A DNA stretch of 64,000 nucleotides, taken from the NCBI RefSeq assembly GCF_046119375.1, contig NW_027362762.1:801660001-801724000 (forward strand), given 5' to 3'. The stretch comes from Phyllobates terribilis (taxonomy: Eukaryota). Below are positions 1-64,000 of the stretch, in pieces. A program made the position numbers and the translations under genes. The number at the start of each line of letters is the position of its first letter. Position 1 is the first letter of the stretch. Under the pieces are notes generated by a model. It worked only from the letters and a program-made list of their open reading frames with translations, was not told the origin of the DNA and did not search any database.

Positions 1-147
1 AGTGCTCCTGCGCTCTTCTGATGCCCGCAGTGCTCCTGCGCTCTTCTGATGCCCGCAGTGCTCCTGCGCTCTTCTGATGCCCGCAGTGCTCCTGCGCTCT
101 TCTGATGCCCGCAGTGCTCCTGCGCTCTTCTGATGCCCGCAGTGCTC
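1..147. repeat. 28-bp minisatellite, about 5 copies, cut by the window start
   Basis: Unit AGTGCTCCTGCGCTCTTCTGATGCCCGC repeated head-to-tail. Confidence 0.95.
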
Positions 148-1591
148 TGGCGCTTTTCTGATGCTGCAAAGATGAAGATGCTATCTTGTAGATAGCCACT
201 TGAGACAGCCCCTTTAAATACAATTTTATTTGTAAGGAAATGCAAAATTCAGCAGGTGATTCTGCACTGATATCATCACTACCCCCAGCAATCTTTGATG
301 GCGCCTCACAATTGTTCATTTATATACACAGATTACTCATAAATGACTTAATAAGTTGAAAGAGATTTCATTTGGTGAAACTTATCACAGCAACACGATC
401 AATCGCTTGTTCTCCATAGAGAAAAGAATTTTCACTTTTCAGCAGTTATCACAAGCAGGATTACCATGAAGGTTAACACCTCGATATCACAGCCGGAGGC
501 AGATATCATTCATCATTCATAATGCATGAATGTGATAGTCACAGCTCACCTCCTTCCCCTCCCTGTTCAACAACCATTGTATACCTAGAAAGCTATTAGA
601 TAGTAGCCAATCAGTCTTCTCCAGAATCTTGTTTCCTATGGTCTATGTGTCTGCTGTAAAATATATCCCCAAATGCTGGTAATCCTGACATCCAAGATGG
701 CTAACAAACAAATTTGAAAAAAAAAATATATATTTTTTTCACTATCCGTTTTAAATTAATTCCTTTCTTTCCCCATTAAAGGGGGTAATCCTGTCTACAG
801 GATAGGTAATAAATGTGTGATCAGTCGCCACTCACCAGAATAGGGTGCCGGAGATCCCGTTCTACCTCATTGATAAATACCCATTGTGGGACTGTCCATC
901 TATCCCTAACCATCAGACCACTTTACCTTTTAAATTTAGGATCTGTAACTGGTAGTATATTTTATTACTTGGTACAGGTAGCCTTCGTAATATTAGTGGT
1001 GAAGATTTTGAATCTGAACCTGAGAATACATTAGGAAACGGCAAGAACTGGCAGCTGAATGAATTCACTTATTTTCTAGCTTCTTGTGAGACATCCATTC
1101 AAAACCTAATTAAGTTCAAGGCTTGGCATTAGAATTTCTTTTTTTGAAGGAACAACTTGTGTCTCACAGTTTTGTTGGAGACTTCTCAAGACAAACAGTA
1201 CAAAAAAATGCAGAGAACCTTTTTCTGTAGATACAAAAATGGACTTAATTTGCATGATCATTTATATTCCTGACCATTTGAGCGCTCGTATAAAGGCACA
1301 GTTCTACCGTACAAAAAAAAGTCCAAAGTCCCAGGGGAGGGGGGGATATGATAATTAAACATATAGGTGGGGATTTAGGGGAATAATAAGCACATTGGCG
1401 GGGATTGCTTGGCGTCCCCCGGACTCCAAGCCTGTGGAAAAAAAAAGAATTGATTTAAAGTGCTTTTCTCTGCAATCAGACCTCTACAATGGGCCATACA
1501 GTATAGATTTACTTTTCTACACCCTGTATGCCCATAGTAGAGGTCTGATATCGCCCAGGGGGTGACAGGTTCCCTTTAAGATTCTCTACAC

Positions 1592-1753
1592 CAGTGTTCC
1601 CCAACTCCAGTCCTCAAGTCCCACCAACAGGTCATGTTTTCAGGATTTCCTTACTATTACACAGGTGATGGAATTATTGCCTGAGCAGTACTAAGGAAAT
1701 CCTGAAAACATGACCTGTTGGTGGGCCTTGAGGACTGGAGTTGGGGAACACTG
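1592..1753. mobile_element. Palindromic hAT(Charlie)-type MITE
   Basis: Starts CAGTGTTCCCCAACTCCAGTCCTCAAG and ends CTTGAGGACTGGAGTTGGGGAACACTG, with near-perfect internal symmetry. Flanks are inverted rather than direct repeats (see findings). Confidence 0.75.
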
Positions 1754-2508
1754 GTGTAGAGCATCTTAAAGGGAACCTGTCAACCTGGAGTTGGGGAGCC
1801 CTGCTATACACAGGTGACATTAGGTTTCAGGCCGGCAGGTTCCGATTAAGCACAATAAAGGCAGCAACAGCAAAACAGAAAAAGTATGTTTTTTATAGAG
1901 GCTAAGTCCCTTATATGACTATAGTGATGTGGGGGTAATAGTCCTTAATAAGGGACGATAATAAAATAAGTATTGACACTGACTTGAGCCCCTTTCACAT
2001 AGGCCAACGCAAACTGTATATGTTCATACAGTTGTTCAGTCTCCATACAGCTTTCATTTTGTTGGCAGAACATCCCATTTACAAGGGTTATATGCTATTG
2101 ACAATAATGATCCGTAGGGTATGTGCACACTTTAAATATTTGCAGCAGAAACAGAGATTCCTGAAATCTGGTGCACTCCTTGCAGATTTGAAGCAGTTTC
2201 AAATCTGTCGCATGTTAATTCTTTCAGCGTTTTTGCAGTGTTTTTCACTTATTTTAATAAAAAAAAATTAAAAAAATTGTTTCTCCAGCCAAGAGATACA
2301 TTTATGCGCAGAAATTTCTGCTGCAAATACTCCAGGTGTGCACATACCCTTATATCCGCATAAATAGTCCATTCAGCCCACGAACAAACGTTTTCCTCAT
2401 TCGTCAGCTGATCACTGCGAATGATTGGGAATCAGAGTTGTTACAAATACTTGCATGACAGATTATTATTGACTCTTGTAAGGGGACCTTCACTATCAGC
2501 AACAAACG

Positions 2509-2827
2509 CAAGGCTGTAGAGTCGGTAAGCCAAACCTCCGACGACTCAATTTCCATGACACCGATTACAACTCCGACTCCCTCATACATGGCTCATGTTT
2601 AAGTGATCAATTTACTGTAGCACAGATTAATCTCAGCTAAAAGTCTAGACCCTTAGATCAGGAATAGGACAGACCTTTATAGGACATTTCATAACTTTCC
2701 CAAATTGTTATGAAAAAATATTCCCAACAAACTGCATTGAACTATTGTACCCAATTTATTATATATTTTAGGAGTTGATCCATTTCATACCGACTCCACC
2801 AAAATGGACTCCGACTCCACAGCCCTG
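2509..2827. mobile_element. hAT-type MITE with perfect 8-bp TSD
   Basis: CAAGGCTGTAGAGTCGG...GACTCCACAGCCCTG with ACTCCG subterminal repeats. TSD AACAAACG at 2501-2508 and 2828-2835. Confidence 0.9.
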
Positions 2828-4058
2828 AACAAACGTTCAATATACCAGCTGTTTTTTTGACAGATTGGTCTGTTGGACAAATAAAAGTGTCTAATTAATG
2901 GCCAGTGGCAATAATGAGACAGAGGCTAATTGTTCTATCCAGTCTGTGGCCATTTCTACAGATGCAATAGAAGGCCATAAAGGAAGTGATACATGACAGT
3001 TTTCCTAGTTTCTTGTTACCTTACATGTGATTATGTGCATGTTATAGTTGTGTTTTATGCGTTTATTATATAATTTTAGTTTTTGAGGTTTTTTTTTTTC
3101 ATGGTCTTTATTCTCAATCTTTCATTGTTACCGACATTCAGTAATTTCAGGACCTTTTGTTGCCTGGTGTTGTAGAGCTTGTCCTCAGTGTAATCTTTGT
3201 CATTTGTAGCCATATAATTGTATTATAACTTGGTCATGCCACTTCTGCTACATAAACACAGACATTCTTTTTCATTTTCGGCTGCGTGTGTCTATTTTTT
3301 CCCATATTTGGTTGGCTGATGATATGAAATGTAATGTATTCCTTGTTATAACGTTCCTCCTGATGGAAAGCAGCCAAGGTGTTTAAATAGAACAATGCTG
3401 GCATGAACTTATCATTCGCTGTTGCTATAAATGTTGCTAATTCATTGCTGACATACTTCTCCGAAGCTGTCTTTCCACAAATTCCCACACTCGTCTAAAA
3501 CTTTCCCAAAGGTGACCTGAAGTGCTCTGGGGAACTGCTCAACAGCCACATGTTTTAATAAATGTTTAAATGGGGTTGTGCAAGACTTTCACATTGATGG
3601 CCTGTCCTTGGGGTAGGTCATCAATATCTGATCTTAGGGTGCGATACCCAACACCACTATCAATCATCTCTACCCGGTTCTGGCAGCAGTCGGATGTGAT
3701 CAGCTCCGTCAACTGTATAGTGGCTGCGACCGGTGTAAGAAAACAAAAAACTTAAACTCACACTCGCCTCTTGGACAGGGGCGGCGCCTCTGCAATCCGC
3801 ATTGTGTCCTTGCCATCAAAATCTGGTGATCGCTGCAGCCTTCATAATTTGTCCAAACAGGAAGAAAGTGTTGAGATGGACTGCACATGGCATCCTCTGA
3901 TGGATGGTGATGATAAAAGCACCCATAATGCCAAAACAGAGGATGTCCATTTCTGAGTCTTCACATGTGACCTTTTAAACATTTTCTATTAAGTGGTCTA
4001 TGATTTTTCAAGAAACTTTGCATAAATAAATAGTACAAGAAAATCAACTAATTATAAT

Positions 4059-4366
4059 TAGTGTTGAGCGAACGTGCTTGGATAACGTGTTATCCGAGCA
4101 TGCTTAACTTTATTCAAGTATCTTCGGCGTTCTAGTCTAATATGTTCAAGTCCCTGCGGCTGCATGTTTTGTGGTGGTAGACAGGCGCAACACAGGCAGG
4201 GATTCGCTAACAAACAAGGCAATCCCCGCATGTGTTGCGTCTGTTTACCTCCGGAAAACATGCAGCCGCAGGGAGGCAAACGTATTAGACGAGGGCGCTG
4301 AAGATACTGGGATAAGACCGAGCATGCTTTCATAACAAGTTATCCGAGCACGTTCGCTCAACACTA
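4059..4366. mobile_element. hAT-type MITE (TAGTGTTGAGCG termini)
   Basis: TIR TAGTGTTGAGCGAACGTGC / GCACGTTCGCTCAACACTA. TSD ATTATAAT / TTTATAAT (7 of 8 match). Confidence 0.88.
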
Positions 4367-6150
4367 TTTATAATATATCCTATTAGAGAAGTATACTTCT
4401 TTCTCCACTGTGCCTTCCATTCTCCATTCCTTCTTAATTCCCCTTCCTTTCCCCAATAACTTGCCTCCTGAACTCATCATCCACTATGAAAAACGGCTAA
4501 AATTCCTCTGGGTCAAAGCAAGACGGACTGCCAATTCACTGATGGATCAGATTACAGATGTCTATTGAAGTCTATGGAGAAGGGCAGAGGGGTAGAATGA
4601 GAGGTGCAGAGTGAGAAGTGTGATTGCTCTGCTTTTTTCTCATAAGTGTTTTATCACACTACGAAGATGGATTCACAGCTGCACTGCTCAATACGGCTGT
4701 ATAATTGTATATTGACCTCAGTGCTGCTGTTGCTGCTGCTGTAGAACATTTGCTGCCTATATAGGAGTGTAAGAATCCTTCATGTCTCTGTGTGCTGTCT
4801 ATGCAAAACACCATACCAGCTAGTCTCCACCTATTATCACAGAAACATCTGAAAATTAGGGCCTGTGGAGGTGTGAAAAATGTTATTATTCCTTATTTAT
4901 CCACTGTATATATCATGTAGCCAAAAATGCAAATATTTAAACGCATGAAAACTGGAGTGTTTGCCTCCCATTTACGATCCTACATGGGTGACACCATGGG
5001 TCTAGGCACCCAAATGGCGTAAAGTCCTGGCAAAAACCACAGGTGTGGTCACGTAAACTAAAGGCAGCACAGGTCCTTATGGTGCTGTTAGTTCAGGTCC
5101 TTATGATGCTTATAGACATTGTCCCAGGACCCATGATGTAATACGCCTTTATTATACTATGCCACAGCCCGTGATTAGGGTAATTTTTGTGAATACCATA
5201 AACTGGCAAATGGGCATTCTAGACAAATCCAGATTGATGTAGTGATGAGAAAATGTACCCTGTCTTGTTTGCAGGCCCTATTCATTCAGCAGATGGATAC
5301 TGTTACTCGTTGCCAAATTCTGGGTCCAGTTGCTTGTGAGGCTTCCTGACTTCCGGCAGTGGAGGGCACTGACGCCTCCTGCTGGGCGGAGGGGGTACAT
5401 AATGGCTGACAGAAGACAGCTGTATATGCTACTCCTGAGATGGCTGCAGGAACATATGTCACATTCCTCTGGGAAAGCCACATATTACCCTATTTCCTAG
5501 TTACTAGACAGGCCCTTGTACTATGTATCGCCTGGGGCTTTTTAAAATAAATTATTCACACACCTGTTCGAAAAGCTACAGGCAAAACATACTTTGAGGG
5601 ATGGCCCAATGTCTAGGCTGCAGGGAAATATGTTATTTACCATGCTTATTATTTACCATGCTTTACTTACTACTGTCTTTTTTCCTGATATTTTGACCTT
5701 GTACACATTTTTTATACTGCTGTGATCTATATGCAGTAGTATTGGTATTCATTGAAAGGTTTGTAGAAGGTACAAACTGCACTGTACACTGTGTGCTGCA
5801 GCTCATTGCGTCTTATTTTGTTTTTTTACACATACTGTACTAGTTGAGGATATAATTAATTCTCATAATTTTTTGTGGGGTTTCTTGGCTGTTTACCGCT
5901 GTATTGATACGACCGTATTGTCTCCTTGGACAATTCCCTTTTAAATTAAGTAGTTCCCTTTACAAAATAAAAAAAAACCATATACCGTATTCACCTCCCC
6001 ATTCTAGTAATGTTGACACCAGGTGTCCCAGGGCTTGCGTGACATTGTTATGCTATGTGAGCCATGCAGTAAACAGTGGTCGCTATTTGTCTGCTGCTCT
6101 CTCACTACTTCTGCTTTTCCGAGGTTCATCCAAAAAAAGTGAGAGAGCAG

Positions 6151-6171
6151 CTAATCTATCTAATCTATCTA

Positions 6172-6234
<63 letters not shown>
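6151..6234. repeat. (TATC)n microsatellite
   Basis: Pure TATC run preceded by CTAATCTAT variants. Confidence 0.97.
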
Positions 6235-6957
6235 ATTTTTATGTTACAAAGGGGACTTCTTCATTAAACAGGGATTTTCCAGTTAGGGGACAACCTTGTA
6301 AGTTCATGATTCCAATGTTGTTTGAGTTTCCTATGGATCTAACCCGAAGTGACAAGACTGACCAGTGTGAGTCTTCCATAGATCTACAACCTGGGCCTTT
6401 AGTGAACCTATGTTTATATATTAAAACAGGTTTTCACCTTTCAATTTTTTTGGCAGATTTGTCCTAGCCATATTAAAAGTAATAAAATCAGCTTTTATTC
6501 ACTTTCCTGCTGCTCCGATGATTGTGTACAGGCTGAAGCAGCAATGTCAAGTCAACAGCGCTGCATCCAATTACTGGGCGCAGTGGCTTGTGCTGTCTAC
6601 CCCTGAGCCTAGTGATTGGCTGCAGCGCTGTTGAAGTGATGTCATTGCTGCAGTCTGTACACAATGGAGCAGAAGTGGAAAAGCAGAATTGGACCCCTAG
6701 AGGATGAGTTCCTAATCATTGTATTATTTTTAGTACGTGCAGAACGAATTAGTAAAAATCAAAAATTTGAGAAGTCACAAATGCAGGTTTTTGTACAATT
6801 TTTTTTTTCCTTAGTCACAAACAGTAAGGAAACATAAATCCATTTTGTTTCCTATTCCAAAGTTGTGAAAAGAGGTTTTTCAATCCAGCAAAGCGAATTA
6901 AAAGCAAAAAATACATTATGATGACTTCATTAAAATAGTAGCATGGGCATAAAAAAT

Positions 6958-7002
6958 ATATCTGATGCGTTTCGAGTCTAGCTGGCTCTTAATCTTAGAT
7001 AT
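6958..7002 (-). ncRNA. Degenerate minimal type I hammerhead ribozyme fold (Penelope-type relic)
   Basis: Minus strand reads ATATCT-AAGATTAA-GAG ccagctaga CTC-GAAA-CGCA-TC-AGATAT: 6-bp helix I, 3-bp helix II, GAAA and a UC cleavage site. Core U4 and the helix III palindrome are mutated. Confidence 0.5.
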
Positions 7003-7136
7003 TGTTGCATTTGAATACGACCTGCATATCTGGTCAAGGCTAAAAATTACAGCAAAAAGGTGATGATAGTGGGTATTCTGCGTGTGTGGAGTTTATGTTC
7101 AGAAGTGTGTAATTGCTCTCATCTCACTGTTTCTAG

Positions 7137-7257
7137 CTGACGGAAGTGCCATCATCAGAGAGCTGCAACCCTTGTTTCAAAAGCATGGAATGACAGAGAC
7201 TGTGCACAGCTGGGCAGACCATGGCTACCTGGCCACATACACGGCAAAGAACGGGAG
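7137..7257 (+). CDS. SMS: Spermine synthase, coding exon 2 (121 bp, phase 1 to phase 2)
   Basis: TTTCTAG acceptor and AG|GTAAGA donor. Translates (A)[39 protein letters not shown](S), matching the SMS N-terminal motif [19 protein letters not shown]. Length and phases match my recollection of human exon 2. Confidence 0.94.
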
Positions 7258-7388
7258 GTAAGATAGCATGCACCTGAGTGAATATCCTTGCTTTACATAA
7301 CTATTAGTTCTCCAAAGCTTGAAGACTAAGTGCAGATTGTGACCCATCTGGCAGTGTTAGTATTGATCAAATGGTGTCACTTTCTTAA

Positions 7389-7823
7389 AGGGAATCTATC
7401 ATCAGGTTTTTGTTACCCTATCTGAGAGCTGCATGATTTAAGGGTAGAGAAACTCTAATTCCAGTGATGTATCACTACTTGCTGCCCTGCTTACTGCTAT
7501 TTTGATAAAACCCTCTTTTATCTGCTGCAGATCTACCGTTCTCTGAATGCTGAGCTGTGTATAACCCCGCCCACACCACTGATTGGCTGCTTTCTGCCTA
7601 TTCGCAGTGTATACAGAAAACCTCCAATCAGTGGTGAAGGTTAGGGTTATACAGAGCTCATGAATATGGAGGACTACATGTTAGCAGGTTTACTAGTCCT
7701 CTAGTGATAATCTCCTGCTGATAAATCAGAGATTTTATCAAAATTACAGCAAGCAGTCTAGAAGGTGACACATTGCTGTATTCAGGGTCTCTGTCTGCCC
7801 CTACATCGTGCTTCTCTCTCCCT
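7389..7823. mobile_element. TTAA-flanked T2/Kolobok-type MITE; family also at about 33870-34270 and 46004-46456
   Basis: TTAA-AGGGAATCTATCA...CCCT-TTAA. The internal segment CTGCTGCAGATCT...CCAATCAGTGGTG is shared with the other copies. Confidence 0.75.
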
Positions 7824-8270
7824 TTAAAGTTTTTGTCATATCAAATCCTGTGTACATATTCTCTATAAGCGAATATGGTCATCATATAAGGAATACACTG
7901 TGCAATTTCATTGCAATCAATGATGACTTAAAGGGATATTCCAAAGTTCAGAGGTTGTCTCTTATCAGCTATGAACAACCGAATACAGCAGGTATGTTTA
8001 CATTTGTTTTCCAGTCATTTGTCCAGCATGAACTCTTCTGATAGAATGACCCTGCGGTGATCGGCTGATTTTCAGGCCAGCTTTCATTTACAAAGGTTAT
8101 ATTTTTGCCAGGACAAGGCCAATTAGGAGTCGACAACTCGCGTTTAATGTTTTGGCTTTGCGCTAACAAGCAGTGAAATAAACACTGTTCAGTTTATTCT
8201 GGTTTTACTTCTGGAACTTTTTTTCTTTATTAGGTGTTATTGGCATTTCACTTTGTGAGCAAAAACTTGT

Positions 8271-9479
8271 CTTCTGTATCACACGTCATATCACTTCCGT
8301 ATCACACGTCATATCACTTCCGTATCACACGCCATATCACTTCCTTATCACACGCCATATCACTTCCGTATCACACGTCCTATCACTTCCGTATCACACG
8401 TCATATCACTTCCGTATCACACGTCATATCCCTTCCGTATCACACGTCATATCCCTTCCGTATCACACGCCATATCCCTTCCGTATCACACGCCATATCC
8501 CTTCCGTATCACACGCCATATCCCTTCCGTATCACACGCCATATCCCTTCCGTATCACGCGCCATATCCCTTCCGTATCACACGCCATATCCCTTCCGTA
8601 TCACGCGCCATATCCCTTCCGTATCACGCGCCATATTCCTTCCGTATCACGCGCCATATCCCTTCCGTATCACATGTCCTATCCCTTCCGTATCACACGT
8701 CCTATCACTTCCGTATCACACGTCTTATCACTTCCGTATCACACGTCTTATCACTTCCGTATCACACGTCCTATCACTTCCGTATCACACGTCCTATCCC
8801 TTCCGTATCACACGCCATATCCCTTCCGTATCACACGCCATATCCCTTCCGTATCACACGCCATATCCCTTCCGTATCACACGCCATATCCCTTCCGTAT
8901 CACACGCCATATCCCTTCCGTATCACACGCCATATCCCTTCCGTATCACACGTCCTATCCCTTCCGTATCACACGTCCTATCCCTTCCGTATCACACGTC
9001 CTATCACTTCCGTATCACACGTCCTATCACTTCCGTATCACACGTCCTATCCCTTCCGTATCACACGTCCTATCCCTTCCGTATCACACGCCATATCCCT
9101 TCCGTATCACACGCCATATCCCTTCCGTATCACACGTCCTATCCCTTCCGTATCACACGTCCTATCCCTTCCGTATCACACGTCCTATCACTTCCGTATC
9201 ACACGCCATATCCCTTCCGTATCACACGTCCTATCCCTTCCGTATCACACGTCCTATCCCTTCCGTATCACACGTCCTATCCCTTCCGTATCACACGTCC
9301 TATCCCTTCCGTATCACACGTCCTATCACTTCCGTATCACACGTCCTATCCCTTCCGTATCACACGCCATATCCCTTCCGTATCACACGCCATATCCCTT
9401 CCGTATCACACGTCCTATCCCTTCCGTATCACACGTCCTATCACTTCCGTATCACACGTCCTATCACTTTCGTATCACA
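8271..9479. repeat. 23-bp minisatellite, about 52 copies
   Basis: Unit CTTCCGTATCACACG(T/C)C(A/C)TATC(A/C). It explains the stop-free ORFs 8234-9556 and 8674-9666. Confidence 0.97.
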
Positions 9480-10691
9480 GCTTTATACTTATTTTTCTTT
9501 ATTTACAATTATATTTTATCTCCTCGTACAGAAGAAAAACCCTTGCAGTGCTGTAGTTTATAGAAATCTGAATGACCAGTGTATTGTTTTGTTGAAAAAA
9601 AAAATGCATGTGTTTTCACACTATCCTTTCCACTCTCATTGCCACCGCTACATGCAAGATCTGTAACTGAGACCACACAGCTAATATGTACCAGTTCTAG
9701 TCTTGTTATGTTGCCCATTAGCCCCAGGGCCTGGGATTGTTGGTGACGTCTGTGCTGGGGGTCACTGTTTGCCGCTGGTGAGACAGTAGCTGCAGTCTGC
9801 TTTGGTGTAGACACGCCGTCCAGACCCGAGCTTCTGCCTAATGCAAATGAATGCAAATCTGTACATCTGGGCGGCTGAATGTTCCAGCTGTCTTTCATAT
9901 TTTTTGATTATGTTTAGGTACACAGATATTTAAGATGAAAGTGTTGATCGCAAAAGTCAAAATTTACATGAATCACTGGTTAAGGGTATGTTTCCACATT
10001 GTTTTTTTTGGCTGATGGTGCCATGTTTTTCTAAGTGAAGCTGCTTCAGGAAAGTGCCAGCCATCTTTCTAGTGAAGCATCTTCACTGCCGGATTTGTCT
10101 TCGTTTTCCTGGTGACTTTGCCATCCGCGTTTTCTTTTTTGTACTACAGAATAGAGTCGAAAAATGAGCATGTTACTTCTTTTACTGGTTAATCGTTAAA
10201 AGCGGATAAAGTAACATAAGACGGAACATGTGCACAGCACATTACTGTGCACTATGTTCATTTCTTGCGGCAGTTTTCCTGCGCTTTTCCAGGCAGATTC
10301 CAGACAACCACAACATTGCTGCCATCTGTGTATAAAAGATTAAACAGCATTTAAATGGAGTGGCCGCTGGTGAATGCGTGTTCCAGTTCCCATCAGCATC
10401 CCCTGAGATTGTACTCATAGGCTGCCATGGCAGCTGGGGGCCTGCTGAAGACCGTTGTGATGCCATTTTGGCACTCCTATGAAGCTCAGCCACAGCCTGA
10501 GCTCCGTGGGATACCATGATTTTTCCTTTATACTGCAATACTGTCGTAAACTATAACAATTCAAATCATCCCTCTTTTTCCTGTTAAAAATAAAAATACA
10601 AAATCATATTTGGAATTTGCTGCGTCTGTAAAACTCTGATCTATCAAAGTGTAAAATAAATTCCCCCTTATAGTAAACACTATTAAGAGAA

Positions 10692-10985
10692 AAATAATAA
10701 TAATAATAATCTTTTTTATTTATATAGCGTCAGCATATTGTGCAGCGCTTTGCATTTCAGACAATTCTCAGACATTAAGGGCACTGCCCCCATTGGGGCT
10801 CACAATCTAGATTCCCTATCAGTATGTCTTTGGAGTGTGGGAGGAAACCGCAGAACCCGGAGGAAACCCACACAAACACGGAGAGAACATACAAACTCCT
10901 TGCAGATGTTGTCCTTGGTGGGATTTAAACCCAGGATCCCAGCGCTGCAAGGCTGCAGTGCTAACCATAGAGACACCGTGCTGCC
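10692..10985 (-). mobile_element. tRNA-derived SINE (V-SINE/HE1-like)
   Basis: Minus strand starts GGCAGCACGGTG...GTTAGCAC (A box-like), then GGTTTAAATCCC (B box-like), the V-domain-like GAGTTTGTATGTTCTCTCCGTG...GGGTTTCCTCCGGG and an (ATT)n tail. Confidence 0.85.
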
Positions 10986-11000
10986 CACACCATAATTTTT

Positions 11001-11280
11001 GGTCCCAATTCATCAAACTGTTTAAAAACTTTTGAGAAGTTGCAATTTTTTTTGCCCAACATGAACTTGCACAAAAAAATTGCAACTTTTGGCCTTTCCA
11101 CGACACTTTTGGTGAAGCCCACCTGACAAATTAATCAAAGTGCCTACGTTCCTTTCACCAGAAATGGTACTCCAGAGCCTGACTGGGGTAACATTACCGG
11201 CGAGGCACACGGAGGCAAACGACAGTGATAAGATGCGCTAAATTCATTAAGCGACGTGAACCTCTTAATGAATTTGGTGC
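11001..11280. mobile_element. Harbinger-like MITE (similar ends at about 59330-59789)
   Basis: GGTCCCAATTCATCAA...TTAATGAATTTGGTGC terminal inversion. TTCATGAATCGGCCC and TTGATGAATCAGGCCC ends occur at 59509-59523 and 59774-59789. Confidence 0.55.
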
Positions 11281-11294
11281 ATGCCTTTCATTAA

Positions 11295-11835
11295 AGGGGT
11301 ATTCCACTACTTTAGATTATCCCCCAATGTATTCCCCGGGGGCCTCTAAGCCTTTTTGTAAATACTTTCCTTTGCAGATAATGCCTGTGAGAGGCGCTAT
11401 CACTGGCCGCTCACAGGCATCACGTGACCCCCGGCTGCAGTTGGCTCTGACGTCAAGACAAGTGTTGGCAGCAGCTGGGGGTCTTTTTCTTCCTGGTTCC
11501 AGGTGGATGCTAGGCTGTGAGCGGGGTTACCCCGTGCGTCACACCAAGCATCCACCGCGCGCTCTGCCTCTCCCCATTCATTGGGAAAGCGCAAGGTGGA
11601 TGCTGGGTATGACGTGGGGGTAACCCCGCCCACAACCCAGCAGCCACCGTGGGGACCCCAGCGCTGAGTCACGCCTCACTTGACGTGACGTCAGCGCGGG
11701 GTCACGTGATGCCTGTGAGCGGCCGCCGATAGCGTCACTCACAGGCATTATCTGCAAGGGAAGGTATTTGCAAAAAGGCTTAGGGGTGCCGGTGGGATAC
11801 ATTGGGGCGTTAACCTAAAGTAGTGGACAACTTCT
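11295..11835. mobile_element. Palindromic TTAA-flanked T2-type MITE
   Basis: TTAA at 11291-11294 and 11836-11839. The arms are inverted over most of their length (CTGCAGATAATGCCTGTGAG / CTCACAGGCATTATCTGCAA). Confidence 0.85.
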
Positions 11836-12364
11836 TTAAGATTGAGGGCCTTTTGTTTTTTTGGTCACGTCACCACCCCCGTAAATTAGAAAGCAGTCAA
11901 AATGCCGTATGCACCCTAAAGTGTTATCAACAAAAATATTAACTAACCACACAAAAAAACAGGCCCTCCCTCGACTCCATCAACAGAAGAATAAAACCGT
12001 TACTGATCTTGGAATATGGCAACACAAAGCAAAAACATTTTCTTCACACAATGAACATCATAGAGATGAAAAACAATGGCAGAATTGCATTTTTTTTCAA
12101 CATTTCATTCCACTTGGATTTTTTTTTCCCGTTTTTCAGTACATTATATGGCGAAATGAATGGTGTTATACAAAGTTACAACTAATCATTCAAAAAACAA
12201 GCCCTGAATAGGCTATCTGGATATATGGGCCGAAAAATAAAAAAGTTCTGGGTGTTGGAAGAAGGTGAAGGGAAAAAAGATTTGAGACTTGGCTCAAAAT
12301 TGAACATGTCTTTGTGATTTGTGCGGACAACTCTGTCTGCGAAAATACATGGACATAGACTATA

Positions 12365-12560
12365 AGGCCTCGTTCACACATTGAGTATTTGGTGAGTTTT
12401 TTACCTCAGTATTTGTAAGCCAAAACCAGGAGTGGGTGATAAATACAGAAGTGGTGACGTGTTTCTATTATACTTTACCTCTGATTGCTCCACTCCTGGT
12501 TTTGGCTTACAAATAATGAGGTAAAAAACTCACCAAATACTGAACGTGTGAACGTGGCCT
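12365..12560. mobile_element. Short palindromic T2-type MITE
   Basis: AGGCCTCGTTCACAC...GTGTGAACGTGGCCT with an internal palindrome. Confidence 0.8.
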
Positions 12561-12591
12561 AACATGTGAAAAACGTGAATATTACTTGTTC

Positions 12592-12943
12592 CCCATCGGG
12601 GCTTGTGTCTGAGCCCTCCGCAAAACGGGATTCAGATGTATGCACCAATGGGCCATAGACTATAATGGTGCCAACAAATTGGACGTGCGCTCTGTTGTGC
12701 ATCCTTTTCGGGCGTGTACGCCTACTGGAGATGGACACTCAGATGTAGTAGACGCGTCTGAGTGTCCGTCTCCAGTAGGCGTACAAGCCCTAAAATGATG
12801 CGCGACAGCGCACGTCCAATCTGTTGGCACCATTATAGTCTATGGCCCCTTGGTGCATACATCTGAATCCCGTTTTGCGGAGGGCTCAGACACAAGCCCC
12901 GATGGGCCACTGAACGAGTGCAGTGCAATGTGAAAGCAGCCTT
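12592..12943. mobile_element. Palindromic MITE with its left end truncated; related half copy at about 35111-35236
   Basis: CCCATCGGGGCTTGTGTCTGAGCCC...GGGCTCAGACACAAGCCCCGATGGG. The right end AATGTGAAAGCAGCCTTAG is shared with the 35-kb fragment. Confidence 0.8.
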
Positions 12944-13166
12944 AGAAATATATGGATAAACTAACAACTGGGTGTTACCATTTGCCTTGTTTAAGTAGTG
13001 TGTCTCGACACATTCGATTAGCACTGCGCAGTCAGTGTAAAGGCTCATTCACACTTCAGATTTTCTCATACAAGTAATATTCACGTTTTTCACATGTTAG
13101 GCCACGTTCACACGTCCAAACTCAGTCATTTGTAGTGAGCGTGGAAGATACTGTCCTCCATTTAAA

Positions 13167-15897
13167 ATGGGTAAGGCACGTGGCAAGGGACGGGGAACTG
13201 GACTTGATGGTGATGGTGCATGCAGAGGCCGAGGACAAGGCCTTGGGTTAGCCGAAATTGTGCCACAAAAAACACCCACATCTTCTCGCCTGACCTTCCT
13301 GTCCCAATTTCTAGGGGACCGCAGCACACCACTATTGAACTAAGAGCAGTGTCAAAAGGTTGCTGCTTGGATAGCGGATAATGCTTCCAGTCACTTAGCC
13401 ACCACCACCCTGTCTTCCACACGGTCAAATCTCAGTAGCCGTGAGTCTGGACTGCATATTCCTCACCCTGATCCTCCTTCCTCCCACCATGCCGAGTACC
13501 CAGAGACAACTGATCCCACATTTGGACCCTCTGAAGAGCTGTTCACTTTTCCATTTATAGATTCGGGCCTCTCGCCCGGTCCACTTGAAGCGGGGCAAGA
13601 GGAGATCGCATGTAGCGATGCCCAAATATTTGAGCAGCCACGGTCACACGAAAGCGACGGTGGGAAAGTGTCAGAAGAGGTGGACGATGATGAGACACAA
13701 TTGCCAGAAAGTCAGGAGGAGGACCAGGGTGCGGAAGTGGAAGATGAGGTGGTGGATGATATAGTAACTGACCCAACCTGGCAGGAGGACATGCAGAGCG
13801 AGGACAGCAGCATACAGGGGGAGGGAGGCAGAGCACCCCAACAGGCATGAAGAAGCAGTGTGGTGGCTGCAGAAAGAAGGCAGGCAACCGTTCCCTGTAA
13901 CACCAACACGAAGGAAGTTGCCAGTACAACTTTTAGGTCTTCCCGAGTCTGGTTGTTTTTTAAAGACTCTGACGATAACCTCATACAGGACATTTGCACC
14001 ACATACCAGGCCAGCATCAGCAGGGGTGGCAAAACGACCAGCCTGACCACCACCAGCATGATCAGGCACATGGCAGCAAAGCTCCTGACTTTGTGGGCCG
14101 AACCCCAGGGTCCAGGAACAGTGTCTGTGGGTGGCACCATTGCTTCTTTCACTGTTGTGCATGCAAGCCAATCCCCTGTCCATGGTGCATGCGAAGACGC
14201 CTCCTGCCCTGCACCTGTCGTTGCACACTCTCAAGTAGCAGCATAAGGAAGCACGTCCATGTCCTTGTCCTAGTGCAGCGTTCAGTTGTCTATTCCCCAG
14301 TCCTTGGAATGCAAGCGCAAATATGCAGCCAACGCCCCACAGGCCACACTACTAAATTCCCACATTTCACGACTGCTTGCGCTCGAAATGTTGCATTTTA
14401 GGCTCGTAGAGACGGAAGCATTCCGCAACCTGATGGCGGCGGCTGTCCCTCGGTACTCGGTTCCCAGCCGCCACTCTTTCTCCCGGTGTGCCGTCCCCAC
14501 ATTACACAAGCACGTGTCCCAAAACATTAGCCGTGCTCTCAACAACGCAGTTACCGGTAAAGTCCACCTAACCACGGACACGTGGACAAGTGCTTGTGGG
14601 CAGGGACGGTACATCTCGCTGATGGCACACTGGGTTAACATAGTGGAAGCCGGGACCCAGTCGGACCTTGGGTCGAAACATGTCCTCCTGACGCCAAGGA
14701 TTGCGGGCCCTAGATCAATCAGCGTTGCCCCCACAGTCTACAGCTCCTGCACCTCATCCTCCTCAGCCTCCTCCTCCTCTTCAGCCTCCATCTCCGAAAT
14801 GACCACATCAGTCACAAGCTGGAAGCACTGCAGCACTGCCTTGGCCAAGCGGCAACAGGCTGTGCTGAAGCTAATATGCTTAGGTGAAAAACCGCACAAT
14901 GCTGAAGAGTTGTGGACAGCTCTGAAAGAGCAGGCAGATCTGTGGGTCACACCGCTGAACCTACAGCCAGAAATGGTCGTATGTGACAATGGCTGCAACC
15001 TGGTGGCGGCTCTGAGGCGAGGCGAGCTCACACACGTACCATGCCTGGCCCATGTGCTTAACCTCGTGGTTCAGCGGTTTCTCAAATCCTACCCGGAGCT
15101 GCTGGATCTGCTTGTTTAAGTACGCCAAACCTACAAAAGACAAAAAATATCTCATACCCTACCATCATTATATATAAATGTAAAGCAAAGTTGCATATGA
15201 AATATAGGGTACTTAGTGAACTATTTTTGATCAAAAAAAGTATACAAGCCGTCCCACCAGCGACAAGGTGACCCTAAATTGGGACAGTCCTACACTGTCT
15301 ATATTAAAAACCTTACTGTATATCAAAGTTGAAGTGATGCATATAAAAGGGTAGACAAATAGAACCGGGTCCCAATATCAGACCACCCAAGCCCGTGGTA
15401 AGCTACATATATACTAACCCGCTCAACAAGGGGGATGCCACACCCCTAATTTGCACAGAATGCATGTGTACCATCTTAGACCTCAGTTCACATTGCTTGG
15501 TTTTTTGTATACTTTTTTTGATCAAAAATAGTTCACTAAGTACCCTATATTTCATACGCGGGGTACTCTCACAAGGAGTGCAAAGTTTGGGAAGATGCTA
15601 AGGGAGTACCTTGCCGACCGTACCAACGTCCTCCGTAATTCCTCTGTGACTTATAATTATTGGGTATGCAAGCTGGATACGTGGAATGAACTGACTCTCT
15701 ATGCCTTGGAGGTCCTGGCATGCCCTGCCGCCAGCGTTTTATCAGAGTGGGTTTTTAGTGCCACTTGTGGAATTTTAACTGATTAACGCATCCGCCTGTC
15801 AACTGAAAATGCTGACAGGCTAGTTCTTATATAAATGAACAAGGGCTGGATTGGGCCAGACTTCTTAACGCCACTGAATGATAGCAGCATAACATAA
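13167..15897 (+). pseudogene. hAT (Ac/ZBED-like) transposase pseudogene
   Basis: Starts MGKARGK, followed by an acidic N-terminus and a degenerate BED finger (SSRVWLFF...SMIRHM). Catalytic motifs VHLTTDTWTS, VVCDNGCNL and CLAHVLNLVVQ are present, as is the C-terminal YALEVLACPAASVLSE dimerisation motif. Several stops and frameshifts; the centre is deleted. Confidence 0.9.
15193..15559. repeat. Insert bounded by 55-bp inverted repeats inside the hAT transposase
   Basis: 15193-15247 and 15505-15559 are reverse complements at 54 of 55 positions. Confidence 0.85.
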
Positions 15898-16984
15898 ACT
15901 CAAATCCAGTGTCTTTTTTTGGGAGGTGTATTCCCACGCACCTCTTCACACCCACACATGGGTATGCGCTTCCTTATTTTGGCTATTTGCTCTTTTCCTC
16001 CTCCTTCTCCTCATCCTCCACCACCATATCACCAGGGTGACCGTGGTCCGTGATGCAACACCCACGTAATTTTTTTAAAGGGTGTTTATGATGCCCGTGA
16101 AAATTTTTCTCTATACAGTATGTTCATCTATACCCCCCCGGAGTAAATGTTTGTCAGCCCATACACTTAGTGCATTGGAATTACAAGTATAGGAGGCCCG
16201 CTCCTTTCTAATGGGAACATTTTTTTTATGAGGCCCTCCTCCACGTCTCTTCCAAGGGGCATTGAAGTGCCTCCAAATTTTTGGCAGCCCTTGCATTCAC
16301 TGCATAGGCCAACACTATGGGAGACTCTCTCCTTTCTCATGGGAATTTGTCGTTACTGTGGCCCTGCTCTGTGTGTCTTTAAATTCTTAGTGGGGTTTTT
16401 CCTAAAATTGGTCAGCCGTTGGACTCACTGCATACCCTATAACTGTATAGAAAACCCTCTCCTTTCTAATGGGAACATGTCGTACCTTGTTACTGTGGCC
16501 CTGCTCTATGTTTCTTTAAATTCTTAGTGGGGTTTTTCCCAAATTTTGGCAGCCCTTGTAGTCACAGCATGGGCATTACCAATATAGGAGAGCCGCTTCT
16601 TTATAATGGGAACATTTTTTTTACTGAGACCCTCCTCTATGTCTCTTCAAAGTGGTATTGGGTTGCGTCCAAATTTTTGGCAGCCCTTGCAGTCACTGGA
16701 TATGCAATAACAGTATAGGAATAGTAAGGGCCATCTGATGTCCCTGTAAAAATAGGTTTTATGACTTTCAAAGTCCCTAAAGCATAAATAAAAAAGGATG
16801 TGTCTGATGATGTGTCACACACCACATTGCCAGATAAGGTTGTAAAATGTTAAAATGACCTATCCCGGTGAATGCATTTGTCTTAAAAAATAACGTAAAA
16901 AAACCAAAACAATAGGATCTTTCTTTAGTATAAAAAACAGCGTCACCAATTTAACCTCAATGTAATCACATTGTTCAGCTCATG

Positions 16985-18505
16985 CTCCTCCTCTTCCATC
17001 TCCGAAATGATCACATCAGTCAGAAGCTGACAGCACTGCAGCACTGCCTTGGCCAAGCGGCAACAAGCTGTGCTGAAGATAACATACTTAATGCTTAATT
17101 GACATACCGCCCAGCGCTGCAGAGTTGTTGAAAGTTGTAACACAGCAGCCTGATCTGTGGCTCTCACCGCTGAACATACAGCCAGGCATGGTCGTGTGTG
17201 ACAATGGGCGGAACCTGGTGATAGAGAAATGACATCCGGGGTAGATACAGTTTCCCTCTATGCCAGTCCTTTCACCGAGCTAAAGAATATGGCTGTGGTG
17301 AAATACAACTCCCACTGAGAAGTTGTTTCAGATTGAAAAACGTGCCCATCAGAGGATTTGATTCTGAGGGCTAACCTTTCTCACCCGCTCAAGAGCAGCT
17401 GCAAAGTTAGCGCTATCATGAATTCTCCTGAGGTAGAAGCCAAGGCACACCAGAGGATTCTCTGGTGGGACCGTCCAACCCTGCCGAGAAGCAGTCCTGG
17501 CTAAGAAAAGTGTGTGGGAAGGTTCCCGGACACTCTATGGCTGCTTTTTAACTGAGGAGGAAACGCACGCAAACACGGGGAGAACATACAAAGTCCTTGC
17601 AGATGTTGTCCTTGCTGGGATTTGAACACAGGATCCCAGCGCTGCAAGGCTTCAGTACTAACCACTGATCCAATGTGCTGCCGTTCACCCTCTAATATCT
17701 AACAGGCTGGAGAAACTTGCACCTACTGCCACTCTATCTTCAGCTCCTTTGTGAGAAAATGTATTTGGGCAGCCACTCAGTCTACCAAATAAAATTCCTG
17801 AAAAGCAAATTGGGGATGGCTTCGCTACTGGTACTGGGGGCAGTGCTAATACCATGGCGTCGTACCATAGTTTGCTGGAAATATTCCAGGCTGGTAGTAG
17901 GCAAGTAAATTCCCACAGAAAAGTACCAGCAGTAATGTTCAGTCCACATTTCAAGTGCAAGCAGCTTAAGAGGACTTCCTGGGAGAAATGACACGCAGGG
18001 TAGATACGGTTTCCCTCTATGCCAGTCCTTTCACCGAGCTAAATACAACTCTTAGCAAAAAAAGTTGTGGACTGGCTCCATACCGTCCCTGGCCACAGTC
18101 ACCTGTCCACGTGTTTGTGGTTAGGCGGTCCTTCCCAGTAAGTGCATCGGGGAGGGCGCTTGTAATGTTGTGGAACCCGTGCATGTGGAAGGCTTAGGCG
18201 ATACCGGGAAATATAGTGGCGGCTGGGGACCGAGTATGGACTCCCGGCCGCCGCCAGCATGAGGTTGTGAAAAGCTTTCGCCTCCACGAGCCTTAAAGGC
18301 CACATTTCAAGTGCAAGCAGCTGTCAAAAATTTGGCAGTATAGTATTGCAGCCTGTGGGTGGGTGGGTGGCTGCCTGCATACTTGCGCTTGCATTCCAAG
18401 GAATGGGGTAGGGACAACTGAACACTGCAGTGGGACAAGGACGTGGACGGTGATTGTTGCAAGTCTGCAACGACAGGTGCATGGCGGGAGGCATCTTCGC
18501 ATGCG
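16985..18505. mobile_element. Patchwork of reshuffled hAT transposase fragments in both orientations
   Basis: 16985-17220 matches 14790-15010 in + orientation and 18060-18505 matches the transposase in - orientation. Short duplications occur at 17223/17982 and 17945/18300. Confidence 0.7.
17555..17682 (-). mobile_element. 5' fragment of the same V-SINE-like family
   Basis: Colinear with 10860-10985. Confidence 0.8.
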
Positions 18506-18609
18506 CCAAGGATCACTTATGATGGGCACACTTTTAGGCAGTGACCTGGGAGTCAGAGATGCTTCCAGAGGTCTTCCCCATGCTGTTCCCATGTCTTTTC
18601 AGCACTGTA

Positions 18610-19186
18610 TGCATGTGTCTGATGATATGTCACACACCACATGGCCAGATAAAGTTGTAAAATGTTAAAATGACATTTCCTGGTGAATGCATTTGTCACA
18701 GTTGAGAGCAATTCAAAAGTGCAAAAACACATCAAAAACGCTACGTGTGAACATAGCCCAAGTTGTGGAGGAGAATTTTTGTTTTTGGTTATTTATTTTG
18801 CCTTATATACAAGTCATTACCCTGTAAAGGATGTTCCTTAACATATTTCCCTGGAAAATCCATTTTGGTTTCGTTTTTGTATGTTTTATTGTGAGTCCGT
18901 AAAAGTGGCGTAATACTCCGACCACGTTGCTGACAGCAGTGATCTGGGAGTCAGAGATACTTCCAGGGGTCTTCCCCATGCTGTTCTCATGTCATTTGAG
19001 AACTGTTCCCATCGATTTCGGCAATTTTTAGGCCGTCTGCAGACCGCCGGGGGGAGCCGCCTGAAAAATGCTCGAGTTTCCCATAGACTTACATTGGGTT
19101 CGTTGCTCGGGTCGAGCACCCGAGTATTCCAATGTGCTCGACCCGAGCAACGAGTACCCAAGCATTTTAGTGCTCGCTCATCACAA
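18610..19186 (+). mobile_element. hAT 3' terminal segment ending in a TIR (GCTCGCTCATCACAA)
   Basis: Reverse complement of 19218-19790. Confidence 0.8.
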
Positions 19187-19217
19187 GTCATTAGTGTTGA
19201 GCGCAAGTTCTCGCTAC

Positions 19218-22200
19218 TAGTGATGAGCGAGCACTAAAATGCTCAGGTACTCATTGCTCGGGTCGAGCAAATTGCAATACTCAGGTGCTCGACCCGAGCA
19301 ATGAGCCCAATGGAAGTCTATGGGAAACTCGAGCATTTTTCAGGCGGCTCCCCTTGGCGGTCTGCAGAGGGCCTAAAAATTTCCCAAATCGATGGAAACA
19401 GCGCTCAAATGACATGGGAACAGCATGGGGAAGACCCCTGGAAGCATTTCTGACTCCCAGGTAACTGCTGTCCACAACGTTGTCAGAGTATTACGCCACT
19501 TTTACAGACTCACAATAAAACATACAAAAACGAAACCAAAATGGATTTTCCTGGGAAATATGTTAAGGAACATCCTTTCCAGGGTAATGACTTGTACACA
19601 AGGCAAAATAAATAACCCAAGGTGTGGAGGAGTATTTGGTTATGTTCACACGTAGCGTTTTTGATGCGTTTTGTACTTATGCATTGCTTTCAACCAAGAC
19701 AAATGCATTCACTGGGAAATGTCATTTTAACATTTTACAACCTTATCTGACCATGTGGTGTGTGACACATCATCAGACACATCCTGTTTCATTTATGATG
19801 GAGGGACTCTGAAAGTCACAAAGCCTATTTTTATAGGGCCATTAGGCGGCCCTTACTATTCCTAAAGGGCCAGCAGTCGGCCCCCGCTATTGTTAGAGAG
19901 CCATCAGCCGGCTATGCTTTGTTGTTCCCATTATTAACAAGTGGGTCTCCTTTACTCTTATTGCGTATGCAGTGACTGCAAGGGCTTCCAAAAATTTGCA
20001 CGCAACCCAATTCCCCTTTAAAGAGACATAGAGGAGGGTCTCAGTAAAAAAAATGTTCCCATTATAAAGGAGCGTGTCTCCTATAGTGGTAATGCCCTTG
20101 CTGTGACTGCAAGGGCTGACAAAATTTGGGAAAAACCCCACTAAGAATTTAAAGACACATAGAGCAGGGCCACAGTAACGACAAATTCCCATAAGAAAGG
20201 AGAGAGTCTGCTATACAGTTATAGGGTATGCAGTGAGTCCAACGGCTGACCAATTTTAGGAAAAACCCCACTAAGAATTTAAAGACACATAGAGCAGGGC
20301 CACAGTAACAACAAATTCTCATTAGAAAGGAGAGAGTCTCCCATAGTGTTGGCCTATGCAGTGAATGCAAAGGCTGCCAAAAATTTGGAGGCACTCCAAT
20401 GACCCTTGGAAGAGACTTAGAGGGCCTCATAAAAAAATATTCCAATTAGAAAGGAGTGTATGGGCTGACAAACATTTACCCCTGGGGGATATACATGAAC
20501 ATACTGTATAATTTTTTTTTTTTTTTATGGGCATCATAAACACCCTTTAAAAAAATTATGTGGGTGTTGCATCACAGACCACGGTCACCCTGGTGATATG
20601 GTGGTGGAGGAGGAGGAGGAAAAGAGCAGATAGCCAAAATAAGGAAGCGTATACCCATGTGTGGGTGTGAAGAGGTGCGTGGGAATACACCTCCCAAAAA
20701 AGACAGAGTTTGTTACGCTGCTATCATTCAGTTGTGCTGAGAAGTCTGGCCCAATCCAGCCCTTGTTCATTTTTATAAGAGTCAGCCTGTCAGCATTTTC
20801 AGTTGACAGGCGGATGCGCTTAACAGTTATAATTCCATCAGTGGCACTAAAAACACTCTCTGATAAAACACTAGCGGCAGGGCAGCCCAGGACCTCCAAG
20901 GCGTAGAGAGCCAGTTCATTGCACGTATCAAGCTTGGATACCCAATAATTAAAAGGCACAGAGGAATCACGGAGGATGTTGGTACGGTCGGCAAGGTACT
21001 CTAAGCATCTTCCCAAACTTTGCACTCCTTGTGAGAGTATCCCGCACCTGAGGGCCTGTGCGATGCGAGGGTCTGAGAAAACTGTCCCAGAACTTTGACA
21101 GTGTTCCCCTGCCTCTGCTGGATTGCATTTGTGTCTCTCTAACCTGTACTCCTTGTTTGTCCAACGAACTGTGATCTCTGCCGCCAGCGTTTTCAGATGG
21201 GAATTTTTTTAATAGTTCCGCAACAAGGGCCTTCTGATACTGCCCCATTTTTGTAGACCTCTCCGCCTCAGGAATAAGAGACATAAAGTTCTCCTTGTAG
21301 CATGGGTCTAGAAGTGTCACCAACCAGTAATGACTGTCACCCAAAATTTTGTGAACGCGAGGGTCATGGGAAAGGCTGCCTAACATAAACTCAGCCATGC
21401 GTACCAGACTGCTAACAGACAAGACTTCCGTGTCCTCACCAAGAGGATGACTGACCATGCTCTCCTCCTCCTCCTCCTCTCTGTCCTCTGGCCATCCACG
21501 CTGAACAGACGGTATGACAGTTGGGCAGGTAGTACCGTCTATAGCGCATGAAACTAGCTCCTGTTCTTCCTCCTCCTCTTCCTCCTCCTTTTCCTCATTG
21601 TCACCCAATCCATGTTGGGATGAGATGAGGCTTGGCTGTGTGTAATCACCCTGTATGGTTCCTTGCTCCATCTCATCGTGCTCCACCTACAATGATTCAT
21701 CCTTGATTGTGAGCAGAGAGCGTTTCAGAAGACAGAGAAGCGGGATGGTGACGCTAATTATGGCGTCACCTCTGCTCACCGTCTTGTGGAGTCTTCAAAG
21801 TTTTGGAGGATGGTACATATGTCTGACATCCATGTCCACTCCTGAGGTCTTGTATGTGGAGTCTGATCTGAATACCGACGGCCTTGTTGATGCTGGTACT
21901 CAACAACTGCCCTCTTCTGCTCACAAATCCTTCCCAACATCTGCAGTGTAGAGTTCCAACGCATGGGGACATCACACACCAGTCTGTGAGCCGGAAGCTG
22001 CAAACGCTGCTGAAACACGGCAAGGGCGGCGGAAGCTGTAGGTGACTTTCCAAAATGGGCACACAGGCGGCGTACATTAACAAGCAGATCTGGCAGCTCC
22101 GGGTAGGATTTGAGAAACCGCTGAACCACGAGGTTAAGCACATGGGCCAGGCATGGTACATGTGTAAGCTCACCTCGCCTCAGAGCCGCCACCAGGTTGC

Positions 22201-24020
22201 AGCCATTGTCACACACTACCATACCTGGCTGTAGGTTCAGCGGTGTGAGCCACAGATCTGCCTGCTCTTTCAGAGCTGTCCACAACTCTTCAGCATTGTG
22301 CGGTTTTTCACCTAAGCATATTAGCTTCAGCACAGCCTGTTGCCGCTTGGCCGGGGCAGTGCTTCCAGCTTGTGACTGATGTGGTCATTTCGGAGATGGA
22401 GGCTGAAGAGGAGGAGGAGGCTGAGGAGGATGAGGTGCAGGAGCTGTAGACTGTGGGGGCAACCCTGCTTGACCTAGGGCCCACAATCCTCTGCGTCGGG
22501 AGGACGTGTTCCGTCCCAAGGTCCGACTGGGTCCTTGCTTCCAGTATGTTAACTCAGTGTGCCATCAGCGAGATGTACCGTCCCTGCCCACAAGCACTTG
22601 TTCACGTGCCCGTGGTTAGGTGGACTTTCCTGGTAACTGCGTTGTTGAGTGCACGGCTAATGTTTTGGGACACGTGCTTGTGTGATGCGGGGACGGCACA
22701 CCGGGAGAAATAGTGGCGGCTGGGGACCGAGTACCGAGGGACGGCCGCTGCCATCAGGTTGTGGAATTCTTCCGTCTCCACAAGCCTAAAAGGCAACATT
22801 TCGAGCGCAAGCAGTCGTGAAATGTGGGAATTTAGTAGTGTGGCCTGTGGGGCGTTGGCTGCATATTTGTGCTTGCGTTCCAAGGACTGGGGTATGGACA
22901 ACTGAACTCTGCGCTGGGACAAGGACAAGGACATGGACGTGCTTCCTGATGCTGCTACTTGAGAGTGTGCAATGACAGGTCAAGGGCAGAAGGCATCTTC
23001 GCATGCACCATGGACAGGAGATTGGCTTGCATGCACAACAGTGGAAGAAGCAATGGTGCCACCCGGAGACACTGTTCCTGGACCCTGGGCTTCGGCCGAC
23101 AAAGTCGGATGCTTTGCTGCCATGTGCCTGATCATGCTGGTGGTGGGTAGGCTGGTCGTTTTGCCACGTGCCTTGCCCATTTTAAATGTAGGACAATATC
23201 TTCCACGCTCACAACAAATGACTGAATTTGGAGCGAACTTATATGTGATCCATGTGACGGACAACTCACAGTTTTAAATACTTGGTCTATAGGTAACTAT
23301 TTTGAAGACCAATCTGGTGTCAATTGCTTCACTGACACACTGAAACAAATTTTTAATGGAGGTCAGAAATGGCAGTATTTTCTGAAAACGTATATGTGAT
23401 CCATGTGACGGAGAAAACACAGTTTTAAATAGCTGGATTTTTAGCGCTGTAATATGGAAAGGATCTGGCTGTATTCTGCAGTGCCAACAAGCAAATGGAG
23501 CAGAAAAACTGTTCTCTGGATTGCTTTTTAAGCAAATAATGAGGATTAAGATCCAAAAAAAAATTATTCCTGAGACCTGGGCCTATTTCTAGAAATATAA
23601 CAGCAGCAGCAGACAGAACTGGAGTGGAGCCTCCTGTGCTATATGCACTGCAGTCTGCTATATACCCTGCCTATATACACTGCCTGCCTGATATCTCTGC
23701 AGATGGATTAGTCCTCAGAAGGACTGTTTGTTGAGATGGATATGTGTCTCTAATATAGTTTGGTATACTTACACGAACTAGAAACAACCAAATCTCTTCC
23801 TAGCTCAGCAGCAGCTCTCCCTACACTGTCTGATTCCGGAGTGACTGTGACGAGCATGGCGGCGCCAGGAATGATATATCTAAAGAGCGCCAAACATACA
23901 GGGAGGAGACCCGAGCTCCCGCCGAGCAACCCCGGAAATATTCGGCGAGCGCTGAGCATGTCGAGCAGTGAGATGCTCTGGCGGGCACCGAGCAGTAGCA
24001 AACATGCTTGCTCATCACTA
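19218..24020 (-). mobile_element. Decayed hAT transposon, copy B, with both TIRs
   Basis: TAGTGATGAGCGAGCAC at 19218 and GCTTGCTCATCACTA ending at 24020, with transposase remnants on the minus strand. Confidence 0.85.
20712..23180 (-). pseudogene. hAT transposase pseudogene, copy B
   Basis: ORF pieces 22602-22934, 21776-22333 (VVCDNG, CLAHVLNL, DVPMRWNST), 20967-21686 and 20585-21025 (CPAASVLSE). Frameshifted. Confidence 0.9.
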
Positions 24021-24956
24021 CTTGAGTTGCGTCGGGTGCTCTGGTACGCACCGAGTATCGCGGGTGCTCGAGTGACATGCTCATGTCACCGCCCAGCATG
24101 TTTCGCAGCTGTTAGACATCCAGAAAAACCAAGTGGGAATTGCCCTTGTATGGCAGGCAATTCCCGCATGTTTTTTTGGTTGTCTAACAACTGCGAAACA
24201 TGCAGGGCGGAGACTCGAGCATGTCACTCGAGCACCCCCAATACTCTGAGCACCCGATGCAAACTCGAGTTGCGAGCACTTGCAATCATCACTAGTCGTC
24301 ATATTGTGTTCATTTTTTTTTTACTTTAAAAAAAACCCTAAGCCCTACCACTTAACCCAACCCTAAGCCCTACCTCTTAGCCCAACGCTAACCCTAACTG
24401 AAAAAAATAAAAATGATAAAATAATAAAAAAAAAAATCTAACTAAGGGGATGACATGGGGGTGATATACTAATTATTTGCTTTTGATCACTGTGATAGGG
24501 TCTATCACACTGATCAAAATGAACCAATAGGAAAAATGCCTCTGCTGTTGCCGGGTACCAGCCAGCAGATATCGGCGGGCACACTACGAATGCGTCCATC
24601 ATTTTTTATTTATTTTCTTTTGGGAAGATGACGCAGAGGGCCTGGGGACGGATCATGAGGTCCGGGGTATGGCGGAGGTACCGGGAGTGCTCGGGGGACA
24701 TATCATGTCAGAAGAGAGAGAAATTATTTTAACAGCGGGCACAGTTTTTTTTTTTTTGTGTTGTGGACTGGAAAATCCGGCTCTGATCATGTTCTCCAGA
24801 GTCTCAGCTACCCCCGGTAACTGAGACCTCAGAGATATTTGGACTCTGGGGGGCGCTATAGCCTTATTACCTATCGCCGTTTTAAAATGGCAATGAGGGA
24901 ATAAGGCCCCTTAGTGGCTGCCGTTTTAATGCATATCGGCGGCGTTAAGGGTTTAA

Positions 24957-25813
24957 AGGGAACCTGTCACCAGGTTTTTCCCCATATAACCTATGGCCAC
25001 CACCTTTCAGCCCTTTGTTACAGCATTCTGGAATGCTATATATAACTCTCCAGGCTGCCCTGCAAAACAAAAAAGACCTTTTATTATACTCACCTATGGG
25101 GCGGCCTGGTCCGATGGGCGTCTCTGGTCTAGGTTCGGCACCACCTCTCTTCTTGCGATGTCGTCCTCCTTCTCTGCTTCGTTTGGATGACGCGTCCTAT
25201 GTCATCCACACAGTGTTCCCCATCGCTCGCCTGTGCAGACGCACCTCCCTTTGCTCTGTTGAGGGCAGAGTAAAGTACTGTTCTGCGCTTGTGTTGAGAA
25301 AGGCCAAAGAGTGCCGGTACATGTTCACTAGAGAACTTTTCTCTGACTCAGCAAGGTAGAGAAGTATGCCTGAGCAGGAGCGCAATTTAGGACACTGTAT
25401 GGATGACGTAGGACATGTCATCCACACGAAGCAGAGAATGAGGCTGGCATCGCAAGAAGAGAGGAGGCGCCAGATCAAGACCAGCGACGCCCATCGGACC
25501 GGAGCGTGCCATAGGTGAGTATAATATAAGGGGTTTTTTTTGTTTTGCAGGGTGGCTTGGAGACTTATATACAGCGTTATAGAACACTGTAACATTGGTC
25601 TTGTGAGACCTGTTCCGACTTCGCCCCTTCTGTGATTAGCACCTCACTGTCTATAGCTATATGCATGAGAGCCTGGTGTGGGCGGGGTTAGCTTTCTCAG
25701 CTCTGCTGCATTGCTAAATCTAAAAACTCTGATTGTGTCAGAAGGGCTGCACCCAGTATACTAAGCGATACTGCTCTCAGATGAAATAGCAAAAAATTGC
25801 TGACCGATTCCCT
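24957..25813. mobile_element. TTAA-flanked T2/Kolobok-type MITE
   Basis: TTAA-AGGGAACCTGTCA...GATTCCCT-TTAA with internal inverted arms (about 25010-25230 vs 25390-25590). Confidence 0.8.
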
Positions 25814-26189
25814 TTAAGTAAAAATTATTTTCATTTTGCAGCTGTTCTGAATCTAAAAGTAATGGATCAAGGCAATAAATAAGAGAGACTGATCCAGCTC
25901 ACCCACGTTGAACAAGCCAGCGAATCCTCAACTCCAATGAAAAACCACTCCAGCTTGGTTGTAGCAATAGGAAAATATAGGGATATCCAGCTGTTTTTTG
26001 GATAAAAAAAATTCAAAACAATTTTATTAGTAGAATTCAATAAAAACAGAGCATCCCCTGTACAATATAAATAAAATGTGAGACCTTTTCCAAAATGTTC
26101 TGTTTTTATTAAATTCTACTAAGAATTTTTTTTACATTTTTTATCCAAAAAATGGCTTTTCCAATGGATCAAGGCACCCGCCAAACTGT

Positions 26190-26800
26190 ATATGTTGATT
26201 ATTACCTCTGACATTATAATATTACAAAAGGATCTGGAAAAGATTCTAGCAAGGGCAAACATATGGCACATGAAGTTTAATGTTAATAAATGTAGAGTAA
26301 TGCACCGTGACCGGCGTAATCGTACTGCTGCATATAGATTATATGTAAATATATTAGAGGTTACAGAACAAGAGAAGGACTTGGGTATTCTAGTTACAAG
26401 TAAGCTGAGCAGCAGTACTCAATGTCAGGAAGGAGATGCAAAAGCAAACAAGATTTTAGGGTGTATAAAAGAGAAAATCCTGTTATCCAAATGTATTATT
26501 GCCCCTCTATAAATTCGTTGTAAGACCACATCTTGAATATGGGATCCAATTTGGGCTCCACATTTTAAAAAATATATTTGGAGTAAGTTCAAAGGTAGAA
26601 ACTAAATTATCAAATTATTACAAGATCTCATTTATATGTATAAATACCTATGTGGTCAATACATAATACTGACACATGACTTATCACTTTCCAGGACCTT
26701 ACAAAGGGTATTGGAATATTTGTTACACGTGGAAGAAAGACAATTCTGGCAGCTAAATAGGAAAGGGTTCTTTACAGTTAGAGCAGTCAGAATGGGGAAT
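26190..26800 (+). mobile_element. CR1 LINE 3' fragment (RT C-terminus), interrupted
   Basis: LQKDL...WHMKFNVNKCRVMH...EKDLGILV...KANKILGCIK is the typical CR1 ORF2 end. Confidence 0.9.
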
Positions 26801-26806
26801 GCCGAA

Positions 26807-27977
26807 TGTGAAGGATATTCTAGAATAATCACATGTTTCCTGGTTGTCAGGTCTCCAAGCACAGCATAACTCGACTACCAGCTGTAAGAGAGAAGGGAGG
26901 GGGGCTTCAGTGTGAGTGTGCCTCTGCAGCGTGAGCTGAGCCTCTGCAGCATGAGCTGAGCTGACAGACAAACCCCCTGCTGAGATCCTCTTTGTTCTCA
27001 ACATGTGCTGTTGTGTAAGGTACTTTATTTCTATACCAAGCTGTGGAAGAACTATATGTCCCAGCTCTTCACAAAATGGATTTTCTAGCTCAGGGGAAGA
27101 TAGCAAACACCAGACTGCATCCAAGGAGGAGATATACGTCTTAGCCTTTGGAACCTCCTACAACTGCTGTGTTTGGTACCCACATGTAGCAGGGGCCCGG
27201 CCTGGTCCGTTGACACCAGAATCGGTTCCCTGGGACCATCCAGTAAGGAGGTATGGGCCACGTTAGTTCTGGGAGTCTCTTAGCCAGGAAGGAACAGGGG
27301 GTGGAGACTTGGGCTGAACAGGGAGCAGGTTGTGGGCTTTCCCAGAGAGTTGTAAGGTCTGTGTAGCAAAAGCCTATTGTCTTTTCCCTGGGGAAGCTTG
27401 TGACCTGCAGATGTGCGGGACAAGTCCAGCAACGAAGCAGAGCACACATTCTTCCCCATGTGGTCGCCCAACCCCCGAGCCATGCTTTCCATCTACTGGT
27501 AATTGACTTTAAGATCTGTGATGCTTGATGTACCATGCTTTTGTATTTGTAATTCTGACCACTGTATATGTATAACCTTGTGTATATAGTAGATTGATTG
27601 TTTAGTGAGCCCTTATGGCGATTAAATATATAATTTAAACTTGGGCTGGTCTTTTATCTCGAACCATGAACCTCACGTCTGTTGTTCGGTCAACGATGCG
27701 CTACCGGGCTGGTTTTTAGCCCGATATAAGTCTGTGTATAAAATTGAAACGGGTGGCAGCTCTATCCAGGCTGACAAGGCTCTGCTTCACTGGAGTCGTG
27801 AAAGAGCCTCTCAGCTTGTCAGGAGTGTGGGAGAGTGTGGGACCACGTCAGCGTCTGAGTAGACCACCTTGTCCTACCCCCTGGTGCCTCTCTGTACCCG
27901 CTTGGACAGGAGGTGACGGTGTAGAACTGTGCCAATCTGACCTTACACGTCCTTGAAGGGGGGTGCAGAACGTCACA
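26807..27977 (+). mobile_element. Probable LTR of a Gypsy-type element with a short internal remnant to about 28217
   Basis: TGTGA...TCACA termini followed immediately by a TTGGCG PBS-like sequence. No second LTR and no TSD. Confidence 0.6.
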
Positions 27978-28217
27978 TTGGCGCAAGGGGTAGATCCATA
28001 TCACGTGCTCCGTCTGGCGTAGTGTGACGGCGGGTGGCGGGGTGTGGATCCACCAGAAGAAGCAGCGACAGCGGGATTCTGCGGGGTCCCTCTGGTGTCG
28101 TTTCTTCACATTGGTGGCAGCGGTGGGATTCTGCGGGGTCTCTCTGCTGCCATTTCTTCACATTGGTGAGGCGATGGGATTCTGTGGGGTCTCTCTGCTG
28201 CCATTTCTTCACACCAA

Positions 28218-28394
28218 CCACAAGAGGTAGTAATGGCAGACACTATAGCAGCATTTAAAAAAGGGCTGGATACTTTTTTAACAAAACATGACATTGTGAG
28301 TTATAAATAATCTAGCAATAGAAAATGTATAACTTTGAAGATAGTTTGAACTTTATGGTCCTAGGTCTTTTTTCAACCTATATAACTATGTAAC
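28218..28394 (+). mobile_element. Continuation and 3' end of the CR1 LINE
   Basis: CCACAAGAGGTAGTAATGGCAGACAC resumes the CR1 consensus-like text and ends TTCAACCTATATAACTATGTAAC. Confidence 0.8.
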
Positions 28395-28708
28395 TAAGTA
28401 GAATGTACATTAGGAAAATGCTTGAGATGCAATTCCCTATAATATTATTTTACAAGAAATTTCCTCTTAATTTTTTTCTTTGTAAAGTGCTAGTTATAAG
28501 CCCAATCTCTGCATCTAAAAAGTGCAAAACACTCCTGAAAAACTTGCATGTTTAATCTGTATTCTGTATTTCTTATGGTGCCTAAGGGAAGCCATAATGA
28601 TAAGGCACCTGCTTGGTAACAAGTGCAATTATTTGCCTCTATTATGAAAGCAAATTACCAATAATGAAAGGGTTAATAATTATGCTAAATAAAACAAACA
28701 AAAACAAC

Positions 28709-31071
28709 AAAAATAGTTAAAAGGCTGTAAAGTATTCTCAGCCCAAAAAGAGATTATCATGAAGTGGGGAAGGGGCAATGCTCTAAGCTGACCCCTAAAC
28801 TGTCCCTACTCACAGCGAAGGTTGGCACCCTCTTGAACGCAAATGGTGCCCTCGCTCCTCGTCGGCTCACCCTAAAAGACTCTATAAGTCCCTGATTAGG
28901 TGAGAGACTTTTTCCCCCTTTTTTTTCCCCCCTCTTCTCCCCCCCCCTTTTTCTTTCCTTACCCTCATTAAATATACATAGGTGTTTTCCTTCCCTTACA
29001 ATCCTATATGGATATTTTCCTTTTTGGGACACATAGTGTAAGTCTGGATCCTTATTTGTACTATGGACCGGGTTGACCTAAGATGGTCTAGTACACTGCT
29101 CAATAAAATAAAGGGAACACTCAAATAACACATCCTAGATCTGAATGAATGAAATATTCTCATTGAATACTTTGTTCTGTTTCAAAGTTGAATGTGCTGA
29201 CAACAAAATCACACAAAAATCATCAATGGAAATTTAATTTATTAACCAATGGAGGCCTGGATTTGGAGTCACCCACAAAATGAAAGTGGAAAAACACACT
29301 ACAGGCTGATCCAACTTTGATGTAATATCCTTAAAACATATCAAAATGAGGCTCAGTATTATGTGTGGCCTCCACGTGCCTGTATGACCTCCCTACAATG
29401 CCTGGGCATGCTCCTGATGAGGCTGCGGATGGTCTCCTGTGGGATCTCCTCCCAGACCTGGACTAAAGCATCCGCCAACTCCTGGACAGTCTGACAGACA
29501 CAGCAAACCTTCTTGCCAGAGCTCGCATTGATGTGCCATCCTGGATGAGCTGCACTACCTGAGCAACTTCTGTGGGTTGTAGAGTCTCTCTCATGCTACC
29601 ACGAGTGTGAAAGCACAACCAACATTCAAAAGTGACCAAAACATCAGCCAGAAAGCATTGGTACTGAGATGTGGTCTGTGGTCCCAACCTTCAGAACCAC
29701 TCCTTTATTGAGTGTGTCTTGATGATTGCCAATAATTTCCATCTATTGTATATTCCATTTGCACAACAGCATGTGAAATTGATTGTCAATCAGTGTTGCT
29801 TCCTAAGTGGACAGTTTGATTTCAGAGAAGTTTGATTTACTTGGAGTTATATTCTGTTGTAAGTGTTCCCTTTATTTTTTTGAGCAATGTATAAGTGCCA
29901 TACTCTCATATTCTCCCTATTATACTGCTGAATAGACAGAGGGTAAATATACTTACTCACTTCAATATGTATGGTGAATATAGCTTCATATGGGGCATTT
30001 GAGTACTGGACCCTTTCACTTTATGGAATTAATGTGCCTATCTACATTTTTGATACTTCAGTGCTGCATTGACAGAGTTTTAATGTTTGTTTTGCAATGT
30101 ATTCGTTCCTATACAGAGATTGTGATGGTCCTATATAGGACATCCTATGGGTCTTTATTTAGATTGGTCTGTGCAGACTGGCTGACCCTCGCTCCTGTAT
30201 GGGTGATGTGCATATGCCCTGTCTGCTGTTCAGGATTTGGGAGTTTTTTTTCGGCCGGCGTACCACACGCCTTTGAGGACGCTCCTTGCATGGAGCGCGT
30301 CAGTGGTGACATATGTGTCTGTGCTGCCAATGGCCGGGGGAGACGGGCTGCGGAAGACTCATGCAGTCTGGTTGACACGCATGATGAGCCGATTTAGCAG
30401 GAGAAATGCGCCCGCGTCGAGCGATATATACCTGCATCTGTATTTGAACTTAGTGGTGTAGTTGTGGGGTTGGTCTATTTGCATTTCTGATCTTGTCCCT
30501 ATGAATAGGAGTGTCCAAGGACACCTCCATGCAATATCTCTTGATTTTCTGGCTAACTAGTGAATCTTTTTATGCTTATTGTACTGGAAGATTGGTCTAT
30601 TGTGGATATTGCTATAAAGTGACATCTAATTTCTGGTTTGGTGAGGGATGCAAGAATATTCCCTGCGATCATTTTTGTTACTAATACATATATACTTTTT
30701 CTGTATTTACAGCCAGATTGAGATCATTATACAGTATTATTGTATTTACAACCCGATTGAGATCTATATACAATATTATTGTTTGTCTGATGATTGATAT
30801 CCTCTTGAGCATCTGGGCCATTGGGAATTGAATGGTGATTACCCTCTTTTGTCCATTTACACTGATAATTAACTCCCACCACTCTCACCTAATCAGGGAC
30901 TTATAAGGTCCTTTAGGGTGAACCGACGAGAAGCGGGGTCTCCATTTGCGTTCAAGAGGGTGCCGCTGTGAGGTAGGGACAGTTTAGGGGGCAGCTTAGA
31001 GCATTGCCCCTTCCCCACTTTATGATCTGTTTTTGGGCTGAGAATATTTTACAGCTTTTTTAACTATTTTT
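28709..31071. repeat. Segment bounded by about 200-bp inverted repeats; class uncertain (possibly Penelope-like)
   Basis: 28709-28906 and 30882-31071 are imperfect reverse complements (GGGAAGGGGCAATGCTCTAAGCTG / CAGCTTAGAGCATTGCCCCTTCCC). Confidence 0.7.
29094..29889 (-). mobile_element. Internally deleted Tc1-like element (796 bp) with TA TSD
   Basis: TA-CACTGCTCAATAAAATAAAGGGAACACT...AGTGTTCCCTTTATTTTTTTGAGCAATG-TA. Carries the N-terminal transposase remnant [26 protein letters not shown]. Confidence 0.9.
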
Positions 31072-34000
31072 GGTGTTTTTTTTTTTTTTTGAGGGACAGT
31101 TACATTTGATTTTTAATGATACCAATAAACATAAATTTTAGGTGTATTTTTTCAGTGAAATTGTTTAAATACTATACACTTCCATTATAATATGTGATTT
31201 TGTGGTTAATAATTATGCCTTGCATCAGTAATAGGCCGTTGTAGTAACCATGACAACTGTTATGAGGTCATAAACAAGAGTCATAAAGAAGATTCCCCAT
31301 AAAAGAAGTGCATGCTGCCACAATCAGTGCCATTACTGATGCGTCTGAGGACCTTGAGCTTGTGACCCCCTCACGTAATGTGCTGACCTTGGTGTAATTT
31401 GGAGGTTCTAGCAGGGAAAGGGGTTGTCTGCTTTAGATGCCCCCAGAGCATGGGAAGGTAATAGAGGGGGTCCTTAACACAGGATTTCCTGCTGTCACCC
31501 TTTACACAGAGCAGCTCTCTTTTGGGAGTTCATGGACGGATCTATGACTTTAATGGGTGATAAATTGGGAGGGCAAGGTGGGAGGGGGTATTTATCCTAT
31601 TATGAGTTATCCAAAACGGACAACCACTGTAACCAAGTGTCCAGCTTCTTGAGACTTGGACCTGGATCTGTAAGGGAGGAATGGTTCATCCAGCTGGGCA
31701 ATGAGATTAGCTAAATTCATTCTAGCAGTCAATGTGGTGACAGATATCGCAGCCAGATCTCTCCCACATCCAGTTTATCACATTTATAGTCTATATTTGT
31801 TATGTCATTCTCTGTAAATCTGGTAAAATGTACAAATTGTAAAATTCTGCAGATACATGTGTTATATATTGGCACTAACTCTCTAAGCCCAAGGGAAGGG
31901 CAATCCTCCAGCCATGGTTCCCTAGAGGTTTCCTCCACAGGGGGTTTTCCTCTCCTGAGTGCTGGAGGGTGACTCTTCGTGAGTCGGGGGTTGTGCTATT
32001 TTCGGTGTCATATAAATTTAAATAAAGTTGAGAACGTTTGACACCTAATTGCAATGCTTTGTGTATTTATTTTCCGTGCTTTTTTGTCTGATTCATTTTA
32101 TTTGGGAGTCAGGGTCCATAACATATCACGGAGTCATATGTCTGGACATCTGCATGCTGCAGTTTTGCCCTAGGGGTTGTCCCTGCTCTGGGTTGTATGA
32201 TGGAGCAGAGAAGACAAGAATTACAGCGCAGCACCTGCAAGTGTGTGCTCATCCTCAGAATAAGGACTTATATTACAGTATTATAAGCAACGTCCTCACC
32301 TCATTCACACAGTGAGTATTTTGGGCAGTAATTTACATCAGTATTTGTAAGCTAAAAACCAGAGGGGAAAAAAACAGAGAAAAATAATAACCAAAACACT
32401 TTCACCTCTTCAGTGTTTTGGATCCACTACTGGCGTATGTTAACAAAAACTGATGCAAAATATTGCCATGTAAAAGTACCCTAAATCCTTACTGACTGAT
32501 TTGACAGTGTGAGTTTAGTGAAGCAGCCGAGGTTGCAAGTGTTAAAGGAGTTTTCTGGTTTTAAAAACCCCTGTACCCCTGGTTGCCATTTTAAAAACAA
32601 ACAGACTGTACTTTCCTCACCCTCCCCAGGACAGACTGTGCAGCATATGATCACTTCTAGAACTGCTATCCTCACCTCACTTACAACCAGCTACTGCGTC
32701 TGAGTATGAGACGCACTGATTTAGGCTAAGTTCTGCTGCATATGTGCATGAAAAAAAACATATTACAGCATATTACAGTTCCAGCAAAGTGGATGACATG
32801 TATATTATCAAAAAGGCAAAAAAAGTCAGCTCACCCATAAGATCCACTGCACGGAGACTTGTAATGCGGTGAGAGGTAGGAAGAAGCAAAAAACACTGAT
32901 CCAGCATCAGAATCTTCTATTAAAGCCATACTTTATTATTCAAAAATAGAGAAAGGAAGTCGCAACGTCATCTTTAAAAACCATTAAAAAATGATACGAG
33001 CGCGATTCAGACGGCTGTCTTAATCACTGCATGTTTTTTCTTCTGAAATGTATGTAAATCTCTCGTCCTTGGGCCTTTTTTAACACTAAAGAATTTGGAA
33101 TGCATTGAGTTTTTGAAATCTGCAGCGTCACTTTATCTAGCTGTTAATATTTAATATGTGTTATATTTGCGGGTTTTCCCCATAGCTTTTAATGAGATGC
33201 AGAAAATCAGCATATAAAAATGCATATATGTTTTATTGCATTTCTGCAGCTAAAATGGATGTGATCCACACGACATTATCAATAAAGCTTTATCAAAGCT
33301 CAGCGGACAGGAAGTTTACAAAGCAAAGTAGTGTTATTTGAAACACGATATACAAAAAGAAACAAAAGCGAAAATGAATAAAAAAAAAATTATTAGAAAA
33401 ACATAAAATAAACACTCAAAAATGCAACACCAGAAAACACAAGCAACCTAATGCAGCTAACTTAAGCATAAAAACTCCCCAAATAGTCACTGTGGTAACA
33501 TAGCCTTAGTCAGTGATTCTGCTGATTGGGAGACGGATGATTAGAGACAAGTCTGTTGCTAATGGGAGAGAATTTGTGGTCTGAATTAAAAAATTAAAAA
33601 AAACAACTAAATATTTTGATATACTGTAGCCTCTTGAAGAATACTAGAGAATATAGAGGTGTCCTTCGTCCGTGATTACAAAGAGCATGCCTTGCTCTTG
33701 CCTCCGGACGGCTGCTATGCCCTGCACTAACCGACAATATGACTAGGCGCTGTATAATAAACCCATTCTGTGGTGGTGCTAAAGGACAACTGAACAGTAT
33801 CCCTGATTTCCTGATCTCTGATTTCTGGCAGCAAATGATGATTTTTTTTCCACCTAATTCAAGAGTAGCATAATATGTAGACAGAGACCCTGATTCCAGT
33901 GATGTGTCACTGGGCTGCTTGCTGTAGTTCTTATAAAATTACTGTTTTATCAGTAGATTATCACTAGAGGCCTAGTAAATCTGCTGTCATGAAGTCCTCT

Positions 34001-34750
34001 ATATTCAAGAGCACTGTATAAACCATGCCTCCACCATTGATTGTCTGCTTTCTGCTTATGTACACAGAAAGCAGCCAATCAGTGGTGTGAGCGGGGTTAT
34101 ACACAGCTCAACATTCAGAGAACTGCTAGATCTGCAGCAGATAAAACAGGGATTTTATCTAAACTGCAACAAGCAGCCCAGTAAGTGATATACCACTGGA
34201 ATCGGGGGTTTCTGTCCCTACATCACGCTAATCTCAGATGGAGGAGCAAAAACCTGGTGATAGATTTTCTTTAACCCTTCATGACCTACGTCATGGTTGG
34301 GAAGTGCTTCCCGTCCTTAGACGTACTGGGTACGTCCTGACGATTTTGCTCGCGATTGTCGCCGTGTATTCAGCTGATACGACAGCTGACACCCAGCACT
34401 CACTGCCAGGAGCAGTGCCTGCACCGATCCTGGCAGTTTAGCCCTCTAAATGCTGTGATTGATATCAATTGCAGCATTTAGAAGGCAGGGAGGGGGCCTC
34501 TGTCCTCCGATCGGCATCATCACGGGGAACCCACCGTTACCATGGTTACCTGACGTTGTGGTTACCTGACATCATGATGAGAGCATGGTTTAATAAGTTT
34601 TGTGTGAGAGCAGACTGACAGTTATAATGGAACTCAATGCTAGTGCATTGCAAGGCATTACAACTGCGATCAGACTGCTGAAAGTGAAAGTCCCATAAAG
34701 AGGCTAATTAAAAAAAAAAGTTGTAAAAATCTAAAATATATATATATATA

Positions 34751-35097
34751 CAGTACAGACCAAAAGTTTGGACACACCTTCTCATTTAAAGATTTTTCTG
34801 TATTTTCATGACTATGAAAATTGTACATTCAGACTGAAGGCATCAAAACTATGAATTAACACATGTGGAATTATATACTTAACAAAAAAGTGTGAAACAA
34901 CTGAAAATATGTCTTATATTCTAGGTTCTTCAAAGTAGCCACCTTTTGCTTTGATGACTGCTTTGCACACTCTTGGCATTCTCTTGATGAGCTTCAAGAG
35001 GTAGTCACCGGAAATGGTTTTCACTTCACAGGTGTGCCCTGTCAGGTTTAATAAGTGGGATTTCTTGCTTTATAAATGGGGTTGGGACCATCAGTTG
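34751..35097. mobile_element. Truncated end of the same Tc1 family as 49967-51595
   Basis: TA-CAGTACAGACCAAAAGTTTGGACACACC, nearly identical to the reverse complement of 51250-51595. Confidence 0.92.
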
Positions 35098-35562
35098 CGC
35101 ATGGTCACTCTGTCGACACCATTATAATCTATGGCCCCATCGGCGCGTACGTCCGAATCCCTTTTTATGGGGGGGTTCAGACGCAAGCCTCGACGGGGAC
35201 ACTGAACGGGTGCAAAACGCAATGTGAAAGCAGCCTTAGCAGTGCACAGCTAACTTCATTAGTGCCGTAGAGTTTAATTGGAGCAGCAAGGTGCATGAGG
35301 TCTTGTGACTTGGGGTGAACAGAGGACATAGGGAATTGATGCTAATTTGATAAAAACTGAATACTCTTTGACATTGTTATCCAAAGAAAAGGTGAGAGTC
35401 CCAGGTTAGCAGTGTGCGGCCATCTTCATTAGTTCAGTAGACTTTGAATGGAGCCGCAGGGTGCATGAGGTCTTATTATAATTTGATAAAAACTGAATAT
35501 TCTTTGACAATGTTACTGTAACATTTTCAGAAAAAATGTGTGAGTGAATAAGTGAGGGTCAG

Positions 35563-37165
35563 TGTAACATACCTGGCGGCGTCCTTGCATGGTGGTCCAT
35601 CTCCCACTGTGCAAGAGAGCGCACTTGATCTCCTGTCCAGAATGTCTCTCTGGCTTCCCTCCATGCTGTCTGTTTGTGTCTGTCTCTGCTGCTTAAGGGC
35701 GGCGCCCGATCACTTCCTGCTCTTTGTACCTGCTGTGGGTCACGCCCCTTGTGCGTCCTCAGCCTATTGCTGTCTGACACTTGGTATATAGCTCAGCAGC
35801 TCCCTTCTATCCCTGCCTGAGCATAGTGTTTTCCTTCAGTGTGTGCTTGCACTCTGAAGGTGCCAGGTCCCGTCTTTGTTTCCTTGTCTGCCTTTCCTGG
35901 AGGCTGTATTTCCAGGCCTGTCTGAACTTAGTCCTGTATGTCTCCTGCTTTGCGGTATCAGCTCCCGTGTCTGAACTGTGTCCTGTATGTCTCCTGCTTT
36001 GCGGTATTAGTTCCCGTGTCTGAACTGAGTCCTGTATGTCTCCTGCTTTGCGGTATTAGTTCCCGTGTCTGAACTGAGTCCTGTATGTCTCCTGCTTTGC
36101 GGTATTAGTTCCCGTGTCTGAACTGAGTCCTTTCTGTGTATCTTGTCTGTCCTGTCTGAACACGCTCCTAGCCTGTTCCTCCCGCCTTCTAGGGGCCGAT
36201 TACCTAGACCCGCTCCTGTATTTTGTCTGTCCTGTCTGAACACGCTCCTTGCCTGTTCGTCCCGCCTCTCTGGGGGCAGTATTCCCAGACCCGCTCCTGT
36301 ATCCCGCTGCAGTGTCGGTCCCCTCCGTACACTCAGTTCCAGTCTGAACTCTCTCCTATCCTTTACCTGTTTTTCCTCTATGTCCGTTCCCTTCCTTTTT
36401 CTGCAGAGTCTGAACTCGTACCTAACTCCTGCTTGTTGTCTCTGTACTCCCGTTTGTGAGTTTGTGGTCCCCTCGCTACTTCACTGCAAGTACCCTGTGG
36501 GTATCTGGCTCTGCCTTTCCCTTCCTGTCTGTTCCGTGTGTACAGACTCCTGTCCGTTCTGCTCCGGCAGTCCTGTCCTGCCCTGCTTCTGCCCGCTGCT
36601 CCGGCAGTCCTGTCCTGCCCTGCCTGTACCCCTCTGCCTGTAATGTTCCTGAGTCCCAGTGTGTACTGGGCCCTATCCCGCCTGTGTTCCTACCTGCTAG
36701 TGCCTCCCTGTCTGCACTCTAGCTGTGCTTGCCTGTAACCCTCTGCCTGTATTGTTCCTGAGTCCCGGTGTGTACTGGGTCCTATCCCGCCTGTGTTCCT
36801 ACCTGCTAGTGCCTCCCTGTCTGCACTCTAGCTGTGCTTGCCTTTACCCCCCTGCCTGCATACCCGCCTGCCTGCATACCAGTTGTGCCTGCCTATACCC
36901 ACCAGTCTGTGTGCCAGCCTACCAGCCTGTTCCTGTATTCCCCTGTGTGGGTCAACAGCCGTGTCCGGGGTCTGTCCTGGAGTAGCACCTGGTCCCTCTG
37001 CTCGGTTCCTCCTTGGTGCACTGGCGTCGTATGCCGTCGTGCGACCCTGGTCGGATCGGGTGAATACTTAGTCACGCCCCTCCAGGCATTCACTCTCCGG
37101 CACGGTCCAGTGGAATCACTACCAATCACACGCACACGCCGCTTAGCCCGGGCGTGTGCATAACA
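35563..37165 (+). repeat. 5' LTR (1603 bp)
   Basis: Matches 38983-40536 except for one extra variant 49-bp unit and two substitutions that I could see. Confidence 0.95.
35697..35815 (+). promoter_or_regulatory. LTR U3 promoter: GC box, ETS-like CACTTCCTG, CACGCCCC, TATATAG at 35785; predicted TSS near 35815
   Basis: The motifs are seen directly. The TATA-like box lies 30 nt upstream of the sequence complementary to the PBS. Confidence 0.6.
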
Positions 37166-37167
37166 GC

Positions 37168-37177
37168 ATGCTCAGGC
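37168..37177 (+). other. Self-priming primer-binding site
   Basis: ATGCTCAGGC, 2 nt after the LTR, is complementary to GCCTGAGCAT at 35815-35824. No TGG tRNA-type PBS is present. Confidence 0.75.
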
Positions 37178-37306
37178 CATGGTTCCCGTTGAGCCCCACG
37201 GCCTTCGCTCTTTGAGAAGTTTTTCCAGCGAATATATGCATTAAAATAAATAAATAAATTTTTTTTTCTCTTAGCTGAGTTCCAGGCGAAATTACGCACC
37301 GTCCAG

Positions 37307-39211
37307 ATGGATCTATCAGCTCTCGTTCCTGCGGATCCGCCACGTTACTATGGGGATCCAAGACAGTGTCGTGCATTTGTGGAGCAATGCATGCTACACT
37401 TTAAGGCCTACCCTCTCTATTTTCCTTCCGATTGGGCTAAAGTGGCCTTTATTATGTCTTACCTGGCGGGTGATGCCTTGGAATGGATCAACCTCCTATA
37501 TGAAACACAGGATCCGATCCTCCGGGACCTAATGGCCTTCCTGGTGGCCTTTATAATGGTCTTCGATGATCCTAACCCGGAGGCTCCTGCTGAAGCTTCA
37601 CCTCCCAATATCCCGGAGCAGCCCCAATGGGTAATGTGTGTGGGTAGCGCAATAGTCCTCCAGCCCAATGAGACTACTGCCCACCCAGAATCCTCACAGG
37701 GTGACTACGCTTTCCGGAATACTTCTCTCAACCTCAAGAGGCAGTCCAGACGTGCTAGACGTAGAGGCAAGCCGTCACGCCAGGGTCTGTCCTCCCTGAG
37801 ACCTCCTGACCCCAACCTTGAAGTCCCTACTGAAGCTTCATCTCCCTGTATCCCGGAGAAACCCCAATGGGTAATGTGCGTGGGTAGTGCACCAGTTCTC
37901 CTGCCCGAAGAGACTTCTGCCCATCCAGACTCCACACAGGAGAACTTCCTGCACCCGGCATCAGATGCTTCTCTCTCTTTAACCGGTGTGCATGTCCAAG
38001 GATGCTCCAAAGCTGTGGTTACCTCTGAGTCTGTGCACCTCTACTACCTGGCGGAGGATCCCCTGTTGCCTCCTGAATCCTCCGGGATACCACTCGATGA
38101 CAAATGGAGAGAGACTTCTCTACACCCGGTACTCAATACCTTGTCCGCTTCGTCCTGTGAGCCTGACAATGGGTACCCCAAAGTGGTAGTTACCTCCGAG
38201 TCTCTACACCCCTCCGACCAGGCGGAGGATCTCCAGTTGTCTCCTGAACCCTTCGGGGTGCTACCTGGTAGCGAAAGGACAGAGACTCTCCTATACTCTG
38301 TACCTGATACCTCGCTCGCTTCGTCCAGTGAGTCCAACCTAGTGTACTCCGAAGCAGAGGTTACTCCTGAGTCTCTACACCCCTCCGACCAGGCGGAGGA
38401 CCTCCAGTTGTGTTCAGAATCCTTCGGGGTGCCACCTGGTGGTGAATGGACAGAGACTTTCCTATATCCTGTACCTGATACCTCGCTCGCTTCGTCCAGT
38501 GAGTCCGACCTAGTGTACTCCGAAGCAGAGGTTACTCCCGAGTCTCTACACCCCTCCGACCAGGCGGAGGACCTCCAGTTGTGTTCAGAACCCTTCGGGG
38601 TGCCACCTGGTGGTGAATGGACAGAGACTTTCCTATACTCGGTACCCGATACCTCGCCTGCTTCCTCCAGTGAGTCCGACCTAGTGTACTCTGAAGCAGT
38701 TGTTTTCTCTGAGCCTCTGCACTCTTCTGACCCGGCGGAGGACCTCCAGTTGTTTCCTGAATCCTCCGGGATACCACCAGATAACAAAGAGACAGTGACT
38801 TTTCCTCATTATGTACCTGATAACCCGTCTATTTTTTCCTGTGAGCTTGACAAGATGTACCTCGAAGCAGAGATTACCCTCAAGTCTCTGTCCCCCTCCA
38901 ACCCAGTGAACGACTGGTCCTCGAATTCCCTGCGGAAGATTCTGGCAGGCCTGAAGAAGAGGGGGCGTAAGGGGGGAGGTACTGTAACATACCTGGCGGC
39001 GTCCTTGCATGGTGGTCCATCTCCCACTGTGCAAGAGAGCGCACTTGATCTCCTGTCCAGAATGTCTCTCTGGCTTCCCTCCATGCTGTCTGTTTGTGTC
39101 TGTCTCTGCTGCTTAAGGGCGGCGCCCGATCACTTCCTGCTCTTTGTACCTGCTGTGGGTCACGCCCCTTGTGCGTCCTCAGCCTATTGCTGTCTGACAC
39201 TTGGTATATAG
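37307..39211 (+). CDS. Gag-derived protein: capsid N-terminal domain (PEG10/RTL/LDOC1-like) plus 57-aa acidic repeats, 634 aa
   Basis: PPRYYGDPRQCRAFVEQC...KVAFIMSYLAGDALEW...VFDDPN is the sushi-type Gag CA-NTD signature. The frame stays open through five 171-bp repeats and 229 nt into the 3' LTR. Confidence 0.8.
   Translation: MDLSALVPADPPRYYGDPRQCRAFVEQCMLHFKAYPLYFPSDWAKVAFIMSYLAGDALEWINLLYETQDPILRDLMAFLVAFIMVFDDPNPEAPAEASPPNIPEQPQWVMCVGSAIVLQPNETTAHPESSQGDYAFRNTSLNLKRQSRRARRRGKPSRQGLSSLRPPDPNLEVPTEASSPCIPEKPQWVMCVGSAPVLLPEETSAHPDSTQENFLHPASDASLSLTGVHVQGCSKAVVTSESVHLYYLAEDPLLPPESSGIPLDDKWRETSLHPVLNTLSASSCEPDNGYPKVVVTSESLHPSDQAEDLQLSPEPFGVLPGSERTETLLYSVPDTSLASSSESNLVYSEAEVTPESLHPSDQAEDLQLCSESFGVPPGGEWTETFLYPVPDTSLASSSESDLVYSEAEVTPESLHPSDQAEDLQLCSEPFGVPPGGEWTETFLYSVPDTSPASSSESDLVYSEAVVFSEPLHSSDPAEDLQLFPESSGIPPDNKETVTFPHYVPDNPSIFSCELDKMYLEAEITLKSLSPSNPVNDWSSNSLRKILAGLKKRGRKGGGTVTYLAASLHGGPSPTVQESALDLLSRMSLWLPSMLSVCVCLCCLRAAPDHFLLFVPAVGHAPCASSAYCCLTLGI
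38953..38982 (+). other. Polypurine tract
   Basis: GAAGAAGAGGGGGCGTAAGGGGGGAGGTAC lies directly before the 3' LTR TGT. Confidence 0.85.
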
Positions 39212-40536
39212 CTCAGCAGCTCCCTTCTATCCCTGCCTGAGCATAGTGTTTTCCTTCAGTGTGTGCTTGCACTCTGAAGGTGCCAGGTCCCGTCTTTGTT
39301 TCCTTGTCTGCCTTTCCTGGAGGCTGTATTTCCAGGCCTGTCTGAACTTAGTCCTGTATGTCTCCTGCTTTGCGGTATTAGTTCCCGTGTCTGAACTGAG
39401 TCCTGTATGTCTCCTGCTTTGCGGTATTAGTTCCCGTGTCTGAACTGAGTCCTGTATGTCTCCTGCTTTGCGGTATTAGTTCCCGTGTCTGAACTGAGTC
39501 CTTTCTGTGTATCTTGTCTGTCCTGTCTGAACACGCTCCTAGCCTGTTCCTCCCGCCTTCTAGGGGCCGATTACCTAGACCCGCTCCTGTATTTTGTCTG
39601 TCCTGTCTGAACACGCTCCTTGCCTGTTCGTCCCGCCTCTCTGGGGGCAGTATTCCCAGACCCGCTCCTGTATCCCGCTGCAGTGTCGGTCCCCTCCGTA
39701 CACTCAGTTCCAGTCTGAACTCTCTCCTATCCTTTACCTGTTTTTCCTCTATGTCCGTTCCCTTCCTTTTTCTGCAGAGTCTGAACTCGTACCTAACTCC
39801 TGCTTGTTGTCTCTGTACTCCCGTTTGTGAGTTTGTGGTCCCCTCGCTACTTCACTGCAAGTACCCTGTGGGTATCTGGCTCTGCCTTTCCCTTCCTGTC
39901 TGTTCCGTGTGTACAGAGTCCTGTCCGTTCTGCTCCGGCAGTCCTGTCCTGCCCTGCTTCTGCCCGCTGCTCCGGCAGTCCTGTCCTGCCCTGCCTGTAC
40001 CCCTCTGCCTGTAATGTTCCTGAGTCCCAGTGTGTACTGGGCCCTATCCCGCCTGTGTTCCTACCTGCTAGTGCCTCCCTGTCTGCACTCTAGCTGTGCT
40101 TGCCTGTAACCCTCTGCCTGTATTGTTCCTGAGTCCCGGTGTGTACTGGGTCCTATCCCGCCTGTGTTCCTACCTGCTAGTGCCTCCCTGTCTGCACTCT
40201 AGCTGTGCTTGCCTTTACCCCCCTGCCTGTATACCCGCCTGCCTGCATACCAGTTGTGCCTGCCTATACCCACCAGTCTGTGTGCCAGCCTACCAGCCTG
40301 TTCCTGTATTCCCCTGTGTGGGTCAACAGCCGTGTCCGGGGTCTGTCCTGGAGTAGCACCTGGTCCCTCTGCTCGGTTCCTCCTTGGTGCACTGGCGTCG
40401 TATGCCGTCGTGCGACCCTGGTCGGATCGGGTGAATACTTAGTCACGCCCCTCCAGGCATTCACTCTCCGGCACGGTCCAGTGGAATCACTACCAATCAC
40501 ACGCACACGCCGCTTAGCCCGGGCGTGTGCATAACA
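38983..40536 (+). repeat. 3' LTR (1554 bp)
   Basis: Near-identical to the 5' LTR and followed by the TSD GTCAG. Confidence 0.95.
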
Positions 40537-41164
40537 GTCAGCAGTATCTTAATATTGACTTACCTTTTAATGTCTTCACATCCCTTTCCGTCCAGATGTG
40601 TCCGGATCCCAGAATTCCAAGGGGCGGAAGTTCGTCGACCGCCATATTGGAACACTCAAGTGATTGGTGTCTCAATATGGAAACCGCTGGTGGTACCAGC
40701 CTATTGCACGGTATCACCAGCGGAACATCATCGCGCACACGCCGCCTCCGGGATCAGCCGAATGATTCAATGACCGTCGCCATCTTTGTACAGGAGGAGC
40801 GCATGCACAGTTTTAATGTGACTGCCACTATCTGCCTGCACAAAGATGGCTGCGGTCTGATTTACTGCGCCTGCGCGAATTCCACGCAGGCACAGTGAAT
40901 CATTTGGCTGATACCGATGGCAGATGCGCGACGTGTCAAAAGGCAGAGGAAGCCGGTCACACTAACTGCGCATGCACGAAATCGAGGAGCACATGCGCAG
41001 TTAATTTGTTAATTTTTGAACTGCGTCACAGCAACATCAGTGTTTGACAGATGCAGTGACGCGCCGGCAGCCTCAGTCGGTGAACATAAGAATCAACTAC
41101 ATCAGTAAAAATTAGAATGAAATGAATAGGTGGAAATTATAAATAAACAAACAAACAAAAAAAG

Positions 41165-43277
41165 CGTGTCAGGGACCTAAAAAAAAAACACGTTACAGCG
41201 TGTCACGGACCAAAAAACACGTTACAGCATTTCACGGACCAAAAAAAACACGTTAAAGTGTGTCAAGGACCTAAAGACACATTACAGCGTGTCATGGACC
41301 TAAAGACACGTTACAGCGTGTCACGGACCTAAAGACACGTTACAGCGTGTCACGGACCTAAAGACACGTTTCAGCGTGTCACGGACCTAAAGACACGTTT
41401 CAGCGTGTCACGGACCTAAAGACACGTTTCAGCGTGTCACGGACCTAAAGACACGTTTCAGCGTGTCACGGACCTAAAGACACGTTTCAGCGTGTCACGG
41501 ACCTAAAGACACGTTTCAGCGTGTCACGGACCTAAAGACACGTTTCAGCGTGTCACGGACCTAAAGACACGTTTCAGCGTGTCACGGACCTAAAGACACG
41601 TTTCAGCGTGTCACGGACCTAAAGACACGTTTCAGCGTGTCACGGACCTAAAGACACGTTTCAGCGTGTCACGGACCTAAAGACACGTTTCAGCGTGTCA
41701 CGGACCTAAAGACACGTTTCAGCGTGTCACGGACCTAAAGACACGTTTCAGCGCGTCACGGACCTAAAGACACGTTTCAGCGCGTCACGGACCTAAAGAC
41801 ACGTTTCAGCGCGTCACGGACCTAAAGACACGTTTCAGCGCGTCACGGACCTAAAGACACGTTTCAGCGCGTCACGGACCTAAAGACACGTTTCAGCGCG
41901 TCACGGACCTAAAGACACGTTTCAGCGCGTCACGGACCTAAAGACACGTTTCAGCGCGTCACGGACCTAAAGACACGTTTCAGCGCGTCACGGACCTAAA
42001 GACACGTTTCAGCGTGTCACGGACCTAAAGACACGTTTCAGCGTGTCACGGACCTAAAGACACGTTTCAGCGTGTCACGGACCTAAAGACACGTTTCAGC
42101 GTGTCACGGACCTAAAGACACGTTTCAGCGTGTCACGGACCTAAAGACACGTTTCAGCGTGTCACGGACCTAAAGACACGTTTCAGCGTGTCACGGACCT
42201 AAAGACACGTTTCAGCGTGTCACGGACCTAAAGACACGTTTCAGCGTGTCACGGACCTAAAGACACGTTTCAGCGTGTCACGGACCTAAAGACACGTTTC
42301 AGCGTGTCACGGACCTAAAGACACGTTTCAGCGTGTCACGGACCTAAAGACACGTTACAGCGTGTCACGGACCTAAAGACACGTTACAGCGTGTCACGGA
42401 CCTAAAGACACGTTACAGCGTGTCACGGACCTAAAGACACGTTACAGCGTGTCACGGACCTAAAGACACGTTACAGCGTGTCACGGACCTAAAGACACGT
42501 TACAGCGTGTCACGGACCTAAAGACACGTTACAGCGTGTCACGGACCTAAAGACACGTTACAGCGTGTCACGGACCTAAAGACACGTTACAGCGTGTCAC
42601 GGACCTAAAGACACGTTACAGCGTGTCACGGACCTAAAGACACGTTACAGCGTGTCACGGACCTAAAGACACGTTACAGCGTGTCACGGACCTAAAGACA
42701 CGTTACAGCGTGTCACGGACCTAAAGACACGTTACAGCGTGTCACGGACCTAAAGACACGTTACAGCGTGTCACGGACCTAAAGACACGTTACAGCGTGT
42801 CACGGACCTAAAGACACGTTACAGCGTGTCACGGACCTAAAGACACGTTACAGCGTGTCACGGACCTAAAGACACGTTTCAGCGTGTCACGGACCGAAAG
42901 ACACGTTTCAGCGTGTCACGGACCGAAAGACACGTCTCAGCGTGTCACGGACCGAAAGACACGTCTCAGCGTGTCACGGACCGAAAGACTCGTCACAGCG
43001 TGTCACGGACCGAAAGACACGTCACAGCGTGTCACGGACCGAAAGACACGTCACAGCGTGTCACGGACCGAAAGACACGTCACAGCGTGTCACGGACCGA
43101 AAGACACGTTACAGCGTGTCACGGACCGAAAGACACGTCACAGCGTGTCACGGACCGAAAGACACGTCACAGCGTGTCACGGACCGAAAGACACGTTTCA
43201 CCGTGTCACGGACCGAAAGACACGTTTCACCGTGTCACGGGCCAAAAAAAAACACGTTACAGCGTGTCACAGACCTA
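41165..43277. repeat. 29-bp minisatellite, about 73 copies, organised in variant blocks
   Basis: Unit GACACGTT(T/A)CAGCGTGTCACGGACC(T/G)AAA. Confidence 0.97.
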
Positions 43278-43409
43278 AAAAGACAGATTATAGAATAAAA
43301 TGTTTTTTTTTTGTTCTTACGTGGATACAATGTAAATTGAAGCACCTTTGTCATAAATTTTTCCATGTTAATAAAATGTTACCTTTACCTACTATGCTTT
43401 CATTTTTAC

Positions 43410-43865
43410 ACAGGGGGAGGAGGGAGTGCCCATAGGAAAGAGGATACACAGGGGGGAGACCGCTCAAACGAGAGAACACATGAAGGAAGAAGACAGCACA
43501 GGGGTGGAGAGAGAGAGCAGACAAGGGGAAGAGCACATGGGGTACACAGGTCAAAGAAGAGATCCCATGAGAGGAGAAGACAGCAGATGGGGGAGAGAGA
43601 GCACAGGGGGGAGACAGCTCAAACGGGACAGCACATGAGGGGAGAACACAGCACAGGAAGGAGAGAGACAGCAGACAAGGGGGATAGCACATGGGGTAGA
43701 CAGGTCAAAGAAGAGAGCACAGACGGGAGAAGTCAGCACATGGGGGAAAGAGAGAGTGGATAGGTGGGTGAGCACATGGGGGGGAGAGATTCTCAACGCT
43801 GCAAAGTCTTCCCCCATCGTGACATTACTGCCCTCTCGATGCGGTAGCATCGGGCCTTCATCTAG
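43410..43865 (+). mobile_element. Helitron-like 3' end with GA-rich degenerate repeats
   Basis: Hairpin CGATGC-GGTA-GCATCG (43837-43852), then CTAG at 43862-43865 followed by T. The 5' TC end was not found. Confidence 0.55.
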
Positions 43866-45457
43866 TTTCTTACATAATAGCGTTATTATTTTTATTAGCT
43901 TATTAGTTTGGTTGGTAATGTGTTGGTAAGGGATTGTCTAATTCAGAAGAACAATTATCCTGTACCTTATTAGGGAATTGTACATTTTAAAGGGTTCAGG
44001 ATTTTGATCTTTTGGTTATAGAGACTTTCTTTTGCTTTTTCTGGACGCCTCCTGTGTTACACAGACAGCACATTCAATTGAATGCGTATTGTGCAATACT
44101 AAAGGTTACATACAACTTTAACTGATTTTTTTTTTTGTCCATTTGTTTCCTAAATACAAAGTTAGGCAACCTTCTAAAAGCCTGAATATAAATATTGCTG
44201 CCATGTTACTGCAACAATGTGTATTTAAGTTCTTCTCCCAGGTAGCTGCTCTGCAAAACTGAAAAGAATTTGTCAGATCTCTGGTCCTAGCTCTGAGGGC
44301 TCTCTCTGCTTTCTACCTCCCTTCTCTCAGTATTAGAGATCAGCAACAAGAAGGGGCTTGTACACAGCATGTAAAGAGGGTAAAGCATCTATGTTCTCAA
44401 GGATGGCAGAGTAAACAGGCTGCAGATAGGGAGGAAAGCATGTAAAAAGGAAATGATGAATGTGACAGCACCCTGGACACACAGACCCTACAGCCACCAT
44501 GTATCACTCGGAGTACATACCAAGATAAGACACATCTGAAACTAGGAACAGACTGAATACTGAATTTCATGAGATCTGTAAAGGTGTTAAGGAATAGATA
44601 TTGCAGACTGCAGAATAAAGATTGCAGACAGTAATATTTTCCATGTCAAAGGTTTCCATAGACTTTAATTTCGCCTGTGGTGATACTGCAGGGAGATGAA
44701 TCACTTGCTGCCATGTTTTCCTACAAATCACAGCTGATCACTGGGGTTACGGGTCGGGGACATGTATTGAGCATCTTTTTTAGAGTCTTTAATTCTAACT
44801 TCGGAATTGTCAAAATCAGACACGATTAAAATGTAAAAGTACTTGGATGTGAAATGCTGACATTTACAAAAAAAATAAACGCTAAAAAAATCTTTGTCAT
44901 CGAGTATTACAGTGTATATATTATTCAGTTTTTTTTTACCTAAATAAGTCCAACATTTTGTTCTGATTTAATTTTATAAGAAACATTCATGGACTCTGAA
45001 TCCCTAATTAGTTTTATACAAAGCTCCTATAGAGTTAATTAAGCTGTCAGTTTCTACCACAATGGGATTAGAAATTGACTGAACACAGATTATTATTATT
45101 CAGCTCAGTGAGAGATGAGTAAATCATTCTTGAGGGGGTTGTCTTATCTGAAACAACCCCTTCCAATAAGTCGCTGCAGCAATTCCCTAACAAAAAGATG
45201 ATTTTTTTCAAGCTTGACATTTGCAGCATATATCAGCCTCTTCATGACAATTATAATTTTATAATGGCGGCAATTAAGATGACTGGCCATCCAAGTGATA
45301 CATAGAGATGGCTTGAGCCCATCAGAACAGGAGTCCAGAGTGGAGGACCTCGTTTTATTATGTGCAAATGACCTAATAGATCATGAGCAAAGGTTGCCTC
45401 ATAAATATAAGTAACCTCCACCAGTCATGGATACAGGAATGAGAATGATATCATTAA

Positions 45458-46607
45458 AGAGGACCTTTCAGCAGTTTGTGTGTGCTAAAAAGTGGCCAAA
45501 TCATGGAATAGAGGCTGCACAGCTGAGTAAAACATAGTTTTTATTTTTGTTTTCCACCCTTGTTGCTGAAATATTAGCTTGAAAAGTTTAGGTTATAATT
45601 ACCAGAGATTATTCTCAGGGCGAGTGTACTTCTAACCCTTCACTCAGTGTGGGGGGAGCGACAGTACAGCAGAGCTGAGCGTTGTCTCATTACAAACACC
45701 ACTGCAGCTGCAGCTCTCCTCACATAGTGCTGTCAGCTCTACTGTATCCTCTCCCCTAACGTTGCTGCCATGAGATGTAAGCTGAAAGGTGTATGTAATA
45801 ACACAAAGCTTTGCAGTGAGACCAATAAGGGGATTAGACTATCATAACATGTCTCACACTGACAAAACTGCTGTAAGCTCTTGTGGGGGCTTGTTCTTTT
45901 TCCACCTGTCTGTGGCTGCCTGCTTATGATTGGTCAATGTAAAATCAGGGAAGAAGTTCAGACGACCAGAGAAAAATCTCTGGTAATGTTTCATTAAACT
46001 TAAATGGAATCTGTCATCCGGTTTTTGCTACCTAATCTGAGAGCAACATGATGTAGGGGCAGAGACCCTGATTCCAGCAATGTGTCCCTTACTGAGCTGC
46101 TTGCTGTAGTTTTATAAAACCTTTGATTTATCAGCAGGAGAATATCACTAGAGAATTAATGAACCTGCTGCCATGTAGTCCTCTATATTCATGTGCTCTG
46201 AGTAACCAAGCTCCCACCACTGATTTATAACTTTCTGCCTATGCACAGTGTACACAGAAAACTGCCAATCAGTGGTGAGGATGGGGTTATACAAAGCTCA
46301 GCATTCAGTGAACTGCTAGATCTGCAGCAGATAAAGCTGTTTTTAATGAAAACTGCTGCACCCAGTAAAGTAAGTGACACATTGCTGAAATCAGGGTCTC
46401 TGCCCCTACGTCATGCTGCTCTCAGATGAGAAGAAAAACCTGATGACAGATTATCTTTAGCATAAATTATAACCTAAATTTTACAAGCTAATATCCCCGC
46501 AATGGAGTGGTGAAATTATTAAACAAAGACTATGTTTTACTCAGCTCTGCAGCTGCTATTCCATGTTGTGACCAGTTTAACATGCTCAAACAGGTGAAAG
46601 GTCCTCT
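45458..46607. mobile_element. TTAA-flanked MITE containing a nested MITE at 46004-46456
   Basis: TTAA-AGAGGACCTTTCA...TGAAAGGTCCTCT-TTAA. The nested copy runs ATGGAATCTGTCA...TGACAGATTATCT. Confidence 0.8.
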
Positions 46608-47850
46608 TTAAGCCGGATTTTCGGTTGGTATTTCCTGACAGTCACTATTTACTTAGCTGCACCTATAAAGTACTGTCTGTCACATGTGACCGCTGTAGTC
46701 AATCGCTAACCTTCGAAGTGTGCCATGGAAGAGTGATTGGCTGCAGCATGTAGATGGACTTCCATTTAGCTGAAATTTCTGCAACAAATTAGCAGTGTGT
46801 AAAAGTACTCTTTTAAGAGACCTCCACTAGTGAATTATCAGAGTGACGGACACATTTTTTTTAATATATATTATAAAGTAGTATGCTAAAATAAAATGAA
46901 AGCATGCTAAAATATTTAGAGATAATTTACTGATTGCTGGGGGACTGTTTTCATTCTGCAGTATATCTTTTTTACCTGTTTTTATTTCTTTGTATACAAA
47001 TAAAGATTAACTATTTAAATGAGTTTCTGTATGGAAGTATTCTTTGTAGGTTTGCTGGAATCCTACCGATCCTGAGCCCCATCTGAATGGGGCAGAAGTT
47101 GAGCATGCACACCACTGCTTCATTCATCATGGGGGACAGCCAACGGTTATAACATTGACCACATATTTAAACGCCAGTCCCTGTTAGACCAGCAGTAAGA
47201 GCCCTTGTTTTCTATCAATCACCTGAAGATCGAGCTAATTTATGGCAGCATAAAAATCATCATTATCGGCAGCAAGCAGAGGATGTGCTGCTGACAACAT
47301 GATCGTATTAACAATTGTTTTGCACTTGTTAACAGACAGAAATTAGTTAATATGTACCTTAAGATATCTGGACAACATGCTAATTTTCTGAACTTTGCAA
47401 CAATGCCTCTGAGATCTGATGAAATAATGACGTCACTACTGCTTACCATCTAATCAACTTTAAAGAGGTTGTCCATTACTCTAACTCAGTTACTGGTTAT
47501 GCCATAAATGCTTAAGGACAATGCCCCTAAATATCCCTATATACTTTCTCTGTCAAATTGTACGTTGTTGTATACCTTTCTGCTCTAGTGATGGGTCATT
47601 CAGGAGCAATGCTAGACAGTCGACTCCCTGCTGGGAAAGATGGAAGCTGACACCCCAGTGAGAACTACTAAAGTCTCTGAATGGCTCTCCCTGGTGATCA
47701 AATTACAGTGTTCTGAAGCCAAAACCCCACCCACCCATTGATTTCATTGGCTGACTGCAAGTAGGCAGGGTTTTGGCCACGGGTGGGTGGGTTTCGGCTG
47801 CGTTAATTTAATCTTAAATATATGTTCACCTGTGGTGAAAGCATATTTAA

Positions 47851-48338
47851 AGAGGTTTTCCTACGAACAAAGTTGATTTTAATCAATAGATCTGTGAATA
47901 ATAGTAACTTCCACAATTGGATGTGTTTTAAAAAATGTTCCTGTGCTGAGATAATCTTATAAATGTGCCCCTGCTGTGTACTGATGCAAAATAGTGTACA
48001 GACAGGGCAGCCGGGGATCACAGCTGAATCTTTCCTTGAGTAAAACATTGCTTAAAAACAGGCAGGGAAATGTTTTGCCTCACAAAAAGAATCAGCTGTG
48101 ATCCCGTGCTGTAATGTCTGTATACTCTCTTTTGTTTCCTCCCCTGCCCAGGAGCTGTGGTATGATCAGACCATGTTCCTGCACGGTCAGACACAGCCAC
48201 TACACAGTACACAGCAGGGGCACATTTATAAGATTATCTCAGCACAGGAACATTTTATTTAAACACATCCAATTGTGGAAATTATTATTATTCCAAGATC
48301 TATTGATTAAAATGTACTTTGTTCGTGGGAAAACCCCT
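47851..48338. mobile_element. Palindromic TTAA-flanked MITE
   Basis: AGAGGTTTTCCTACGAACAAAGT...ACTTTGTTCGTGGGAAAACCCCT with long inverted arms. Confidence 0.85.
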
Positions 48339-49069
48339 TTAATAGGGATCCATTTAAACATATTGTTGGCACAAAGATATACCATATTTTTCGGGCTATA
48401 AGACGCACTTTTTTCCGGCAAAATTTTGATGGAAGGTGGGGGGTTCGTCTTATAGCCCGAATGTACCTTATGTTGCTGTGGCTATGGATTGGGGGGTGTG
48501 GGAGGAGTGGCAGCGACGGAGGATCGGGTTACAGGAGGCAGGAGCCGCCTGCTGCGGCTAACACTGTGGTCGCTGTTAAAGAAAACGAATATTCGCTGCT
48601 CCCCACGCCCATCGGAGTAGGGAGCCTTGAATATTCATTTTCCTTAGCGGGCACAGGGTTAGCCACAGCCGCCGGCTTCCTGCAGCTGTTTGGCGATCAC
48701 GTGTGCCCACTACTAAAGTGAATGCATATTCACTGCTCTCCACTCCCATGGGTGTGGGGAGCAGTGAATATTCATTTTCTTTATCATGGGGCACACAAGA
48801 TTGCTGAGCAGCTGCAGGAGCCGGCAGCTGCGGCTACAGTGTGCCTGCTATTAAAGAAAATGAATATTCACTGCTCCACACGCCCACAGTTCCGGGCGTG
48901 GGGAGCAGTGAATATTACGGCAGCTGACCTCAGCGTGAGAGGGTGCATGTCAGTGACATCATGCGCTGCTCACACTGTGAGATCAGCTGCTAGCAGCAGA
49001 ACAGGGCGCAGCTCTGGAGAAGAAGGGAGGTGAGTAGAATAATTTTTTTTATATGTGCATAGTTATGGA

Positions 49070-49965
49070 GGCCATGTACACCTGGATGGGGGGCCTTGGA
49101 TACCCGGATGGAAATGGGGGGCCATGGGTACCTGGATGGAGATGGTGGGGGGGAATCATGTATTCCAGGATGGGGATGAGGGGGCCAAGCATACCAGGAT
49201 GGGCACGAGGGGGCAAAGCATACCAGGATGGGCACGAGGGGGCCCAGCATACCCGGATGGGCACGAGGGGGCCGTGCATACCAGGATGGGGATGAGGGGG
49301 CCGTGCATACCAGGATGGGGATAAGGGGGCCGTGCATACCAGGATGGGGATGAGGGGGTCGTGCATACCAGGATGGGGATGAGGGGGTCATGCATACCAG
49401 GATGGGGATGAGGGGGTCATGCATACCAGGATGGGGATGAGGGGGGGTCATGTATACCAGGATGGGGATGAGGGGGGGTCATGTATACCAGGATGAGGGG
49501 GTGGCATGTATACCAGGATGAGGGGGCCGTATATACCGGGATGGGGATGAGGGGGCCATGTATACCAGAATGAGGATGAGGTGGCCATGTACACCAGGCT
49601 GGGGATGAGGGGGCCATGTATACCAGGATGGGGGTGAGGGGGCCATGTATACCAGGATGGGGGTGAGGGGCCCATGTATACCAGGATGGGGGGTGAGGGG
49701 GCCATGTATACCAGGATGGGGGTGAGGGGGCCATGCATACCAGGATGGGGGTGAGGGGGCCATGCATACCAGGATGGGGATTGGGGCCATGTATACCTGG
49801 ATTAGGATGAGGATTGGGGCCATGTATACCTGGATGGGGGGGGGCATGTATACCTGGATTGGGATGGGGGGCCATGTATACCAGGATGGGGGGGCATGTA
49901 TACCTGGATTGGGGGCCATATATACCAGGATAGGGATCATATATACCACCAGGATAGGGACATAT
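49070..49965. repeat. G-rich 26-30-bp minisatellite
   Basis: GGGGGCCATGTATACCAGGATGGGGATGA-type units. Confidence 0.92.
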
Positions 49966-49966
49966 A

Positions 49967-51595
49967 CAGTACAGACCAAAAGTTTGGACACACCTTTTCA
50001 TTTAAAGATTTTTCTGTATTTTCATGACTATGAAAATTGTACATTCACACTGAAGGCATCAAAACTAAGAATTAACACATGTGGAATTATATACTTAACA
50101 AAAAAGTGTGAAACAACTGAAAATATGTCTTATATTCTAGGTTCTTCAAAGTAGCCACCTTTTGCTTTGATCACTGCTTTGCACACTCTTGGCATTCTCT
50201 TGATGAGCTTCAAGAGGTAGTCACCGGAAATGGTCTTCCAACAATCTTGAAGGAGTTCCCAGAGATGCTTAGCACTTGTTGGCCCTTTTGCCTTCACTCT
50301 GCAGTCCAGCTCACCCCAAACCATCTCGATTGGGTTCAGGTCTGGTGACTGTGGAGGCCAGGTCATCTGACGTAGCACTCCATCACTCTCCTTCTTGGCC
50401 AAGTAGCCCTTACACAGCCTGGAGGTGTGTTTGGGGTCATTGTCCTGTTGAAAAATAAATGATGGTCCAACTAAACGCAAACCGGATGGAATAGCATGCC
50501 GCTGCAAGATGCTGTGGTAGCCATGCTGGTTCAGTATGCCTTCAATTTTGAATAAATCCCCAACAGTGTCACCAGCAAAGCACCCCCACACCATCACACC
50601 TCCTCCTCCATGCTTCACGGTGGGAACCAGGCATGTAGAGTCCATCCGTCTCCTTTTCTGCGTCGCACAAAGACACGGTGGTTGGAACCAAAGATCTCAA
50701 ATTTGGACTCATCAGACCAAAGCACAGATTTCCACTGGTCCAATGTCCATTCCTTGTGTTCTTTAGCCCAAACAAGTCTCTTCTGCTTGTTGGCTGTCCT
50801 TAGCAGTGGTTTCCTAGCAGCTACTTTACCATGAAGGTCTGCTGCACAAAGTCTCCTCTTAACAGTTGTTGAAGAGATGGGTCTGCTGCTAGAACTCTGT
50901 GTGGCATTGACCTGGTCTCCAATCTGAGTTGCTGTTAACCTGCGATTTCTGAGGCTGGTGACTCGGATAAACTTCTCCTCAGAAGCAGAGGTGACTCTTG
51001 GTCTTCCTTTCCTGGGGCGGTTCTCATGTGAGCCAGTTTCTTTGTAGCGCTTGATGGTTTTTGCAACTGCACTTGGGGACACTTTCAAAGGTTGCCCAAT
51101 TTTTCGGACCGACTGACCTTCATTTCTTAAAGTAATGATGGCCACTCGTTTTTCTTTACTTAGCTGCTTTTTTCTTGCCTTAATACAAATTCTAACAGTC
51201 TATTCAGTAGGACTATCAGCTGTGTATCCACCTGACTTCTGCACAACACAACTGATGGTCCCAACCCCATTTATAAGGCAAGAAATCCCACTTATTAAAC
51301 CTGACAGGGCACACCTGTGAAGTGAAAACCATTTCTGGTGACTACCCCTTGAAGCTCATCAAGAGAATGCCAAGAGTGTGCAAAGCAGTCATCAAAGCAA
51401 AAGGTGGCTACTTTGAAGAACCTAGAATATAAGACATATTTTCAGTTGTTTCACACTTTTTTGTTAAGTATATAATTCCACATGTGTTAATTCATAGTTT
51501 TGATGCCTTCAGTGTGAATGTACCATTTTCAAAGTCATGAAAATACTGAAAAATCTTGAAATGAGAAGGTGTGTCCAAACTTTTGGTCTGTACTG
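49967..51595 (-). mobile_element. Full-length Tc1-like transposon (1629 bp, long TIRs, TA TSD)
   Basis: TA-CAGTACAGACCAAAAGTTTGGACACACC...GGTGTGTCCAAACTTTTGGTCTGTACTG-TA with TIRs of about 260 bp. Confidence 0.96.
50130..51181 (-). pseudogene. Tc1 DD34E transposase, frameshifted, start codon apparently lost
   Basis: ORFs 50615-51145 (paired-like HTH, GRPR, VLWSDES) and 50130-50645 (FQQDNDPKH, SPDLNPIE) overlap in different frames. AAG at 51179-51181 sits where I infer the ATG was. Confidence 0.9.
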
Positions 51596-52680
51596 TATAT
51601 ACCAGGATGGGGGACTTTACCCCTATAACAGTGTCAGCAGCAGATTCCCCTCCCTATAACAGTGTGCCATGACCACATTTTGCTTCAATTTTTTTCTATG
51701 TTCTTCCTCTAAGGCTAGGTGCGTTTTTGATGCGGAAATTTCACGCGTAATTGGCCTCAAAAACGCATTGCAAACCTTATCCCATGATTTCCTATGATAT
51801 TTTGCAAGATGATCAGGATTTTTCCTGACTGAATTTCATGTGCCGAAAAAGAAGCAGCATGTCCATTCTTTGTGCGTTTTGGCCTGCTTTTTTCCAATAC
51901 AATGCATTGCAAAAAATGTCAAATCCGCAGACAAAAACGCTACTGATTTTCCGCAGCGTTTTTTCTGCCAAGAGTTACAGAAACGCTGCAGAAATTTCTG
52001 CAAGCAATTCCTGATCGTGCGCACATAGCTTAAAATCTAGGTGCTTCTTATGGTCCGGTGCGTTTTATAGTCCGAAAAATGCAGTAATAACCTGAATGAA
52101 GATACACGAATAGATAGTGGGGAGGAAAAACCCCACGCGTATCGCCACTACAATTGTGGCTTCCTCAGGGGTGAGCGTATACTCATTGTCAGTCATTATG
52201 TATTTGTTATACATGCCAGTATTTCTATTGCATCACAACTCTTCAGTTAGTCTATTTGCACGTGTATTTGATCCTTTGTTGTAAACTTGAATCCATATTG
52301 TGAGTTATCTTATTTCATTCGTCTGAATGGATTACACTTGGGCTTAAGTCGGTGTGCATTAGACTAATATTATTATGTTGGTAACCTTTAATATATTATC
52401 ATATGTATAGACAGTGGAGATCTAACTTGATCTTGTTGATATACTACAGCCAGTTGTGCCTTTTACGTGTTTTTATATTTCTACTTTTGGCTAATTTATT
52501 TATCAATAATTATTTAATATTTTTTTGGTGTATCCCTAGTCACACACACTTCTTTCCTTCTTTAATACGTTACTTATTGATATGTGATAGGTTGATCCCA
52601 ATACATATATTTGAGTTGGTGCCCTCTTACACTTACACCGCTTTGTTGTCACATTATTCAGGGAATACAAGCTATCAGGT

Positions 52681-52730
52681 TTGTCCTGATGAAGAGCTAT
52701 GAACACTTCGAAATGCGTTGTCAAATAAAA
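52681..52730 (+). ncRNA. Degenerate hammerhead-like motif within a Penelope-like remnant
   Basis: TTGTC-CTGATGA-A-GAG...TTC-GAAA-TGCG-TT-GTCAAATAAA. Helices I and III carry mismatches. Confidence 0.45.
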
Positions 52731-53263
52731 ACTGCATCTACACCATTTGTGTCTCATCGTACTTTGGACCTCTGGCAGCGCAGATTTATATCCACTCTTC
52801 CATGTTTGTATCTCAGTTGCCGATTATTGGCACATCTAAATGGGTCTTGGGTTTAGAAGAAGGCTCAACATAGATCATTCTCTTGGCACAAACATCTTTC
52901 TAAACTACTTCAGGAATTGTTTTCACTATTAATTATATTTCTCTAGGCTTCATGTGAAGGAGTATAGCAAATGTCCAATTGTTACTGTCACTCCAGTATT
53001 CAGGATAAGAAAGGGTGGCAGGGACAAAGCTGTTGGATGAAGTAAATCTGCCTTCTGTTATAATAACTATACCACCCTACCGATCTGCTCGCCTTGATCC
53101 TAGATGCATTAGGATTACAAAGTGGATTAGATTACATCTATACTGGGCTTTCATAAATTAGAAAGTGGAAGGGATGGGAGGCTGTTCATATGTATGTAAA
53201 GAGCGAGGGAGTCTAGGCAGGCATAAGTCCTAAATGAGTTGTCCAGCGAGAACAAGTTATCAC

Positions 53264-53544
53264 TAGTGATGAGCGAGTATGTTCTGTTAACCCTTTCGGC
53301 AAGCATGCTCGGGTGCTTGCCGAGTATATTCGGCGTGCTCGGGTATTATGTTTTAGTCACTCCGTGTGCATGATTTGCGACTGACAGCTTTAATACATGT
53401 GAGGAATGCCTAAGAAACAAGCATTCCTCACATGTATTAAAGCTGTCAAACAGTCTCAAATCATGTGCACGGAGTGACTAAAACATAATACCCGAGCACG
53501 CCGAATATACTCGGAAAACACCCGAGCATGCTCGCTCATCACTA
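53264..53544. mobile_element. hAT-type MITE with perfect 8-bp TSD
   Basis: TAGTGATGAGCGAG...CTCGCTCATCACTA. TSD GTTATCAC at 53256-53263 and 53545-53552. Confidence 0.93.
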
Positions 53545-55429
53545 GTTATCACCTATCCAATGGATAGGCGATAACTTGCTGATCGGTAAGTACTTGAAAT
53601 CCTGGGACCCAATCGTCAGAATGGGGAATTTTTATTCTTATTACAAAACAGATTGGCATTTTGGATGCTCGACCGCCGCTCCTTTCATTCTTTATGGGTC
53701 TGCCACAAAGAGCCGAGCACAACACTCTACATTCTGATTGGGAATGAATGTAGCGAAGGTGACGCATGCGCTCTTCAGTCCCGCACAATCGGAGATAAAA
53801 GTTCCTTGTTTTGCTGATCGGGGCAGATCCAGCAGTCAGACGGGAGGCCAAAAGTGTATCATTTATTTATTGTATAAAAAAGCGCAGAAGGCTGACGCCC
53901 ATGAGAAGTGGACTTTGCCTACATGCTTACCACTTGTAGGATGCTTGGAGAATTCTGCTCCGCAGCTCTTGCCGCCTAGACGCAGTGCCCAGCATGGCCT
54001 GGGGCTCTCTGTTAATGCTGCCGTGATCTTATTGGACTTAGTCTTTATTAAACCTCTTTGTGGCGAAAAGTCAAAAATGAGATGAATGTGATTAACATGC
54101 ATATTGTCATTGTAACAGAAGGGAAACTTGAGGGAGGCTGGACTGCATGATGTCAAATAATGTCATTTACCAAATAGCGGTCCTGGACTTGATAGATGAC
54201 AAAATATGCGTGAAGTCATTAATTTGCTCTTCACTCAACATCTGTTGGACCAACCTGATAAGAAGCCACATTTTCCTGTTTCTCCATTTTACTAAAAATA
54301 TATATTTTCAGAAACCAAAATGATAAATTAGTTTTTTCCCCTTATTATAAAAGGATAACAGAATGCATTGAATTGTGAAAAATCGATATTTGTTTAATTC
54401 AGAATATTTTACGTTTTTTTTTATTTTTTTTTAATATATATATAAAGAAGCAATCTCAAGAATTTTTTTCTGCCCTAAACTTGTATAGTGTAGTGTAAGG
54501 GAAGGTGCAGACTGCCATTTTCTCCATATCTGAGTAGTTCAGTCCAATGTGCTAGTCACAATCCGTTCATAGTTTGATCAGAGTGTGATCCAATTTTCTC
54601 AGAGGTGAAGAGAAAAAAAAAAAAAATTTCTCCACTTTCTCTATAATGTCAGTCCATGAAAATCGGACCACACTCGGATGTTATCTGAGTGCAGTCCGAT
54701 TTTTTTTTTCCAGGGTCCCATAGAGTTGAATGGGCGAGTTCTATCGGATGCTCAGAGGCAAATCATGCATGTTGCGATTTCTTTTTTCTTGGACCACCCG
54801 GCCCAAGGAAAATATTGGACATGTGCATAGCACCGTAGAATAACATGAGTTATAGTCGTCTGCACGAGCCCGTAATCAGTTAACATACCCACCGATTGAC
54901 ATCTCTGTCGGTTGGCAGGAAAAATGCTGCATAATATATCTCCTTTTTGATGCGTCACTGACTTTCTCTTTGGGTGCGGTTTTACTTGTGTTTTTTTTCC
55001 CATTCATTTGAATGCGTCAAAAATACTGTAAAAACACTGAAAGAATTGACATGCTGCATATTTGAAAAAATGATTTGATGGTTCAAATCTGTAAAGAAAG
55101 AATAAGTCACTTGTGTAAGAGATTTCAGAAATCTCATTCACTTTGCTGTTACTGCAAAGCACTACATAGCACTACATTTTTTGTATTTGCTTGTATTTGA
55201 CAATATCCACCTATGATAATGGTAATAACCAATTAAAGGGAACCTGTCATGTGAAAAAACGCTATTAACTTGCAGATATGGAGTTCATCTGCAGGTTAGT
55301 AGTGTTCTGAACATGCCCTGCGCCCGCACGTACACCCCAGCTACCAGGAGGAAATTAACTTTATTTACCCCGGTAAAGTTTGGGTATCAGTCATGGGGGC
55401 GGCGCTCTGTAGTCACCGCTCTGTACATA

Positions 55430-56365
55430 CAGTTGGAACTAGAAGTTTACATACACTATATAAAAAGACACGTATGCATGTTTTTCTCAATATCTGACAT
55501 GAAATCAGAATAAACCTTTCCCATTTTAAGTCGATTAGGATTACTATAATTTTTAATATTTGCCAAATGCCAGAATATTGAGAGAGAATGTTTTAAGGCA
55601 TTTTTATTACTTACTGCAAAGTCAAAAGTTCACATACATTTCATTAGTATTTAGTATCATAGCCCATAAACTGAATGATTTGGGTCAAACGTTTGGGATA
55701 TCCTTCCACAAGCTTCTCACAATAGTTGGTCGGAATTTGGGCCCATTCCTCCTGATAAAACTGGTGTAACTGATCTAGGTCTGTAGGTTGCTTTGCTCGC
55801 ACCTGCCTTTTCAGCTTTGTCCATAAATTTTCAATAGAATTGAGATCAGGGCTTTGTGATGGCCACTCCAAAACATTGACTTTGTTATCCTTAAGCTACT
55901 TTGTTACCATTTTGGCAGTATGCTTCGGGTCATTGTCCATCATCTTCACAAGGTCTTTTGCTTTTGTCCTTGGGTTGATATGCACATGTTGGACCAAAGC
56001 ACGTTCATCTCTGGGACCCAGAGCCCATCTCCTTCCTGAGCAGTATGATAGCTGGACATTCTCATCTTGTTTGTACTTGCGTATATTTGTTTGTACATAT
56101 GAACGAGGCACCTTCAGGTATCTTGAAATTGTACCCAAAGATGAGCCAGGCTTCTGCAAATCCACAATTCTCTTCCTGATATCTTGGCTGATTTCTTTAG
56201 ACTTTCCCATGATGCTACACAAAGAAGCAGTGTGTTTCAGGTGTGCATTAAAATACATCCACAGGTGTGTCTCTAATTAACTCAGATGTTGCCAAAAAAG
56301 CTATCCGAAGCTTCCAAACACATGACATCATCATATGGGCAGTCCAGAATTGTTTAAAGGCATAG
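55430..56365 (-). mobile_element. Deleted Sleeping Beauty/Tdr1-type Tc1 element
   Basis: TA-CAGTTGGAACTAGAAGTTTACATACAC end. Remnants MGKSKEISQDIRKRIVDL and EWPSQSPDLNSIENLW...VEGYPKRLTQ are present; the centre and right TIR are missing. Confidence 0.88.
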
Positions 56366-57069
56366 TATAAACATTATAAAAAAAAAGAATGGCAGAAATG
56401 AATTTTTTTTACCATTTCACCCCAATTGGATTTTTTTTCCTGTTTACAACTCAAAAAATGAGCTTTCATAAGGCTATGTGGATGGAAAAATAAATAACAA
56501 TTATGGCTGTTATAATTTATTGAAGAAGATGAGGACAAAGCGGACGTGCAGAAAAGAAATTATCTGCAGAGGCGAGGGGCTAAAGAAGTATTCCCATTTT
56601 ATGAAATTATGGCACTTTATGATCGACTAGCTGTTATGGCAGTGAAGCACACTGTGCGGCGCTGTGCCACCTTCTTTTTTAGACTAGTGTACAGTGGCGC
56701 TCTGGTCAACCCCGGTGCAGGACTAGCTCGCTGCACAGCCAAGTGGCCGCCAGCACCGCTGTGCTCTAAAAGCTTAGAAGGGGGGCAGCCCGAAATCATT
56801 TCTGCAGCTTCCACACTCTCAGGATCGCAGGGGTCTGAGAGAACGAGCCCCCTCCCTATCAGTATTAACCCTTTACCTCTTATGTCCGGCTCTCCGCATT
56901 GCTATTTACGTTTAATTATTTTTCCTCATAGGAATAACATTTTTGCCTATTGTTTGATTGTTCCTGTCCAGCTGAAAATAGTTTGGAATTTTGGAGAATT
57001 AAATAGATGAAAATGATACAAGTTACATTGTTTTAAACAAAAAGGGCATTTATTTCTGGAAACAATATA

Positions 57070-58678
57070 CAGTGCCTTGTGAAAGTATTTGGCCCCCTTG
57101 AACTTTTCTACCTTTCGCCACATTTCTGGCTTCAAACTTAAAAATATAAAATTCAAATTTTTTTGGGAAGAATCAACAAGTGGGACACAATCGTGAAGTG
57201 GAATGAAATTTATTGGATATTTTAAACTTTTTAAAAAAATTAAAAACTGAAAAGTGGAGCGTGCAATATTATTCGGCCCCCTTGAGTTAATACTTTGTAG
57301 CGCCACCTTTTGCTGCGATTACAGCTGCAAGTCGCTTGGGGTATGTCTCTATCAGTTTTGCACATCGAGAGGCTGAAATTCTTGCTCATTCTTCCTTGCA
57401 AAACAGCTCGAGCTCATTGAGGTTGGATGGAGGGCGTTTGTGAACAGCAGTTTTCAGCTCTTTCCACAGATTCTCGATTGGATTCAGGTCGGGACTTTGA
57501 CTTGGCCATTCTAACACCTGAATTCGTTTATTTTTGAACCATTCCATTGTAGATTTTGCTTTATGTTTGGGATCATTGTCTTGTTGGAAGATAAATCTCC
57601 GATCCAGTCTCAGGTCTTTTGCAGACTCCAACAGGTTTTCTTCCAGAATGGTCCTGTATTTGGCTCCGTCCATCTTCCCATCAATTTTAACCATCTTCCC
57701 TGTCCCTGCTGAAGAAAAGCAGGCCCAAACCATGATGCTGCCACCACCATGTTTGACAGTGGGGATGGTGTTTTGAGGGTGATGAGCTGTGTTGTTTTTA
57801 CGCCAAACATATCGTTTTGCATTGTGGCCAAAAAGTTCGATTTTGGTTTCATTTGACCAGAGCACCTTATTCCACATGTTTGGCGTGTCTCCCAGGTGAC
57901 TTGTGGCAAACTTCAAATGAGACTTTTTATTGATATCTTTGAGAAATGGCTTTCTTCTTGCCACTCTTCCATAAAGGCCAGATTTGTGCAGTGTACGACT
58001 GATTGTTGTCCTATGGACTGACTCTCCCACCTCAGCTGTAGATCTCTGCAGTTCATCCAGAGTGATCATGGGCCTTTTGGCTGCATCTCTGATCAGTCTT
58101 CTCCTTGTTCGAGAGGAAAGTTTAGAGGGACGGCCGGGTCTTGGTAAATTTGCAGTGGTCTGATACTCCTTCCATTTCAATATGATCGCTTGCACAGTGC
58201 TCCTTGAGATGTTTAAAACTTGGGAAATCTTTTTGTATCCAAATCCGGCTTTAAACTTTGCCACAACAGTATCTCGGACCTGCCTGGTCTTCATGATGCT
58301 CTCTGCAACAGAACCCTGAGACTATCACAGATCAGGTGCATTTATACGGAGACTTGATTACACACAGGTGGATTCTACTTATCATTACCAGTCATTTAGG
58401 ACAACATTGGATCATTCAGAGATCCGCAATGAACTTCTGGAGTGAGTTTGCTGCACTGAAAGGAAAGGGGCCGAATAATATTGCACGCCCCACTTTTCAG
58501 TTTTTAATTTTTTAAAAAAGTTTAAAATATCCAATAAATTTCGTTCCACTTCATGATTGTGTCCCACTTGTTGTTGATAATTCCCCCAAAAATTAGAATT
58601 TTATATCTTTGTTTGAAGCCAGAAATGTGGCAAAAGGTAGAAAAGTTCAAGGGGGCCAAATACTTTCACAAGGCACTG
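57070..58678 (-). mobile_element. Full-length Passport/Eagle-type Tc1 transposon (1609 bp, TA TSD)
   Basis: TA-CAGTGCCTTGTGAAAGTATTTGGCCCCCTTGAAC...-TA with TIRs of about 215 bp. Confidence 0.95.
57287..58294 (-). pseudogene. Tc1 transposase, inactivated
   Basis: The 302-aa ORF has the first catalytic Asp changed to Asn (VLWSNET) and a premature TGA after FCKEE. The frame continues to ...GATKY-TAA at 57287. Confidence 0.9.
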
Positions 58679-60171
58679 TATTTATTTCTTGAACTCTCAG
58701 ATGCACTTCATGATAAGAGACACCCATGTTTATGTGGGAAGGAAAGCAGAAAACTATCCACACCTCGCTCCCGCTGCTAGACTCACAAATATGTCAGCAG
58801 GAGTGTAAAGTCGTCCAAGGAATACAGTGTAAGAAAATGCAACTAGTCTTGGCTAATTCTTATGGAATCATAAGCGCATTCCTGGATAATGCAAACCCAT
58901 CAGCAATTAATTTTTTTTTTTATTAGACTTTAATCTTTTTTATTAGTTACTTTTATTAATTTTAATATACCATTTTTTTAGACTATGATCCATTGATAGA
59001 CTACTTGCTGCTTTAAATGACAGCTTACCATCAAGTTATTACTGCAGCGTGCCGTATTAAATAGGTGGAGAATGCACTGGGAGTATTAGAAAACCTATAT
59101 TTTTTTTGGCGATTGATGATTCTGACAAACAATACTCTGCATCCTACTAATGGGGTGAGCAGTAGGGTTTTTGTTTTAGCCATTGACAAGATTGTATGGC
59201 CCCGATGCATCAAGACCGTCGTTACCTGCTGGATAAGATGCAGAAAATTCATCAAGTGGCTCCTCTTAATGAATCTGTTGTATCCATTAGCTGCCATGCT
59301 CCACTGCAAGGAATGTAGTGGAATACAATTTGGTCGTAATTTACAACTCTGGTGTAAATCGTGATGAATTTGTTGCTCTTTGTTTCCTCTTAGCTGAGCT
59401 CCTTCCAGTTTTCAAAACTGTATTGGAGCTGGCCGGGACTCGCATAAAATAAACAAAAGTTGCACAAAAATTTTGCAACATTTCAAGCAGAAAACTGTTA
59501 AAAACTGCTTCATGAATCGGCCCATAAAAACCCGATTCTGGCGTAAAAAGTTTTGAAAGTTGCATCATTTTGGTACACTAAAATTTTGTGACTTTTAGCA
59601 TTCTCACGCCATTTAATAAAGTGAATGGGGGCATGACGAGTACCAGTGTTCGCGAATCTTACTTCAGCAGGGACTGGAGTAGGATTTGTGGCGAGGCGTA
59701 CACCACTCGTCCATGAATCAGAAGTGTCTGACTCCTGCACACCTCCTCATCAAGACCGGCGTGAACTCCGGTCTTGATGAATCAGGCCCATAGTCTATAG
59801 TGCAGTCATAAGACTATGAATCTTTCACGTGTGAGTAGTGTGATGTATTGTCTGGATTAATTTTTCTTTTTACTAAATAAATGTCCTTAATATCTAATAC
59901 AGTCATGTGACATGAGCCTCCTAGAATTTCACAGAGGTTTAAAACGCTCAGAACAAAAAAGCATTGTGCTTTCAGTCTGCAGCCTCCTGGCATTGAGTAG
60001 TTGGGACCAAAGCCTAGAAAATGTTGTGGACTTTACAGTCATTGCTGTATCTCTTTTTAAAGCCTGCTTTGATGTTACCATTGTGCTAAAGGTTCTTAGG
60101 ATGGAGCTTTGTAATAAACATGATATCTGTGACTAATGCTGCCGTATATTTCTCTCTCTTTTCTCTTTCAG

Positions 60172-60262
60172 TTTTGCTACTGTGAGAATCTATCCTCATG
60201 GCTTAGTGCTGTTTGATCTGCAAAGCCTTGATGAGCCGGACAAAAATGATTCTGTTCGGCAT
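60172..60262 (+). CDS. SMS: Spermine synthase, coding exon 3 (91 bp, phase 2 to phase 0)
   Basis: Polypyrimidine tract plus TTTCAG acceptor and CAT|GTGAGT donor. Translates (S)FATVRIYPHGLVLFDLQSLDEPDKNDSVRH, matching the SMS motif FANLRIYPHGLVLLDLQS. Confidence 0.94.
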
Positions 60263-61126
60263 GTGAGTATATAATATCCCCCATATATACGGGATTTTCC
60301 ATGTAGCACATCCTCCTACAGCAAGGGAAAGTTTAACTAAGACACAGCCGCATAATACAATTCTTTTTGGTAACATTGGGCCACATAGTTTCCAAACTTT
60401 TGATTAAAATTATTCTAGATTTGTAAATTTCCAGACCATTGAAATGTCACCAACACTTAGGCGCAAGGTCCCTACTTTCGATATCGACGTGTTTGGGCAA
60501 CACAATCATGTGTTTGGGGTGGCACCGAACTGATAGTCTGATTTCGGACTGCCGATATCTCTGTCGGCGGCCTATCTCAGGGAGAATAAAGCTGTCTGTC
60601 AGCAGCATTCTCAAAGAGAACATAGGCATGCTCGGCGAAACCAGCACTCCTCTGTGTATGGAAGAGAAGGCTAAGATGGCTGCCAGCCGGACCATCAGCC
60701 GAAGCATCGTTTGGCCAACAGTTATCTAATGTGTATGGCAGACTTTAGGCTTCACTGTGACGTAGAGTCTATTGCTTCAGATTTTCTAATTTCTGAGCAG
60801 GAAAATCTAAAGAATATTACATTACCAGAGAAGTGGATGAGATTTTGCCATCGCTTTGTGTAAAAAGTAATTGGTGTGTAATCCGCACAGAAACTCACTC
60901 GTGATCCGGATTTTACATCTACAGTTTGTCAATTTATGCCGCGAATTTTCACAGTAGATTTAAACTCTCCGCAACATTTGACATACATGTGTGTCATAAT
61001 CTGGAAGAAGTTCCTGCAATATAGTTTATAGGTTGGCATGGTGATCATGCATCAAGGATTGGAGTAAAAATGAGTTAAATCGGCGCTGCCGGTGGAAGGG
61101 TAATGAGAAAGGAATCCAAGAATGTG

Positions 61127-61242
61127 GTTTATTGGTCAACGCGTTTTGAAGTGTCACACTTCTTCATCAGGACAAACCACAGTGATCGCTGTGGTTTCTC
61201 CTGATGAAGAAGTGACACTTCGAAAGGCATTGACCAATAAAC
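61127..61242. ncRNA. 116-bp palindrome with two back-to-back hammerhead-like motifs
   Basis: Each arm reads CTGATGA-A-GAAGTG..CACTTC-(G/A)AAA-xGCx-TT-GACCAATAAA outward from the centre. Confidence 0.55.
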
Positions 61243-62759
61243 AGCATTCCTGGATTCCTGACTCCTCATTACTCTTCTGCCAGCTGTACAAATTTAACCC
61301 ATTTTTACTCCAATCCTTGATATTCTCATAGCTGTGGGTCTGTAGCAGCCGAAGCCTTTTTAGCGGTTGTGATCACACAACCTGACCAGGTGATCACCAT
61401 TGCCCACATTCCAATAACTTTAATGTGGATAATCCTATTGCACTTATTGTTCTTCCAGCTCTACATTCTATGGTGGTTATGCGGCACCAGGAGCAGTACC
61501 TGAAGGATCACTAGTGGGTGCTCGGCTTAATTGACAGCTTATGTTTTGCATCACCAGGGCTGACACCAGTACCGATTCTGGCTGGTTAACCCTCTAGACG
61601 CCACAGTCAGTAGCGACCACGGCATTTCACCTATTTGGCCCTACCGTGCTGTTGGTACAGTGACTTCTGAGTGTGTCAAGTTCGGTGGATTGTTAGGCCC
61701 TTCCATAAGTGTGGTCTAACAGAACTTATGTCAGGGTAAGGGCAGGGTCACATGATCGTTTACTCCACATCTGAGAAAAATGGTCCAAATACTCTCATTA
61801 GACTTTGAGCGGTATCCGTTATTCTTGGACGTGGAGAGGAAAAAAAATACTCCACCTTGTCCATTCTGTCAGTCCTTGAAATCGGACCCCAGTGTTCATC
61901 TTTTTAGAGGTGCACATAACTGGTTAATTGCGCTTTTGTGCTAAAAACATTGGACACCGCTGGATCAGAGATCAGATGGATTCCGAAATGTCTCCCTCTG
62001 CCTCATTATAGTGAATGATTTCATTGGGGATTTGTCTAACTGTTATTTTTTGGAGATAAATGTGAACTAAACCTAATGATTTTTAGGAGGCAGAATGAAC
62101 AATTAAACAGCAGTTCAGCAATTGCTTTTACTTTTATTTTGTACGCCGTTCACTGTGCGGTATAAGAAAGAAAACAGGTTTATTCTTCAGATCAGTGCGA
62201 TCACACAGATAACAGATTTTTGTAATTTTTTTTAAATGTTTTGCTTCTTTTCCACACTAGAAATGTTTTTTTTTTTTCAATTATTTTTTGAATTGCCATG
62301 TTTTGAGAGCTTTAACATTTTTATTTTTCCACTGACAGAGACATGTACAGGCTTTTTCTTTGCAGGATGAGTTGACGATTTTTCAGGTACTATTTTGGGG
62401 TATATAATTTTTTTTAGATCGCTTTCTTTTCCCAGTTTGTGAGGCGGAATGAGCAAGAGTAGCAATTCACGTATAGTTTTTATTTAACTTTTTTTTATGC
62501 CTTTCAGCGTGTGGTAACCTTGGTAATACAGCTTTATTCCTGGGTTCAGTACTATTACAGTGATACCAGATTTGTATAGTTTTTTTATGTTTTGCTTATT
62601 TTGCACACTAATACCATATTTTACAAAAAATCATTTGTATTCACATCGAAATAAATCTTCTCCTCGGCTGACTGAGCACAAAGGATTTTTTTTTCTCTAA
62701 TTTCAGTCCTCATTGCACAGTTTACTGAGGAGAAGATTTATTTCTTCTCCTGTCACATA

Positions 62760-64000
62760 CCGTATTTTTCGGACTATAAGACCCACCGGACCATAAGACG
62801 CAACTAGGTTTTAGAGGAGGAAAATAAAAAAAATAAAAATTTAAGCAAAAAATGTGGTCATGATGCACTTTTAAGGGGGAGGGGGTCTTCTGCTGACACT
62901 GGTATAGGGGTAATGTCCCCCAATGCTGACAATATCTCCCATCCTGGTATATATGCCGCCCCCCTTCCTTTTATATGTGGTCCCCATCCCCATCCTGGTA
63001 TGCCCATCATCCCTCCATCCTGGTATGCATGGCACCCCTCATCCTTATCCTGGTATGCATGGCACCCCTCATACCTATCCTGGTATGCATGGCTCCCTCA
63101 TCCTTATCCTGGTATGCATGGCACCCCCATACCTATCCTGGTATGAATGGCACCCCTAATCCCTGTCCTGGTATGCAGGTACCCCTAATCCCTATCCTGG
63201 TATGGATGGCACCCCTCATCCCTGTCCTGGTATGCATAGCACCCCTAATCCCTATCCTGGTATGCATGGCACCCCTCATCCCTATCCTGGTATGCATGGC
63301 ACCCCTCATCCCTATCCTGGTATGCATGGCACCCCTCATCCCTATCCTGGTATGCATGGCACCCCTCATCCCTGTCCTGGTATGCAGGCACCCCTAATCC
63401 CTATCCTGGTATGCATGGCACCCCTCATCCCTGTCCTGGTATGCATGGCACCCCTCATCCCTCTCCTGGTATGCATGGCACCCCTCATCCCTGTCCTGGT
63501 ATGCTTGGCACCCCTCATCCCTGTCCTGGTATGCATGGCACCCCTAATCCCTATCCTGGTATGCATGGCACCCCTAATCCCTGTCCTGGTATGCAGGCAC
63601 CCCTCATCCCTGTCCTGGTATGCAGGCACCCCTCATCCCTGTCCTGGTATGCAGGCACCCCTCATCCCTGTCCTGGTATGCAGGCACCCCTCATCCCTGT
63701 CCTGGTATGCAGGCACCCCTCATCCCTGTCCTGGTATGCAGGCACCCCTCATCCCTGTCCTGGTATGCATGGCACCCCTAATCCCTGTCCTGGTATTCAT
63801 AGCACCCCTAATCCCTGTCCTGGTATTCATAGCACCCCTAATCCCTGTCCTGGTATGCATGTCACCCCTAATCCCTGTCCTAGTATGCATGGTCCCCCTA
63901 ATCCCCATCAGGCTGCACATTAAAAAAAACAAACACTCATGCTCACCTCTCTTCTCTCTCCTCCAGCGCTGCGTCCGGTCTGCCTGCACTGATCTCTCCA
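62760..64000. mobile_element. Second Tc2/pogo-like element, inverted relative to 48382-52084, cut by the window end
   Basis: TA-CCGTATTTTTCGGACTATAAGACCCACCGGACCATAAGACGCA is close to the reverse complement of the 52030-52084 end. Confidence 0.75.
62990..63905. repeat. C-rich 29/30-bp minisatellite
   Basis: Unit CATCCCTGTCCTGGTATGCATGGCACCCCT. Confidence 0.95.

Follow-up and report, generated by a model that had tools for sequence, protein, structure and literature searches.

Results

A pol-less LTR retrotransposon with near-identical LTRs

Within a 64-kb window (the whole stretch of Phyllobates terribilis DNA that was analysed), we delineated a 4,974-bp element, both long terminal repeats (LTRs) included, that carries every structural hallmark of an LTR retrotransposon: direct LTRs bounded by TG...CA, a target-site duplication (TSD) that is perfect and, at 5 bp, lies within the 4–6 bp range, a primer-binding site (PBS) and a polypurine tract (PPT) with purines at 18 of 20 positions (Table 1). 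Upon global alignment, the two LTRs differed by two substitutions (36547/39918 and 36859/40230) and a single 49-bp gap, a divergence of 0.13%, with identity reaching both termini. The gap lies in a 49-bp tandem repeat that is reduced to 3.3 copies in the 3′ LTR (39339-39502), and the pattern of units fits a deletion in that LTR. Between the LTRs lies an interior of 1,817 bp (37166-38982), and Pfam scans matched no protease, reverse transcriptase (RT), RNase H or integrase in the open reading frame (ORF) and no pol family in the 11 other frames of the element or in the ORF tail. An initial annotation had reported the intact TSD, the two substitutions and one 49-bp unit between the LTRs, the PPT, a priming site and an enzyme-free interior with one unbroken ORF, all of which our analysis bears out. 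Its description of the LTRs as “giant” overstates the case: they are about three times as long as the LTRs on which a sushi profile was trained (mean 572 bp; Table 1 of PMC3601003), and at least 625 of 1,603 nt are internal tandem duplications.

Table 1 Features of the element and its flanks
Feature	Position	Strand	Remark
Left TSD, GTCAG	35558..35562	+	
5′ LTR, 1,603 bp, TG...CA	35563..37165	+	
TATA-like box (TATATA)	35785..35790	+	putative promoter element
Self-primer, 10 nt complementary to PBS	35815..35824	+	30 nt downstream of TATA box
49-bp tandem repeat, 4.3 copies, 5′ LTR	35919..36131	+	
109-bp tandem repeat, 2.2 copies	36621..36858	+	counterpart at 39992-40232 in 3′ LTR
PBS	37168..37177	+	begins 2 nt past LTR; pairs with 35815-35824
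21-codon ORF, ATG directly behind PBS	37179..37244	+	frame differs from capsid ORF
AT tract, 87% AT	37230..37274	+	(TAAA)n, T9, pyrimidine-AG acceptor-like end
Long stop-free frame, 653 codons	37250..39211	+	
Sushi-type capsid N-lobe (DUF4939)	37337..37573	+	LDOC1/RTL8-like half capsid
Two copies 240 nt apart, ~132 nt, 81% identical	37568..37939	+	
Arginine-rich patch	37736..37771	+	read from translation
Five 171-nt (57-aa) repeats	38006..38860	+	about 68-95% identical, no indels
PPT	38960..38979	+	3 nt upstream of 3′ LTR
3′ LTR, 1,554 bp, TG...CA	38983..40536	+	
Right TSD, GTCAG	40537..40541	+	

A candidate self-primer and an unusual leader

The PBS does not begin with TGG, and no tRNA genes were found in the 64-kb window. 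Its complement lies in the 5′ LTR itself; a match to the PBS arose anywhere in 13 of 2,000 LTR shuffles, and at the position 30 nt past the TATA-like box in none of 2,000. Judging from the position of that box, nucleotide 35815 would be the 5′ end of the transcript, giving a U3 of ~252 nt and an R+U5 of ~1,351 nt. Self-priming is described as a mark of Tf1/sushi elements in fungi and vertebrates (PMC6317226; PMC4600332), and, provided that this start is right, the PBS is complementary to the transcript 5′ end as in that group, with which the element also shares TG...CA ends, a T-rich LTR and the Gag family (PMC6317226, PMC4600332, PMC3601003), the sushi/PEG10-type Gag being represented by its N-lobe only. 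The element itself is without pol, and its placement rests on the self-primer and the Gag N-lobe. Unlike Tf1/sushi chromoviruses, it has neither pol nor a chromodomain, and its LTR is about three times longer; moreover, the published sushi LTR profile has AATAAA near the LTR 3′ end (PMC3601003), whereas none is found there in this element.

The 5′ LTR is poor in A (189 of 1,603 nt) and, of 13 poly(A) hexamers looked for, contains none. The AT tract in the leader, which lies between the putative Gag start and the capsid frame, carries AATAAA at 37245 and 37253, just upstream of the capsid ORF; this arrangement, together with the lack of an LTR hexamer, makes a simple full-length transcript a poor fit. 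By a crude consensus score only, a donor-like site lies at 37060 and an acceptor-like site at 37274. Rfam returned no matches at E ≤ 0.5 across 35400-40700.

The first in-frame ATG of the long frame is at 37307, leaving 634 codons, and the frame runs 229 nt into the 3′ LTR before closing. The ATG directly behind the PBS (37179), whose ORF is closed by a stop at 37242-37244, was probably the original Gag start, now out of frame with the capsid ORF; two full-length Gags (P0002 and P0009) begin with an MDP-type start to which it may be homologous. In total, 10 upstream ATGs precede the capsid ORF, and the open frame is hard to reconcile with these and with the out-of-frame Gag start unless the leader is spliced.

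The ORF encodes half a capsid

DUF4939 was the sole Pfam domain of the ORF, and Retrotrans_gag had no match in it at E ≤ 1. The N-lobe profile aligned without gaps over its full length (90.9 bits), whereas a C-lobe profile found no match in six frames and a CCHC zinc knuckle was likewise absent; of the conserved columns, 25 of 29 are kept in the N-lobe and 3 of 14 in the C-lobe. As a positive control, the full Gag P0002 matched the PEG10 capsid C-lobe (7lga, E 4.9e-9); the ORF matched nothing in the PDB. In a structure model, residues 2-105 are confident and 516 of 653 residues have pLDDT <50. The best fold matches were to dArc1 (first lobe; Z 10.1, rmsd 1.9, 74 aligned) and to the N-domain of the Ty3 capsid (Z 7.5, rmsd 2.5, 74 aligned); Foldseek with the full model gave nothing at E ≤ 0.001, capsid lobes appearing only at E 0.57 and above.

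Exhaustive protein search recovered 951 relatives at E ≤ 1e-3 (best identity 54%), the best 150 of which all align solely to the N-terminal ~140 aa of the ORF. Word-indexed searches with the full ORF (near lengths) and with its N-terminal 132 aa (longer lengths) were blank, results that carry little weight because the exhaustive search found relatives. Retrotrans_gag was present in 9 of 10 top relatives scanned, two of which also had pol domains, and the nearest Atlas clusters included DUF4939 and FAM127A-like ones, at 0.94. When the architecture of 149 relatives was screened with a 45% N-lobe filter, 77 passed, with a C-lobe in 47 and none in 30. Eight of these 30 carry tails of at least 100 aa, with a Pro+Ser+Glu fraction of 0.20-0.29 compared to 0.36 in this ORF; none matches the present tail, and many may be fragments.

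A neutrally drifting tail in an open frame

The 240-nt duplication begins at the N-lobe/C-lobe junction, in place of the C-lobe, and is followed by acidic, Ser/Pro/Glu-rich 57-aa repeats that are predicted to be disordered; the repeat periods are multiples of three. The arginine-rich patch, the sole basic stretch of the tail besides its PPT-encoded end, is a possible RNA-binding or nuclear signal. An Atlas search with the 467-aa tail gave no usable match, and none of the best 150 of the 951 relatives shares it.

Synonymous codons in the tail numbered 20, against 21.0 expected under neutrality (P 0.63), yet 195 non-redundant codons contain no stop, which was equalled in 3 of 5,000 dinucleotide shuffles, and the other five frames over the same segments hold 3-12 stops. 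The tail amino acids thus drift neutrally while the frame stays stop-free, most likely because it is the open frame or the RNA that is constrained (for translation in cis or to avoid nonsense decay) and not a protein function. Two further measures were dropped as evidence of selection. Nei-Gojobori ratios computed among the repeats spanned 0.16-1.46, with the ORF frame giving values no lower than other frames, and the meaning of the 25 conserved N-lobe columns depends on the yardstick: 24.7 are expected neutrally if the 240-nt duplication sets the divergence (P 0.57) and 20.7, a borderline contrast, if the oldest repeats do (P 0.052).

The internal duplications have diverged more than the LTRs

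The internal duplications have diverged by 5-29%, that at the Gag lobe junction by 19%, or ~150 times the LTR divergence. The most likely reading is that the element transposed as it now stands, already without pol. Together with the TSD, LTRs, self-primer and PPT, this contrast upholds the initial annotation's view of a recently inserted, non-autonomous, sushi-type element that keeps its cis signals. No helper or pol fragment was detected in 99 other window frames of at least 85 aa (repeat arrays skipped), where only hAT and Tc1-like transposases were seen. No second copy of the element was found elsewhere in the window.

Discussion

We consider it probable that the locus holds a non-autonomous Ty3/gypsy element of the Tf1/sushi (chromovirus) group that was recently inserted in its present pol-less form. 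Its RNA would start ~30 nt past the TATA-like box, and the first ~10 nt would fold back on the PBS over a ~1.35-kb loop, priming without a tRNA. Capsid, protease, RT/RNase H and integrase would be supplied in trans by an autonomous self-priming relative, with plus-strand synthesis primed at the PPT; integration of the TG...CA ends left the 5-bp duplication that we observe. The gag gene has decayed to a single capsid lobe and an expanded repeat tail with which particle building is not possible; docking of the N-lobe onto helper capsids is a possible residual activity. Counted against this explanation are the single copy, within a 64-kb window, the poly(A) signals that suit no simple full-length transcript, and an open frame that sits behind 10 upstream ATGs and an out-of-frame Gag start; gene conversion could also have made the LTRs nearly identical.

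That single copy and the compatibility of one copy with gene conversion, along with a tail common to none of the best 150 of 951 relatives, would equally suit a one-off, either a normal gag-pol insertion whose pol was lost at this site or an older insertion homogenised between its LTRs. We judge such an origin quite unlikely: the junction duplication is too diverged to postdate insertion if the LTRs give its age, and identity extends to both LTR termini beside a perfect TSD. Highly improbable is the initial annotation's proposal of a TR-GAG-like element that makes its own modified capsid and borrows enzymes only. One ORF with a Gag-derived domain does lie between intact LTRs, but its tail is disordered in the model, and the ORF supplies no working capsid because C-lobe and zinc knuckle are absent and RTL8, likewise N-lobe-only, is reported to form no particles alone (PMC11684626).

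A working half capsid, translated into an N-lobe protein that joins helper Gag in assembly, is somewhat unlikely. Such a protein might use the arginine-rich patch to bring the element's RNA into particles of the helper, or might restrict the helper as a decoy in the manner of RTL8. The frame is open beyond chance, the N-lobe is complete, gap-free and confidently folded in the model, the five repeats are indel-free with periods in threes, and RTL8 is described as binding the PEG10 N-lobe and entering PEG10 particles (PMC11684626). Against this stand N-lobe conservation at the neutral expectation (borderline by the oldest repeats), an out-of-frame Gag start, 10 upstream ATGs, AATAAA just 5′ of the ORF and a neutral tail. 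The broader proposal, a multi-copy mobile vertebrate sushi-type family with a selected N-lobe-only capsid and acidic tail that hitch-hikes on or restrains its helper, we regard as unlikely.

Relation to known elements

Frogs and fish have yielded pol-less and gag-only LTR elements before, and the element is ordinary as such. As a frog or vertebrate TR-GAG-like system, of which the initial annotation was aware of no description in frogs, it is preceded by Xenopus laevis 1a11, xretpos and lambda-olt 2-1, described as LTR elements without pol (PMC4585706), and by zebrafish Bhikhari-1/-2, described as gag-only, insertion-polymorphic LTR elements (PMC12067270). The Xenopus elements, of which 1a11 encodes a 71-kDa Gag-like protein and has 20-30 ORF copies (xretpos about 15), are presumed immobile in that source (PMC4585706); the comparison is by description only, and our element may be related to one or other of these. 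Like Bhikhari-1/-2, whose mobility is documented by precise TSD polymorphisms, it is a recently mobile vertebrate LTR-gag-LTR element in need of a partner, but those belong to the Lokiretrovirus lineage, encode a complete capsid and play a part in development (PMC12067270), whereas here a gypsy/sushi affiliation, self-priming and a half capsid are found.

The resemblance to plant TR-GAG is likewise partial. LTRs, PBS, PPT, a single gag-derived ORF without pol domains and recent activity are common to both (PMC4350172). Plant TR-GAGs are, however, given as <4 kb (in the abstract and first filter; a second pipeline kept 1-6 kb), with LTRs of about 485 bp, a tRNA-Leu PBS and, in TR-GAG1, a 433-aa Gag with a zinc finger (PMC4350172), compared to 4,974 bp, 1.6-kb LTRs, a self-primer and one lobe here; the assembling, packaging Gag of that class (a whole capsid matching Retrotrans_gag or UBN2) is missing. 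The size fits a LARD (>4 kb, internal coding lost), but a frame of 634 codons that includes a Gag lobe persists in the interior. Mammalian MaLRs, too, are LTR elements of vertebrates whose only ORF derives from gag and which spread with the aid of helpers; they are related to ERV-L and have short LTRs.

What is unusual is an RTL8/LDOC1-like half-capsid within a young mobile element. As in mammalian RTL8/FAM127 and LDOC1, the sushi-type capsid ends after an N-lobe whose fold is kept (here in the model), next to disordered sequence (PMC11011659, PMC11684626); those, however, are fixed host genes without LTRs, whereas this is a young insertion with LTRs, a TSD and all cis signals. A literature search by title and abstract start, with Repbase, Dfam and most subscription journals outside its scope, found no mobile N-lobe-only sushi element. 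In mammals, the truncation of half-capsid genes is presumed to date from soon after domestication (PMC11011659), and a mobile element already cut at that junction offers an alternative route to such genes as well as a testable helper-parasite pair. Its importance hinges on whether genome-wide copies keep the half capsid under selection. If they do, the family would stand as a living equivalent, still mobile, of RTL8/LDOC1 in mammals and would suggest that half-capsid genes can arise in parasitic elements ahead of domestication; the element would also show self-priming working over a 1.35-kb loop.

Insertion structure and age

The element is a genuine, young, non-autonomous sushi-type LTR retrotransposon, and sequence measurement bore out every measurable statement of the initial annotation (target-site duplication, LTR differences, interior and polypurine tract). 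Two substitutions and one 49-bp unit distinguish the LTRs, the interior spans 1,817 bp, and 18 of 20 polypurine-tract positions are purines. Under our assumed rates of 1–3e-9 substitutions per site per year, 2 substitutions over 1,554 bp date the insertion to 0.2–0.6 My (95% limits 0.03–2.3 My). No further copy was found within the window.

Nested MITE-like inverted repeats (40744-40921), in or beside which the element may have landed, lie immediately to its right, and an imperfect 170-bp direct repeat (35236-35515) lies immediately to its left; despite the same spacing, BLAST found no similarity between the latter and the 171-nt ORF repeats. Among neighboring features, the Tc1-like element with the 311-aa frame looks fairly young, a 353-bp end fragment of the second Tc1-like element (34745-35097, 98% identical) lies ~470 bp to the left of the LTR element, and the 29/22-bp and 30-bp minisatellites are related, in inverted orientation.

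Features of the LTR element and other repeats in the window
Feature	Position	Strand	Remarks
Target-site duplication	35558-35562 and 40537-40541		GTCAG, both sides of element
5′ LTR	35563-37165		TG...CA ends
3′ LTR	38983-40536		TG...CA ends
Tc1-like transposase frame	57386-58321	(-)	311 aa; HTH_Tnp_Tc3_2, DDE_3
Inverted repeats flanking this frame	57059-57283 and 58464-58688		~228 bp, 92% alike
Second Tc1-like element	49962-51601		Inverted ends 96% identical; two overlapping frames, 50130-51199
Decayed hAT-like copies	13344-16720 and 19700-23167	(+) and (-)	Opposite orientation, 87-93% alike
hAT dimerisation domain	20588-21208		In the (-) hAT-like copy
Long minisatellites	8271-9479; 41184-43279; 49084-49966; 63018-63905		23 bp; 29 bp; 29/22 bp; 30 bp

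The reading frame encodes half a capsid

The stop-free frame (37250-39211, 653 codons) ends 229 nt inside the 3′ LTR, and its sole Pfam match is DUF4939 (residues 11-86 counted from ATG 37307), at 28.7 bits slightly below the cut-off of 29. An exhaustive protein search returned 951 proteins at E<=1e-3; among the matches listed (150 of 951), all were restricted to the N-terminal part of the ORF, with a best identity of 54%. Retrotrans_gag was present in 9 of the 10 top matches scanned, and pol domains also in 2. Three matching database proteins (P0003, P0012 and P0015) carry EGF repeats, a family-3 GPCR or C2H2 zinc fingers fused to a sushi-type Gag and are probably gene-prediction chimeras.

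Alignment with relatives showed that homology ends at the junction between the two capsid lobes. When a profile of 29 related capsids was divided at this junction, the N-lobe part scored 90.9 bits against the ORF and the C-lobe part matched none of six frames; a CCHC knuckle is likewise absent. Conserved columns are retained at 25/29 in the N-lobe and at 3/14 in the 52 aligned residues that follow. As a control, the full Gag P0002 recovered the experimentally determined C-lobe of PEG10 (E 4.9e-9); the ORF itself matched no PDB sequence. An AlphaFold model, run with homologs that include C-lobes, folded residues 2-105 and left 516 of 653 residues under pLDDT 50. With 74 residues aligned in each case, the predicted fold resembles two capsid lobes, residues 47-122 of dArc1 (Z 10.1, rmsd 1.9) and the N-domain of Ty3 (Z 7.5, rmsd 2.5), and capsid C-lobes score similarly because the two lobes share one fold; the lobe's identity, a capsid N-lobe, therefore rests on sequence.

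The 5′ end of gag is broken as well: the ATG directly behind the primer-binding site (PBS) opens 21 codons in a different frame (stop at 37244), an 87% AT tract separates this ORF from the capsid frame, and the inferred transcript contains 10 ATGs upstream of 37307. A frame of 253 codons runs antisense to the 171-nt repeats (38044-38805, (-)); it has no credible Pfam match and is probably their by-product.

Putative self-priming and LTR organization

Positions 37168-37177 form a 10-nt PBS perfectly complementary to 35815-35824, a site 30 nt downstream of the TATATA at 35785. When the LTR was dinucleotide-shuffled 2,000 times, such a match turned up anywhere in 13 shuffles and in that position in none. 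Tf1 self-primes through base pairing between its PBS and the 5′ end of its own RNA, a mechanism described for the Tf1/sushi group of fungi and vertebrates (PMC4600332, PMC6317226); the pairing seen here places the element in that group and predicts the kind of helper. The putative self-primer position implies a U3 of ~252 nt and an R+U5 of ~1,351 nt. At 1,603 nt, the LTR is long against the 572-bp mean of a sushi training set (PMC3601003), largely because of internal duplications, which cover at least 625 nt. None of 13 tested poly(A) hexamers occurs in the LTR; AATAAA occurs twice in the leader (37245 and 37253).

Remodeling and selection

The 240-nt-offset duplication starts at the lobe junction and is 19% diverged, and the five 171-nt repeats diverge by 5% (units 3-4) up to 29% (units 1-5), compared to 0.13% between LTRs. 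Remodeling thus long predates insertion, evidence against an in situ deletion, and the element probably moved in its present pol-less form; judged from this single copy, gene conversion is another possible source of LTR identity.

Evidence for protein selection is mixed. Across four repeat-versus-repeat contrasts, a matched neutral model predicts 21.0 synonymous codons and 20 were counted (P 0.63), differences spread evenly over codon positions (137/135/129), and N-lobe conservation equaled neutral expectation by two yardsticks (P 0.57, 0.67) and was borderline by a third (P 0.052). The tail has 0 stops in 195 non-redundant codons (shuffles: mean 7.6, zero in 3/5,000), and the other five frames of these segments have 3-12. 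This openness may be partly inherited from the ancestral ORF; for the repeats alone, all five remained open in 635 of 5,000 neutral runs. The best reading is that constraint acts on the open frame, not the amino acids, and it is distinctly unlikely that copies would show a half capsid under selection.

Comparable elements and possible role of the product

Mammalian MaLRs exemplify pol-less gag-type elements. The initial annotation knew of no frog description; three elements without pol homology, namely xretpos, lambda-olt 2-1 and 1a11 with its Gag-like protein of 71 kDa, have been published for Xenopus laevis (PMC4585706). In zebrafish, the insertion-polymorphic Bhikhari-1 and -2 carry gag alone and have moved recently (PMC12067270). 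Of the annotation's label "TR-GAG-like", only the dependence on a helper and the gag remnant survive: one gag ORF and no pol agree with the TR-GAG definition, and the size below 4 kb and whole Gag of that definition do not apply (PMC4350172). The protein is organized like the products of LDOC1 and RTL8, two half-capsid genes of mammals (PMC11011659, Atlas comparison). Literature searches, whose coverage stopped short of Repbase, Dfam, supplements and most subscription journals, listed no paper on a mobile N-lobe-only sushi element.

That the element supplies its own modified capsid protein, as initially proposed, does not hold for an ORF lacking C-lobe and knuckle. Capsid assembly depends on C-lobe contacts, and N-lobe-only RTL8 alone makes no particles (PMC11684626), so the product cannot serve as the element's own capsid. 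RTL8 does bind the PEG10 N-lobe, enter PEG10 particles and reduce their yield (PMC11684626); the ORF product may at most be a passenger or decoy on helper particles, a role that is unlikely. The cis signals are present, integration is recent, and pol, C-lobe and knuckle are lost; the element would be transcribed from the TATA box and prime itself across a long loop, and a self-priming helper would carry out packaging, reverse transcription and integration.

Follow-up and report, generated by a model that had tools for sequence, protein, structure and literature searches.

A window of 64,000 nucleotides from Phyllobates terribilis, the whole stretch of DNA analysed here, contains one copy of a young non-autonomous Ty3/Gypsy LTR retrotransposon of the Tf1-sushi group. 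Its single ORF joins a capsid N-terminal lobe (N-lobe) to a long repetitive tail. This architecture is like that of RTL8 and LDOC1, but it is found in a mobile element rather than in a domesticated gene. Stops and frameshifts have been removed from the replicating lineages of the family. Clear amino-acid constraint is seen only in the N-lobe, where it is relaxed relative to autonomous Gag, and the repeats are constrained in frame, not in sequence. We propose, with confidence close to even, that the half-capsid protein of this young, enzyme-less element works in cis, as an adaptor by which its own RNA hitch-hikes on autonomous capsids.

Structure of the element

The element lies on the plus strand, is about 5 kb long with an interior of 1,817 bp, and has no intact PR, RT, RNase H or IN. 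Pol is absent and one ORF lies between the LTRs, as in Gag-only elements. The original prediction did not mention that the ORF is flanked by the two LTRs of a mobile element with many copies. The features of an LTR retrotransposon are all present: a TG...CA LTR pair, a 5-bp target-site duplication (TSD; GTCAG at 35558–35562 and 40537–40541) and a polypurine tract (PPT, 38953–38982), whose in-frame reading is a remnant of the integrase C-terminus (KKRGRKGGG). The 5′ LTR (35563–37165, 1,603 bp) contains a 49-bp and a 109-bp array. The 3′ LTR (38983–40536, 1,554 bp) differs from it by 2 substitutions and is one 49-bp unit shorter.

The primer-binding site (PBS, 37168–37177) is of the self-priming (Tf1/sushi) type, being complementary over 10 of 10 nt to LTR positions 253–262 (35815–35824). 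This self-primer begins 30 nt after a TATA-like box (35785–35790), a spacing that matches autonomous relatives, and is the predicted 5′ end of the transcript. A sushi/chromovirus type of Gag and Pol is further suggested by the identity of the N-lobe and by protease/RT and chromodomain remnants in an older sister family. A U5 segment of about 100 bp (36969–37082), 71–83% identical to autonomous Gypsy LTRs and common to Gypsy LTRs that are otherwise unalike, is a likely cis signal and a candidate packaging or priming structure. No AATAAA-type signal was found in the LTR (35563–37165) with 12 hexamers tested, and AATAAA and ATTAAA are absent from four autonomous LTRs too.

The leader upstream of the ORF is about 1.5 kb long and contains 10 ATGs. 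The former Gag start codon today opens a 21-codon upstream ORF (37180–37245). It is followed by an A/T tract of variable length that ends in AG and resembles a splice acceptor (37240–37273); comparison with the older family indicates that it grew out of a short A/T run in the Gag leader. None of the splice joints listed falls at the acceptor-like AG at 37273.

Directly to the left of the element, 34745–35097 matches 51249–51601 at 98%. The window also contains a large nested inverted repeat (14026–23167; arms 84–95% complementary, with transposase-like frames), which we take to be hAT-like, and frames at 50133–51199 and 57389–58321 (minus), presumably of Tc1-like transposases by their motifs. 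Long minisatellite arrays with 23–30 bp units occur at 41184–43279, 8271–9479, 49084–49891 and 63018–63905; some are open in several frames.

The open reading frame and its capsid N-lobe

The frame beginning at 37307, a collapsed gag-pol frame, comprises 634 codons. The original prediction placed its start correctly but ended it at 38940, whereas it runs on past the PPT and into the 3′ LTR, with its stop at 39211, at the TATA box. Over 569 codons it contains no stop, compared with 10–42 in the five other frames. A functional LTR-encoded C-terminal tail was considered and ruled out: 14 of 74 copies deviate in PPT length and the position of the stop is variable, so the LTR-coded part is dispensable.

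The first 90 residues match DUF4939 (Pfam, N-terminal piece, E 3e-8), and the rest of the ORF has no significant Pfam match. Against 1.84 billion representatives, a full HMMER search produced 945 matches at E 0.001. All 150 matches listed fall in the N-lobe region (37331–37573) and none in the repeats; in 148 of these 150 the best stretch ends by query residue 124, mostly at residues 79–105. Word-indexed protein searches brought up neither matches to the complete protein nor longer relatives of the N-lobe, and the lone N-lobe had no match at E 0.001 with phmmer against PDB sequences or with Foldseek; its relatives were recovered instead by profile and VIA searches. It is 48–55% identical to local Gags, the nearest of those sampled being about 50% identical.

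That Gag homology ends at VFDDP, as originally noted, is borne out. The DUF4939 match and most of the listed HMMER matches end in this region, autonomous Gags of the same genome run on at this point (VFDEP-GRK) into C-lobe, spacer and zinc knuckle, and the alignment with the PEG10 C-lobe structure 7LGA begins exactly at this hinge. The protein is thus not a full-length Gag with both capsid lobes; a DUF4939 N-lobe without C-lobe is the RTL8/LDOC1-like architecture that had been predicted. Structure prediction, proposed together with the HMM search as a check, agrees. The AlphaFold2 model of the N-lobe has a pLDDT of 93.5, and its best fold matches are capsid lobes, among them the dArc1 N-lobe (residues 41–124; Z 9.5, rmsd 3.5, 79 aligned) and the Ty3 NTD (Z 7.8, rmsd 2.2, 72 aligned). 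All of the first 33 fold matches are capsid or capsid-derived lobes, at Z values that are middling for a helical bundle.

Behind the N-lobe, the duplicated 46-aa block reported earlier is present as block A (37568–37705, residues 88–133), probably an eroded and shortened remnant of the capsid C-lobe, and its duplicate block B (37808–37945, residues 168–213), with 81% nucleotide identity. A 17-aa Arg-rich stretch from the CA–NC spacer lies between them (37733–37783). Five in-frame 171-bp (57-aa) acidic units follow as described (38003–38857), together with a partial sixth ending at 38903; the units carry 53 D/E versus 7 K/R over 285 aa. The motif scan of the ORF detected no CCHC knuckle, again as stated before. 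With C-lobe and NC gone, the earlier view that the protein cannot be a normal capsid protein holds.

Descent from gag-pol

Searching with the PBS uncovered a sister family that is older and about 75% identical, with 1,882 junction matches; of 50 loci examined, 46 were used. The frame in this family is collinear with autonomous gag-pol. It contains the N-lobe and a C-lobe with a central deletion, corresponding to block A; then a spacer and a decayed zinc knuckle (E 7e-4 to 0.01); then a decayed protease without catalytic motif and the start of RT (E 1e-12 to 4e-14, weakest 8e-12); and finally the units, a decayed chromodomain (E 0.002) and the end of integrase at the PPT, all E-values of these remnants referring to a four-element database. 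For the leader, the N-lobe, the junction of gag and pol, the protease, the RT start, the chromodomain and the PPT, this order is backed by collinear DNA as well. The Gag ATG behind the PBS still opens the main ORF in frame in 12 of 47 older copies; a broken leader is common to 26 older copies and the young family. The LTR ends of the older family are mostly 88–99% identical, and three copies are stop-free over 633–660 codons.

The ORF thus descends from gag-pol by in-frame deletion and erosion. The young family afterwards shed the knuckle–protease–RT remnant, and it gained a second copy of block A, more units and a higher acidity; the net charge of the window ORF is −53, that of the three stop-free older copies +16, +13 and −16. 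The original prediction saw a capsid domain fused to new sequence. This has to be replaced by in-frame erosion of gag-pol, because the block after VFDDP aligns with the shortened, eroded C-lobe of the older family and hence is not foreign. For the 57-aa unit, neither DNA nor profile comparison with three autonomous gag-pol copies yielded a significant match; the part that aligns, with the linker preceding the chromodomain, is limited to its final residues.

Copies in the genome

The exact LTR–PBS junction occurs in at least 5,473 copies in the 10.6-Gb genome (control, 0), the LTR end has 26,012 matches, and two-ended junctions for the whole group number at least 7,300, making the group a visible contributor to this genome. 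We sampled the first 80 of 100 junctions listed. The interior measures 1,548–2,529 bp in 79 of the 80 copies, the remaining one having no 3′ LTR in its stretch; the copies have 4–9 units and ORFs of near 460–900 aa. In 51 LTR pairs with matching TSD, the mean difference is 0.22% and the maximum 1.2%. Contigs from three runs of one study span the junction between N-lobe and block A, which places the sequence outside the assembly as well; these contigs are of unknown or guessed kind and silent on transcription. Contigs of two other runs leave gaps over the N-lobe. Among 20 sampled full-Gag loci, an automatic scan found four with the same self-priming layout and a near-identical PBS.

Two tandem N-lobes occur in 4 of the 80 sampled copies and in 150 of 150 scored matches. 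No copy with three or more was seen among 20 double-lobe copies, whose selection was based in part on long frames. The tandem N-lobes of this subfamily have diverged, and single-lobe types resemble recombinants of lobe halves. Head-to-tail arrays of the element, with LTRs held in common, were also observed, and one copy has inserted into gag of an autonomous-type Gypsy element.

Selection on the open frame

After removal of five tandem neighbours and one incomplete copy, 74 of the 80 copies were available for frame analysis. The stretch from ATG to PPT is in frame in 72 of them, with 20 distinct lengths; the LTR control has 51 distinct lengths, spread 14/18/19 over the three frames. Frequent stops in sister copies had been named as evidence against the original prediction. 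Seven of the 74 copies do stop early and one further copy has a late frameshift, but all of these changes are private.

A change shared by two or more insertions must have passed through a replicating element. Within the 72 in-frame copies, none of 394 shared changes is a stop, compared with 12.3 expected from codon content and the transition bias of the LTR (P 5e-6), whereas private changes include 7 stops in 194 (5.9 expected); the contrast is significant (Fisher P 4e-4). The older family has no stop among 114 changes present in five or more copies (4.1 expected, P 0.016; common versus rarer changes, Fisher P 0.06), and its indels shift the frame in 34 of 42 rare but 1 of 3 commoner cases. 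Since selection against stops acts between lineages of a multicopy element, the RNA carrying the open frame would be the one to benefit.

This pattern bears on the earlier idea that the protein poisons helper capsids. A trans-acting capsid poison or copy-number control has precedents in p22 of Ty1 (PMC4599808) and in RTL8, of the same architecture and the one N-lobe-only protein tested, which lowers PEG10 particle yield (PMC11684626), as far as the available text of both sources goes; loss of the strong start codon could restrict the dose. It is disfavoured as the main function because stop-carrying lineages are missing among the shared changes: a trans poison, whose product gives the encoding RNA no advantage, would leave such lineages. 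In addition, the element needs those very capsids and has attained its thousands of copies. We consider this role improbable.

It is very improbable that the frame is open through chance and youth, or that the window copy is a domesticated host gene. The copies are indeed very young, the strand is C/T rich and the repeats evolve at an omega of 1, but the stops in the other frames and the contrast between shared and private stops argue against chance. Nor is this a fixed, immobile single-locus host gene, given so many young copies with LTRs and TSDs; the window copy has intact LTRs and a TSD and an identical 433-bp match elsewhere, and is not a singled-out locus.

Selection on amino acids

The omega of the N-lobe is 0.47 for 9 shared haplotypes (P 0.0014 versus 1, codon model) and 0.44 for 36 masked haplotypes (P 0.0001 versus 1). 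Autonomous-type Gags (n = 14) have an omega of 0.16, and the N-lobe value of 0.47 is higher (P 3e-6). Elsewhere in the ORF, omega is 1.03 for block A with the basic stretch, 0.97 for block B, 1.41 for the tail and 1.01 for the acidic units (51 unit haplotypes). Owing to recombination among copies, including N-lobe types, these omegas are approximate and the tree model is weakened. The N-lobe is therefore still constrained, and it is predicted to fold. The hint of protein selection that had been read from the frame-preserving repeats stands only as to the frame: dN/dS between the repeats, the check suggested at the time, is neutral, which had been named as the outcome that would tell against selection on their amino acids.

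In the older family, omega is 0.43 for the N-lobe (P 0.06), 0.50 for block A (P 0.11) and 0.75–0.95 for the knuckle, protease and RT remnants. Between the old and young families, the N-lobe differs by 6 silent and 3 replacement changes (P 0.024), block A by 2.8 silent and 14.2 replacement changes, and the Arg-rich stretch by 3 silent and no replacement changes; the numbers are small throughout, and the last comparison is post hoc. This stretch is missing in frame from 1 of 72 copies.

Long 3′UTRs trigger NMD, and an upstream ORF is itself a decay trigger. Selection at the RNA level is the main rival to the adaptor: translation to about 250 nt from the 3′ repeat would shield the genomic RNA from nonsense-mediated or long-3′UTR decay, the protein being mostly a by-product. 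Such selection would account for the purging of stops and frameshifts while amino acids outside the N-lobe drift. It would also account for the tolerance of frameshifts at the PPT, since only reaching the end would matter, and for the retained ORF length, loss of the protease–RT remnant having been offset by duplicated blocks and units. It leaves unexplained the N-lobe omega below 1, the tandem duplication of this lobe and the unchanged Arg-rich stretch. Lineages with the new upstream ORF thrived despite the expected decay, and autonomous relatives terminate after gag with about 3.5 kb still downstream. We regard escape from RNA surveillance as rather unlikely to be the explanation; it is compatible with the cis adaptor as a second layer, and both may hold.

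The acidity of the tail could itself have been selected in the young lineage for a composition-level job such as solubility, charge repulsion, particle remodelling or condensate behaviour. The mean net charge per unit is −8.9 in the young family (404 units) and −3.5 in the older one (26 units), and lysine-type old units compared with window units 3–5 show 8–11 changes towards more acidic and 1 towards more basic residues (neutral share 0.42–0.47, P 0.001–0.013), although these comparisons are post hoc and non-independent and their direction is only inferred. Measured against the nearest old unit, the charge test is significant for just 1 of the 5 window units. Of the copies whose leader keeps the ancestral reading frame, 7 have lysine-type and 4 acidic-type junctions, 2 having both; intact older ORFs at +13 and +16 indicate that acidity is unnecessary for mobility, and the overall omega is 1. 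A composition-level role is quite improbable.

A possible adaptor to helper capsids

In the cis adaptor that we favour, the ORF would be translated from the second ATG, as the selection on it suggests. The folded N-lobe would bind assembling helper Gag lobe to lobe, as RTL8 does with PEG10, and the protein would be linked to its RNA by the still-translating ribosome, the Arg-rich stretch or both. The long open tail would tether the lobe to its mRNA, the repeats serving as soluble filler of irrelevant sequence. LTR signals common with autonomous elements would then provide for packaging, self-primed reverse transcription and integration, and helper RT, integrase and NC would supply the remaining functions. 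We favour this reading because the only clearly constrained part is the lobe through whose contacts RTL8 is described, in the available text, as entering PEG10 particles (PMC11684626).

Co-assembly with helper capsids had been suggested before, and complex prediction gives it weak support. For the N-lobe with three natural autonomous capsid chains the score was 0.49 (best control, 0.15), a weak value obtained with alignments unused, and one that may reflect memory, as solved capsids exist; at least 89% of contacts recur between runs, and partner pLDDT is at least 79. In calibration, 51 of 78 solved pairs attained the mark for this score, as did 2 of 108 mismatched ones; at 0.60 or under it was reached by only 5 of the 78 solved pairs and by all 4 mismatches that passed.

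According to the available text of the sources, a yeast mini-Ty1 without ORF moves with helper proteins (PMC4974528) and Ty1 Gag has no cis preference (PMC3945221), so a tether is not generally needed. An N-lobe adaptor alone leaves the openness of the whole tail unexplained; either the tether or the RNA-surveillance argument is required.

Relation to known elements and genes

Self-priming Ty3/Gypsy chromoviruses of the Tf1/sushi group were reportedly treated by Butler in 2001. The window element resembles them in the complementarity of PBS and 5′ end, the 5-bp TSD, Gag homology and the chromodomain remnant of the older family, and autonomous members with this layout coexist in the same genome. 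Unlike them, it has no protease, RT, integrase, C-lobe or zinc knuckle, and its gag and pol remnants are in one frame. The self-priming layout is described for Tf1-type elements in the available text of PMC4600332.

Pol-less, single-ORF LTR elements and N-lobe-only domesticated genes are already known, and the family may already bear a repeat-library name. Gag-only non-autonomous elements include plant TR-GAG (PMC8704663), zebrafish Bik-1 and chicken ENS-1 (PMC12067270) and Xenopus 1a11/xretpos (PMC4585706). As far as the text of these sources was available, they have, like the window element, one ORF of about 560–650 aa between LTRs, no pol enzymes and a need for a helper. TR-GAG and Bik-1 are described there with a full Gag or capsid, whereas our element keeps the N-lobe only; it also differs in its eroded in-frame gag-pol and in having thousands rather than tens to hundreds of copies. 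Ty1 p22/p18 and Drt2, too, have one capsid lobe, and it is related to the Gag of the helper, but according to the text available these are C-lobes and trans inhibitors, not an N-lobe on a replicating parasite. In the open-access literature, as represented by titles and the beginnings of abstracts, we found no mobile N-lobe-only element and no eroded gag-pol kept as open filler.

RTL8 and LDOC1 share with the window protein a DUF4939 N-lobe as the only capsid part, unstructured sequence after it and an origin from sushi-type Gypsy elements; their truncation is described, in the accessible part of the source, as having occurred soon after gene birth (PMC11011659). They are single-locus host genes, whereas the window element is mobile, exists in thousands of copies that carry LTRs, PBS, PPT and TSD, and shows selection at the level of lineages that points to a benefit in cis.

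For most non-autonomous LTR elements, RNA signals alone are thought to be sufficient to gain space in helper particles. Strong selection for an open frame without selection on most residues sets the fact of translation apart from the product translated, and the natural stop-carrying copies make this split testable. We suggest, tentatively, that a tethered N-lobe with a neutral but obligatorily open frame is a boarding pass to helper capsids for a successful class of vertebrate LTR parasites. Selfish non-autonomous elements would in that case have invented the half-capsid architecture, possibly before domestication, and the genome would keep the successive steps, from intact gag-pol through a fused and eroded one and the loss of its protease remnant to repeat filler and a doubled N-lobe. 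These steps would form a living route to half-capsids like those of mammalian RTL8 and LDOC1.
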